64,000 nt of DNA from Squalus acanthias (Eukaryota). Position numbers and translations under genes: made by a program. Numbering within the stretch: the first letter of the stretch is position 1; each line of letters starts with the position of its first letter. This document shows, one piece after another, positions 1 through 64,000 of the stretch. The DNA lies in NCBI GenBank assembly GCA_030390025.1, contig CM059449.1, positions 13,764,001 through 13,828,000 on the forward strand, given 5' to 3'. The notes under the pieces are model-generated. The model was not told the DNA's origin. It worked only from the letters and a program-made list of their open reading frames with translations, and did no database searches.

Positions 1-280
1 TTCTAGCAAAATCGTAAATGCATTTTAATCGAATTATGTTCAATCCCCTCAACAAAGGGTGCGGCAGAATGGTTCTGACAGTTGACCTCATGACCCCTGC
101 ACCCAGGAAGAGGAAAAAAAGCACCTCAGGTTCTGTTAGGAACTGTCCCCATGTTGATGCCTGTCGAGGTTAGTTGGGCACCCTGCGGACCTTCTTCTCA
201 AGGGTCCCATATGGCCAATAGTCACTTGGACATGTTACCAAACAAATCCTTCCGGGCTGAGGAACACTATCCCTACATCT

Positions 281-482
281 GTGAGAAGTCGCACAACACC
301 AGGTTATAGTCCAACAGCTTTATTTGAAATCACAAGCTTTCGGAGCTGCTGCTCCCTCGTCAGGTGAAGGAGCAGCGCTCCGAAAGCTTGTGATTTCAAA
401 TAAAGCTGTTGGACTATAACCTGGTGTTGTGCGACTTCTCACATTTGTCCACCCCAGTCCAACACCGGCATCTCCACATCAT
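281..482. mobile_element. Penelope-derived palindromic (fold-back) element
   Basis: About 75-bp inverted arms gtgagaagtcgcacaacaccagg...; flanking direct repeat tatccctacatc at 268-279 and 483-494. Confidence 0.82.
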
Positions 483-548
483 TATCCCTACATCGTCAAC
501 GCTTTCAGAAGAGGGCAATATTTAATTTGGTACAACGACAATACAAAC

Positions 549-668
549 TTTTATTGCCCCAAATCAGTCGAAATGTCAGAAATACGATTAACACAGCTAT
601 CAACGCCAGCGCGCCCAGCAAAATCGGTGTTATGTCGGTCCTCGCATTCTTCGTTTCCTTTGTGCGGC
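549..668 (-). CDS. Gene A stalk/transmembrane exon (RTKETKNARTDITPILLGALALIAVLIVFLTFRLIWGNK)
   Basis: Acceptor tttatttcag|. 120 nt to a weak donor A|gtttgt at the position homologous to the gene B donor. Unspliced read-through stops at TGA 505-507. Confidence 0.82.
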
Positions 669-1365
669 CTGAAATAAATAGAATGAAGTCAGAGTTTTTC
701 ATTGATACTGAAACGTGAAACGAATCATCTAAAGGAAGCAGTTTCTGTACTGAGGGAAAATGTTCGCATCTCAGTGGAACCAGAATACTTGTACTCCTGC
801 CAGGACTGTGTCTTACCAGCAAAACTTCGCCCTCACCTCCCTTCTTCCAGAAGCTGAGCTGCCCTCCCTGCATTAACAGGACCACCTCCTTGAAAGAAAA
901 TGGGGGTGGCAGCTAAGACCAATGTTCAGAACATATCCTTTCAGCGTCCCAGCAGAAAGATGAAGCTGCTCCTGAAACTTCCATAGGCTGACTTGGAACA
1001 CCGCAGGAAGTAAAAGACACTGAATTCAAAGTGGGGATGGGACAGGGACTGGAAGTTCAGCCACCTGGAGGTCAAGGTCATATTTCCGGAAAGAATGAAG
1101 GTGTCTAACAAAGCAGTCGCCCAATCTGCATTTTGGACTCTGCAGTGCAAAAGGGACCACACTATGTACAGTGAATACTGGGGTCGTTTTCTCTGTTCCG
1201 ATGCCTGGGGCTATTGGATCACCTGGGCACAGCCAATCGAGGCGGGCAGAAGTGCACACCCACAAAGAATCCCGCCGGTTTATAAACACATTGACATATG
1301 ACCAGGCAGTCTCCCTTGCCGGCGTGCACTCTTCCCCAGCGGATTTTCTGTACTCACCGCGGCTC

Positions 1366-1531
1366 ATTTTAACTTTGAGCGAGATAGTAAAATGGGCGAT
1401 ATCGAAATTTGCGCCCATTAATGCCTGATTTTACCTTCCATTGACTTCAGTGGAAAGGAGAATCAGGGGTTGTGTGTAATGGGCTGCTGGTTCGATATCG
1501 CCCATTTAACACTTTAGCCCAAAGTTAAAAG
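1366..1531. mobile_element. Small MITE-like element with ~40-bp imperfect inverted ends
   Basis: ttttaactttgagcgagatagtaaaatgggcgatatcgaa ... ttcgatatcgcccatttaacactttagcccaaagttaaaa. Confidence 0.65.
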
Positions 1532-1762
1532 TACCTCCACCCTGCTTAGAACATCCAATGCACCCTGTCGCATGAACATAAATGTCTACCTCACAGTATT
1601 GTAAATCGGAGGAGGTAATTCCATGGTTGTCCAACATAGAATGAGTGTTTGCAGCCCCAGGCAATGTTGTCAGAGAAATTAATAGCTAATACTGCACGAC
1701 AAAGTTTCAACTAAAGGGCAGCTGCAAGTCAGCGTGGTGGGAGAGTGAACATGGTTATTTGA

Positions 1763-1984
1763 CATGATGCGGAGATGCCGGCGTTGGACTGGGGTGGACA
1801 AAAATGAGAAGTCGCACAACACCAGGTTATAGTCCAACAGATTTATTTAAAATTACAAGCTTTCGGAGCTGTCGCCCCTTCCTCAGGTAAAGTAACTTTA
1901 CCTGAGGAAGGGGCGACAGCTCCGAAAGCTTGTAATTTTAAATAAATCTGTTGGACTATAACCTGGTGTTGTGCGACTTCTCAT
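1763..1984. mobile_element. Penelope-derived palindromic element with perfect 90-bp arms (1804-1984)
   Basis: Perfect inverted repeat with a 1-nt loop at 1894; direct repeat catggttatttga on both sides. Confidence 0.85.
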
Positions 1985-1999
1985 GGTTATTTGAGAGGA

Positions 2000-3890
2000 A
2001 ACGTTCTCCCAGAAAATAAAAGGAGAAGGAAGGAATTCTTGGTGGTGGGATCATGTTGCATGTGCAGAAAATGTCATAGGCTAATCTTGTCAATGTGGAG
2101 GTTGGGGGTATGGAAGATCAGACAAGGAGTGAAAGGAGGGACCAGGGATGATATCAGAACAGTGACCGTAATATAATACGCTTTAAGATGATAATAGAGA
2201 AGGACATAAGTATGACAAAAGCCAGGTTAATAGATTGGAGAAAACCTGATTTTGAGGGGCTGAGAATAGAACTTGGGAAGATAAAATGGGCAACAACATT
2301 GGCAATAAACGATGTAGAACGACAATGGGAAACATTTAAAACGGTGTTCAACAGAGTGCTGGGAAAATATATTCCGCTAAAAGGAAAGAACAAACTAAAC
2401 ACTAATGAGACTCCATGGATGAATAAAGACGTAAGGGAACAATTGAGGGTAAGGAACGAAGCATACATTAAGTACATAGACAGCAGGGGAGTGCATGATA
2501 AGAGAGAATATGAAGGGATTAGGAGAGAAGTAAAAAAAAACAATTAGGAAGGCAAAGAGGAACTATGAAACTAAATTATCAAGGAACATAAAACAAAATA
2601 GTAAAATATTTTAAAGGTACATCAATAAAAAAGGAAGGTTGGGATTTGAATAGGGTCATTAAGGGATAGACAGGACAAACCCACAGGTAACGATTGAGAG
2701 ATGGCAGAAATATTAAATCATTATTTCGCTTCGGTATTTACCAGGGAGATAGAACAGGTGGACATGACATTGAATGATGAGATGAGTAATGAGATAAGTG
2801 TATTTAAAATAAAAAAGGGGATATATTATATAAACTAATCAAACTCAAAGAGGATAAAACCCCAGGTCCGGATGAATTGCATCCCCGTATTTTAAAATAA
2901 TCTAGGGAAGAGATAACAGAGGCTTTACTACACATATTTAATAATTCGTTAGAAAAAGGTGCCGTGCCAGAGGACTGGCGGATAGCTAACGTATTACCGA
3001 TATTTAAGAAGGGAGATAGAACATGTCCAGGGAATTATAGACCAGTCAGCTTAGCATCGGTAGTAGGAAACATAATGGAATCCCTACTAAAGGATAAAAT
3101 AGAAAAACATCTAGCAACGAAAAGTGTAATAATTAATAGTCAGCATGGATTTCAAAAGGGAAAATCTTGCTTGGCCAAACTCATTGAATCTTTAAAGAGG
3201 TAAGAGAGAGAGTAGGCAATGGTAATGCAGTAGATGTACTTTATCTAGATTTTTAAAAGGCCTTCGATAAGGTACCCCATAAAAGACTAATGAATAAGGT
3301 AAGAGAATGCGGAGTCAGGGGACAAGTAGCAGAATGGATTGCTAGCTGGCTTCAAGACAGAAAGCAGAGAGTGGGAGTAAAAGGTAGCTATTCACTGTGG
3401 CAGAAGATGGGTAGTGGTGTTCCACAAGGATCAGTGCTGGGACCACTGCTGTTCACAATTTACATTAACGATTTAGACTAAGGAATCAAAAACACAATTT
3501 CTAAATTTGCAGATGATACCAAATACGGGGGTGGGGGGGGGGGGGGGGGTAGTCAATACTGAGGAGGACTGCAACAAATTACAGGAGAACATTAATAAAC
3601 TTGCAGAATGGGCATATAATTGGCAAATGAAGTTCAACACAGATAACTGTGAGGTATTACATTTTGATAGGAAGAATAGGGTGCGAGTCTAGGTGGGATA
3701 GAGGAACAAAGGGATCTCGGAGTACAAATACACAAATCACTAAAAGTTGCGACACAGGTTAGCAAGGCCATAAAAAATGCAAACCAAGCACTAGGGTTTA
3801 TTTCTAGAAGTATAGAATTGACAAGTAGAGAAGTTATGCTAAACCTGTGTCGAACCTTGGTTAGACCACACTTAGAATACTTAGAGTACA
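2000..3890 (+). mobile_element. Degenerate CR1 ORF2 fragment in the gene A V-TM intron
   Basis: [30 protein letters not shown]. Confidence 0.9.
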
Positions 3891-4013
3891 ATTAGAAATT
3901 GGAAAACAAATTTATTATGTGACCCATACATGGATAATAGCACGAACATTTTCCAGCGACGCCCATCTCCCATAAACGAATAAAAAAAATCATTATTTTT
4001 AATTACTACTTAC

Positions 4014-4336
4014 ATTTAATTTCTAGCGTGTTGCTATTGTTGACACTTTGCCTCTCTCCTGCTATGTGACAGTAACAGGTCTCTGCGTCCCTCTCCGTCA
4101 AACCAAAGATTGTACTGCAAATTCTTTCATTGCCAAACGCCTCCTGGTCTGCTTTCTGCAAGCGCCCTTTATACAGCGGGTATTTGTTCAGATTTTCGCC
4201 AGTCGGTGGACCTCGAGTCCATTGTGCTTTTTTGAACTGTGAACCCTTTCTCTCGGAACGCACGGAGCAACTCAGTGTTACCGACTGGATCTCTGTTGGA
4301 GTTATAAAGGGAGAGAACTGAAAAATTTCACCATGC
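4014..4336 (-). pseudogene. Gene A Ig V exon (NKp30-like), 5' end out of phase, probably disabled
   Basis: FQFSPFITPTEIQSVTLSC...AQWTRGPPTG...YKGRLQK...LTERDAETCYCH...NNSNTLEIK is clearly homologous to the gene B V exon. Donor T|gtaagt is intact. No acceptor gives the V frame in phase 1; YYC is CYC and the GNGT motif is lost. Confidence 0.8.
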
Positions 4337-4414
4337 CTCTAATGTTTAATTTTAAATTCCGCCAAGTCTATAATTTACACTAGCCAACTATATATCTATA
4401 ATATGGGGAATGGG

Positions 4415-5085
4415 ATTATAGGAATAGAGAGTAGACCATTCAGCCTCTTTGTCTGTTCCGCCATTCAATGAGATCATGGCTGATCTGCGATCTAACTCCA
4501 TCTACCCGCCTTTGCCCAATAACCCTTAATACCTTTGGTTAACAAAAATCTCCGATTTAAAATTAACAATTGATCTAGCATCAATTGCCGTTTGCGGAAG
4601 AGAGTTCCAAACTTTTACCACCCTTTGTGTTTAGAAGTGTTTCCTAAATTCACTCCTGAAAGGTCTGGCTCTAATTTTTAGACTATGCCCCCTAGTTCTA
4701 GACTCACCCACCAGCGGAGATAGTTTCTCTCTATCTGCCCTATCTGTTCCCCTTAATATCCTGAAAACTTCGATCATATCACCCCTTAACCTTCTAAATT
4801 CTAGGGAATACAAGCCTAATTTGTGTAATCTCTCCTCCTACTTTAACCCTTGGAGTTTGGGTATCATTCTGCTAAAACTACCCTGCCCTCCCTCCAAAGG
4901 CCAATATATCCGTCCTAAGGTGTGGTGCCCAGAAGCACTCCAGGAGTTGTCTAACCAGGGCTTTTTTTAGCTGCAGCATAACTTCTATTCCCTTGTATTC
5001 TTGTCCTATAGATATAAAGGCCAGCGTCCCATTCGACTTTTTAATTATTTTCTGTACCTGTTCATGATATTTTAATGATCTATCT
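4415..5085 (-). mobile_element. CR1 3' end fragment
   Basis: YSLEFRRLRGDMIEVFRIL...RTRGHSLKI. Confidence 0.85.
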
Positions 5086-5087
5086 GT

Positions 5088-5124
5088 GTATATATATATG
5101 TATATTATGTGTATTATTAAAATA

Positions 5125-5158
<34 letters not shown>
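5088..5158. repeat. (TA)n microsatellite
   Basis: Direct reading. Confidence 0.9.
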
Positions 5159-5160
<2 letters not shown>

Positions 5161-5464
5161 GCTATTCTAATAATCATCTACTATATATTAAAGTTTGGCT
5201 CTTCCCTCTCTGTCATGTTCAAGGCCGCTGACGCATATGTAAGGAAATTCTGCATCACTAGCCATCCTTTAATTGACTGAAATAGCTCAGCCCTGTCTGT
5301 TGAACCCGAGAGCTGCTGGAGCAGAAGCTTCGCGCCCCTCCTTCAAAATGTCACATTTTGTTACCAAAACAAAAACAATCTTACCAAACAATTTTACTTT
5401 GGAATTGGCCATGAGTTGTCCTCAGACGTTTACACCAAGTTACTGGATGTCGCTAGTCAGACCA

Positions 5465-5840
5465 TTAGAATCACAGAACGATACAGCACAGCAGGACCCT
5501 ATTCGGCCCATCGTGCTTTTGCCGGGTCTTTGAAAGAGCTACCCAGTTAATCCCACCCACCCCCCCTGGTCTTTCACCGTAGCCCTGCAAATTTCTGTCG
5601 TTCAAGTATTTATCCAATTCCCTTTCGAAAGTTACTATGGAATCTGTTTCCACCGCCCTTTCAGGAAGTACATTTCAGATCATGACAACTCGTTGCGTAA
5701 AAAATAATTCTCCCTATTTACTCAATCAAAACCCCTCATAATTTTGAACACCTCTATTAAATCTCCACTTAACCTTCTTTGCCCTAAGAAGAGCAATCCC
5801 AGCTTCTCTAGTCACTCCACATGACTGAGGTCCCCAGTCT
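5465..5840 (-). mobile_element. CR1 3' end fragment (similar fragment at 36215-36570)
   Basis: TDSIVTFERELDKYL...LQGYGE. Confidence 0.75.
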
Positions 5841-8322
5841 CAATACCCCTCAGGGATAATACAGTAGATGTGCTATAGAAACAGAAGTGTTAAATGCAGT
5901 TCCATCTTGGCATTACACATCACAGTTGTGCTCCAGACTCCAGGCTACCCTTAAGCAACATCATCAAACACCCTCGAATCTATAAGCATCTTGCTCAGAA
6001 TAAATAATTACAGGCAGGTTCTGCGGCTCTGCGTATTGGCCACAACAGAGCTCTCTCCAGTCGAATGGAGCGTACGGGCGCTGCTTAACTCCAATGTCGA
6101 AATCACATTCCGTTCGATAATTGGGTGCAATTTACGTATATATTTGATTGATGTGACACTTTATCAATACTTATGCGTCTTAATGCTCTTCCTCCTCCCC
6201 GCATCAACTGAGGGTTGATGTCAATATTCGTCACATTTTGCAGCCTGTCCTACTCAATCTTTCACCAGAAATTAAAACCGTGATATTCCTGACTTTCCAC
6301 GGGTTTCCCCTTCCTCCTTCAATCAACGGACTGCCACAAACCAAGCTCGGCATCGCCAAATCATTATCAATTGATTTATCTTTTCATTTCTTCTACCCGA
6401 CTCTCTCCCATGATGTTCTGCACTACAGCCCTTCGCCTTACAGCTCTCGAACAACTCTCTGATTCTCCAGTAATTGTTTGATCATTGGGAGGTGGGGGCG
6501 GTTATTTCTCACGGCTGTGAGCAGCTTTTTACACTGGCAGCACTCCTCATTTCAGCCAGTACAGTAATAATATGGACAGTGTAAGAAGGATCTTCTAGAG
6601 TTTCCAGCACCTGAACTATAGGTTGCCCTGCAGGAACCTTTGGGAATGATTCCACATACCCCGCCACCCACCCCCCCCCCCCCCCCCCCCCCACCCCCAG
6701 TTCTCCATGTTCATAGGTTTTACAATGTTGCTAGAAATTCGACCTCGGGGAGTCTTTTGGAACTGTTTACCGCAGAATATAAGTGAATGTTTTAGATGTT
6801 CGCGCTTTAATGGTTAATATGGCGTCTCCTTTAAAATAGTGGATTGAGGCATGCCTTAAACCCTAATACCGCTCAGATTAATTTCAGGTCTCCTCTCCCC
6901 GGGCGAATCCCAGTAAAGGACATTGTCAACAGACTCAGAAGAAACACATATCATGATTGATCTAAGTATGCATGTCACAGACGCGAATTGGATGAAATAG
7001 TTGTGGGTGCGTTCTTTTGTCAGCATCTACTCGACTTTGTGCACCGGTGCGGCTTAGTGTTGTTATGCGGGATATATCCTGGGTTTCAGAAGACCCGCTG
7101 GAAGATTTCCACGCTCAGTGACAGAATGGAGATTGTTTTTCGCCGCCTACAGCTATCTGAAGCTACAGGTGAAGGATCCAATCCCACCACACAGCATACC
7201 TGAATAGGATGGAGACTGAACTGTTCAAAGCTGAACCTCTCTAACGCATATCCATAAAATTAACCCAACACATTTATTATCAGGATGCTCCCGTCGAATC
7301 CTAAAATTGTGGGACTTTCTCTATTTAAGCATTAAATGCAGGACCCTTTGGGTAGAAGCTTCCATGCGACTATCCAACGCGAGTGTGGCTTATCGGGAAA
7401 TCGCGGCTGTACTGCGCAGGATATTGCTAATATTCGTGTCAATGGACAGAAAAATCAGGGGCAATATTCGCACGATTTTCCTATAAGCCACCTAGTGAGC
7501 GCGAGACCCAGAAAGTGGCGCTCGAAAATACCCGCTCAAACTTCCAAGGTAGATGCAGGAGTGGAAGGTTTTTGATAGTGCTTCCGTCTTCGTGCTTATC
7601 CAGCGCCAAACAGAATTAATCGTACCCGGAGATCTGTACTGTGGATTTATTTTGGCTATTATCTGCGTTGGAATTTTGCTGGCCAGAATTCGTCTTAAGT
7701 CGATCCTGGTTAAATTTATGTATTAATGGCAGTAGCTTACTGTCATAAAAAATAATAGCTCGGCATTCAGTGCACGCTTCACCTGGTACCACTTGCGGGT
7801 TTTTGGTTTAATTTGAGGAGGGTGTGGGGCGGGGGGGCTCAAAATAGTGCAAATAAAGACTTACTTGTAGTGCATTCATTACGGAATTCTAAACATATAC
7901 TGCCGCATACGCTTATTTAAACATGTTCAGTATTAGTAATGACAATAGTGCTGCATGCATCTTAAACACAATGACATTATAGAAATGGTGCAGTTCAATC
8001 GCGAATCAACACAGGACTTACTCACATTGTGGACTGGTACAGGATGCCAATTTCTTTAATGAAACTGACACTGAAGTCCACAGATGAAGCTCATACCAGA
8101 AGCGATCGAATCAAATATTTACAGGTTGGCATTTTATATTCAGTTAAGGTTAAATTTGATGTTTTGCAACCATTAGTGCCAAAGCGATTTCCTGGCGAAA
8201 TCGTCTCAACATTACCATAGCAGACTGCAAATAATTCCCGAATGGCTAAAAGCTGCAATTGAAAGTTACGCGGGTATTCGCTACATTGTACAATTAGAAC
8301 CAAGGAGGATAAATGAACTCAC

Positions 8323-8380
8323 CAGTGCACAGTGCAAAGGGAATCAGTTGCATGAAGGCAAATCGCTGGATGAATTTCAT
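8323..8380 (-). CDS. NKp30/NCR3-like gene A, exon 1 (signal peptide MKFIQRFAFMQLIPFALCT-G)
   Basis: ATG at 8380, 58 nt, consensus donor G|gtgagt in phase 1. Paralog of 44566-44623. Confidence 0.85.
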
Positions 8381-8819
8381 CTTCTCTGTGCACACGCTGA
8401 AGGTATGTAGGATGTGATGCGGCCCCCAGATGGACAAACTCAATATGATAAGTGGGCGTGAATGGAATCATTTGCGGTCTCTCTATTTGGGTACACAGAG
8501 CTGCTGTTATTGTTCGACGCGATTGAAAAAGTCTAGACCTCAGGATGGCCAATATAAAAATAAACTCCAATGCCGACTGAAAAAAAGTTTACAGGCAATC
8601 CCCGTTGGCGCTTGTTTGGGAGTTCCGAGAGTAGAGAGAAGGTCAGTGCAAAAGATGTCCTTATCAATATATAATCGAACAAATTGTGCGCTTTTGATGG
8701 ACGCCGACGGCGAATATCAGGATCATCGATTACTCTCTGTTTTTAATGGACGGGAAACCACGCATTCTGGAGTTGCGGAATTTCGCTGTATTCAGTCAAG
8801 GCGGGCTACAAGAGCGCAC

Positions 8820-9120
8820 CTTTTTTTTTATTCGTTCATGGGATGTGGGCATTGCTGGCAAGGCCGGCATTTATTGCCCATCCCTAATTGCCCCTTGAGA
8901 AGATGGTGGCGAGCCACCTTCTTGAACCGCTGCAGACCGTGTGGTGGAGGTACTCCCTCAGTGCTGTTGGGGAGGGAGAGCCAGGATTTTGTCCCAGCGA
9001 CGATGAAGGAATGACCGATATATTTCCAAGTCAGGATGGTGTGTGACTTTTAGGGAACTTGGAGGTGGTGGTGTTCCCATGCGCCTGCTGCCCTTGTCCT
9101 TCTAGGTGGTAGAGTCGCGC
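8820..9120 (-). mobile_element. 3' end fragment of the same LINE family
   Basis: Collinear with 19005-19237. Confidence 0.7.
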
Positions 9121-12100
9121 CTATCGTGGACTCTGTGCTCATATTCCGCCGCCAAATAAAGTACAGAGAAATAAGACTTACTTTGCTTGCTATGTGTGCC
9201 TACATTCTAAATATCTTTCTTTTTAAACGCTTTTGAGGAGCTCACTGTCGATAGCGCCCTAATCTATGCAAAGAGCTCAAGATAAAAACACGTCACAGAA
9301 AGGAAGCGATTGGATAGATTATAGCCATGGCAACGAAGGTCATTAGCTATTGTCGTCATACGTTCCGTCCCTGAGACTCATCTCCTGCTCTCTTGACCCC
9401 ATTTCCGCTGAAGTGCTGACCACCCAACTTCCTTTGCTAGCCCGCTCCTCAAAAAAAAAATCCTTGACCCCTCTGTCCTTGAAGACCACCTCCCCATCTC
9501 CAAGACAAGGCAGTTCGGAATTTGAAATGCCGTTGTAAATGACTTGGCGAGAGTTTTTTTTCCCCAGTGAGTGAGTCAATAAAGAAAAACAACTCGATCA
9601 AGCATCGCCCACGCTGCTCCCAGACAGTTGACAGAAAAAGCCAACTGCCTAAAATATAACCCGATGAAAGGAGACCTAATTGCCTCCACAGCGTTCCAAA
9701 GTACAAAATTCAACCGCATGCATGAGAAATGTTCAAGCAAAGCTTTGTTTCGGTTGTTTGCACCACAGTGACCCAATTAACAAAGGAAGCGCGTTTGTTT
9801 GTTCCTGGTGAGGTTGAAACATATTTCAAGGTTTAAAAAGATGTCCAAGTGATACTAAATGTCATGAATGAGATATCAACCTTGAATTAAGCACAATCAC
9901 AGTGCCTATAGAGTCATAGAGTTATGCAGCACAGAAACAGGCCCTTCGGCCCATCGTGTCCCCGGCGGCCATCAAGCCCTGTCTATTCTAATACCATTTT
10001 CCAGCACTTGGTCCATAGCCTTGTATGCTATGGCATTTCAACTGCTCATCTAAATGCTTCTTGAATGTTGTGAGGGTTCCTGCCTCTACCACCCTTTCAG
10101 GCAGCGAGTTACAGATTCCAACCACCCTCTGGGTGAAAAAGGTTTCCCTCAAATCCCCTCCAAACCTCCTGCCCCTACCTTGAAACTATGCCCCCTGGTT
10201 ATTAACCCCTCTACTAAGGGGAAAAGTTCCTTTCTATCTACCTTAACTATGCCCCGCATAATTCTGTACAACTCAATCAGGTCCTCCCTCAGCCTTCTCT
10301 GCTCTAAGGAAAACAACCCCAGCCTGTCCAGTCTGTCTTCAAAGATGAAGCGCTCCAGCCCAGGTAACAGCCTGGTGAATCTCCTCTGCACCCTCTCCAA
10401 TGCAATCACATCCTTCGTATAGTGTGGCGACCAGAACTGCACACAGTATTCCAGCTGTGGCCTAACTAGCCTTTTGTACAGCTCCATCATAACCTCCCTG
10501 CTCTTATATTCTATGCCTCGGCTAATGAAGGCAAGTATCCCATATGCCTTTTCAACCACCTTATCTACCAGTCCTGCTGCCTTCAGAGATCTATGTACAT
10601 GCACACCAAGGTCCCTCTGATCCTCTGTCCTTCCTAGGCTCCTACCATTCATTGTGTATCCCCTTGCCTTATAAGTCCTCCCTAAATGGATCACCTCACA
10701 CTTTTCAGGGTTAAATTCCATTTGCCACTGTTCTGCCCATCTAACCAAAACGTTTATATCGTCCTGTAGCCTGAGGCTTCCCTCCTCGCTATTTACCACT
10801 CCACCAATTTTCGTTTCATCTGCGAACTTACTGATCATACCTCCTACATTCATATCTAAATCATTAATGTACACGACAAACAGCAAAGGACCCAGCACTG
10901 ATCCCTGCGGTACACCACTGGACACAGGCTTCCAGTCAGAAAAACAACCTTCGACCATCACACTCTGCCTCCTGCCACGAAGCCAATTTTGGATCCAATG
11001 TGCCAAATTGCCCTGGATCCCGTGGGCTCTTACCTTCTTGAGCAGTCTCCCATGTGGTACTTTGTCAAAAGCCTGACTGAAGTCCATGTAGACTAAATCA
11101 ACTGCACTACCCTCATGCACACACCTAGTCACCCCCTCGAAAAATTCAATCAAATTGATTAGACATGATCATCCCCAGACAAAGCCATGCTGCCTATCCT
11201 TGATTAGTCCATTCCTCTCCAAGTGGAGACTAATTCTGTCCCTCAGAATTTTTCCCAATAATTTCCCTACCACTCATGTTAGGCTCACTGGCCTGTAACT
11301 CCCTGGTTTATGCCTACTACCCTTCTTGAATAATGGGACTACGTTAGCTGTTCTCCAGTCCTCTGGCACCTCCCCTTTGGCCAGAGAGGTTCTGAAAATG
11401 TGTGTCAGAGCCCCTGCAATCTCCTCCCTTGCCTCACACAGCAGCCTGGGATACATTTCGTCTGGGCCTGTGGATTTATCCACTTTTAAGGCCGCTAAAA
11501 CCGCTAGTACCTCCTCCCTCTCAATAATAATTTGTTCAAGTATATCACAATCCCCCTGCCTGATTTCTATGCCTACACCGTCCTTCTCCACAGTGAACAC
11601 AAATGCAAAATATTCATTTAAAACCCCACCTACATATTCTGGCTCTACACACAGATTGCCACTTTGGTCCCTAATGGGCATTACTCTTTCCCTGGTTATC
11701 CTCTTGCCCTTAATATACTTATAAAACATCTTAGGATTTTCCTTTATTTTGTCCGCCAGTGTTTTTTGATGCCCCCTCTTTTCTCTCGTAATTTCTTTTT
11801 AAGTACCCCCTGCACTTTTTATACACCTCTAGGGCTTCCACTGTTTTTAGTCCTTTGTATCTGCCAAAAGCCTCCCTTTTTTTCCGAATCCATTCTCGTA
11901 TATCCCTTCACATCCAGGGTTCCCTGGGCTTGTTGGTCTCACCCTTGACCTTTACAGGAACATATTGGTGCTGTACTCTCTCTATTTCCTTTCTGAAAGA
12001 CTCCCACTGCTCTGATGTGGATTTTCCGACAAGTAGCTGATTCCAGCCTTCCCCCAATTTAGAACCTTTATTTCTGGTCCATCTTTGTCCTTTTCCATGA

Positions 12101-15100
12101 TTAACTTAAATCTCACCGAATTATGGTCACTGTCACCAAAATGCTCTCCTACTGAAACTTCTACCACTTGCCCGGCTACAGTGAGAGCTATAGAGATAGG
12201 GGATTCTATTGTAAGGGGAATAGATAGGCGTTTCTGCGGCCGCAAACAAGACTCCAGGTTGGTATGTTGCCTCCCTGGTGCAAGGGTCAAGGATGTCTCG
12301 GAGCGGCTGCAAGGCATTCTGGAGGGGGAGGGTGAGCAGCCAGTTGTCGTTGTGCATATAGGTACCAACGATATAGGTAAACAAACGGGATTCGGTCCTT
12401 AAAGCTGAATATAGGGAGTTAGGAGGTAAATTAAAAAATAGGACCTCAAGGGTAGTAATCTTAGGATTGCTACCGGTGCCACGTGCTAGTCAGAGTAGAA
12501 ATAGAAGGATATTTCAGATGAATACGTGGCTAGAGGAATGGTGCAAGGGGGAGTGATTCAAATTCCTGGGACATTGGATCCGGTTTTGGGTGAGGTGGGA
12601 CAAGTACAAACTGGACGGTTTGCACCTGGGCAGGACCGGGACCGATGTCCTAGGGGGAGTGTTTGCTAGTGCTGTTGGGGAGGGTTTGAACTAAAATGGC
12701 AGGGGGTTGAAAACCTGTGAAAGGAAACAGAGGAAAGGGAAGCAATGATAGAAGCAAAAGACAGGAAGGAGGAAAGCAAAAGTGTCAGTTAGAGAAATCA
12801 AGGGTGTAAATCAAACACGGCTACAGTAAATAATAATTCTAAAAGAACTAAGAGTGTTAAAAAACAAGCCTGAAGTATTTGTGTATTAATGCGAGGAGCA
12901 TTCGTAATAAGGTGGAGGAATTAGCTGCGCAAATAGATGTAAACGGATATGATATAATTGGGATTACAGAGACATGGCTCCAGGGTAACCAAGGCTGGGA
13001 ATTCAACATCCAGGGTACTCAATATTCAGGAAGGACAGACAAAAAGGAAAAGGAGGTGGGGTAGCATTGCTGATTAAAGAGGAGATTAACACAATAGTAA
13101 GGAAGGACATTAGCTCTGATGATGTGGAATCTGTATGGGTAGAGCTGAGAAATACCAAGGGGCAGAAAAAGTTAGTGGGAGTTGTATACAGACCCCCAAA
13201 CAGTAATGCTGAGGTTGAGGATGGCATTAAATGGGAAATTAGAGATGCGTGCAATAAGGGCACAGCAGTTATCATGGGTGACTTTAATCTACATATAGAT
13301 TGGGCTAACCAAATTAGTAACAATACTGTGGAGGAGGAATTCCAAGAGTGTATACGGGATGGTTTCCTGGACCAATATGTCGAGGAACCAACTAGAGATC
13401 AGGCCATCTTAGACTGGGTATTATGTAATGAGAAAGGATTAATTAGCAATCTTGTTTTGCGAGGCCCCTTGGGAGGAGCGATCATAATATGATAGAATTC
13501 TTCATGATTAAGATGGAGAGTGAAGTAGTTGACTCAGAGACTAGGGTCCTGAATTTAAATAAGGAAACTACGATAGTATAAGGCACGAGTTGGCTAGGTT
13601 GGATTGGGGAGCGTTACTTAAAGGGTTGATGGTGGATAGGCAATGGAAAACATTTAAAGATCGCATGGATGAACTACAGAATTTGTTCATCCCTGTTTGG
13701 CATAAAAATAAAACAAAAAAGGTGACTCAACCGTGGCTAACAAGGGAAATTAGAGATAGCATAAGATCCAAAGAGGAGACATATAAATTGGCCAGAAAAA
13801 GCAGCAAACCTGAGGATTGGGAGCAGTTTAGGATTCAGCAAAGGAGGACAAAGGGATTAATTAAGAGGGGGGAAATAGAATATGAGAGTAAGCTTACTGG
13901 GAACATAAAAACTGACTGTAAAAGCTTCTATAGATATGTGAAGAGAAAAAGATTGGTGAAGTCAAGTGTAGGTCCCTTGCATTCAAAATCAGGGGAATTT
14001 ATAATGGGGAACAAAGAAATGGCAGACCAATTAAATGCATACTTTGGTTCTGTCTTCACAAAGGAGGACACAAATAAACTCCCAGAGATGTCGGGGGACA
14101 TAGGGTCTAATGAGAGGGAGGAATTGAATGAAATCAGTATTTGTAGGGAAATGGTGTTCGGGAAATTGACGGGATTGAAGGCCGATAAATCCCCAGGGCC
14201 TGATAACCTACATCCTAGGGTACTTAAGGAAGTGGCCCTAGAAATAGTAGATGCATTGCTGGTCATCTTTCAAAATTCTATAGACTCTGAAACAGTTCCC
14301 ATGGATTGGAGGGTAGCTAATGTAACCCCACTATTTAAAAAAGGTGTTCGAGAAAAAACAGGGAATTATAGACCGGTAAGCCGGACATCGGTAGTGGGCA
14401 AAATGCTAGAGTCCATTATAAAAGATGTAATAGCAGAGCACTTGGAAAACAGTGACAGGATCGGACAAAGTCAACATGGATTTACAAAAGGTAAATCATG
14501 CCTGACTAATCAAATGGCATTTTTTGAGGATGTAACTGTTGAATAGATATGGGAGAACCAGTGGATGTGGTGTATTTGGACTTTCAGAATGCTTTTGATA
14601 AGGTCCCACATAAGAGAATAGCGTGCAAAGTTAAAGCACATGGGATTGGGGGTAAGGTACTGATTTGGATAGAGAACTGGTTGGCAGACAGGAAGCAAAG
14701 AGTTGGAATAAACGGGTCTTTTTCCGAGTGGCAGGCAGTGACTAGTGGGGTACCACAGGGATCGGTGCTAGGACCCCAGCTATTCACAACATATATAAAA
14801 GATCTAGACGAGGGAACGAGATGTAATATCTCTAAGTTTGCAGACGACACAAAGCTGGGTGAGCGTGTGTGCTGTGAGGAGGATGTCGAGAAACTCCAGT
14901 ATGATTTGGACAGGTTGGGTGATTGGGCAGATGCATGGCAGATGCAGTATAATGTGGATACATGCGAGGTTATCCACTTTGGAGGCAAAAACAGGAAGAC
15001 AGATTATTATCTGAACGGCAATAGATTGGGAAAAGGGGAAGTGCAACGAGATCTGGGAGTCCTTGTGCACCAGTCGCTGAAGGTAAGCATGCAGGTGCAG

Positions 15101-15268
15101 CAGGCGGTTAAGAAGGCAAATGGTATGTTGGCCTTCATAGCGAAAGGATTCGAGTACAGGAGCAAGGATGTCTTGCTGCAGTTGTACAAGGCCTTGGTGA
15201 GACCACACCTTGAGTATTGTGTGCAGTTTTGGTCGCCTTATCTGAAGAAGGATGTTCTTGCCATGGAG

Positions 15269-17233
15269 TATTTGGACTTTCAAAAGGCTTTCGATAAGGT
15301 CCCGCATAAGAGATTAGCGTGTAAAGTTAAGGCACATGGGATTGGGGGCAAGGTATTGACTTGGATAGAGAACTGGTTGGTGGACAGAAAGCAGAGAGTA
15401 GGAATTAATGGGTCTTTTTCGAGTGGCAAGCAGTGACTAGTGGGGTACCGCAGGGATCGGTCCTTGGACCCCAGCTATTCACAATATACATTAATGATCT
15501 AGATAAGGGAACTAAATGTAATGGCCCAGAAATTAAATATCGATGGTTCCCACGGGGGTAAGGATTCCCTGCGATATCACACTCCGCGCCTACCTTTTTT
15601 GTTTCGGGCCCACACGAACTTCAGTTTCAGGGCCTCTCCCTGTTGCAACCGTGCAGTGCTTGCGTGTCCCGGAGGCGCAATTAGTTCGTGCGAGCTCTGG
15701 ATCACGTGATTCAGTTAGAGCCAATGGCAGCACACCATCTTTCATTCATAGTTTTGACAGCAAGGGCTGTCAAAGCTATGAATACTACAAGCCCCCAAAA
15801 GAACAGCTAAACCTCAATTAAATTTTAAAAAAGCCATCACATTAATAAAATAACTATAGTTATATAAATTAAACACTTTAAACAAAAAATTAAATTTTTG
15901 AAAAAATTTAAAATCTTTTTAAAAGTTATAAAAATAAACTTACCTTTCTTTAAAGTCTCTAAAAAAGATAAACCTGTTGAAAATTTTTTAAATAACACTT
16001 AATTAACTACTTACCTTGTTAAAAGGGGGTCCTACGCCTGCTTTCTTTATGTGTAAAATCTTCACCACTTATCTGCGCATTCAAACCTGAAAAAAAAACT
16101 AAGTGCACTGCGTGCGTACAACCTGTAGTGCGCACGCGGTTCACTTAGGAACCACCCCCTTCGCAAAACATGAAGTGCCGGTTTCCCACGCATGCGCAGT
16201 GTATGTAGGAAACCGCCAATTCGGGACCTAATACGCAAGAGTACACAATGCGTACTCTCCCGTATTAGGTCTAATTTTCGGGCCAATATCTCCAAGTTTG
16301 CAGATGACACAAAGCTGGGTGGGAGTGTGTGCTGCGAGGAGGATACCGAGAAACTCCAGGATGATTTGGACAGGTTGGGTGAGTGTGCAGAAGCGTGGCA
16401 GATGCAATATAACGTGGATAAGTGCGAGGTTATCCACTTTGGTGTCAAAAACAGAAAGGCAGACTATTATCTGAATGGCAATAGATTGGGAGAAGGGGAA
16501 GTGCAACGAGACCTGGGTGTCCTTGTGCACCAGTCGCTGAAAGTAAGCATGCAGGTGCAGCAGGCGGTGAAGAAGGCAAATGGTATGTTGGCCTTCATAG
16601 CGAGAGGGTTTGAGTATAGGAACAGGGATGTCCTGTTGCAGTTGTACAGGGCCTTGGTGAGACCACTCCTTGAGTACTGTGTGCAGTTTTGGTCGCCTTA
16701 TCTGAGGAAGGATGTTCTTGCCATGGAAGGAGTTCAGCGAAGATTCACAAGGCTGATACCTGGGGTGGCAGGAATGACATATGAGGAGAGATTGGGTCGA
16801 TTGGGCTTATACTCGCTGGAGTATAGAAGAATGAGAGGGGATCTCATCGAAACATATAAAATTCTGACAGGTCTGGGGAAACTAGATGCAGGAAGAATAT
16901 TCCTGATGGTCGGTGAGTCCAGAACCAGGGGTCATAATCTAAGGATAACGGGTAAGCCATTTAGGACAGAAATGAGGAAGAATTTCTTCACCCAGAGAGT
17001 GGTGAACCTGTGGAATTCTCTACCACAGAAGGTAGTTGAGGCCAAGTCATTAAATATATTCAAGAATGAGTTAGATATATTTCTTAAAGCTAAAGGTATC
17101 AAGGGATATGGGGAGAAGGCAGGTACAGGGTACTGAGTTTGGATGATCAGCCATGATCTCATCGAATGGCGGAGCAGGCTCGAGGGGTCGAATGGCCTAC
17201 TCCTGCTCCTATCTTCTATGTTTCTATGTTTCT
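15269..17233 (+). mobile_element. 5'-truncated CR1 inserted into a related CR1
   Basis: Restarts at [13 protein letters not shown], ends in a (TTTCTATG)n tail; TSD ATGGAG at 15263-15268 and 17234-17239. Confidence 0.9.
15523..16284. mobile_element. ~760-bp non-autonomous TIR DNA transposon (PIF/Harbinger-like), copy 1, inserted in CR1 RT
   Basis: Termini GGCCCAGAAATT / AATTTTCGGGCC; 3-bp TSD AAT. Removing it restores CR1 KCNISKFADD. Confidence 0.88.
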
Positions 17234-19237
17234 ATGGAGGGAGTGCAGCGAAGATTTACCAGACTGATACCTGGGATGGCAGGAATGACTTATGAAGAGA
17301 GATTGGTCGATTAGGCTTATATTCGCTAGAGTTTAGAAGAATTAGAGGGGATCTCATTGAAACTTATAAAATTCTAACAGGACTAGACAGACTAGATGCA
17401 GGAAGGATGTTCCCGATGGCGGGAGAGTCCAGAACCAGAGGTCGCAGTCTAAGGCTGATGAGTAAGCCATTTAGGACTGAGATGAGGAGGAATTTCTTCA
17501 CAGAGAGTGGTGAACCTGTGGAATTCTTTACCACAGAAGGCAGTTGAGGCCAATTCATTAACTATATTCAAGAAGGAGATAGATATATTTCTTAAGGCTA
17601 AAGGGAGCAAGGGATATGGGGAGAAGGCAGGGACAGGGTACTGAATTTGGATGATCAGCCATGATCTCATTAAATGGCGGAGCAGGCTCGAGAGGCCGAA
17701 TGGCCTACTCCTGCTCCTATCTTCTATGCTTCTATTCCCTACAATTAGGTCCAGTACCGCCCCCCTCTCTTGTAGGACTTTCTACATGCTGGCTTAAAAA
17801 GCTCTCCTGGATGCACTTTAAGAATTCCGCACCCTCTAAGCCTTTCACACTCTGACTATCCCAGTTAATATTGGGGAAGTTGAAATCCCCTACTATTATT
17901 ACCCTATTATTTCTACACCTCTCTGAGGTTTGCCTACATATCTGTTCCTCTATCTCCCCCTGACTGTTTGGGGGCCGATAGTACACTCCAAGCAAAGTGC
18001 TTGCCCTTTTTATTTTTAAGTTCTACCCATATGGCCTCATTAGAGGAACCTGCTAAGATATCATCCCTCCTTACAGCAGTAATTGACGCCTTGATTAATA
18101 TTGTGGCACCCCTTCCTCTTTTACACCCCCCTCTGTCTCGCGTGAAGATTCTGTACCCTGGAATATTGAGCTGCCAGTCTTGCCCCTCCCTCAACCATGT
18201 CTCTGTGATAGCAACAATATCATGCTCCCATGTGTTCATCAACACCTTCAATTCATGTGCCTTACTCGCAAGACTCCTTGCATTAAATTAAATGCCATCC
18301 AGCCTTGCCATACTCCCTTGTGCCGTTACATATTTGCTCTGCCTTCCTGGCTGACTTGTTTTTTCCTCTATATTTGGCTGTGCATCACCCCCTACTATAG
18401 CTCCACTCCGTATCCCATCGCCCTGCCAAGTTAGTTTAAACCCCCCGCCCCCCCCCCCCACTCCACCAACAGCACGAGCAAACCTCCCCGCTTCACCGGT
18501 GGCATTCGGGTGTATGCAAACTACTGTTGGCTTGACGAAATCGCTTCGTTAGTGCTATTTTTAAAATGCATCCCTGTAGCTACATCCCTGTTATGTTGGT
18601 GTTTGATTTATTCAGAGCCATGCCAGTTGCCCCTGCCATATGAAAAGTAGATTAGCACTGAGTCAAATTATGCCATTCGGAGATGTAAAATAATCATTTT
18701 GAGTACCATTCCTCAAATCATGAGCGCCTCGCCTTTTTAAATAATATTGCTGTATTAATTTTGTAAGCTCTGCCGTATGGACCATGAACTTGAGTATGTA
18801 AAGCGTGCACAGTCCATTTCATACATCCGTGACCTATGAACCGTTATTGGCTTGTTTACTCGGTTTCCAAACATGGGTTTAAAATCCTGTAATCCTCATA
18901 ATAGGAATTTAAAAGTCGAAATTGTTGTATGTCATATGAATCTACAATTGCTTCGCGTGTATTTTAATCCTTTATGTTTTTTGTATTTATTCATGGCTAG
19001 CAAGGCCGGCATTCAATGTCCATCCCTAGCTGCCCTTGAAAAGGTGGAGCCTTCTTCTTGAACTGCCGCAGTCCCTGTGGTGATGGTAATCGCACAGTGC
19101 TGTTAGATAGGGAGCTCCAGGATTTTCACCCAGTGACAATGAAGGAACGGCAATATATGTCCAAGTCAGGATGGTGTGTGAGTTGCAGGGGAACTTACAG
19201 GTGATGGTGTTCCCATGCGCGTGCTGCCCTTGTCTTT

Positions 19238-20381
19238 TGTAGGGGGTGGTAATGGGGTCAGCCCACGCCTTCTGACTCAGTAAGCGGTTCGACTCGCTCC
19301 CACGCCCCTGGTTCCTAGACTTTGGACTTATATAGGGGTTGTGAACAAAAATGCAGTAGACAACAGGTGCTGATGAAAGAATGTTGACTTTATTAAAAGA
19401 AAAAGGTAACAAACTTAAAACACACTTAATACTTAAACACAGATTGGGGAGCACACGGTACAGGCGAGGGAGAAAGGCAATCTACCAAACAAAAACCTTA
19501 TCCCTCCCAAAGATCCCACTATCTAGCTGGGTATTTGGTTTCAGGAGATCAGGGATAATGCTCACCAACGAATCCTTGACAGGATTTTAGAGTCTTTTGA
19601 TTAAAATATTTCGTAAGGCCCTTGTTGCTGCGAGGTGTCCGATGGTCACTGAGGCAGTCGCTCTGGTTTCTTCGTGTGTGATGGTCTGTTTGTTGGCCTT
19701 CCTCCTCGTGGCTTGTAGTGGTATTGCTGGAGCAGTGAGAGAGCTGTGCCAGCGTTGTCAGCGAGTCCAAAAGAGAAAGAGTCTTGGTTCAGGCTTCAAT
19801 TTTATTGTCTTTTTCGCGCCCAAAACCCCTTACTAAAACGGTTTCCTTTAGGTTGCAAATGAGCCTTGTAAAGTCCATTGTCTAGTTTTAGCGGGCTTGC
19901 CAGTTCCGATGGCTTTAGCTCAGTGTTAAACATGTCCTGATCGTTTTTCGATTTAACACAGCCTTATCTACGTGCCAAATCTCAACCCTATTGTCCTAGG
20001 TCTATTGGCGGGCTTTTAAATCTGTCCTGTGGATACCTGGTTGATTGGTTTTGGATGAAGTACTAAATGTTTTATTGATTTCAAAAGAGGTCTTGGATTC
20101 TTCATTTCGATGTGTTGTGAGGCTTTTGGGTTTTGTCTTTTCCTCCTTGATAGGAAGGCAGTGCAAACACACGGAAGACAGCTTACTACACTGCCTGGCC
20201 ACGCCCCCTGCAGCCTGTGTGTCTGTGAAAGCTGTCTCACACAACAGTAAGATTCGAAAAGTCATTTTCCTCAGGGTTTTCTTCTTGTGATCTTTAAAAA
20301 TGTCCAAAACTGAGGGTTTTACCTCAAATCACTTCACTTAGGGTTCTGTTCGAGTTTCTGGGGGATTTTGCGAAGCCTACA
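19238..20381 (-). mobile_element. Solo LTR (1144 bp)
   Basis: TGTAGG...CCTACA inverted termini, 4-bp TSD CTTT (19234-19237 and 20382-20385), AATAAA on the minus strand near 19390. It splits a LINE that is continuous across it. Confidence 0.85.
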
Positions 20382-20626
20382 CTTTCTAGATGGTAGAGGT
20401 CGCTGGTTTGGGAGGTGCTGTCGAAGAAGCCTTGGCGAGTTGCTGCAGTGCATCTTGTAGATGGTACACACTGCAGCCCTGGTACGCCGGTGGTGGAGGG
20501 AGGGAATGTTTAAGGTGGTGGATGGGGTGCCAATCAAGCGGGCTGCTTTGTCCTGGATCGTGTTGAGCTTCTTGAGTGTTGTTGGAGCTGCACTCATCCA
20601 GGCAAGTGGAGAGTATTCCATCACAC

Positions 20627-23600
20627 AGTGTCCCCCACCCTTCCACCTCCTCTAACCTAAAGGGGGTGAGTGTATATCAGGAGGCCCGGTGAGTATCTAA
20701 ACTCACTTTCGCGGGCTTTTGTTTGCTGAGGCTGGTCGGGAGCGGAGAGAGCCGAGGCCCGGTGCGTATCTAAACTCACTTTCGCGGGCTCTTTTTTGCA
20801 GAGGCTGTTGTCAGGAGCAGAGAGAGCCGAGGCCCGGTGAGAATCTAAACTCACTTTCGCGGGCTTTTGTTTACAGAGGCTGGTGTCGGGGGCGGAGAGA
20901 GCCGAGGCCCGGTGAGTATCTAAACTCACTTTCGCGGGCTTTTGTTTGCAGAGGTTTACCAATCTCAGACCGGCGGCGGTGTTCCAGAGCCACATTACGA
21001 TTCAAAACGTGACGTGGGCAGGAGGGAGCGGCTGATTGGGTGAGTACGGCAGGTTAGAATTTATACTACTTTATAGTTTGATAGTTAAGGTTCATAGTTT
21101 ATAAAGTTTCGAAGATCTTAATTTTGTGATTATAATTTCTAGTGCTAGTAACCAAGGGCCCTTGAGTAATTCATTTAATTGAGTGAAATTGGTGGTATTG
21201 ATTTGATTTAATTAAAGTTCAATTAATTAAAGGGTAAGTCATGGCAGGACAGCCCAGCCCCGTGTTGTGCTCCTCCTGCTCTATGTGGGAAATCAGGGAC
21301 CCTTCCGGTGTCCCTGACGAGCATGTGTGCGGGAAGTGTATCCAGCTGCAGCTACTGACAGCCCGCATTGCGGCGCTGGAGCTGCGGCTGGATGCATATT
21401 GGAGCATTTGCGATGCTGAGAACCTCGTGGATAGCACGTTTAGTGAGTTGGTCACACCGCAGGTGAAGGGTGTACAGGCAGGAAGGGAATGGGTGACCAC
21501 CAGGTAGAGTAGGAGGTGCAGGCAGGTAGTGCAGGGGTCCCCTGTGGCCATCCCCCTCTCAAACAGATATACCGCTTTGGATACTGTTGGGGGGGATGAC
21601 TTAGGGGAAGGCAGCAGCAGCCAACTTCCTGGCACCATGGGCGGCTCTGCTGCACAGGCTGGGAGGAAAAAGAGTGGAAGAGCTATAGTGATAGGGGACT
21701 CAATTGTAAGGGGAATAGATAGGCGTTTCTGCGGCCGCAACCGAGACTCCAGGATGGTGTGTTGCCTCCCTGGTGCAAGGGTCAAGGACGTCTTGGAGCG
21801 GCTACAGAACATTTTGGAGGGGGAGGGCGAACAGCCAGCTGTCGTGGTGCACATAGGCACCAACGATATAGTTAAAAAAGGGGATGAGGTCCTAAAAGCA
21901 GAATATAGGGAGTTAGGAGGTAAATTAAAAAATAGGACCTCAAAGGTAGTAATCTCAGGATTGCTACCAGTGCCACGTGCGAGTCTGAGTAGAAATAGGA
22001 GGATATTTCAAATGAATACGTGGCTAGAGGAATGGTACAAGGGGGAGGGATTCAAATTCCTGGGACATTGGAACCGGTTCTGGGGGAGGTGGGACCAGTA
22101 CAAACCGGATGGTCTGCACCTGGGCAGGGCCGGGACCGCTGTCCTAGGGGGAGTGTTTGCTAGTGCTGTTGGGGAGGATTTAAACTAATGTGGCAGGGGG
22201 TTGGGAACCTGAGCAGGGAGACAGAGGAAAGCATGTCAGGAAGGGACAGAAGATATGGAGTAAAAGGTAAAGTGTTAAATAAGGAAAAAGCAGGAAGTAA
22301 GTGTAGTAAAACACAATTGAAAGTTCTTTATCTGAATGCACGTACCATTCGTAACAAAATTGACGAGTTAACGGCACAAATAACTATGTATGGGTATGAT
22401 CTTGTGGCCATTACAGAAACATGGCTGCAGGGTGACAACGTCTGGGAATTAAATATGCCAGGGTATTTAACAATCAGGAAGGACAGGCAGGAAGGAAGGG
22501 GAGGGTGGTGGCTATGTTAATAAAGGAAGGAATCACTGTAATACAGAGAAATGATATTGGGTCAAAAGATTAGGATAATGAAACAGTTTGGGTAGAGATT
22601 AGGAATAATAAGGGGAAAAAAACAATGGTGGGCGTAGTATATAGGCCTCCTAATAGTTGCAACTCTGTTGGAAGAAGTATTAATCAGGAAATAGTTGGGG
22701 CATGTAATAAGGGAACAGCTATAATTATGGGGGATTTTAACTATCATATTAACTGGACAAATCAAATTGGGCAGGGCAGCCTTGAGGAAGAGTTTATTGA
22801 GTGTCTTAGGGATGGATTTCTTGAGCAGTATGTAACTGATCCTACAAGGGGGCAAGCAACCTTGGACCTGGTACTGTGTAATGAGTCTGGATTAATTAAT
22901 AATGTCATAGTTAAGGATCCCCTTGGAATGAGTGACCATAACATGGTTGAATTCCATATCCAATTAGAGGGTGAGAAGGTTGGTTCTCAAACAGGCATAC
23001 TGAGCTTGAATAAAGGAGACTATGATGGCATGAGAGCAGAATTGATTAAAGTGGACTGGGAAAATAGATTAAAGGGTAAGACGGTGCATGAGCAGTGGTG
23101 TTCATTCAAGGAGTTATTTTACAACTTTCAAAATAAATATATTCCACTGAGGAAAAAAGGGTGTAAAAGAAATGACAGCCATCCATGGCTAAGTAAAGAA
23201 ATTAAAGAAAGTATCCAACTAATAACAAGGTAGCCAAAGTTAGTGGGAGGATAGAAGATTGGGAAGTCTTCAAAAGACAAAAAAAAGTAACTAAAGGATT
23301 GATTAAGAAAGGGAAAATAGACTATGAAAAGAAATTAGCAAAAAATATAAAAACAGATAGCAAGAGTTTCTATAGTTATATAAAAAGAAAAAGGGTGGTT
23401 AAGGCAAACGTAGGTCCCTTAGAGGATGAGACTGGGAAATTAATGGTGGGAAACATGGAGATGGCAAAAATGCTGAACAAATATTTTGTTTCAGTCTTTA
23501 CGGTAGAGGACACTAAGAATATCCCAACACTGGACAAACAGGGGGCTCTAGTGGGGGAGGAGCTAAATACGATTAAAATCACTAAGGAATTGGTACTCAG

Positions 23601-25308
23601 TAAAATAATGGGACTCAAGGCGGATAAATCCCCTGGACCTGATGGCTTACATCCTAGGGTCTTGAGGTAAGTGGCAGTAGGAATTGTGGATGCTTTGGTA
23701 ATAATTTTCCAAAACTCCCTGAACTCAGTAAAGGTCCCGGCAGATTGGAAAACTGCTAATGTAACACCCTTATTTAAAAAGGGTTGTAGGCAGAAGGCTG
23801 GAAATTATAGACCAGTTAGCCTAACATCTGTGGTGGGTAAAATTTTGGAGTCTATTATTAAGGAGACAGTAACGGAACATTCAGATAAACATAATTTAAT
23901 AGGACAAAGTCAGCATGGCTTTATGAAGGGGAAGTCATGTCTGACAAATTTGCTCGAGTTCTTTGAGGACATAACGTACAGGGTGGATAAAGGGGAACCA
24001 GTGGATGTAGTGTATTTAGACTTCCAGAAGGCATTCGACAAGGCGCCACATAAAAGATTATTACTCAAGATAAAAAATCACTGGATTGGGGGTAATATTC
24101 TGGCATGGGTGGAGGATTGGTTATCTAACAGGAAGCAGAGAGTTGGGATAAATGGTTCATTCTCGGACTGGCAACCAGTAGCCAGTGGTATTCCGCAGGG
24201 GTCGGTGCTGGGTCCCCAACCCTTTACAATCTATATTAACGATTTGGAGGAGGGGACCGAGTGTAACATATCAAAGTTTGCAGATGATACAAAGATGGGA
24301 GGGAAAGTAGAGAGTGAGGAGGACATAAAAAACCTACAAGGGGATATAGACAGGCTGGGTGAGTGGGCAGAGATTTGGCAGATGCAATACAATATTGGAA
24401 AATGTGAGGTTATGCACTTTGGCAGGAAAAATCAGAGAGCAAGTTATTATCTTAATGGCGAGAAACTGGAAAGTACTGCAGTACAAAGGGATCTGGGGGT
24501 CTTGGTGCAAGAAAATCTAAAAGTTAGTATGCAGGTGCAGCAGGTGATCAAGAAAGCCAATGGAATGTTGGCTTTTATTGATAGGGGGATAGAATATAAA
24601 AACAGTGAGGTATTGCTGCAGTTGTATAGGGTATTGGTGAGACCGCACCTGGAGTACTGCATACAGTTTTGGTGTCCATACTTAAGAAAAGACATACTTG
24701 CTCTCGAGGCAGTACAAAGAAGGTTCACTCGGTTAATTCCGGGGATGAGGGGGTGGACATACGAGGAGAGGTAGAGTAGATTGGGACTCTACTCATTGGA
24801 GTTCAGAAGAATGAGAGGCGATCTTATTGAAACATATAAGATTGTGAAGGGGCTTGATCGGGTGGACACGGTGAGGATGTTCCCAATGATGGGTGAAACT
24901 AGAACTAGGGGACATAATCTTAGAATAAGGGGCTCCTCTTTCAAAACTGAGATGAGGAGAAACTTTTTCACTCAGAGCGTAGTGGGTCTGTGGAATTTGC
25001 TACCCCAGTAAGCTGTGGAAGCTACTTCATTAAATAAATTTAAAACAGAAATAGACCGTTTCCTAGAAGTAAAGGGAATCAGGGGTTACGGGGAGCGGGC
25101 TGGAAATTGGACATGAGTTTGAGTTCGGATCGGGCAAGGCCCTGTGGGTGGCGGAGCGGGCCCAGGGGCCGAGTGGCCTGGTCCTGCTCCTGCTTCTTGT
25201 GTTCTTTAGAGTTGAGGTTGGATCAGATCAGCCATGATCTCATTGAATGGCGGAGCAGGCTCGAGGGGCCGATTGGTCTACTCCTGCTCCTATTTCTTAT
25301 GTTCTTAT
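20627..25308 (+). mobile_element. Full-length CR1 LINE (ORF1 zinc-finger/coiled-coil + SGNH esterase; ORF2 APE endonuclease + RT), with several stops
   Basis: ORF1 CSSC..CGKC, GDSIVRG, HIGTND, DGLHL; ORF2 [32 protein letters not shown]; (TTCTTATG)n tail. Confidence 0.95.
20681..20955 (+). repeat. ~75-bp tandem repeat x4 in the CR1 5'UTR
   Basis: gaggcccggtgagtatctaaactcactttcgcggg... starts at 20681, 20754, 20829 and 20904. Confidence 0.9.
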
Positions 25309-26139
25309 ATACTCCTGACTTGTGCATTGTTGCTGGTGGTGGAGAGACTTTGGGGAGTTCAGAGGCGAGCTATTCGCCACAGAATATTCTGCCTCTGACC
25401 TGCTCTAGTAGCCACGGCATTTATGTGGCTAGTTCAGTTGACTTTATGGTCAATGGTGAATGCCAGAATATTCATAATGGGGGATTCAGCGATGATCAAA
25501 CCATTGAATGCCAATTGCAGGTGGTTCGGCACTATCTTTTTGGAAATAGTGATTATCTGGCACTTGTCCTTGCTACTGATGAACCCAAGCCTGGATGTTG
25601 TCCAGGTCTTCCTGCATGTGGGCTCGGATTGTTTCATTATCTGAGGAGTTGCGAATGGAACTGAACACTAAGCAATCATCAGGGAATAGCCTCACTTCTG
25701 ACCTTGTGATGGAGGCAAGGTCATTGATGAAGAAGCTGCAGGTAATTGGGCCTGGGACACTTCCTTGACGATTTCCTGCAGCGATGTCGTGGGCTGATAT
25801 GATTGGCCGCTAACAACCACAACCAATTCCTTTGTGTCAAGTATGACTCCAGCCAGTGGAAAGGATTCCCCCTGATCCCCATTGACATCAGTTTTACAAA
25901 GGCTCCTTGGTGATACATTTGGTCGAATGATCTCTTGTTGTCTTAGACAGTCACTTTCACCACCTCTGGAATTTAGCTCTTGTGCCTATATTGGTGATGA
26001 GGTCTGGAGCCAGGTGGTCCTGGCGTAACCCAAACTGAGCAGGTTATTGGTGAATATGTATTGCTTGATTTTACTGTTGATGAATGCTTACATCACTTTG
26101 TGATGGTTGAGAGTAGGCTGATAGGGCGAAAATTAACTC

Positions 26140-27232
26140 GAGAATCCTCATCCTCGAGTTAATTTTCCTTCATGCCCTCGCCCCTGCCTATCTCTGTAAC
26201 CTCCTTCAGCCCTATAACCCTCAAAGAGCTCTGCGTTCCTCCAACTCATTTTCATCTCCCACATCCATCGCCCCACCATTGACGGCTGTGCCTTCCACCG
26301 TCTAGGCCATAATCTCTGGAATTCCCTCCCTTAACTTCTTGATCTCTATGCTTCTCTTTCCTCCTTTAAGACCCTCCCTAAAACCTGCCTCTTTGACCAA
26401 GTGTTTAGCTACCCGTCCTAATGTCTCCTTCTTTGGCACTGTCAGTTTATGTCTGATTACACTCCTGTGAATAGCCTTGAGATGATTTCCTAAGTTGAAG
26501 GCGCTATATAAATGCAACTTGTTATTATTGTAATAGGGTCTTGAGTTTCTCAGGATCGTGCAGTGACTGATCAGTAAGGGTTAATTTCTTTAAATTAATT
26601 TGGCGTGAAAAGGCAGCCTTATTTTTGCTGAGCCTAGGACCAATGGCATGGTAACCTTGAGATAATGTTATGCGCATGAAGTGCTCATCAGTGATTCATG
26701 TAAAGAAGTCTGACATATATAGAAACATTAAGGAGTTAAATTGGTCATGGGCAGTATTCTAACTCGTACCAAGTCACGTTCATCCATCATCTCTGTGCTC
26801 GCTGACCTACATTGGCTCCCTGTCCACCAACACCTCAATTTTAAAATTCTAATCAGCCCGTTCAATTCCCTCCATGGCCGGGGTCCTCCCTATTTCTGTA
26901 ACCTTCTCCAGCCCTACACACGTCCATGTACTCTACGTCCCTCCAAATCTGGCCACTTGTCCATCTCCCCCTTCCTTCCACCCACCATTGGTGGCCATGC
27001 CTTCAGCTGCCTAAGCTCTAAGCCCTGGAATTCCCTCTCCAAAACTCTTCAACTCTTCACCTCTCTCTCTTCCTTTAACACCCTGCTTAAAACCTACCTA
27101 TTTGAACGACCGTTTGGTCAGCTGTCCTAATGTCTACTTCTTTTGGATAGGTGTCAATTTTTGATTGATTTAGCTCTTGTGAAGAGCCTTGGGACGTTTT
27201 CCTGCGTTAAAGCCGCTGTATAAATGAAACGT
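26140..27232 (+). mobile_element. Two L2 3'-end fragments (26140-26530, 26745-27232)
   Basis: LADLHWLPV..FKIL..GGHAFS..WNSL..FNTLLKTYLF; gcgctatataaatgcaa tails. Confidence 0.8.
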
Positions 27233-30200
27233 GCTGGTGCCAGGGTCAAGGATGTCACTGAGCGGCTGCAGGACATTCTGAAGGGGGAGGGCGAAGAGCC
27301 AGAGGTCGTGATCCATATCGGTACCAACGACATAGGTAGAAAGAGGGACGAAGTCCTGCAAGCAAAATATAGGAAGCTAGGAAATAAATTAAAAAGCAGG
27401 ACCTCAAAGGTAGTAATCTCAAGATTACTCCCAGTGCCACGTGCTAGCGAGAGTTGAAATAGGAGAACAGACCAGATGAATGCGTGGCTGGCGAGATGGT
27501 GTAGGAGGAAGGGATTTAAATTCCTGAGGCATTGGGACCGATTCTGGGGAAGGTGGGATCTGTACAAGCTGGACGGATTACACCTCGACAGAACCGGGAC
27601 CAATATCCTCGCAGGGGGGTTTGCTAGTGCTGCTGGGAAGGATTTAAACTAGTTTGTCAGGGGCTGGGAACCTAAGTGTGGGCCCAGAATGGAGAGAAAC
27701 AAAGTTGGAAGTGCAAGTTAGAAATGTCATCAGCAAAACTAGTAGGGAGCAGAAACAAAGGCCGACAGTAAAGAGGGTCAAAGTGCAGAAAAATATTAAT
27801 CAGGCAAAGTTGAAGACACTTTATCTAAATGCACGCAGCATTCGCAACAAGGTGGATGAATTAATGGCACTAATAGAAGTAAATGGGTATGATGTAATTG
27901 CCAATACAGAGACATGGTTGCAGGGTAACCAAAGCTGGGAACTGAATGTTCCAGGGTACTCAACATTTAGGAAGGACAGACAAAAAGGAAAAGGAGGTGG
28001 CGTAGCGCTGTTAATAAGGGATGAGATCGGTACGGTAGAAATAAAAGATCTTGGCTCGGCAGATCATGATGTAGAACTGGAATCAGTTTGGGTGGAGCTA
28101 AGAAACAGCAAAGGGCAGAAAACATTGGTGGGAGTTGTGTATAGGCCACCAAACAGTAGTGGTAATGTAGGGCACAGTATCAATCAAGAGATTAGAAGCG
28201 CATGTAACAAGGGCAATACGGTAATCATGGGGGACTTTAATCTACATATTGACTGGGCAAATCAAATTACCACTAATGGTGTGGAGGACGAATTCTTGGA
28301 ATGCATGCGAGATGGTTTCCTGGATCAGTATGTGGAGGAACCAACCAGGGAACAGGCTATCCTGGATTTGGTACTGTGTAATGAGAAAGGGCTAATCAAT
28401 AATCTTGTTGTAAAGGGGCCTTTAGGGACAAATGACCATAATATGATTGAATTTTACATTAAGTTTGAGAGTGATGTAGTACAATCTGAAACTAAGGTCT
28501 TCAATCTAAACAGAGGAAACTACAAGGTTATGAGGGACATGTTGCCCATGGTAGATTGGGAGACTTCACTAAAAGGTATGAAGGTGGACATGCAATGGCT
28601 AACATTCAAAGAAATAATGCATAATTTGCAACAAACATATATTCCTCTAGGGCATAAAAACCCAAAAGGAAAAGTGATCCAACCATGGCTAACAAAAGAA
28701 ATTAAAGCTAGTATTAATCAAAGGAGGAAGATTATAAAGTTGCCAGAAAAAGCGGTTAGCCTGAGGATTGGGATCTTTTTAGAAATCAGCAAAGGAGGAC
28801 CAAGAAATAGATAAAGAAAGGGAAAATGGAATGTGAGCACAAACTAGTGAAAAATATAAAAACGGATTGTAAAAGCTTCTATAGGTATGTGAAAAGGAAA
28901 AAACTGGCGAAGGTAAATGTAGGTCCTTTACAGTCAGAGACGGGAGAATTTATAATGGGAATGAGGAAATGGCAGAGAAATTAAATAAATACATTGTTTC
29001 TGTCTTCACGGAGGAAGACACAAAAAACCTCCCAGAAATACGAGAAAACCAAGGGTGTGGCGAGAATGAGGAACTTAAATAAATTATTATTAGTAAAAAA
29101 ACAGTACTAGCAAAATGAATGGGAGTAAAAGTCGATAAATCCCAAGGACCAGATTACCTAGATCCTAGGGTTTTGAAAGAGGTGGCCATTGGGATAGTGG
29201 ACGCATTGGTTGTCATCTTCCAAAATTCTTTAGATCCTGGAACGGTTCCTGCAGATTGGAGGATAGCAAATGTAACCCCGCTATTAAAGAAAGGAGGGAG
29301 AGAAAAAACGGGGAACTACAGACCTGTTAACCTCACATCAGTAGTTGGGAAAATGCTGGAATCTATTATAAAGGATGCAATAACTGGGCACTTAGCAACT
29401 AAAATAAGATTGGGCAGAGTCAACATGGATTTATGAAAGGGAATTCCTGTTTCACAAACCTATTGGAGTTCTTTGCGGATGTAACTAGTGGAGTAGACAA
29501 AGGGGAACTGGTAGATGTGGTGTATTTGGATTTTCCGAAGGACTTCGATAAGGTCCCACACAAAAGGTTAGTGAACAAAATTAGGGCACGTGGAATTGGG
29601 GGTAATATACTAGCATGGATTGAGAATTGGTTAACAGACAGAAAACAAAGAGTAGGGATAAACGTGTCTTTTTCAGGATGGCAGGCTGTGACTGGTGGGG
29701 TACCGCAAGGATCGGTGCTTGGGCCCCAGCTATTCACAATCTATATCAATGATTTGGATGAGGGGACTAAATGTAACATTTCCAAATTTGCTGATGATAC
29801 AAAGCTAGGTGGCAGTGGCAGTTGTAAAGAGGACGTGAAGAGGCTTCAAGGGGATCTCGACAGGCTCAGTGAGTGGGCGAGAACATGGCAGATGGAATAT
29901 AATGTGGATAAATGTGAAGTTAACTACTTTGGTAGAAAAAACAGAAAGGCAGAGTATTTCCTGAATGGTGAAAGATTGGGGAATGCAGATGCTCAAAGGG
30001 ACCTGGGTGTCCTTGTACATGAGTCACTGAAAGTGAATGTGCAGGTGCAGCAAGCCATTAGGAAGGCAAATTGTATGCTGGCCTTCATTACAAGAGGATT
30101 TGAGTACAGGAGTAAAGACGTCTTACTCCGATTATATAGGGCCTTGATGAGACCACACCTGCAGTACTGTGTACAATTTTGGTCTCCTTACCTAAGGAAG

Positions 30201-30719
30201 GATATACTTGCCACAGAGGGAGTGCAACGATGGTTCACGGGATTGATTCCTGGGATGGCGGGACTGTCGTATGAGACGAGATTGAGTAAAGTAAGCCCGT
30301 ATTCTCTTGAATTCAGAAGAATGAGAGGGGATCTCATTGAAGCATACAAAATTATTACAGGGCTTGATAGGGTGGATGCTGGGAGAATGTTTCCCTTGGC
30401 TGGGGAGTCTAGAACCGGGGGCCACAGCCTCAGGATAAAGGGTAGGCCATTCAGGACAGAGATGAGAAGAAATTTCTTCACACAGAGGGTGGTGAATCTT
30501 TGGAGTTGTCTACCCCAGAGGGCTGTGGAGGATCAGTCATTGGGTATATTCAAAACAGAAGTTGATAGATTTCTGACTAGTAAAGGCATCAAGGGATATG
30601 GCGATAGGGCCAGTGAATGGAGTTGAGGCGGAAGATCAGCCATGATCTCGTTGAATGGCGGAACAGGCTCGAAGGGCCGAATGGCCGACTCCTGCTCCCA
30701 TTTCTTATGTTCTTATGTT
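27233..30719 (+). mobile_element. 5'-truncated CR1 (end of esterase ORF1, APE, RT)
   Basis: ORFs 27654-28814 and 29433-30626; ttcttatg tail. Confidence 0.93.
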
Positions 30720-31391
30720 TGTCATTTAATCCGTTTTTATTTTACAAGTAGCCCCTTTTTATTTCAAATCAATTCGACTTTTACCTGTAACATTAAAGAA
30801 CTATTTAAAAAATAACATTTACCTATACGAAGCATAAAGCTTAACTAATAGATAGCATCGAAGGCTTAGTTTGAAATATTTATATTTTAAAGCATATTGT
30901 CAAACGGCTTATAATATCTAAAACTTAAAAATTGCGAAACATCCTGCAATATTTAATCATTCTAGAATACATATTACAACAGGAAACTCAGGACATTCAT
31001 TATTTGACATCTGAACATCCCCGAGAGAATGCACCTGCACATGAAGGATGGACATCCTTCTCCCTTGGGACAGCAGGACTCAAAACTGAAAGCTACTGCT
31101 AAATATTTGTACTATGCTTGAAGCGTATGGTGTCCTGGAACAAAATAGTCATAAATACAAGACCGCGATTCGAATTATTATTATTCGTTCGAAAATCTCC
31201 CGAGCAATTAACTTTCACTGTTCGGCTCTGATTTACGGTTAAGGGGAGAACTTTTTAAGTTAAAATCGTCCGGAAATGATTCACAATCCCTCAAACTCCT
31301 TTTGTTTTTCGTCTGGTTTTGAAGGCGCTGGTGTCTCGACCATCTCTGGGTGCATTTTACAATTAAACAAGGAAGGATGACAGCTACTCAT

Positions 31392-31560
31392 TTAATCAAG
31401 ACAGCAACCTCTTACTCTCAGTTTCCAGACACGTTTACTGATTTCAAAAATTGCCTGATTGTTGACTGACTGAGTCTTGGTGCTGTGGGAATATGTATTC
31501 GTTCTGTTATGTTCGTGACAAGCCAGTAGCACTTCGATGGAGCAGCAATTCTGTAACTGC
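31392..31560 (-). CDS. Gene B probable terminal exon (QLQNCCSIEVLL...RVRGCCLD*); 3'UTR if the upstream TAA is real
   Basis: Pyrimidine-rich acceptor ttctcacttctcatgctccaacag|. Open for 55 codons in the phase-2 frame required by the preceding donor. Confidence 0.5.
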
Positions 31561-32012
31561 CTGTTGGAGCATGAGAAGTGAGAATACGATTAATAAATAG
31601 AATTGAACCTAGTCAATTGTTCGTGATTTTCGACTGTGCCGTTTATTGTTGTTGCAATGCATTTAGCCTCATGTAACTAGTATCACTGAACAAGGTGTAA
31701 AGAGGCAGCAAGGAACAGGTAAACGGGGAATTTGGTTAGAAGCAGTTGTTGCTAAACTGAAGTCGTCGGTAATAAAAATTGATAATGAATAATTAAACCA
31801 AGTTCCTTAGTTATATTTTATTTAAAAAAATATTACTATGCAAATTACTCTCAGCGTACACTCAGCTGTCCTGATGTCTGCCTTTAAAACAAATCACTTT
31901 AGCTCATATACCGTGCCCCTGGGAACATTGGTTGAGACATGCATCGTGTGAAGAGGCACCTTGTATTTCTTGGTATATGTTTGATTGCTTGCAGAGTTGT
32001 GCGAGATCGTAC

Positions 32013-32056
32013 CTGTGCAGTTAACTGTAGGTGTCCACGCCTTTCAGCTCCAAGCC
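32013..32056 (-). CDS. Gene B cytoplasmic exon 2 (GLELKGVDTYS*LH), second half of ITAM with in-frame TAA at 32021-32023
   Basis: Follows a 97-nt intron; acceptor ttgttaatag|, donor AG|gtacga. Joined with the previous exon it gives YTGL-x7-YS*L, the exact ITAM spacing. Confidence 0.75.
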
Positions 32057-32153
32057 CTATTAACAATGCAAGACATCCGTATTATTACAAACTCTTGTGT
32101 TAGAAAAAGGCGTATTTTAATTTATTCAGGATATTTTCGTTTATATATTTTAC

Positions 32154-32206
32154 CGTGTATGGAGAATCCACGTCAGTGTGATTGCCAGTTTCATTCTGTG
32201 AGACAC
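32154..32206 (-). CDS. Gene B cytoplasmic exon 1 (VSQNETGNHTDVDSPYT), first half of ITAM
   Basis: Acceptor ttatttcgctacag|, donor ACG|gtaaaa, 53 nt, phase 1-0. Continues the frame of the TM exon. Confidence 0.78.
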
Positions 32207-32358
32207 CTGTAGCGAAATAATGACGCCAAATAACCTTGAATAAATAAATTCCCAAAGAATGTACTTAGAGCAGTAACCTTTATAATTTTACAAGTACATC
32301 TACTTCATAAGGTTTCCGATTCTATGATCAGTCTGTTTCTCTGTCACTCTGTCTGTCT

Positions 32359-32761
32359 NNNNNNNNNNNNNNNNNNNNNNNNNNNNNNNNNNNNNNNNNN
32401 NNNNNNNNNNNNNNNNNNNNNNNNNNNNNNNNNNNNNNNNNNNNNNNNNNNNNNNNNNNNNNNNNNNNNNNNNNNNNNNNNNNNNNNNNNNNNNNNNNNN
32501 NNNNNNNNNNNNNNNNNNNNNNNNNNNNNNNNNNNNNNNNNNNNNNNNNNNNNNNNNNNNNNNNNNNNNNNNNNNNNNNNNNNNNNNNNNNNNNNNNNNN
32601 NNNNNNNNNNNNNNNNNNNNNNNNNNNNNNNNNNNNNNNNNNNNNNNNNNNNNNNNNNNNNNNNNNNNNNNNNNNNNNNNNNNNNNNNNNNNNNNNNNNN
32701 NNNNNNNNNNNNNNNNNNNNNNNNNNNNNNNNNNNNNNNNNNNNNNNNNNNNNNNNNNNNN
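32359..32761. other. Assembly gap (403 N) flanked by TCTG/TATC simple repeats, within the gene B intron between TM and cytoplasmic exons
   Basis: N run. Confidence 0.99.
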
Positions 32762-32899
32762 TCAATCTATCATATATCTATCTATGATACAAGTTAGTGA
32801 GTGTTAACTATACAATATGCCATGACATTTCTCAAAAATGAAGTCTAAACCCAACAATGTGCATCAATGGCCATGTAAACTGCCACTGGCCGACAGCTA

Positions 32900-35110
32900 C
32901 AACAACAATAACAGCTTTTTAGCGACTTTAACGCAGTAAAACGTCCCAAGGCGCTTCACATGAGTGTTATAAAACAAAATTTGACACCGGACCACATAAG
33001 GAAAAATTAGAGCAGATGGAGGCAGGTTTTAATGGGTGTCTTAAAAGGAGGAAAGTGAGGTAGCGAAGCAGAGAGATTTAGGCAGGGAATTCCAGAGCTT
33101 AGGGCCTAGGCAACAGAAGGCACGGCCACCAATGGTTGAGTGATTATAATCAGGGATGCTCAAGAGGGCAGAATTAGAGGAGTGCAGATATCTCGGGGGG
33201 TTGTGGGGCTGAAGGAGATTACAGAGATAGGGAGGGGCAAGGCCATGGAGGGATTTGAAAATAAGGATGAGAATTTTTAAATTGAGGCTTTGCTTAACCG
33301 GGAGTCAATATAGCGAGCACAGGGGTGATGGGTGAACATGACTTGGTGCGAGTTAGGACACGGGCCCCAGAGTTTTGGATGACCTCAAATATACATAGGA
33401 TAGAACGTGGGAGGCCATCCAGGAGTGCATTGCAATAGTCAAGTCTAGAGGTAACAAAGGCATGGATGAGGGTTTCAGCAGTAGACGAGCCGAGGCGGGT
33501 TGGAGTAGAGCAATGTTATGGAGGTGGAAAAAGGCGGTCTTAGTAATGCCGTGGATATGTGGTTGGAAGATCATTTCAGGGTCAAATATAACACCAAGGT
33601 TGCAAACAGTCTAGTTCAGCCTCATGCAGATGCTAGGAAGAGGGATTGATTCGATGGCTAGGGAACAAAGTATGTGGCAGGGATCCAAGGCAATGACTTC
33701 GGTCTTCCCAATATTTATTTAGAGGAAATTACTGCTCATCCAGAACTGGATGTCGGACAAGCAGTCTGACAATTTAGAGACAGTCGAGGTGCAAAAGAAG
33801 TGGTGGTGAGGTAGAGCTGGGTGTTGTCAGCACACATTTGGAAACTGACGCTGTGTTTTCGGATGATGTCGCCGAGGGGCAGCATGTAGATGAGAAATAG
33901 GAGGAGGCCAAGGATAGATCCTTGGGGGACACCCAGAGGTAACGATGCAGGAGCGGGAAGAGAAGCCGTTGTAGGTGATTCTCTGGCTACGATTAGATAG
34001 ATAAGAATGGAACCAGGCGAGTGCAGTCCCACCCAGCTGGACGATGGTGGAGAGGCGTTGGAGGAGGATGGAGTGATTAACCGTATCAAAGGCGGCAGAC
34101 AGGTCAAGAAGGACAGGGAGGGATAGTTTACCTTTGTCACAGACACAAAGGATGTAATTTGTAACTTTGATGAGAGCCGTTTCGGTACTGTGGCAGGGGC
34201 GGAAACCTGATTGGAGGGATTCAAACATGGAGTTGCAGGAAAGATGGGCACAGGTTTGGGAGGTGACAACACGGTCAAGGGCTTTGGAGAGGAAAGGGAG
34301 GTTGGATATGGGGCAGTTATTTGCAAGGACGGATGGGCCAAGGGTTGTTCTTTGGAGGAGGGGGTTGTTGATGGAAGATTTGAAGGAGAGAGGGACAGTA
34401 CCTGAGGAGAGAGAACCGTTAACAATATCAGCTACCATGGGAGCCAGAAAAGGAAGTTGGGTGGTCAGCAGTTTAGTAGGAATAGGGTCAAGAGAGAAGG
34501 AAGTGGGTCTCATAGACAAGATGAGCTCGCATGAGGGGAGATCGGAGAGAAACTGGAGAAATGTACAAGTCAGGGCTAGGGCAGGGGGGAACCTTAGAGG
34601 AAGTTTGGGCCGGTGGGCTAGGGGAAGGAAGTGAAGTGGCAGAGGCAGATGATCAGATGATCTCAATCTGAGAGACAAAGAAGTCCATGAGCTCCTCACA
34701 CTTGTTATTGGAGGTGAGAGTGGAGGAGACAGAGGAGAGGGGTTTAAGAAGACGGTTTGCAGTAGAGAATAGAAGCCAAGTGTTATCTTTGCATTCCAGA
34801 ATGATCTTGGAATAGTGAGCAGTTTTGGCAGATGTGAGCAGGACCCGATAGTGCTTTATGTGGTCCAGCCAGATCTGGCGGTGAATGGCTAAACCAGTTG
34901 TCCGCCATATCTGTTCAAATCTGCATCTCTTGGACTTAAGGGAGCGGAGAGGGTTGTACCGGGGGAACAGCCAGGGTGAGAGTGACTAATGGTTTTAATA
35001 GGGACTAGGGCATGAAAGGTGGTGGTGAGCGTGTGGTTGAGCAGATCAGGAGCTGCAGAAGTGTCATAGTGAATGGAGGGCCAAAGGCTGGAAAGTTGGG
35101 ATTATGTAAG
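32900..35110 (-). mobile_element. L2-clade LINE, 3' ~2.2 kb
   Basis: ORF 33827-34699: LDPIPTKLL...[10 protein letters not shown]...[14 protein letters not shown]...[11 protein letters not shown]. Confidence 0.92.
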
Positions 35111-35289
35111 TACAGTTGTTAGTACGGTTATTTGAAGTAGTAGGTATTGGCAAATACGTGCTTATAGCAACGTGCTAGACGTAGTGGGAAGGTTTACTGG
35201 GTTTGCGATTGTTAGCGTTGTGCTAGGAACATTGTAAGTTTACAATTTCTACAGATATAACAATGGAGGAAAAATGGCACTGGTCGTAA

Positions 35290-35835
35290 CATTTTGTGAC
35301 ATGCAAAATAAATTTAAAAGAACACGAGCATTGCAAATGTTACAACCCTGTTCAACAAAGGGGAGAGGGATAAATCTGGTAATTACAGTCCAGTCAGTCG
35401 AACAACGAGTGGTGGGAAAACTACGAGAGACCATTGCCAAGGACGTAAATAATTCTCACTTGGAGAATATGGGACTGCGAACATGGATTTCTTAAAGGCA
35501 AATCGTGTCTGGCTAACCTGATTGGGTTATTTGTTGAAGTAACAGAGAGGGTTGATGATGGCAGCAGATGTTGTATTTGATAAAGACTTACTCGGAAAAT
35601 AGAAGCACATGGTATTAAAGGGATGGTGGTAACTTGGGTACATCATTGGCTACGGGATTGGAGGCAGAGAATAGAGGTGAAGGGATGTTTTTTTCTGACT
35701 GGAGAGAAGTATGCAGTTGGGACCACCAGAGGTCGTTATTAGGAACACTGCTTTTCTTGTGATATTCAAAGAGCCGGGACAGACACGACGGGCCGTATGG
35801 CTTCCTTCTGATCTGTCAGGTTCTATGATTCTATG
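35290..35835 (+). mobile_element. Degenerate CR1 RT fragments
   Basis: Remnants of ANVTTLFNKG..NYSPV and QHGFLKGKSCLANL; ttctatg tail. Confidence 0.7.
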
Positions 35836-37061
35836 TTTATGATGCCACTACACATAACAATCAGCAATTCTTCCCCCAGATGAAATCTCTCTGTTATGTT
35901 TAAGACTAAGTATTAGCAGCAGTGGGATTCTTCCTGCCTCGTGTCACCTTGACCAGTGAATGTCAGAGGATGATATTCGATATACATTCCACAACAATAA
36001 ATGATCATTTCAACTATTTCTGTCGAAAGTCAAAGAATTGTTGAACCTGATGACCAATGTCAAAAGTTAAAAAAGCAAAAACTAAAAAAAAAATACTCTG
36101 GTTTTAATACACCAATGCACTTTACAATCTTCTCTATAGATTCTAAGATATGCCATTGCAACACTTGAATATTGCATTTTTCAATTTTTGTTTCTTAATC
36201 AGCGAATCATCGAATCATAGAATAGTACAGCATAGAAGGAGCCCATTCGGCCTATCGAGTCTGCGCCGGCTCTTTCGAAGAGCAATCCAGTTAGTCCCAC
36301 TCCCCCCGCTCTTTACCCATACCACTGCAATTTTTTTCTCCTTCAAGTATTTGTCCAATTCCCTTTTGAAGTCTACTATCGAATCTGTATCCACCACCCT
36401 CTCAGGCAGCGCATTCCAAATCCTAACCACTCGTTGCATAAAAAATGTTTTTCCTCATGTCGCTTTTGGTTCTTTTGCCAATCACCTTAAATCTGTCCCC
36501 TCTAGTTATCGACCGTTGGAAACAAATCCTCCTTATGTACTCTATCTGAACCCTTCATGATTTTAAACACATAAATATAGAAACCAAATTCGTTTTATGG
36601 TCTTTCTCATTTCGGTTGTTCTGTTGGCTACAATATACGTGAGTTATACTGTAGAAATGTAATGATTAATCACCTCATTTCTGCTTCAATGGGTATAAAT
36701 TCGACTTGAGGGGCAGTGCAAAACGGGTCTTGAAAGAAAATCGGATGGGGTAAAACGGGCTGCCGATTCACTATCGCTCGTTTGCACGGCCGTTGAAGAG
36801 GAATTGTTCCCAGTTATCCGGGCATTTCATCGAATAGATGGATGCTTTATACCGCGTACAGGCAGGGTTAAAGTTTACAGTTAAACTCGCCTTTTTACAA
36901 TGAATGATTCGTTAAACCGTGCATAATTGCAATGTCAATTATACTTGCAGCTTCATTGTGTATCGGTGTTGGACACGACAATAATTTAAATGAACCATTA
37001 TAGCGTGCATTATCGGACAGTGACCCTTAGATGGCGATATTCTATTTACAAAGATACTTAC

Positions 37062-37181
37062 CATTGCATTTCCATTTCAGTTTGTAGGCTAGTATTATCA
37101 TGATTACGACAGCCAGCAAGGTTAGTACGGTCCACAGTACAGGTGTTATACAAGTCTCCGGGCCCTGGAATGCTGTCCTTC
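37062..37181 (-). CDS. Gene B stalk/transmembrane exon (RTAFQGPETCITPVLWTVLTLLAVVIMIILAYKLKWKCN)
   Basis: Acceptor ttatttcag|, donor G|gtaagt, 120 nt, phase 1-1. About 21 hydrophobic residues followed by a basic stop-transfer. Same length as, and similar to, the exon at 549-668. Confidence 0.88.
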
Positions 37182-37343
37182 CTGAAATAATGAAATGAAA
37201 TCAGTGTTTTTGTTTCTATTCCCAGATTAAAGCTTAGGAACGAAGGTGGCTGTCCTACACAAGGCAGTACAAATATTGTCTAATGAATCTCTGTATAAAC
37301 AGCAAGGTGTAAAAATATTGGCGAACGTGCTTTCATTTTTATG

Positions 37344-38103
37344 GGCCCGAAAATTAAACCTAATACGCGAGAGTACGCACTGTGTACTCTCGCGTCTAAG
37401 ATCCCGAATTGCCGGTTTCCTGCATGCACTGCGCATGCGCGGGAAACCGGCACTTCGTGAATTCAAAAGGGGGCGGTTCCTATTTGAACCGCGTGCGCAC
37501 TACAGGCTGTGCGCACGCAGTGCACTTAGTTATTTTTTCAGCTTTGAACGAGCAGGTAAGTGGTGAAGAGTTTACACACAAAGAAAGCAGGCGTAGGACC
37601 CCCTTTTAACAAGGTAAGTAGTTAATTAAGTGTTATTTTTAATTTTTTTCAACAGGTTTATCTTTTTAGAGACTTTAAAGAAAGGTAAGTTTATTTTTAT
37701 AACTTTTAAAGAGATTTTAAATGTTTTCAAAAATTTAATTTTTTGTTTAAAGTGGTTAATTTATTTAACTATACTTATTTTATTAATGTGATGGCTTTTT
37801 TTAATTTAATTGAGGTTTAGCTGTTCTTTTGGGGGGTGTAGTATTCATAGCTTTGACAGCTCTTGCCGTCAAAACTATGAATGAAAGATGGTGTGCTCCC
37901 ATTGGCTCCACCTGAATCACGTGATCCCAGAGCTCGCACGAACTAATTGCGCCTCTGGGTCACGCAAGCACTGCACGGTTCCAACAGAGAGAGCCTTTGA
38001 AACTAAAGTTCGTGTGGGCCTGGAGCAAAAAGGTAGGCGCGGAGTGCGATATCACGGGGAATCCTTACCCCCGCGGGAACCATCCATGATTAATTTCTGG
38101 GCC
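37344..38103. mobile_element. Same TIR element, copy 2 (inverted relative to copy 1), in the gene B V-TM intron
   Basis: GGCCCGAAAATT...AATTTCTGGGCC; flanks atg/att; body is the reverse complement of copy 1. Confidence 0.88.
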
Positions 38104-38178
38104 ATTAGCACCTTGTAACCAACAGACATGTCTGTTACATTGATACGATGTTTTTTGGAAAGCATTAAATCGACTCCT

Positions 38179-38424
38179 GCCTCATTTGCAGTTTGGTCTC
38201 ATTCCCGTCCCTTTCACACTATCCCCATTCCCTCATTGCGGCGGTTAAAGGGACCTAAGTCTGTCCCTATCCCATCAGAGATTTTGGTAAGCGTTCTCCT
38301 AGTGTCAACCAAGTAAGCGAGTGGCTGCCCCCATCGCGGAGGGAATCGCATTTTAGCCCAACCCTGTCTTCGGCGATGTACACATTCTGCACTTTTCGCT
38401 GGGTTATGACCAGGTCTGTGAACC
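38179..38424 (-). pseudogene. Decayed second VJ-type V exon in the V-TM intron of gene B
   Basis: Phase-1 acceptor catgcag|, then LVITQ...VGLKC...LTW. After an internal deletion and frameshifts it reads KISDGIGTDLGPFNRRNEGMGI and RDGNETKLQMR, aligning with NISDLTEKDSDTYYCRIDLMGV and RDGNGTKLEVR of the intact exon. Donor is dead (C|aggagt). Confidence 0.8.
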
Positions 38425-38640
38425 CTGCATGATCAACCCCCTCCCCAACACTTACAGTGCCCCAGCTGACAGAGATTAGCTCATTTAAAACAGACCCGAA
38501 GTCGAACGGGGGCTGTTCTTGCTCAGTATAACTCGTATACTGCACCCGTATTTGGAAAAATGTTTTTAACATGTTGAATGGTACGCTTCATGAAATTTTG
38601 GCGTGACGGAAAATATGAGAAGAAAAGAGAATAAAAAGGG

Positions 38641-39084
38641 AAAAAAGAAAGACTTGCATTTATATAGCGCTTTTCACGACCACCGGACGTCCCAACGCGC
38701 TTTAAAGCCAATGAAGTACTTATTGAAGTGCAGTCACTGTTGTAATGTAGGAACCGCGGCAGCCAATGTGCGCACAGCAAGCTCCCACAAACAGCAACGT
38801 GATAATGATCAGGTAATCTGCTTTATTTAGCGACGTTTATTGAAGGATAAATATTGACCAGGACACGGGGAGGACTCTCCTGCTCTTCTTCCAAAGAGTG
38901 CCGTGGGTTTTTTTTACGTTCAGCTGAGAGAGCAGACGGGGCCTCGTCCGAAAGACGGCACCTCCGACAGTGCAGCACTCCCTCAGCCTAGATTTTTGTG
39001 CTCATAGTACCTTGGAGTGGGATTTGAATCTACCAACCTTCTAACTCACAGGCGAGAGTGCTACCCACTGAGCCACGGCTGCCA
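38641..39084 (-). mobile_element. Near full-length tRNA-derived DeuSINE (SacSINE1-like) with L2-type 3' tail
   Basis: Head cagccgtggctcagtgggtagcactctcgcctgtgagttagaaggt; central ttgctgtttgtgggagcttgctgtgcg; tail gcgctatataaatgcaagtctttcttt shared with L2 3' ends at about 26500 and 27210. Confidence 0.85.
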
Positions 39085-39570
39085 TGGTAGCTAGGGGGCC
39101 CTGTCAGATATTATATGAACAGATAATATTCTTGCTCTTAGCCAAAAGGCCGAGAAGCCAAATAGTATCACAACATTTAAACCTTACACTTGAGTAAATG
39201 TATGAATTTGTCAGTGGTGTCCACAATGGTGATGTTTAGGCGGTTGTAAATACAGCTATAATGTAGGAAAATGTAAGAATGTACGTTATGAACAGTCCCT
39301 CCACTTTGACTCTCTTGTGGTGAAAACACATGGCGCAATAATAACGCATGCCAGTTAGGTATGAAATTCCTCTGCCCGCTATTTAAAGTCAGACATTTAT
39401 TTATTTACAACAAATGAAATCCGATGTTAAAATTTGCGTTTGGGATTGGCAAACTAATGTGACAATATCTGATTTTGCCTCACCTGCTTTACTTCTGTCA
39501 CACACACACACAACGCTATCTGTGCTGAGAGAGATGCTCCACTAGGCTGCAGTTTGTTGAGTATTATAAA

Positions 39571-40320
39571 CATGATGCGGAGATGCCGGTGTTGGACTGG
39601 GGTGGACAAAAGTGAGAAGTCGCACAACACCAGGTTATAGTCCAACAGTTTTATTTGAAATCACAAGCTTTCGGAGCGACTGCTCCTTCGTCAGGTGAAG
39701 TAAAGCAATACAAAATCGACAAAGCATATATAGATAGAGAACAATGCATGTGTAACTTACAATGGCAGACGTATGAACGGACACCGCACAACAATCGCCA
39801 GGCAGGAGGGTTGCCTCCCAGTCGGGGAACACTTCAGCAGCCAGGGGCATTCAGCCTCGGATATGCGGGTAAGCGTTCTCCAAGGCGGCCTTCGAGATAC
39901 ACGACAGCGCAAAATCATAGAGCAGAAACTGATAGCCAAGTTCCGCACTCATGAGGATGGCCTCAATCGCGATATCGGGTTCATGTCACGATACAGAACG
40001 TGACTTGACATCATGGCCGGTCTTCCCAGGTGTTTTTTTTTTTTAAAAAAAGGCTAACACAAGAACCTACACAGATTGACAGGATATGCAGCCAGCAGGT
40101 GGTTTGACACGTTGGACCCCCTGGGACACATCTCATTGTCTTGGCTATGCTCTTTGATGTAGGAAAGATTTGAATATATTTTGTCTGTGTTTAAATTGTG
40201 AATTCTGGGAGATTCTCTCACTGCTAAACTTACCTGACGAAGGAGCGAACTGCTCCGAAAGCTTGTAAAATTAAATAAATCTGTTGGACTATAACCTGGT
40301 GTTGTGCGACTTCTCATTTT
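39571..40320 (+). mobile_element. Truncated Penelope-like element with GIY-YIG endonuclease C-terminus and inverted terminal repeats
   Basis: ORF 39773-40003 (MNGHRTTI...PVGEHFSSQGHS...EQKLIAKFRTHEDGLNRD) is typical of the PLE GIY-YIG domain. Same terminal repeat as the hairpins; TSD tattataaaca. Confidence 0.88.
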
Positions 40321-40464
40321 TATTATAAACAAGGCATTGCACTGACATGCGGTAAACTAATACTACAACAATTAAGACAGAGAAAACGGAATCACACCAA
40401 TCTTACAACTGTAAAGTTGCAACAAATTTTTATCAATCAAGGACTGTTTGTTCTTGCAACTTAC

Positions 40465-40806
40465 GCCTCACTTCCAATTTGGTGCCATTTCCGTCTCTCG
40501 CTCCTACTCCCATTAAGTCTATCCGGCAGTAATAGGTGTCTGAGTCTTTCTCCGTCAAGTCGGAGATATTAATGAATATTCTGTTGTTGAAAAATGACTC
40601 GCTGTCCGACCTCTCTAGCCGTTCTCCATAAAACGGACTGTCGTCCAGTTTGTACCCATTTGGTTTACCCCGTGTCCATTGAGCTGAGCCGATCAGAGAT
40701 AGGTTTCCTTCAGAAGCCAGGGCACAGTTCAGTGTCACCGACTCACCTTCTGTTCCAGTTATAAAGGGAGGGAACTGGTAAACGGTGGTATTCGCCATCC
40801 TGCCTG
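40465..40806 (-). CDS. NKp30/NCR3-like gene B, germline-joined VJ-type Ig V domain exon
   Basis: Translation TVYQFPPFITGTEGESVTLNC...IGSAQW...YGERL...ISDLTEKDSDTYYCRIDLMGVGARDGNGTKLEVR has the canonical B-strand Cys, C-strand Trp, DxxxYYC and a J-like GNGTxLxV. It resembles human NKp30 (IGSVTW, CRVEVLGLGVGTGNGTRLVV; recalled, not searched). NAGNAG acceptor ttcag/cag (start 40806 or 40803), donor C|gtaagt, phase 1-1. Confidence 0.92.
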
Positions 40807-41189
40807 CTGAACAATGACATTTTAACTTTAAACCGGATAAATACTGCACTCGACACCTGTTTAACGCTGATCAGTTTTTTTTTACCTTAAATGCAATCAG
40901 GCGGTACACATCATATAAATACAGAGATCAAAAGGGAAACTTGAAAATGCTGCAAATACACAAGTGCTTTAAACTAAGGGGCACTTTGTAAATATACAAA
41001 TAATCAGAGTAAGTAATTTGATCCAAATGGATAGACTAAATAAAAAACTAAGTTGAGGATACCAACATTCAAGGAATCCAAATTGCATTAAATAAAAATC
41101 TGGTATACAGAAATAATTAAATAATAATTGGGAGTAAGGGGGATACTAAACTAAAACACATACATATACAACATAAGTAGATAGACGTT

Positions 41190-43512
41190 TAAGTAAGATG
41201 ATTTGAAAGCTGAGACCCGTTGCCTGCAATTCCTGTGCCATGTGGGAATTCCAGGATGCTTGGTGTATCCTGGATAACCATGTGTACAGGAAGTGCCTCC
41301 AGTTGCTCGGTCTTGAGTTCAGGGTTTCTGAGTTTGAGGAGCGGCTGGAGTCAGAGGGCAGGGCACACGGAAGGCTGATAATTTCCTGGCGCGCACGTTC
41401 CAGGAGGTGATCACCCCGCAGCTACAGAGAGCGCAGGGGAATAGTAAGAGGGTGGCCATCGGCAGGATAGGAAGAGGCAGAGAGAGCAGGGATCCTCCGG
41501 GAGTGTGACACTCTCAAACTGGTTATCTGTGCTGAATGTGAGTGCGACGACACCTTGGGGGAGTGCAGTCCGTAGCACATCCACGGCACTGTGGGGCAAA
41601 TGACTGCACAGGTGGGGCACAGCAAAATCGAGAAATGCAGTGGTCATAGGGGATTCGATAGTCAGGGGAATAGACAGGCATTTCTGCAACCGTCTACGTG
41701 AGTCCCGATGGTGTGTTGCCTCCCTGGCGCTTCGAGGGTGCAGAACATTTTGAGGGGGAAGGGCAACAGCTAGATGTTGTGGTCCATGTGGGAACCGATG
41801 GCATAGGAAGGAAAAGCGTTGAGGTCCTGCAGTCAGAGTTTCGGGAGCTCGGGAGGAAACCAAAGAGCAGGTCCTCAAAGGTAGCAATCTCTGGATTACT
41901 CCCAGTGCCACGTGCTAGTGAGTATCGGAATAGTCGGGTAAGATAGGTTAACACGTGTCTGGAGAAATAGAGCAGGAGGGAGGGCTTCAGACTTCTTGGA
42001 CATTGGGACCAGTTCTTGGTGGGGGGGCGCTGTACAAGCTGGAAGGATTGCATCTCAACAGAACTGGCTCCAGTATCCACGTGGGAAGGTTAACTAGTAC
42101 TGTGGGGGAGGGTTTAAACGGAATTTGGCTGGGCGATTGGCACCAGGATGAAGCATTAGAGAGAAGAAACAAGGTGCACAGGGGATAGGAGAGGCAAATA
42201 GCATTAGAGTAAAGAATAGTTCATAAATAGGAGGGATCAGACATGGGGAAAAAGCTAGGCAGACTAAGATGGGTATGGAGTGCATGTGCGTAAGTGCACG
42301 TAACGTGGTAAATAATGTCTATAAAAGGAAATCAGAGGTGCAAAGAGAGAGTATGAGAACAGATTAACGGCTAACATAAAAGGGAACCCAAAAGTCTTTT
42401 ATATACACATAAATAGTAAAAGGGTAGCTAAAGGAAGTGTGGGGCAGATGGACCTTAAAGAAGTTATTCTTGTGGAGGCAGAGGGCAGTGCTGCGGTAGT
42501 AAATGAATACTTTGCAGCTGTCTTCACTAGAGAAGAGGATGGTGCCAAGGTAGCAGTGAATGAGGAGGCAGTAGCGATATTGGATAGGATACAAATAGAT
42601 AAAGAGAAGGTACTTTAAAGGTTGGCAGTCCGCAAGGTAGAAAAGTTACCCGGTCCAGCCGGGATGCATCCCAGGTTGCTGAGGGAAGTAAGGAACTAAA
42701 TTGAGGAGGCTCTGGCCACAATCTTCCAATCCTCTTTAGATATGTGGGAGCGGTGGCAGAGGACTGGAGGATTGTAAATGTTACACCCCTGTTTAAAAAA
42801 AGGGAGAGCGATGAACTCGGCAATTACAGCCAGTCAGCCTATCATCGGTAGTGGGGAAACTTTTAGAGATTTATCAAAATGGGACAAAATAAATTGGCAT
42901 TTGGGAAAGTATGGGCTAATAAATGAAAGTCAACATGGATTTGTTAAAGGCAAATTGTGTTTGACTAACTTAATCGAGTTCGTTCGTGAAGTATCATAGA
43001 GGGTTGATGGGCATAGTTCGGTTGATGTGTATGTGGGCTTTCAGAAGGCATTTGACAAAGTGCAACATAATAGACTTGTTAGCGAAATTAAAACCCATAG
43101 TATTAAAGGGACAGTGGTAACATGGGTACGACATGGGCTAAGGGACAGAAATCATGGAGTAGTGGCGAACGGTATTTTTTCAGACTGGAGGGAAGTATAC
43201 AGTGGTGTTCCCCAGAGGTCGGTATTAGGACCACTGCGATTTTTGATATATATTAATGATCTGGACTTGGGTATACAGGGCATAATTTCAAAGTCTGCAG
43301 ATGACAGGAAACTCGGAAATGTAGTAAACAATGAGGAGGGTAGTAACAGACTTCAGGAGGACATAGACAGACTGGTGAAATGGGCAGACACGTGGCAGAT
43401 GCAATTTAACGCAGATACGTGTGAAGTGATACATTTTGGTAGGGAGAATTAGGAGAGGCAATATGAAGTGAATGGTACAATTTGAATGCGGGTGCAGGGA
43501 CAGAGAGACCTG
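41190..43512 (+). mobile_element. Old, internally deleted CR1 in intron 1 of gene B
   Basis: Esterase remnants (HVGTDG, SGLLPVPRAS) and RT remnant ORF 43027-43452. Confidence 0.85.
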
Positions 43513-44565
43513 CGAAGTCGGGATCGAGTCAGTCCGGAAATCAGTAGTTCACAAAACATTCGCCTAAATGTGATTTAATCGGTCCTGCATTGTTTATGTA
43601 GCTATGTCAGGTCTATAATCTGTCTGAATTTAAGGTGTCTTTTTCGAGCTGCGCTTCAATTACTTTACAATTAAAATACACAAAATTAATCCCAACATAA
43701 GTATTACCAGCAACATACATGTTCTGTGAATTGCTTACAGTTTCTGCAGATGCCTGGACAGTTTTGTTTAATTTCTTGTACCGTTAGAGCGGCTACCTAC
43801 GATAAGTGGCCGGTGCAACTGGCCCAATTTTAAAATATATCAGAGAAAAACAGTTGCAGCCTTTAATAACAATGCAGTAAGAATTCTATCTGTTTGCGAC
43901 ATGGTTGAGTGCATTCAGAAAGATTTTTTAGAAACTGTGAAATGTACGATGAACTCTTCACGAACATGCTTACCAAGTCGCTTACAATTATTGTTCAGTG
44001 AAATTCCTGCTCCACAAATGTAGGAAACCCAATGGAATTAATTCAGATCAATGCCCAGCTATGAGGTGCCAAATAGAAAGAAAGCATAAACTGATCGAAT
44101 ATTATCTTTGGAGAGTACCGAGCATAAAGTTAACTCAAAGCAAACAAGCTAACATCCATTCGAAAGCGACACAAATGATGCAAAAAGAGATAATTAGGAA
44201 TGCTGAAATCCTGATAACTGTCTAAGCATAATGACACTATCACTTCACATTTTGCGAAATAACCTTACCCTTATGTGTTACAGGGAAGTCCCAGTAAGGT
44301 AAGATCGGTTGGCACGTTTGCGACTATATCATCTTAATAGTACATTCACCGGTCATTTCCAAAACTCTAATTGTGTGCAAAGGATTCAATTTACATTTAT
44401 TTCAATATTATATTTAAAAATATATAGTATTGTATAGTAACGACGAGAATAAGTTAACTAGAGCATTACAGAGTAGCGAGTCAGCTAACTTAACCAGAAT
44501 ATCATATAGTACCGACTGGTACAAGTAGAGCATTCTATAATAACGAATAATATAAGCTTACTAAC

Positions 44566-44623
44566 CAGTGCTTAGCGGAAAGAGAATCAGCTGCATAAAA
44601 TGAATTTGTTGAATTAAAACCAT
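44566..44623 (-). CDS. NKp30/NCR3-like gene B, exon 1 (signal peptide MVLIQQIHFMQLILFPLST-G)
   Basis: ATG at 44623, 58 nt, ends in phase 1 at G|gttagt. Clearly paralogous to the 58-nt leader at 8323-8380 (shared FMQLI, terminal TG and upstream cgtgtgcac). Confidence 0.85.
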
Positions 44624-44773
44624 CGTCGATGTGCACACGGCAGGAGGGATTAGATGTGACCCTGCTTACAGACGAATACTGGCAGCACTTTAAGTGTTAA
44701 CTACACCAATGACATCATTTGTGGTCTTTGCATTGACGGCACAGCGAGTGCAGACTCCAGTGTTGCAGATAAT

Positions 44774-45532
44774 GGGCCAAAAATTCGGCCCTACCCGGGT
44801 GAATACACAGTGCGTATTCACCCGTAATGCATCCCGAAGTGCCGATTTCCTGCATGCACTACGCATGCGCGGGGAACCAGAACTTCCGGTCTGGTGAAGG
44901 GGGCGGTTCCTTGGTGAACTGCGTGCGTGGTAGAGGCTGCGCACACGCAGTGAACTTAGATTTTTTTTCAGGTTTCTACGGGAGGGTAAGTAGTGAAGAA
45001 CCTACGCTTTTAAAAAGGATGTGCAGGACCCGTTTTCAACAAGGTAAGTGGTTAATTAAGTATAATTAAAAAAATATTTCAACAGGTTTATCTTTTTTAG
45101 ATACTTTAAAGGAAGGTAAGTTTATTTTTATCACTTTTAAAAAGTATTTTAATTTTTTCAAAAATTTAAATTTTTGTTTAAAGTGGTTAATTTATTTAAC
45201 TATAGTTATTTTATAAATGTGATGGTTTTTTTTAAATTTATTTTAAGTTTAGCTGTTCTTTTGGGGCCGATTTCAATTCACAGATTTGACAGGTCTTCCT
45301 GACAAATCTATGAATGAAAGATGGTCTGCTGCCATTGGCTCTCCATGGCCCACGTGGTCCCAGGGGACGCGTCGCACTAACTACGCCCCTGGGACACGCA
45401 AGCACTGCGCGCCTTGGAGCAGGACCAGGAGCCGAAGTTCCCGTGGGCCCAAAACACAACGGCAGGCGCGGTAGGTAAGTGCGCGCGCAATCCTTACCCC
45501 CGCGGCAAGCCGGAGAGGAGAATTTCTGGGCC
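44774..45532. mobile_element. Same TIR family, more diverged copy 3, 150 bp upstream of the gene B ATG
   Basis: GGGCCAAAAATT...AATTTCTGGGCC, TSD AAT; collinear with copy 2. Confidence 0.85.
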
Positions 45533-46002
45533 AATGAAACTGGTGTTGGCCTTCCTTCAGCGCAGATTTTTAACACTTAACAAGTTGCCTAAAAATTGTA
45601 CGGGCGATGCTATGCTGTAAATTGAGAGCTGGATAACTGCAGAATGCTGCACGCGTCAATAATGACTCGCTATACGGATGTATTTCCTGTTCTATGCTTG
45701 TAATATGGACGCCACACTGCCTCCATGTCTACAGAACTGTTAGACCCGTCAGAATAGCTTCCATCTTGGCCATCACTGAATTAAGGAAACGTAAAAGGCA
45801 AATGGAGAATTGATAATTCAGCTGAGGAACATAGGAACAGCCCCTCGAGCCTGTTCCGCCATTCTCTTTCAAATGTTTTGATAGTTGCTATACTCCGCCC
45901 TGTAATTTTAAATATCCAGTCTAAATAGATTTTTTTTTAAATTTTATTTGAAAACTTGGAGAAGAATGAGACAGTAGAGGAGATGGGACGCTGCGTATAG
46001 TG

Positions 46003-46067
46003 GCCCCAGTGGCCTAATGGATAAGGCACTGGCCTCCTAATTCTGGGTTCGAGTCCCAGCTGGGCTG
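46003..46067 (+). pseudogene. tRNA-Arg(CCT) pseudogene with 8-nt deletion in the anticodon arm/variable loop
   Basis: GCCCCAGTGGCCTAATGGATAAGGCACTGGCCTCCTAA matches vertebrate tRNA-Arg-CCT; GCCAGGGA is missing; B box GGTTCGAGTCCC is intact. Confidence 0.88.
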
Positions 46068-46078
46068 TGAAATTTTAG

Positions 46079-46175
46079 TGTCAGCCATGGCTCAATGGGC
46101 AACACTCTCACCTCTGGGTCAGAAGGCTGTTTGCTGGTCCCACTCCATGAACTTCAGCACAAAAATATCGGCAGC
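46079..46175 (+). mobile_element. 5' fragment of the same SINE directly behind the tRNA pseudogene (also at ~59990-60080 and ~62670-62760)
   Basis: gtcagccatggctcaatgggcaacactctcacctctgggtcagaaggctgt...agcacaaaa, followed by a minus-strand CR1 3' end. Confidence 0.75.
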
Positions 46176-48019
46176 AGATTCTTAGTTTCATAGGAACAGG
46201 AGGAGGCCATTTAGCCCCTCGACCCTCTTCCATCATTCAATGAGATCACGGCTGATCTGCGACTTAACTCCATATACTCGCCTTTGGCCCATATCCCTTA
46301 ACACCTTTGGTTATCAGAAAGCTATCAATCTCCGATTTAAAATTAACAATTGACCCAGCAGCAATTGCCGTTTGCGGAAGAGAGTTCCAAACTTCTACCA
46401 CCCCTTGTCTGTAGAAGTGTTTCCTAATTTTTAGCCCCCTAGCCCTAGACTTCCCAACCAGTGGAAATAGTTTCTCTCTATCTACCCTATCTGTTCTCCT
46501 TAATATCGTGAAAACTTCGATCAGATCACCTTCTAAATTATCGGAAATACAACCCTAATTTGTGTAATCTCTCCTCGTAACTTAACCCTTGAAGCTTACA
46601 TTTTAAATGCAGATTAAATTGTATCTTTCAGATGAAATGATAACACAAACTATGAACAAGCACCGAAAGGATTAAGAATGAGATAGCAAGGTTTATTGAA
46701 AAGCACGGTATATTCTTGGATAAGGGTACAAGGGTGCAACACGTAACATCTTAACAAAAGCTAATGTTGCCATTTAGAAAGGTATGTAATGTGTACTGTA
46801 GAACTGCCTAACATTTGCTGAATTAGTGTTGTTAGTGCCTTGGCAGCGGCGTTGGACTAATAAGAAAGAGCAAGTAGTAGGCTTTATTGATGCCTGTCTT
46901 GGAACTGCCTTTAAGCAATAAAGAGAGTGAATCTCAGGGTCGATATCCAACCTGTTCTAATCTCAACCGAAGCATTTAGGGAGGTCAAATAGACCACTGA
47001 TAAACCTCATGGTTCTCGTGCCCCTGCTTTTCAAAATGAACAACGTCTTCTTGAGCGAAGTAGCGGGGGACGATAGTCAATCACCATTGAAACACTTGAA
47101 ACACAGGAATTGCGAGATGCAAAAAGACTAAGGTCCATCTAATTCGCCTTCTGCCATCCTGGTAGTCGCATGATACAATGATAATGGAGTTTTTGACTAG
47201 TCATAAACATCCATGTCCAGGTATTAGTCTACAACAGACCCAGACATGACACGAGGAAAACCCCGGTGGTGGAGAGATTTGGGAGCCATAGGTCCAAACT
47301 CCAAAGTTATTTTTTTCCTCCCAAGCCTTACACTTACCACACGTCATCTCTCCAATTACTCAAATACTGTATCCAAAATGTAATTTTGTGAAATAAATCT
47401 CTCTAATATGTATTTGCATGAGTCAATACTAACTGCTTTCACCATATCCTAGGGAGTCTGTTCCATAGATTGACCACTCGTTCACTGAAATGTTACTTTT
47501 GAGTTTAACCGCAGGCCATGTCCTCTGGTTCTACTCTGCTGGACAAGATATAATAGCGTGTCATGCTCTAAATTGTCTGGTCCCTTTAGAATCTTAAAAC
47601 CAGCCATCTTATCACCACGCCACCTTTTCTTTTTCAATTTACATCTCGCTCCTCATAATCCAATCTTTCCAGCTCCTCAATCATTCTGGTTGCTCTCTTC
47701 TGCATCCTTTCAATGGCTGCATTATCCTTCCTGCAGTGCTTTTTCATGATGCTTACCTGAGTGCAGCTGCTGTAATGGGATGAAAACGTGGATGGAGAAA
47801 CCACCGTACAGCTGAGCGTAATATAGTGTATAGAACATAACGTACACATTTCTATAAGAACAGAAGAAATAGGAGCAGGAGTCGGCCGTTTGGCCCTTCG
47901 AGCCTCCTCCGCCATTCAATAAGATCATGGCTGCTCTTCTACCTCATCTCTACTTTCCTGCACTATCCCCATGCCCCTTGAGACCCTTAATATTCAAAAA
48001 CCTATCGACCTCTGTCTTG

Positions 48020-51000
48020 CGAGAGTTTGGAGCTACTAAAGCAGCGGGAGCCCAGGAGATTGCGAGACCTCGGCGGTACTTAAAGCAGCGGGAGCCCAGG
48101 AGAGCGCGAGACCTCGGCGGTACTTAAAGCAGTGGGAGCACAGGAGTGAGAGATCGGCGGTACTTAAAACAGTGGGGCCCAGGAGAGCGCGAATCCTCGG
48201 CGGTACTTAAAACAGCGGGGGCCCAGGAGAGCGCGAGACCTCGGCGGTACTTAAAACAGTGGGGGCCCAGGAGAGCGCGAGACCTCGGCGGTAATTAAAA
48301 CAGTGGGGGCCCAGGAGATCGCGAGACCTCGGCGATAATTAAAACAGTGGGGGCCCAGGAGAGCGCGAGACCTCGGCGGTAATTAAAACAGTGGGGGCCC
48401 AGGAGAGCGCGAGACCTCGGCAGTAATTAAAACAGTGGGGGCCCAGGAGAGCGCGAGACCTCGGCGGTAATTAAAACAGCGGGAGCCCAGGAGAGCGCGA
48501 GACCTCGGCGGTAATTAAAACAGCGGGAGCCCAGGAGAGCGCGAGACCTCGGCGGTAATTAAAACAGTGGGGGCCTAGGAGAGTGCGGCTACAACAGACC
48601 GGTGAGTGTGAAGAAGTAAAAAGTAATCGAAGTGTGAGGTCTCCAGAAATCAGGTAAGTGATTGGTTGGTGAGTATTTCTATATTTCTCACTTTTTCTCC
48701 AAACTTGGGCATCTAAATTTAAGTGCCTTGGTGTAGATTAAAAGATATATGTGTTTCAAATTTGAAAACGAATTAATTAATTAATTGAGATGGGAGACAA
48801 GGCAATGTGTTGTTGTTGTTGCATGTGGGAGCTGGTGGACACCATTGAGGTCCAAGGCGACCACCTCTGCAGCAAACGTTGGCTGCTCGTGGAACTTCGG
48901 CTCAGAGTTGATGAGCTGGAGTCCGAGATTCAGATACTGCGACACATTAGGGAGGGGGAGCGTTACCTGGACACTAAGTTCCAGGAGGCAGTCACACCCA
49001 CTAGAGTAATTACTTCCAATTTGGCCCATGGTCAGGGACAGGAGGGTGTGACTACAAGCGAGGCAGGCATTGGGATCCAGGAGGTAGTGATGGAGGAGCC
49101 CTTGGCCTTGTCTAACAGGTCCGAGATTCTTCTCTGTGTGGATGAGGGCAGGGACTGCAGGGAGGATGAGCAATCTGACCACAGCACCGTGGTAGAGGGA
49201 GCCATTCAAGTGGGGGGAGTAAAAAGAAATGTTGTAGTGATAGGGGACAGTATAGTTAGGGGGATAGATACTGTTCTCTGCAGCCGAGAGTGTGAGTCCC
49301 AAAGTGCCAGGATTAAGGACATCTCCTCTGGCTGGAGAGAAACTTGGAGTGGGAGGGGGAGGATCCAGTTGTCATGGTCTACGTATGCACCAATGACATA
49401 GGTAGGAAAAAGAAAAAGGTTCTGCTGAGAGATTATGAGCAGCTAGGGGCTAAATTAAAAAGCAGAACCACAAAGGTAATAATCTCTGGATTACTACCTG
49501 AGCCACGAGCGAATTTGCATAGAGTAAATAAAATCAGAGAAATGAACGAGTGGCTAAGGTAGTAATCCAGAGACTGTTGTGGGAGAAATGGGTTTCGATT
49601 TGTGGGGCACTGGCACCAGTACTGGGATAAGAGGGAGCTGTTCTGTTTGGACGGGCTTCACTTGAACCATGCTGGGGCGAGAGTCCTCGCGAATCGAATA
49701 ACTAGGGCTGTAGAGAGGGCTTCAAACTGAATAGTGGGGGGGTGGGGGGGAGGTGGCGGAGGATCCAGGTGAGCGGGAATTCAAAAAGTCAATGAGAAAT
49801 GAGAAAGCAATAGAGCAGGATAGAGATGGGGGAAATAACAACCAGAGTGTGACAGGAAGGGACAGAATGTTTAAAAATAAGAATGCAAAAGAAAATGGGG
49901 CCAAAACAAGAAGAAATGGTAAAAAGACAAAGTTAAAAGCTCTATATCTGAATGCACGCTGCATTCGTAACACGATAAATGAGTTGACGGCACAACTAGA
50001 TACAAAGGGGTATGATCTGATCGCCATTACAGAGACGTGGTTGCAAGGTGATCAGAGCTGGGAACTGAATATTCCAGGGTATTTGACAATTCAGAAAGGA
50101 TAGACAGAAAGGAAAGGGAGGTGGGGTGGCTTTGTTGGTAAAGGATGGGATCAGTGCAGTGGTGAGAAGTGATATTGGGTCAGAAGATCAAGATGTAGAA
50201 TCGGTTTGGGTGGAGATAAAAATAATGAAAGGAAAAAGTCGCTGGTGGGCATAGTCTACAGGCCCCCGAACAGTAGCAATACTGTTCGACAAAGTATAAA
50301 TCAACTAATAATGGAGGCCTGTAAAAAAGGTGCGGTAATAATCATGGGTGATTTTAATCTCCATATTTATTGAACAAATCAAATTGGCCATGGTAGCCTT
50401 GAGGAGGAGTTCCTAGAGTGCATCCTGTATAGTTTCCTAGAACAGTATGCAATGGAACCAACCAGGGAGCAGGCGATCTTGGATATGGTACTATGTAATG
50501 AGACAGAATTAATAAATGATCTCATAGTAAAGGATCCTCTAGGAAAGATTGATCATAGTATGGTTGAATTTCAAATTCAGTTGGTGGGTGAGAAAGTTGT
50601 ATCTCAAACCAGTGTCCTGATCTTAAACAAAGGCAATTACAATGGCATGAGGGCAGAACTGGCTAAAGTGGACTGGAAAAATAAATTAAAGAGTAAGACA
50701 GTTGCAATGCAGTGGCGGACATTTAAGGAAATATTTCATAACTCTCAACAAAATATATTCCAGTGCGAAAGAAAGATTTTAAGAGAAGGGAACACCATCC
50801 GTGGCTAACTAAGGAAGTAAAGGATGGTATCAAATTGAAAACGAAGGCATACAATGTTGCCAAGATTGGTGGGAGACCAGAGGATTGGGAATTTTTTTTA
50901 AACAAGCAAAGGATGACTAAAAAAATAATAGAGAGAGAAGATGAATTATGAGATTAAACTGGCAAGAAAAATTAAAACAGATAGTAAGAGCAGCTACAGG

Positions 51001-52756
51001 TATATAAAAAGGAAGAGGGTAGCTAAAGTAAACGTTGGTCCCTTAGAGGATGAGACTGGTGAATTAATAATGGGGAACAGGGAAATGGCGGAGACTCTGA
51101 ACAAATATTATGTATCTGTCTTCACGGTAGAAGACACTAACAACATCCCAATAATGGATAATCAAGGTGCCACAGGGTGGGGGGAACTAAAGATAATCAC
51201 TATCACGAAGGAAATAGTACTCAGTAAAATAATGGGACTAAAAGATGACAAGTCCCCTGGACCAGATTGCCTGCATGCCAGGGTCTTAAAAAAAAGTGTC
51301 TGCAGAGACAATGGATGCATTGGTTGCGATATACCAAAATTCCCTGGACTCTGGCGAGGTCCCAGCGGATTGGAAACCCGCAAATGTAACACCCCTATTT
51401 AAGAAAGGAGGGAGACAGAAAGCAGGAAACTATAGACCAGTCAGCCTAACATCTGTCGTTAAGGAAGCAATAGCAGGACATTTGGAAAATCATAATGCAG
51501 TCAAGCAGAGTCAGCATGGTTTTAGGAAAGGGAAATAATGTTTAACAAATTTGTTGGAGTTCTTTGAGGAGGTAACGAGCAGTGTGGACAAAGGTGAACC
51601 AGTGAATGCGGTGTATTTGGATTTCCATAAGGCATTCGATAAGCTGCCACATAAAAGGTTACTGCATAAGAGAAGAGCTCACGGAATTGGGGGTAATATA
51701 TTAGCATGGATAGAGAATTGGCTAACTAACAGAAAGCAGAGAGTCGGGATAAATGGGTCATTTTCTGATTGGCAAACGGTAACTAGTGGGGTGCCATAGA
51801 GATCGGTGCTGGGGCCTCAACTATTTACAATCTAGATTAATGACTTGGATGAAGGGACCGTGTGTAATCTAGCCAAGTTTGCAGATGATACAAAGATGGG
51901 TGGGAAAGCAAGTTGTGCAGAGGACTCAAAGAACCTGCAATAGGATATAGACAGGCTAAGTAAGTGGGCAAACATTTGGCAGATGGAGTATACTGTGGGA
52001 AAGTGCGAGGTTATACACTTTGGCAGGAAAAATAAAAAAGCAAATTATTATTTAAATGGAGAGAGATTACAAAATGCTACAGTTCAGAGGGACCTGGGGG
52101 TCCTTGTACATGAACCACAAAAAGTTAGCATGCAGGTACAGCAAGTAATCAAAAAGGCAAATGGATTGTTGGCCTTTATTTCAAAGGGGTTGAAATATAA
52201 AATCAGGGAAGTCCTGCTACAATTGTACAGGGTATTGGTGAGACCACACCTTGAGTACTGCGTACAGTGTTGGTCTCCTTATTTAAGGAAGGATATTGGA
52301 GGCAGTTCAGAGACGATTCACTCGGTTAATTCCAGAGATGAGGGGGTTGACTTATGAGGAAAGGTTGAGCAGGCTGAGCCTATGCTAATTGGAATTTAGA
52401 AGAATGAGAGGTGATCTTATTGAAACATATAAGATACTGAGGGGGCACGACAAGGTAGGTGCAGAGAGAACTCGGGGGCATAGTTTCAGAATAAAGGGTC
52501 GCCCTTTTAGAACTAAGATGAGGAGGAATCTTAAATCTGTGGAATTCTCTGCCCCAGAGAGCTGTGGAGGCTGGGTTATTAAATATATTTGAGGCGGAGA
52601 TAGACACATTTTTGCAAGATAAGGGAGTGAAGGGTTATGGAGAGCGGGCAGGGAAGTGGCTTTGAGCCTTAGATTCGCCATGATCTTATTGAATGGCGGA
52701 GCAGGCTCGAGGGGCCAAGTGGCCTATTCCAACTCCTATTTCTTATGTTCTTATGT
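48020..52756 (+). mobile_element. Full-length, degenerate CR1 LINE inserted into an older minus-strand CR1 3' end (47855-48019 / 52757-52960)
   Basis: Esterase ORF1 (GDSIVRG), APE and RT fragments, ttcttatg tail; host sequence resumes after the tail. Confidence 0.92.
48030..48590 (+). repeat. ~44-bp CpG-rich tandem repeat, ~13 copies, in the CR1 5'UTR
   Basis: Unit ggcggta(c/a)ttaaaacagtgggggcccaggagagcgcgagacctc. Confidence 0.92.
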
Positions 52757-53589
52757 TGAATATACTCAACGACTGAACCTCCACAGCCCTCTGGGGTAGA
52801 GAATTCCAAAGATTCACCAGCCTCTAAGTAAAGAAATTTCTCCTCATCTTAGTCCTAAATGGTCTAAATTCTGAGACTGTGACCCCTGGTTCTGGACTCC
52901 CCAGCCAGGGGAAACATCCTCCCTGCATCTACCTCTTTAGAAGAATTCTGTATGTTTCATATGGGATAAGCAGTTGCTGAATTAGGTAAACTGATGATAA
53001 TATATATATTTTTTTCCATTTTAGTCTTTAGAGTCACAACAAAACAGCATTTTCTCAACAATTTTCGACTGTGGACACAGCAGCTATGTCATGATGAGTT
53101 CAATTGATTCTTTTGTCCCCTCCAACTCAGGTAGCAAGACAAAAGGCAGTATCTCTACTCCTGCTCCTATCTTCTATGGTTCTATGCTTCAGTGCTTAAA
53201 CGCTTGTTGCTGCCAGAGTCTGCACAGCCATCCCAACAATCTCAGGGGGTGAAACCGGATCCGCAGCCTGTGTTACACCCCGCCGGTTTCTTTTTTATTT
53301 TCTCTTAAAGGGGATGAAACACGGACTGTCCGCTTTGTGCTACGACCCAAGACCAATTTCAGCCCCAGTGTCAACAATCTCCACTTCTGCAAACACAGGA
53401 GGCGGATGTGGATTGTTGTCTTTACCCAGCTGGGTGGTAATATGGCCAAGTGAATCGCCCGGCTGTTGTAGAACTCGCCAGATGAAAATAAGACCAGCTC
53501 CGTAAAGGGGGTGGGTGGCGATCAGATTTCATTTCAGGCGGTGAAGATGAACTTCTATTACGGGGGAGATTAAAATGTACATGTGGATG

Positions 53590-56500
53590 CATAGATTAAA
53601 AAGCAGGACCTCACATGTTGTAATCTCTGGATTAATCCCTGTGCCACGTGCTAGTGAGTATAGGAATAGGAGGATAGAGCAGATGAATGCGTGGCTTAAG
53701 AGTTGTGCAGGAGGGAGGGCTTTAGTTTCCTGGATCACTGGGTCTGCTTCTGGGGAAGGTGGGACCTGTACAAGTCGGACGGGTTGCACCTGAACCGGAA
53801 TGGGACCAACATCCTTGCGGGGAGGTTTGCTATTACTGTTGCGGGAGCGGGGGGGTGGGTTTAAACAAACTTGGCAGGGGGATGGGATACCGAGTGGAGC
53901 TATAGTAGGGGGTGATGCACAGCCAAATATAGAGGTAAAAACAAGTCAGCCTGGAAGGCAGAGCAAATATGTAACGGCACAAGGGAGTATGGCAAGGCTG
54001 GTGAGCATTTATTTTAATGCAAGGAGTCTTGCGAGTAAGGCAGATGAATTGAAGGTGTTGATGAACACATGTAAGTATGATATTGTTGCTATCACAGAGA
54101 CATGGTTGAGGGAGCGGCTGGACTGGCAGCTCAATATTTCGGGATATAGAATCTTCAGACGAGACAGAGGGGGGTGTAAAAGAGGAGGGGGTATCGCAAT
54201 ATTAATCAAGGGGTCAATTACTGCTGTAAGGAAGGATGATATCTTAGCAGGTTCCTCTAATGAGGCGATATGGGTAGAACTTGAAAACAAAAAGGGGGCA
54301 ATCACTTTGCTGGGAGTGTACTATCGGCCTCCAAACAGTCAGGGGAGAGAGAGGAACAGATATGTAGGCAAATCTCAGAGAAGTGTAGTAATAATTGGGT
54401 AATAATAGTAGGGAATTTCAACTTCCCCAATATTAACTGGGATAGTCAGAGTGTGAAAGGCTTAGAGGGTGCGGAATTCTTAAAGTGCATCCAGGAGAGC
54501 TTTTTGAGCCAGCATGTAGAAAGTCCTACAAGAGAGGGGGCGGTACTGGACAAGTAGTCGGGCAAGTAGTAGAAGCATTAGTAGGAGAGCATTTTGGTGA
54601 CAGTGACCATAATTCGGTGAGAATTAAAGTAGTCATGGAAAAGGAAAAAGATGGACCGGAAATAAAGATTCTAAATTGGGGGAAGGCCGATTTTAATATG
54701 ATAAGGCAGGATCTGGCCAAAGTGGACTGGGATCAGCTACTTGTAGGAAAATCCACATCAGAGCAGTGGGAGTCTTTCAGAAAGGAAATAGAGAGAGTAC
54801 AACGGCAACATGTTCCCGTAAAGGTCAAGGGTGGGACCAACAAGCCCAGGGAACCCTGGATGTCAAGGGATATACGAGAATAGATGAGGAAAAAAAGGGA
54901 GGCTTTTGGCAGAGACAAAGGACTAAAAACAGTGGAAGCCCTAGAGGAGTATAGAAAGTGCAGGGGCGTTCTTAAAAAAGAAATTCGGAGAGCAAAGAGG
55001 GGGCATGAAATAACACTGGCGGGCAAAATACAGGAAAATACCAAGGTGTTTTATAAGTATATTAAGGGCAAGGGGTTGACCAGGGAAAGAGTAGGGCCCA
55101 GTAGGGACCAAAGTGGCAATCTGTGTGTAGAGCCAGAAGATGTTGGTGGGGTTTTAAATGAATATTTTGCATCTGTGTTCACTATGGAGAAGGACGATGT
55201 AAGCACAGAAATCAGGCAGGGGGATTGTGATATACTTGAACAAATTAGTATTGAGAGGGAGGAGGTACTAGCGGTTTTAGCGGGCTTAAAAGTGGATAAA
55301 TCCCCAGGCCCAGACGAGATGTATCCCAGGCTACTGTGTGAGGCAAGGGAGGAGATTGCAGGGGCTCTGACACAAATTTTCAGAACCTCGCTGGCCACAG
55401 GGGAGGTGCCAGAGGACTGGAGAACAGCTAACGTATTACCATTATTCAAGAAGGGTAGTAGGGATAAACCAGGGAATTACAGGCCAGTGAGACAAACATC
55501 AGTGGTAGGGAAATTATTGGAAAAAATTCTGAGGGACAGAATCAGTCTCCACTTGGAGAGGCAAGGATTAATCAAGGATAGTCAGCATGGCTTTGTCAGG
55601 GGGAGATCATGTCTGACCAATTTGATTGAATTTTTCGAGGGGGTAACTAGGTGTGTGCATGAGGGTAGTGCAGTTGATGTGGTCTACATGGACTTCAGTA
55701 AGGCTTTTGAAAAAGTCCCGCATGGGAGACAGGTAAAGAAAGTAAGAGCCCATGGGATCCAGGGCAACTTGGCACATTGGATCCAAAATTGGCTTACTGG
55801 CAGGAGGCAGAGGGTGATGGTCGAACGTTGTTTTTGTGACTGGAAGCCTGTGTCTAGTGGTGTACCGCAGGGTTCGGTGCTGGGTCCTTTGCTGTTTGTA
55901 GTGTACATTAATGATTTAGATATGAATGTAGGAGGTATGATTAGTTGGTTCGCAGATGACTCGAAAATTGGTGGAGTGGTAAATAGCGAGGAGAAGCCTC
56001 AGGATACAGGACGATATAGACAGGTTGGTTAGATGGGCAGAACAGTGGCAAATGGAATTTAACCCTGAAAAGTGTGAGGTGATGCATTTTGGGAGGACTA
56101 ACAAGGCAAGGGAATAAACAATGAATGGTCGGACCCTAGGAAGGACAGAGGATCAGAGGGACCTTGGTGAGCATGTACATAGATCCCTGAAGGCAGCAGG
56201 ACAGGTAGAAAAGGTGGTTAAAAAGGCATATAGGATACTTGCCTTCATTAACCGAGGCATAGAATATAAGAGCAGGGAGGTTATGATGGAGCTGTACAAA
56301 ACGCTAGTTAGGCCACAGCTGGAATACTGTGTGCAGTTCTGGTCACCACACTATAGGAAGGATGTGGTTGCATTGGAGAGGGTGCAGAGGAGATTCACCT
56401 GGATGTTACCTGGGCTGCAGCGCTTCAACTATGAAGAGAGACTGGACAGGCTGGGGTTGTTTTCCTTAGAGCAGAGAAGGCTGAGAGGGGACCTGATTGA

Positions 56501-56867
56501 GGTGTACAAATTTATGAGTGGCATGGATAGGGCAGATAGAAAGGAACTTTTCCCCTTAGTAGAGGGGTCAATAACCAGGGGACATAGTTTCAAGGTAAGG
56601 GGCAGGAGGTTTACAGGGGATTTGAGGAAAAAACTTTTCACCCAGAGGGTGGTTGGAATCTGGAACTCACTGCCTGAAAGGGTGGTAGAGGCAGGAACCC
56701 TCACAACATTCAAGAAGCATTTAGATGAGCACTTGAAACGCCATAGGTTACAAGGCTACGGACCAAGTGCTGGCAAATGGGATTGGAATAGATAGGGCTT
56801 GATGGCCGGTGCAGACACGATGGGCCGAATGGCCTCTTTCTGTGCTGTATAACTCTATGACTCTATG
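53590..56867 (+). mobile_element. 5'-truncated CR1
   Basis: ORFs 53800-56795 with APE/RT motifs; (ACTCTATG)n tail. Confidence 0.93.
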
Positions 56868-57696
56868 TAAGCTTTTGAAAAATTAACTAAAAACGTGGAA
56901 TTCGAACTTAATCACATTGCCTAAAAATTATCAGCACTATACCACATGTGTATTAAAGACAATCTGCCTCTCAATAATGTTCGCCAGAGAGTTCACTGAA
57001 TTTAAATGCTGGAGATGTTTAAATCTCCCTTTACATCACACATCTGTTCTGAGCTTAACTATACCCGGAAATCCTTAAAATAGACCTTTCTATAGTACGT
57101 GTCAATATCAGGCCTGTTACGTGACTCAACGCACATTAAAACTAAACCTGCGAAAAACACTATTTGGGTCCGTACATATTTTAAGATTTTTCGCCGGCAA
57201 TGCGTTGTGCACCTGCCCCTGATTCCATTAATAACTAGAGAAAGCGCAGCAGCGAGCATTGAACTTTAATAAACGTGTGTGAATCACATTGTACAGCACG
57301 TTCAGCCGGCTCTGCGTCGTCGCATAACGGGTGGTGCAGATTGCTGTTAATTGCACAGAAGCTGAATATCTAAAAACGTCCTTTCATTCTTCAACCTTTC
57401 TCACTTGTTAACTGCTGTTAAGAAAACGTTGTTATTGCAGAGCACACTTTTTACCGGTCGGTGCAATTACACGCCTCTTTCGATAGAGCAGCAGCCACAG
57501 ATAAGAAACTGCAATGTGTTCAGTGTGGCCTTCCAATTCAACTTCAACGATTCTAACAATTCAATAAGCTCCTGCAACGTAAAAAATGGGTTATATTTCT
57601 TTGGAAGCCTGTTTGTGATTACATTAAAATTATATCTCGCGCCTCCAGAGGGGGAAGAGCATTGGGAATTGAAGCATTCTTTAAAGGATGCGATGC

Positions 57697-57822
57697 AAAC
57701 AAACACACACACTTCCCACAAATGCGCACACACACACACACAAATAACACAGACACCACATGGACACGCACAGAGACACATGCATACACAAAGACACACA
57801 GGCACACACACTAACACACAGG
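57697..57822. repeat. Degenerate (CA)n microsatellite
   Basis: Direct reading. Confidence 0.85.
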
Positions 57823-58780
57823 CATGTCCTTCATTAAAAGGCTGTATAACTGGACAAAATGTCCGATTGTGTCAGGTTCAGCATAACCCTCCGGCTAATA
57901 AAACACCTCAGATGGCCATTAATGGTCTGTTTTTGTCTGGATATTCGGGATCACCCCCATATCGAACTGGTTTTGATTTGGCTTCACATTGTCTCTAAAC
58001 ATCTTTGGTTAAATTAATTTAATGCTTCCTCGGATGGCGTCCCAGGACTTGAGTTGGGTAAAGTGTTCAACTGTTTAGCAGAGTACGCACAGTGTTGAGC
58101 AAGTTCCAATATTATCATTTGGATATTTGAATGTTTTACTTTCCCTTCAATGCCAAACTAAGAAATTGCAAAAATCGAAGAAGCGCACTTTACCAAGAGT
58201 CCCATATCTTCATACTAGGAGGGCTTCATCAAGTATATGCACATTTCCTTAGTGTAAGATAGCACACTTCACCGAGAGGGGCAAACAGTCACCGGAAATA
58301 ACCCACAGTGATGGATTTAATATAAAAATTAAATGCTGGGGCATAAGCTGCAATGTTTTAATGTTGCAATAGTCACACTAAACCGATGTAAATAATACCA
58401 AGAAACAATTAGTCGCAATATTTAGTACCCCTTTCCGTAAATATATAGCAAGTCCGCTCATGGAGTGCATGAAATGGAAAGGAAATACATGTTTGAAGAA
58501 TTTATTAAATAAAAGACTGTTTACTTAGATGTAAAACATCAACATCACAAATTAATAAAGCACGCTACAAAAGTAAATAGTGCACAATATTTAATAATGT
58601 TAAAACAAGTAGTGAAATGGCAAGCTCGGGCATTTTCGAGTTAGAAAAGTCGCCTCAACCGGTGCTTGACTTCCCAGCACGCCTTTGCGACAATATGCAC
58701 GCTTAAGAGATTTTTCCACTTCTCTTGCGGGGAGGCGGCCGTGAATCAGTGTTTTTCGAGCAAATTTTCACCTATATTAC

Positions 58781-58832
58781 CAGCGGCTGGGCAAAGGACA
58801 TGTTGCAGTTAAAGACGAACTAATAAATTCAA
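58781..58832 (-). pseudogene. Possible degenerate third leader exon
   Basis: ttgaatttattagttcgtctttaactgcaacatgtcctttgcccagccgctg|gtaata aligns with indels to the gene A leader (atgaaattcatccagcgatttgccttcatgcaactgattccctttgcactgtgcactg|gt). Similar distance to a tRNA-Arg cassette as the gene B leader. Confidence 0.35.
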
Positions 58833-59290
58833 TGCAGCAATGTTTAATTGTTGGTTTCCATACATCTTTGTGGATTTCAGAGAGTCGCTGATTGGTGGCA
58901 GAATCCCGATTGCCGTGCAGTGGAAGCATGTGTATTGTAACGCTAGTGCTTAGTCAGGAACACCTCGATATCCTTTACTTCCTGTTTCAACATTAGAAGC
59001 GAGGCAGGTGATCAGTTATGCAACAATATCAATAAACAGAATTGATACCAATCAATCGCTTATGGTTTCCTGACAATGTTTTTTTCTATTGTTATTCCAA
59101 TTAGGTTAGCCTTGGTTAATTACTACTAGCCCAGCAAGAAGCTGTCCCTAACATTGTTGATGAACACCAAACTTAAAGCGAAATTATGCATTGCCACTCG
59201 AAATATTAATCTTTCTCAGTCAGCTGCTGACTGAAACAGAATTTTTCTCTACTTGCGAAATATATATATATACCGTTGCCAAAATTTCTA

Positions 59291-59760
59291 CAAAAGCAAA
59301 ACACTGCGGATGCTGGAAATCTGAAATAAAAACAGAAAATGGTGGAAATGCTCAGCAGGTCAGGCAGCATCTGCGGAGAGAGAAACAGAGTTAACGTTTC
59401 AGGTCGTTTCTTCAGAACTGGGAAACGTTAGAGATGCAACAGATTTTAAGCAAGTGTAGGGGCAGGGAAAGGGGGGAAGAACAAAAGGGAAGGTCTGTGA
59501 TAGGGTGGAAGGCGGGAGAGATTAAAAGACAAAAGGGATGATGGTGCAAGGCAAAAGGAGATGGTAATGGGACAAGTAAAGAAAGCTGTAAATGGAAATG
59601 GCAGAATCATCAACAGCTGCTGTGTGAAAAAATAGGGGCAGAGGTTTTGGCCTGAAATTGTTGAACTCCTCTGCACTGTGCTTGTCTATATTTCAGTTAC
59701 TTCGAGTTCAACAACTTCAGACCTAACCTCGGCCAGCATTTCCAGCATTTTCGGTTTTAT
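59291..59760. mobile_element. Probable second Penelope-like terminal fragment
   Basis: gatgctggaaatctgaaataaaaacagaaaatggtgg at the left and the inverted ccagcattttcggttttat at the right. Confidence 0.5.
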
Positions 59761-59902
59761 GCCAAAATGTCTTATTTCTCCGTACATTTTGTAAATTTAT
59801 AAGAAAGCCACGTAAATAATTCACTTGAACGCACGTGTTGTACTAATTCTATAATATAAAGCCATACTCTACATTGTGGCCTGAAATACAGCCCATATTG
59901 TT

Positions 59903-59976
59903 GCCCCAATGGCCTAATGGGTAAAAAACTGTGCTACTCACGCCTGGGATTCTGGGTTCGAGTCCCAAATGGTGTG
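59903..59976 (+). pseudogene. Degenerate tRNA-Arg(CCT) pseudogene
   Basis: GCCCCAATGGCCTAATGG...GGGTTCGAGTCCCA with a scrambled anticodon arm. Same downstream flank as the other two copies. Confidence 0.75.
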
Positions 59977-60099
59977 ATGTCAACTTTTAGTGCCAGCCGT
60001 GGATCAATGGGTAACACTCTCACTTCTGGGTCAGAAGGCTGTAAGTCTTATTCCAGAAACTTGAGCACAAAATCTCGGTAGCAGATTCAGAGTTACAGA

Positions 60100-62353
60100 C
60101 CCTCGACCCTGTTCCACCATTCAATGAGTTCGTAGAAGATCTTTGACCTAACTCCATATACCCACCTTTGGCCCACATCGCTTAATACCTTTGGTTAACA
60201 AAAATCTATTAATTTCAGATTCAAAATTAACAATTGAACCAGCATCAATTGCCATTTGCGGAAGAGAGTTTCAAACTTCTAGCACCCTTTGTGGGTAGAA
60301 GTGTTTCCTAATTCCACTCCTGAAAAATCTAGATTTAATTGTTAAATTATGCCCCCTACTCCTAGAATTATTTCCAATAATTTTCCCACCACCGTGGTTA
60401 GGCTGATTGGCCTGTAATTACTCAGTCTATCCCTTTTCCCTTTTTAAACAATGGTACCACGTTAGCAGCCGTCCAGTCTTCCGGCACCACATCTGTAGCC
60501 CAAGAGGATTGGAAAATGATGGTCAGAGCCTCTGCTATTTCCTCTCTTACTTCTCTTAACAGTCTGGGATACATTTCATCCGGGCCTGGGGATTTATCCA
60601 CTTTCAAAGATGCTAAACCCCTTAACACCTCCTCTCTCACTATGTTTATTTCATCTAATATTTCACGCTCTTCCTCCCTGATTGTAATTTTTGCATTCTC
60701 CCTCTCTTTTGTGAAAACAGACACAAATTATTCATTAAGAACCATACCCATGCCTTTCGCCTCCACAAACAGGTTACCTTTATGGTCCCTAATAGGCCCT
60801 ACTCTTACGTTAGTTATCCTCTTGCTCTTAATGCATTTGTAAAACATCTTTGGATTTTCCTTGAATTTATTTGCCACTATTTGTTCATGCCCTCTCTTTG
60901 CTTGCATAATTTCCGTTTTAATTTCCCCCTGCACTTTCTATACTCCTCTATGGTTTCTGCAGTATTGAGCCTTCGGTATCAGTCATAAGATTCCCTTTTT
61001 TTCGTTATCCTTCCCTGTATGCCCTTTGACATCCAGGGAGCTCTAGATTTGTTAGTCCCACCCTTTTTCTTTAAGGGGACATACTTGCTCTGAACCCTCA
61101 CTATCTCCTCCTTGAATGCCTCCCACTGCTCTGACACTGATTTACCTTCAAGTTTCTGTCTCCAGTCCACTTTGGCTAAATCACATCTCAGCTTAGTAAA
61201 ATTAGCTGTTCCCCAATTGATAACTTTTTTTCTTGGTCTAACCTTGTCCTTTTCCATAACTACGCTAAATCTAACTGAATTATGATCACTACCACCAATA
61301 TGCTCTCCCACTGATACCCTTTCCACCAGCCCAGCTTCATTCCCTAAAACTAGGTCCAGAACCGCCCCCTCTCGTGTTGGGTTGCTACGTACTGGCAAAA
61401 AAAGTTCTCCTGAATGCATTTTAAGAATTCTGCTCCTTCTATACTCATCACACTAATTTTATGCCAGTTAATATTAGGGAAGTTGAAATACCCTAATATT
61501 ACTGCCCTATTTTTGCACTTCTCAGAATTGTGCCTACATATTTGCTCTTCTATCTCCCTCTGACTGTTTGGGGGTCAATAGTACACTCCCAGAATATGAT
61601 TGCCCCTTTTTTGCTTTTCAGTTCAACCCATATGGCCTCGTTGGATGATCCTTCTAAGATATCATCCCTCCCAGTGGCCTAACCGAGTAACCAGGAGTGT
61701 TGAGCTGCCATTCCTACCCTTCTTTCAGCCATGTCTCAGTAATAGCTATACTATCATACTCCCACGTGTCTATCTGTGCCCTCAGCTCATCTGCTTTATT
61801 CCCTAGACTCCTTGTGTTGAAGTATATCTCATTTAGCACTGCCAAACTCCCTTGCTGTCTATTTTCTAGCCTTTGTTTCCTCTGCCTTCCAAACTGGCTT
61901 ACTAATTTTCTGCCATCCATTTCCAGCTTTGCTTCTCTCTCTTCTGAATCTACTCTCAAGTTCCCACCCCCTGCCAAGCTGGCTTAAAACCTCCCCAAAA
62001 GCACTAGCAATGCCCCCACCCCGCGAGGATATTGGTACCGGTCTTGTTGAGGTGCAACCCTTCCGGCTTGTACAAGTCCCACCTCCCCTAAAAACGGTCC
62101 CAATGCCTCAGGAATCTCAAGCCCTCCCTCTTGCGCCATCTTTCCAGCCATGCATTCATCTGCTCTATCCTCCTATTCCTGTACTCACTAGCACGTGGCA
62201 CCGGGAGTAATCCGGAGATTACGACCTTTGAGGCCCTGCTTTTTAATCGCTTTCCTAGCTCCCTAAAATCTGCCTGCAGGACCTCGTCCCTCTTTCTATG
62301 TCGTTGGTACCAATATGGACCACGACCTCTGACTGTTCTCCCTCCCCCCTCAG
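60100..62353 (-). mobile_element. CR1 3' fragment fused to a CR1 ORF1/ORF2 fragment (duplicated at ~62800-64000)
   Basis: DKSPGPDEMYPRLLRE, SDHNSVRF, ITETWL, ISGLLPVPRAS. Confidence 0.88.
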
Positions 62354-62586
62354 AATGGCTTATATTGGATGTTTGCAGTAACTTCGTGTTCCACTTTTTC
62401 AGACCATAACCTCTGCCAGTATTTCCAGCATTTTCTGTTTTAATGCCAAAATGTCTTATTTCTCCGTACATTTTCTAAATTTATAAGAATGCCACGTAAA
62501 TAATTCACTTGAATACCTGTGTTGCAATAATTCTATAAGAAAGCCATACTGTGCTTTGTGCCCAAGCGTGGCGAATGCATACCGTA

Positions 62587-62659
62587 GCCCCAGTGGCCTA
62601 ATGGCTAAGGCACTAGCCTCCTAAACCAAGGATTCGGGGTACGAGTCCCAGCTGGGGTG
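62587..62659 (+). pseudogene. Full-length tRNA-Arg(CCT) pseudogene
   Basis: 73 nt, anticodon loop CTCCTAA retained, but anticodon-stem mismatches and T-loop GGTACGA instead of GGTTCGA. Confidence 0.82.
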
Positions 62660-64000
62660 TGAAATTTTAGTGTAAGCTGTGGATCAATGGGTCACACTCT
62701 CACCTCTGGGTCAGAAGGCTGTTGGTCCCACACCAGAAACTTGAGCACAAAAATCTCAGCAGCAGATTCAGAGATTCAGAGTTTCATCGGGACAAGAGTC
62801 AGCCTTTCAGCCCATCGAGCCTGTTCCACCATTCAATGAGATCGTGGCTGATCTGCGACCGAACTCCATATACCCACCTTTGGCCCATATCCCTTAATAC
62901 CTTGGTTAACAAAAATCTATCAATCTCTGATTTAAAATTAACAATTGAAACCAGCATCAATTGCCGTTTGCGGAAGAGAGTTCCAAACTTCTAACACCCT
63001 TTGTCTGTAGAAGTGTTTCCTAATTCCACTCCTGAAAGATCCAGATTTCATTTTTAAACTATGCCCCCTAGTCTTAGAATTATTTCCAATAATTTTCCCA
63101 CCACCGAGGTTAAGCTGACTGGCCTGTAATTATTCAGTCTATCCTTTTCTCCCATTTTAAACAATGGTACCACGTTAGCAGCCCTCCAGTCTTCCGGCAC
63201 CACATCTGTAGCCCAAGAGAATTGGAAAATGATGGTCAAAGCGCTATTTCCTCTCTTACTTCTCTTAACATTCTGGGATGCATTTCATCCGGGCCGTGGG
63301 ATTTATCCACTTTCAAAGATGCTAAACCCCTTAACATCTCCTCTCTCACTTTGTTTATTTCATCTAATATTTCACGCTCTTCCTCCCTGATTGAAATTTT
63401 TGCAGTGTCCCTCTCTTTTGTGAAAACAGACACAAATTATTCATTAAGAACCATACCCATGCCTTTCGCCTCCACAAACAGGTTACCTTTATGGTCCCTA
63501 ATAGGCCCTACTCTTACGTTAGTTATCCTCATGCTCTTAATGCATTTGTAAAACATCTTTGGATTTTCCTTGAATTTATTTCCCACTATTTGTTCATGCC
63601 CTCTCTTTGCTTGCATAATTTCCGTTTAAATATCCCCCTGCACTTTCTATACTCCTCTATGGTTTCTGCAGTATTGAGCCTTCGGTATCAGTCATAAGAT
63701 TCCCTTTTTTTCGTTATCCTTCCCTGTATGCCCTTTGACATCCAGGGAGCTCTAGATTTGTTAGTCACACCTTTTTTTTAAGGGGACATTCTTGCTCTGA
63801 ACCCTCACTATCTCCTCCTTGAATGCCTCCCACTGCTCCGACACTGATTTTCCTTCAAGTTTCTGTCTCCAGTCCACTTTGGCTAAATCACATCTCAGCT
63901 TAGTAAAATTAGCTTTTCCCCATTTGAGAACTTTTATTCCTGGTCTATCCTTGTCTTTTTCCATAACTAAGCTAAGTCTAACTGAATTATGCTCTCTCAC

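Follow-up and report, generated by a model that had tools for sequence, protein, structure and literature searches.

The window analysed here, a stretch of 64 kb from Squalus acanthias, contains two NCR3-like genes and LINE fragments only (Table 1). For the gene with the higher coordinates, six minus-strand exons had been proposed by a sequence-only reading. All six sizes and phases (1, 1, 1, 0, 2) were recovered by recomputation, as were the exon borders and the stop codon in the tail. Each internal exon has AG before it and GT after it. The sixth exon has an AG acceptor only and lies past the in-frame stop. No homology to it was found by tblastn with five homologs, and it had no coverage in the four sequencing runs. 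Its inclusion in the gene is unsupported, and nothing marks this interval as an exon. An AATAAA about 200 nt past the TAA stop could possibly serve as the poly(A) signal, provided that the second ITAM exon is the last one.

Table 1. Features of the NCR3-like locus, in window positions.
Feature	Position	Strand	Description
Leader exon	44623-44566	-	58 nt, ATG start to GT donor, leaves in phase 1
VJ exon (V-set Ig domain)	40806-40465	-	342 nt, phase 1 in and out, J-like GNGTKLEV at end
Stalk/TM exon	37181-37062	-	120 nt, phase 1 in and out; one-Cys stalk, uncharged TM, basic anchor KLKWKCN
Assembly gap	32359-32761	.	403 N, intronic, between the TM exon and the first ITAM exon
First ITAM half-exon	32206-32154	-	53 nt, phase 1 in, phase 0 out; ...NHTDVDSPYT
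Second ITAM half-exon	32056-32013	-	44 nt; GLELKGVDTYS-stop-LH; GT donor at 32012
AATAAA, possible poly(A) signal	31817-31822	-	Pattern match only
Proposed exon 6	31560-31392	-	169 nt, AG acceptor only, downstream of the in-frame stop
Paralogous NCR3-like gene	549-8380	-	Leader 8380-8324, V about 4326-4015, TM exon 668-549

The leader, VJ and stalk/TM exons can be assigned, with good support from sequence comparison, to a genuine NCR3 (NKp30)-family gene with a germline-joined VJ domain. The V exon matches the Pfam V-set (8.6e-10). It shares 65-72% identity with the NCR3-like proteins of Heterodontus, Ginglymostoma, Chiloscyllium, and Mustelus, and the V domains of ITIM-bearing NCR3-like proteins from other species show 69-72% identity to it. 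Its close named database matches are all NCR3 or NCR3-like. In a search of solved structures, the best four matches were human NKp30 (6.7e-11 to 8.5e-11), and the next was a shark VNAR (1.8e-7). Grouping with CD79 had been named as the outcome that would speak against NCR3 membership, and no CD79 chain was present among the best 60 structure matches listed. The exon ends in GNGTKLEVR ahead of its GT donor, so that the V-set domain and a J-like strand (GxGTxLxV) lie within a single exon. The claim of an NKp30-family germline VJ receptor is thus borne out by the V-set match, the identity to shark proteins, and the structure search, the V domain being nearer to NCR3 than to CD79, TCR, Ig, or SIRP.

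The other two receptor exons were also found to have relatives in the family. Over 19 aa, the leader shares 63% of its residues with that of Heptranchias P0025/P0174 (E 3.5e-7), and it is 58% identical to the paralog's leader. In the TM exon, 26 aa align at 54% identity with the TM of P0025/P0174/P0006 (E about 5e-6), and the exon has the same size in the paralog. The paralog lies in the same orientation and its tail is beyond the window edge. In TM and V it is similar to two proteins with ITIM-type tails, Pristiophorus P0006 and Heptranchias P0174. The TM of human NKp30 contains an arginine, and the receptor signals via CD3zeta/FcRgamma. In contrast, the TM segment here, VLWTVLTLLAVVIMIILAY, contains no D, E, K, or R, and the charged residue that mammalian NKp30 uses for adaptor pairing is absent, as had been claimed. 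The stalk contains one cysteine. Many shark NCR3-family members likewise have no charged TM residue.

The gene is organized like the shark NCR3 genes, for which the main paper is reportedly that of Kinlein et al. from 2021. These genes share a leader, a single VJ exon, and a stalk/TM exon, with the same J-like motif, homologous leader and TM exons, and tandem paralogs. Examples are Heterodontus francisci XP_067865596-600 and XP_067865589-594, the Ginglymostoma cirratum NCR3 entries, and Scyliorhinus canicula LOC119976539/119976781. The likeness to mammalian NKp30/NCR3 is in the single germline VJ domain. The annotated shark members that were compared end in ITIM-type motifs or combine a short tail with a lysine in the TM (P0027), and none of them has a two-exon ITAM-type tail.

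It is such a tail that appears to be present downstream. A phase-0 intron placed after Y-x separates the two half-exons, which are in phase with the TM exon. The split falls in the first YxxL. The upstream exon ends in TAC ACG before GT, and the downstream exon opens with GGC TTG after AG. The motif reads DSPYTGL-x7-YS-stop-L, with acidic residues ahead of both tyrosines. The first half-exon has a pyrimidine-rich acceptor and a GTAAAA donor. It also contains two N-x-T sequons, an uncommon feature in a cytoplasmic peptide. FcRgamma, DAP12, CD3, and CD79 appear to share the YxxL-x7-Yxx(L) spacing, the acidic residues, and the phase-0 intron after Y-x. In the available portion of PMC2832619 the interruption of ITAMs by phase-0 introns is given as a general rule. 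The sequence-only reading was therefore correct in placing a phase-compatible ITAM-type pair, split after Y-x, downstream of the TM exon. It had also held that the gene carries its own ITAM, and in this assembly the ITAM is not intact. An in-frame TAA (32023-32021) falls inside the second YxxL and removes it, and no intact (D/E)xxYxx(L/I)-x6-8-Yxx(L/I) was found in an open frame at this site.

The resemblance to an ITAM could be due to chance, with noncoding DNA happening to read Y-x|GT ... AG|x-L-x7-Y-x-stop-L. In 60 first-order Markov simulations, the loose split-ITAM pattern turned up about 1.9 times in each 64-kb window, both strands counted, and a further loose match is present on the plus strand inside a LINE ORF. 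Since it is common in simulations, the loose pattern alone is weak evidence. The stop inside the second motif is consistent with chance, as is the absence of homologs and reads: the two half-exons had no match among 177 relative proteins and no read coverage in the four runs. In addition, nothing similar to the first half-exon was found elsewhere in the window. A strict pattern, in which acidic residues before both tyrosines and pyrimidine-rich acceptors are added to the loose one, was present in just 5 of 300 simulated windows, and in the real window it occurs once, at the ITAM pair (32206-32013); these criteria were set after the data had been seen. The G+C content is 0.47 in the first half-exon and 0.55 in the second vs 0.26 in the intervening 97-nt intron. 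The site also lies, in the right phase, within the one-strand 28.7-kb interval expected to hold the tail. With the strict-pattern count and the marked contrast in G+C, the match is unlikely to be due to chance, and this explanation is given very little probability.

The ITAM pair lies 4.9 kb from the TM exon. Their phases are compatible, and splicing of one to the other is putative. The assembly gap is in the intron that this splice requires. It is wholly intronic, so the reading frame across it is unaffected, but exons or a misjoin could be hidden there. No contig piece among those listed bridges it. Its low-side flank contains a weak 8-nt tandem repeat, and by eye both flanks appear to be GATA/GACA-like simple sequence. 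The ITAM exons were uncovered in all four sequencing runs, and the TM exon was covered by one DNA-like run only, which differs by about 6%. An ITAM after a predicted TM was found in none of 154 relatives, and none of 15 profile-search matches had an ITAM-type tail. The tails of annotated relatives contain ITIM-type motifs, or the TM contains a lysine. RefSeq isoform proteins, rather than DNA, suggest for the family a first cytoplasmic exon of about 80 nt, running from phase 1 to phase 1 and holding its Tyr motif in one piece. This suggests that the ITAM cassette here differs from the usual tail exon of the family.

The pair could instead belong to a different gene or be what is left of one, a small adaptor or another receptor, with its upstream exons in the gap, destroyed by LINEs, or lost. 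The NCR3-like gene would then end elsewhere, or be a member without a tail or a decoy. Most of the 4.9-kb interval is occupied by the gap and LINE reverse-transcriptase fragments, and the nonsense codon is consistent with a decaying relic. The absence of such a tail from the annotated NCR3-like proteins compared is also in keeping with a separate gene, and a phase match by itself has a 1 in 3 chance. However, the readable DNA at 37061-32207 yielded neither a leader nor an adaptor-like, acid-bearing TM exon, and no family-type tail of the NCR3-like gene turned up between 37062 and the next gene (tblastn with five homologs; motif scan). The pair is on the same strand, in the correct order and the correct phase. 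The known ITAM adaptors and chains differ from the pair in that its second motif is interrupted and no adaptor-type acidic TM exon is nearby. A separate gene appears doubtful, at about one chance in four.

The explanation preferred here, tentatively and with a little under even confidence, is that the gene is a member of a tandem shark NCR3 cluster whose tail exons were swapped for an ITAM cassette that was later disabled by the TAA. Its leader, VJ, and stalk/TM exons are intact and of the NCR3 family. The usual ITIM-type cytoplasmic exons are undetectable downstream, and the two-exon cassette of compatible phase would stand in their place. An inhibitory receptor would have been duplicated, and the copy would have retained the ligand-binding V domain and the uncharged TM while exchanging its tail exons for ITAM exons. 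The outcome may have been an activating or phagocytic counterpart that did not need an adaptor, and the stalk cysteine could permit disulfide-linked dimers.

The closest analogue appears to be the CEACAM paired receptors, in which inhibitory CEACAM1 stands against the ITAM or ITAM-like CEACAM3 and relatives. In these, according to the portion of PMC2832619 available, ITAM exons took the place of ITIM exons. Such receptors have a V-type ligand-binding domain near that of the inhibitory relatives, an uncharged TM, and an ITAM of their own split by a phase-0 intron, as would the receptor here. Their cassette has three or four exons vs two here, and CEACAMs belong to another Ig family. The shark cassette further differs in being broken by a stop, and its join to the receptor is putative. 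By this analogy, a tail-exon swap as in the CEACAM pairs is the most likely history of the locus.

Because the TAA cuts the second YxxL, the product would stop at ...DTYS and retain one SxYxxL motif only. The ITAM would thus be disabled, either decaying or turned into a one-motif tail. The ITAM could also be truly intact in the animal or the species, with the TAA a base-call error or one null allele in a working self-signalling NKp30-like receptor. The TAA is one base away from several sense codons, the remaining exons and splice sites are all intact, and a GT donor persists past the stop, as if the frame had formerly continued. The stop is nonetheless present in the assembly, and 31968-32163 is uncovered in all four runs. 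An intact ITAM is considered quite unlikely.

NKp30 belongs to a small set of NK receptors with conservation throughout jawed vertebrates, and its VJ domain is often discussed with regard to the origin of antigen receptors. The present locus, an intact receptor head beside a disabled ITAM cassette with putative linkage, is a lead and not a result. It is a possibility, although an unlikely one, that NKp30-family receptors joining a germline VJ domain to its own CD3/FcRgamma-type ITAM within one polypeptide exist, or existed until recently, in sharks, with the TAA here a null allele or an error. In a bolder variant, the truncated form would itself be functional, as a stalk-cysteine dimer with two single S-x-Y-x-x-L motifs acting in hemITAM or ITIM fashion. 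If such receptors exist, a proto-MHC-linked family would include a non-rearranging molecule that resembles an antigen receptor and signals through its own single chain. The NKp30 family would have explored adaptor-independent signalling. Inhibitory/activating pairing would have arisen via exon replacement rather than a charged TM, and tail-exon swapping would have made such pairs independently of the mammalian CEACAMs. The wiring of early VJ receptors would then become testable.

The six minus-strand exons proposed for the NCR3 (NKp30)-like gene were recomputed and found to have AG/GT borders and phases 1, 1, 1, 0, 2. The translation of the third exon contains a stalk with one Cys and a transmembrane (TM) segment without a charged residue, as the sequence-only reading had described. 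No support was found for the sixth exon. The exons were compared singly, or, in the case of the V exon, as the natural ORF 40433-40849, which adds a few intronic codons on either side.

Features of the NCR3-like gene and its paralog (positions in the window)
Feature	Position	Strand	Remarks
Leader exon	44623-44566	-	58 nt
VJ exon	40806-40465	-	342 nt; V domain ends in J-like GNGTKLEVR
Stalk/TM exon	37181-37062	-	120 nt; stalk with one Cys, uncharged TM VLWTVLTLLAVVIMIILAY, then KLKWKCN
ITAM first half exon	32206-32154	-	53 nt; ...NHTDVDSPYT
ITAM second half exon	32056-32013	-	44 nt; GLELKGVDTYS-stop-LH
Proposed exon 6	31560-31392	-	169 nt
NCR3-like paralog	549-8380	-	same orientation as the gene under study; tail beyond the window
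Paralog leader exon	8380-8324	-	
Paralog V exon	about 4326-4015	-	45% identical to the V of the gene under study; Pfam V-set only 0.0046
Paralog TM exon	668-549	-	120 nt, equal in size to the TM exon of the gene under study

The V exon matches the Pfam V-set family (8.6e-10). A word-indexed protein search gave five significant matches among 11 candidates, all of them shark NCR3-like proteins with 65-72% identity (Heterodontus, Ginglymostoma, Mustelus, and two from Chiloscyllium punctatum). A profile built from these five was run on 7,367 candidates and picked out 15 at E <= 1e-5, which likewise are shark NCR3-like proteins, and an exhaustive representative search returned 226 proteins at E <= 1e-3. 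The reading depended on the V domain being NCR3-like and not grouping with CD79. Among solved structures, human NKp30 takes the top four places (6.7e-11 to 8.5e-11), and CD79 chains are absent among the 60 matches listed, so a CD79 grouping fails. The first match other than NKp30 is a shark VNAR (1.8e-7). The leader exon is 63% identical to the leader of the Heptranchias proteins P0025/P0174 (E 3.5e-7), and the TM exon is 54% identical over 26 residues to the TM of P0025/P0174/P0006 (E 4.6e-6). By these similarities, the leader and TM exons also belong to the NCR3 family, and the receptor part is a genuine NCR3/NKp30-family gene.

The window also contains an NCR3-like paralog, which resembles Pristiophorus P0006 and Heptranchias P0174, two relatives that possess ITIM-type tails. 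Fragments of LINE reverse transcriptase make up most of what remains of the window. In 8400-31300 and 45000-64000 they are dense on both strands, together with endonuclease fragments (Pfam RVT_1, 1e-10 to 1e-28), and no further cellular genes were recognised in these two intervals. Several smaller elements were seen. The V-TM intron holds a J-like fragment, RDGNETKLQMR (38212-38180, minus strand), which is an 11-residue tblastn match with an E of 0.85, an ORF (38267-38572, minus strand) with no Pfam match, and, by eye, a tRNA-derived SINE-like stretch at about 39000-39090 (minus strand). An element of about 90 nt with CTGACGA...GAAA-like strings forms an inverted pair at about 39610-39700 and 40230-40330, and a further, hairpin-like copy lies near the window start at about 290-440. 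No Rfam family reached threshold at these copies. The only two tRNA-like sequences that Rfam identified in the window are at 46003-46067 and 62587-62659 (plus strand).

The two small exons of the ITAM cassette could be a chance motif. A loose split-ITAM pattern (Y-x|GT, an intron of 60-400 nt, AG|x-[LI]-x6-8-Y-x-x-[LI], one stop tolerated) occurred about 1.9 times per 64-kb window over both strands in 60 Markov simulations, so the motif alone is weak evidence. When the real window was scanned with a still looser pattern, one additional second-half site came up, inside a LINE ORF. When each acceptor also had to be pyrimidine-rich and each tyrosine had to be preceded by acidic residues, the cassette was the one site in the real window, and any site was present in 5 of 300 simulated windows. 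These strict criteria were picked after the data had been seen, and the true significance therefore lies between the loose and strict figures. The cassette is on the right strand and within the 28.7-kb interval ahead of the next gene, and of the three possible phases it has the one that suits the TM exon. The G+C content of its exons is 0.47 and 0.55, compared with 0.26 in the 97-nt intron between them and 0.34-0.38 in the flanks. The pair is probably a real ITAM-type coding relic, and a coincidence appears rather unlikely.

The claim that this receptor carries its own ITAM is upheld only in part. A phase-compatible ITAM cassette is present downstream, but an in-frame TAA (32023-32021) falls within the would-be second YxxL, and none of the relatives examined was found to have such a tail. 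The cassette is disabled in the present assembly. The predicted product would stop at ...DTYS, with one S-x-Y-x-x-L motif remaining. Since the TAA is only 8 nt ahead of a retained GT donor and an AATAAA follows about 200 nt downstream of it, a truncated protein is plausible.

The inspected full-length annotated relatives have tails that end in ITIM-type motifs, and Heterodontus P0027 has a TM lysine and a short tail. RefSeq isoforms P0163 and P0161 differ by a frameshift via an internal acceptor, as do P0165 and P0166, and P0007 and P0164 diverge past ...QPTTQ. As judged from the proteins rather than from genomic DNA, the first cytoplasmic exon of the family would be about 80 nt, phase 1 in and out, with its tyrosine motif unsplit. 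The ITAM first half exon shares an N-H-S/T...Y spacing with this family exon and was considered as its homologue. This was rejected because of the family exon's size, phases and unsplit motif, and the ITAM exons would represent a different cassette and not a diverged family tail. Neither a motif scan nor tblastn searches with five homologs turned up a tail of the family type downstream of 37062. In Heterodontus francisci, the NCR3-like proteins XP_067865589-600 (P0023/P0167, P0027, P0001/P0161-163) have consecutive accessions on one 74-Mb contig, which suggests a tandem cluster of two ITIM-type subfamilies and one TM-lysine member.

The weak point of the reading is whether the ITAM exons are part of the NCR3-like gene. 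The sole N run in the window (32359-32761, 403 N) lies inside the 4.9-kb intron that separates the TM exon from the first ITAM exon. As the gap is wholly intronic, continuity and not the reading frame is in question. Its flanks resemble simple repeats, which would be expected of a microsatellite left unresolved but not of a place where scaffolds were joined, and this favours linkage. It also counts in favour of linkage that the readable DNA from 37061 to 32207 shows neither a leader-like exon nor an acid-bearing TM exon that could belong to a separate adaptor gene. The relatives' proteins offer no parallel. The expression Y..[LI]-x6-9-Y..[LI] after a predicted TM was found in none of 154. A looser ITAM expression matched ten of these anywhere along the sequence, and where a match lay near the C-terminus, the protein was long and had several domains (P0039 from Scyliorhinus; P0061 and P0081 from teleosts). 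Against 177 relatives' proteins, the two ITAM exons gave only coincidences of 5-7 residues. The V exon matched five sequencing runs, none on record as RNA, with a best share of sampled words of 0.21. Four of these five runs were aligned to 31380-37250. Depth was on LINE/SINE repeats and was zero over 31968-32163 (ITAM exons), the TM exon was covered by one run only (X2, DNA-like, about 6% different), and no listed read piece spans the gap. The read coverage speaks neither for nor against splicing.

There are known receptors that carry an ITAM of their own, and known paired receptors that arose from tail swapping. Exchange of a tail for ITAM exons is described for the CEACAM family in passages of PMC2832619, and a similar swap is proposed here as the most likely mechanism for the shark NCR3-like gene. 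No NKp30-family member with an own-ITAM tail was seen among the annotated shark proteins examined. The full texts searched contained no description of an ITAM-bearing shark NCR3; the key shark NCR3 papers were outside that scope, so one may be in print. The gene would have retained a V domain of the type found on ITIM-bearing relatives and the uncharged TM of the family, and would have exchanged the family tail for the ITAM cassette. With this combination it looks like a putative counterpart within a paired-receptor system, and an NKp30-family receptor of tail-swapped ITAM design is possibly something new.

Follow-up and report, generated by a model that had tools for sequence, protein, structure and literature searches.

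In a 64,000-nucleotide stretch of the Squalus acanthias genome (hereafter the window), we find a receptor gene, gene B, whose sequence places it in the shark NKp30/NCR3 family and whose predicted cytoplasmic exons spell an ITAM-type tail, the second YxxL of which is broken by a TAA codon. The reading that we favor, and hold to be probable though well short of assured, is that the TAA arose as a genuine nonsense change and would deprive a membrane receptor of Syk/ZAP-70 docking, making it either signaling-dead or a decoy. What merits follow-up is less the stop than the ITAM-type tail on a shark NKp30, the more notable of the two; the stop is in itself ordinary, being a single nonsense codon in one member of a fast-evolving immune family.

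The window is rich in CR1/L2-type repeats and holds two related minus-strand genes, gene A at about 550-8380 and gene B at about 31000-44623. Gene B was rebuilt as five GT-AG exons in frame (leader, V, TM, C1, and C2, with phases 1, 1, 1, 0, and 2), with a predicted product of 202 residues ahead of the TAA and, the TAA aside, 606 coding nt free of lesions. This recovered the gene model and the broken ITAM of the original prediction, with GT-AG sites throughout and a second motif interrupted at +2 by the stop.

44566-44623, minus strand: gene B leader exon, 58 nt, with the ATG at 44623 and a phase-1 donor
40465-40806, minus strand: gene B V exon, a VJ-type Ig domain of the NKp30/NCR3 family, with Cys, Trp, DxxxYxC, and GxGTxLxV intact
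37062-37181, minus strand: gene B stalk and TM exon, with an uncharged 19-residue hydrophobic core
32359-32761, no strand: 403-N assembly gap within the TM-C1 intron, with a TCTG/TCTA-type microsatellite on its flanks
32154-32206, minus strand: cytoplasmic exon C1, with the first ITAM tyrosine, the end ...DVDSPYT, and a phase-0 donor
32013-32056, minus strand: cytoplasmic exon C2, reading GLELKGVDTYS, stop, L, H, and then a CAG/GTACGA donor
32021-32023, minus strand: TAA at +2 of the second YxxL, a direct sequence reading in one assembly
31642-31685, minus strand: candidate last exon 1, with the best pyrimidine tract and 14 phase-2 codons, its stop overlapping AATAAA at 31647 (prediction only)
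31080-31134, minus strand: candidate last exon 2, with 18 open codons in phase 2 and poly(A) signals at 30957 and 30763-30730 (prediction only)
8380-8323, 4292-4014, and 668-549, minus strand: leader, V, and TM exons of gene A, a second NCR3-like paralogue

Several lines of evidence assign gene B to the NKp30/NCR3 family. Its V exon matches the Pfam V-set domain (E value of 8.7e-10), and the four best PDB matches are all human NCR3 (9fww, 3noi, 3pv6, and 6yjp; E value of about 7e-11), the next family following at 1.4e-7. Identity is 67 to 73% to ten shark NCR3-like proteins, with 73% to nurse shark NCR3 (QTT61901.1), and the exon encodes what is characteristic of the family, a single-exon, non-rearranging VJ-type Ig domain with a J-like GxG. 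Furthermore, a 24-row tree of V domains, drawn open, places gene B inside a 13-row shark NCR3-like group with a support of 91/83. The leader shows 58% identity over 24 amino acids to that of the Heptranchias model P0036/P0168 by tblastn, and the TM segment, whose core has a mean Kyte-Doolittle value of 2.7, shows 52% identity over 29 amino acids to that of the A-type model P0168. No MHC marker was seen in the window.

The charged TM arginine of the mammalian activating NCR3 is absent from gene B, and human NCRs are described as coupling to adaptors via a TM Arg/Lys (PMC6514059). A central Arg/Lys is likewise absent from the shark relatives compared, so that this trait separates the shark from the human forms and does not argue against the membership of gene B. 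The V domain shares 68 to 75% identity with six ITIM-tailed relatives, which share 57 to 77% among themselves, and we conclude that it has not decayed; this fits a young allele but also continued function, and to that extent speaks against the signaling-dead reading.

The tail is where gene B departs from its relatives. Together, C1 and C2 encode the first half-motif YTGL, completed by C2, then a 7-residue spacer, the second tyrosine, the stop, and a retained Leu ahead of the donor. An ITAM consists of two YxxL motifs 6 to 12 residues apart (PMC3576117), a definition from which gene B as assembled deviates by the TAA in its second motif. Of the ten close shark relatives, three partial models with no tail were left out; in the remaining seven, no tail carries an ITAM (0/7) and six carry a strict ITIM (6/7), with tyrosine motifs of the YAKV/YATI type, the seventh (Heterodontus) sharing these tyrosine motifs but lacking the -2 residue. 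Among 22 database proteins scanned, the ITAM pattern was matched once, in a distant two-domain protein of Scyliorhinus. This protein (P0049; Scyliorhinus canicula XP_038671255.1) has two V domains and its ITAM-pattern match near the C terminus, in a model with no obvious TM segment. Taken at the level of sequence, these comparisons suggest that gene B is an activating member of a paired activating/inhibitory set, with an ITAM in its own tail.

How often such an arrangement arises by chance was estimated on Markov resamples. The pattern sought was a spliceable ITAM-like arrangement, allowed to have a stop in the second motif and chosen after inspection of the data; it came up 20 times in 1,000 resamples of 30721-32358 and 12 times in 300 of the longer 30721-37061, which reaches up to the TM exon. 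This frequency of 2 to 4% weakens the signaling-dead reading and bears on an alternative that we think rather unlikely, in which the stop is old or fixed, or C1 and C2 are not a decayed gene B ITAM at all, the single YxxL being the normal end or the true tail lying in the N gap or elsewhere, with a likeness that is partly chance. Consistent with it, the 403-N gap lies in the TM-C1 intron and could conceal an exon, the retained Leu and donor carry no information on age, and no relative with the gene B tail was found. Indeed, the search based on the TM exon for an orthologous tail gave one candidate and no match, C1 and C2 gave nothing under an E value of 0.7 against the collected proteins (blastp-short), C1 with intron read-through gave no PDB match, and a degenerate C2 pattern was found in the window only at its own locus and in none of the metagenome contigs. 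An Atlas search with the nurse shark homolog returned a named NCR3-like cluster with no tails given. No intact-tail orthologue was found either, so that only the motif points to a sense ancestor, which also weakens the signaling-dead reading. Against this alternative, C1 and C2 are both compatible in phase and frame with the TM exon, and the 7-residue spacer and the Leu after the stop are exactly those of an ITAM. Outside the N gap, the splice filter let through no hidden exon that would keep the frame, and tblastn detected no tail exon of ITIM type in the window.

Kinlein et al. 2021 is reportedly the main paper on the shark NCR3 family. In a literature survey of which that paper was not part, shark NCR3 tails were undescribed in the titles and abstract openings found, and likewise in passages of PMC12227049, PMC10751288, and PMC11599192. 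This negative result is no proof that an ITAM form of shark NKp30 is unpublished.

Turning to the stop, the minus strand at 32029-32018 reads TAC AGT TAA CTG, exactly as first reported, with the TAA at 32023-32021. The rebuilt five-exon model also returns the predicted distance of 8 nt between the end of the stop and the C2 donor at 32013, whose score against the U1 consensus is 7/9, as well as the predicted product of about 202 amino acids. The substitution had been proposed to start from CAA, GAA, or AAA; all three are indeed one step away, but so are TCA, TTA, TAC, and TAT, and the only transition is from CAA. Overall, 79 of the 1,818 single substitutions possible in the gene B coding sequence (4.3%) would create a stop.

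Could the TAA be a base error of the assembly, the gene in fact encoding an intact ITAM-bearing NKp30? We consider this decidedly unlikely. The TAA is the sole lesion in gene B, one substitution away from sense in a single assembly, and if the base accuracy of the assembly were near Q30 the posterior probability of an error would reach 21 to 57%, a range that would weaken the signaling-dead reading; at Q40 to Q50, it would drop to 0.3 to 12%, which favors a natural nonsense change, both ranges resting on assumed priors of 2 to 10% for a natural lesion. CR1-type open reading frames of 367 to 407 codons in the window argue, mildly, against a high indel error rate. A null allele and a sequencing error, both of which the original prediction listed, are supported as options. 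A search of sequencing runs with the words of 30721-32358 gave five DNA rows from two samples with a share of 0.72 to 0.77 and four more rows at 0.05 to 0.07, with no RNA run among the rows listed. In four runs (X1, X5, X6, and X8) compared with 31880-32340, no contigs were placed, possibly as an effect of filtering, and this result is uninformative on the codon, its presence, or its expression.

The original prediction spoke of a recent signaling switch, but recency does not follow from the retained Leu and donor. With the mutation rate of the epaulette shark, 7e-10 per bp per generation (PMC10587355), and assumed generations of 2 to 10 years, four neutral bases would all survive 50 Myr with a probability of 0.93 to 0.99, a figure that comes from a different species and is indicative only. 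With so low a rate, the retained Leu and donor carry no information on the age of the stop.

The fate of the transcript depends on the 3' end of gene B, for which an open downstream exon had been proposed. Open phase-2 acceptors do exist, but there are two of them (31685 and 31134), and C2 may instead be terminal, with AATAAA at 31822. NMD is triggered inefficiently by stops less than 50 to 55 nt before the last intron (PMC6675935), and the predicted escape would fit this rule only with 32013 as the last junction or with C2 as the terminal exon. Escape of the gene B mRNA is therefore plausible if C2 is the last exon or one exon follows, but not necessarily if two do; our literature search found no test of the 50- to 55-nt rule in sharks. 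Splicing around the stop was considered as a rescue and rejected: the two GT sites in C2 upstream of the stop match the U1 consensus at only 2/9 and 3/9 positions, versus 7/9 at 32013, and C2 skipping or intron retention would also lose the second tyrosine motif. The run-on frame of C2 holds a later YxxI 14 residues on, past the stop, of a kind expected by chance.

What would the truncated tail do? The predicted product carries a single cytoplasmic YxxL, as hemITAM receptors do, and the original prediction had likened it to Dectin-1 and CLEC-2, citing acidic residues before the motif. Such residues are present at -3 and -5 only and do not make up the hemITAM triad: positions -2, -3, and -4 are S, D, and V, with one acidic residue in three. 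CLEC-2, Dectin-1, and CLEC9A have acidic residues at all three of these positions, and mutation of either tyrosine in the FcRγ ITAM abolishes signaling or cuts it by >95%, an added DED restoring it (PMC3576117). FcRγ, whose YTGL likewise follows one Asp at -3, fails as a hemITAM, and we predict on this ground that gene B would not signal through Syk, an argument drawn from mammalian proteins in chicken DT40 cells. We therefore judge it highly improbable that the remaining YxxL acts as a hemITAM of the CLEC-2/Dectin-1 type, with receptor dimers bridging both Syk SH2 domains, even though one YxxL with Asp at -3 and -5 is left and NKp65 provides a precedent with acids spread over four residues (PMC3576117). 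The hemITAM receptors named in that paper are, moreover, C-type lectins, unlike gene B, a type I Ig receptor.

Alternatively, the stop may turn an activating receptor into an inhibitory one, phosphorylated SPYTGL recruiting SHIP-1 or SHP-1/2, which seems unlikely to us. The ITIM-like SxYxxL noted earlier is genuine insofar as SPYTGL fits the consensus, but the stop did not create it, the motif being present with or without the TAA. Serine at -2 is the weakest ITIM variant, and the related inhibitory paralogues mostly have two tyrosine motifs, not one. In support of such a switch, the ITIM consensus is given as V/I/S/LxYxxI/V/L, and the single-tyrosine tail of DNGR-1 recruits SHIP1 (PMC12669754). 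Singly phosphorylated ITAMs can also recruit SHP-1 or SHIP-1 and drive inhibition (PMC5557797), so that "dead" could prove to be "weakly inhibitory," and the remainder of gene B is intact. By this analogy, weak inhibition by the truncated product is possible. A literature check gave no confirmation that the first half of the DAP12 ITAM, too, matches the ITIM consensus, and this point carries no weight here.

We return to the signaling-dead reading, which draws on the >95% loss seen in FcRγ upon removal of either tyrosine, on the gene B triad with one acidic residue in three, and on the lack of a charged TM residue, unlike human NCRs. The proposed sequence of events is as follows. C1 and C2 would be spliced to the TM exon over a 4.9-kb intron that holds the N gap, and the ancestral codon would have been sense, most simply CAA (Gln), the sole transition. 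The mRNA would evade NMD and yield a 202-amino-acid protein. SH2 domains read the hydrophobic residue at +3, and the terminal Tyr-Ser, having none, would fail in tandem-SH2 docking. Rescue appears improbable, as the YxxL has no triacidic context and the uncharged TM segment would recruit no CD3ζ, FcRγ, or DAP12. In this reading, the activating member of a paired activating/inhibitory cluster would be reduced to a null or, at best, to a decoy that still binds ligand.

Gene A, whose V domain shows 46% identity to that of gene B, has a J-like segment without GxG and a domain with an extra Cys; its tail lies outside the window, and its best matches (Heptranchias and Pristiophorus) end in paired inhibitory-type tyrosine motifs. 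The only long open phase-1 acceptor for its V exon is at 4292, within sequence that matches the coding of the gene B A strand, so that the exon starts E-I-Q-S-V-T-L and about 16 N-terminal residues are lost. The Heptranchias P0036/P0168 and Pristiophorus P0017 models share this domain start, which suggests that NKp30-like receptors with a shortened V domain form a conserved lineage. Gene B itself (44623-37062, minus strand) has a mosaic look: leader and TM are at 58% and 52% identity to P0168, and the V domain is at 42% to P0168 and at 68 to 75% to the ITIM-tailed NCR3-like group, which suggests exon exchange or a rapid divergence of V in the A lineage.

Two inverted repeat pairs, each about 91% identical, are probably young retroelement copies (9908-12179/56866-54554, 2.3 kb; 15519-16288/38107-37340, 0.77 kb), and the 38107-37340 copy sits in the V-TM intron of gene B. 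A short MITE-like palindromic element is present in four copies that are 82 to 97% alike (281-482, 1762-1991, 39570-39703, and 40222-40324), in introns of genes A and B. GC-rich tandem arrays at 48019-48587 and 20681-20954, with units of about 44 and 74 bases, adjoin CR1-type elements.

If the ITAM-type tail is confirmed in cDNA or in other sharks, the NKp30 family would gain an activating member that needs no adaptor and has inhibitory partners, which bears on how NK/T-cell receptor signaling was wired in early jawed vertebrates. We also entertain, as a very unlikely scenario, an adaptor-free ITAM-bearing NKp30 paralogue that was paired with ITIM siblings of near-identical V domain and was flipped from activating to inhibitory by one fixed nonsense change, its ligand-binding domain staying under selection. 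A fixed stop together with an inhibitory tail would make this a case of receptor polarity changed in nature by a single base, and one that is easy to test.

Among known systems, the closest to gene B are the shark NCR3/NKp30 proteins (QTT61901.1; Heterodontus XP_067865596.1; Heptranchias XP_067829801.1; and the Mustelus, Scyliorhinus, and Chiloscyllium models), which share with it the single-exon VJ-type V domain, a similar leader, an uncharged TM segment, and a tandem cluster with a paralogue. Their tails have no similarity to the tail exons of gene B, which spell an ITAM. The intron after YT in gene B is presumably shared with FCER1G. Judging by the primer sequences in PMC3576117, the ITAM of FcRγ opens with the YTGL and the -3 Asp that gene B also has, whereas gene B has its second YxxL cut at +2, an Ig ectodomain, and no TM Asp. 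CLEC-2, Dectin-1, and CLEC9A/DNGR-1 resemble the predicted truncated tail in their one YxxL and differ from gene B in their triacidic motif and C-type lectin fold. Human NKp30 (NCR3), the best solved-structure match to the V exon, uses a TM arginine and the borrowed ITAMs of CD3ζ/FcRγ, whereas gene B has an uncharged TM segment and the motif in its own tail (PMC6514059). Finally, most of the mouse strains examined carry NCR3 only as a pseudogene, a precedent for the loss of NKp30 at the level of a lineage (PMC6514059); unlike mouse Ncr3, gene B retains an intact ectodomain and TM segment and has lost only the end of its tail.
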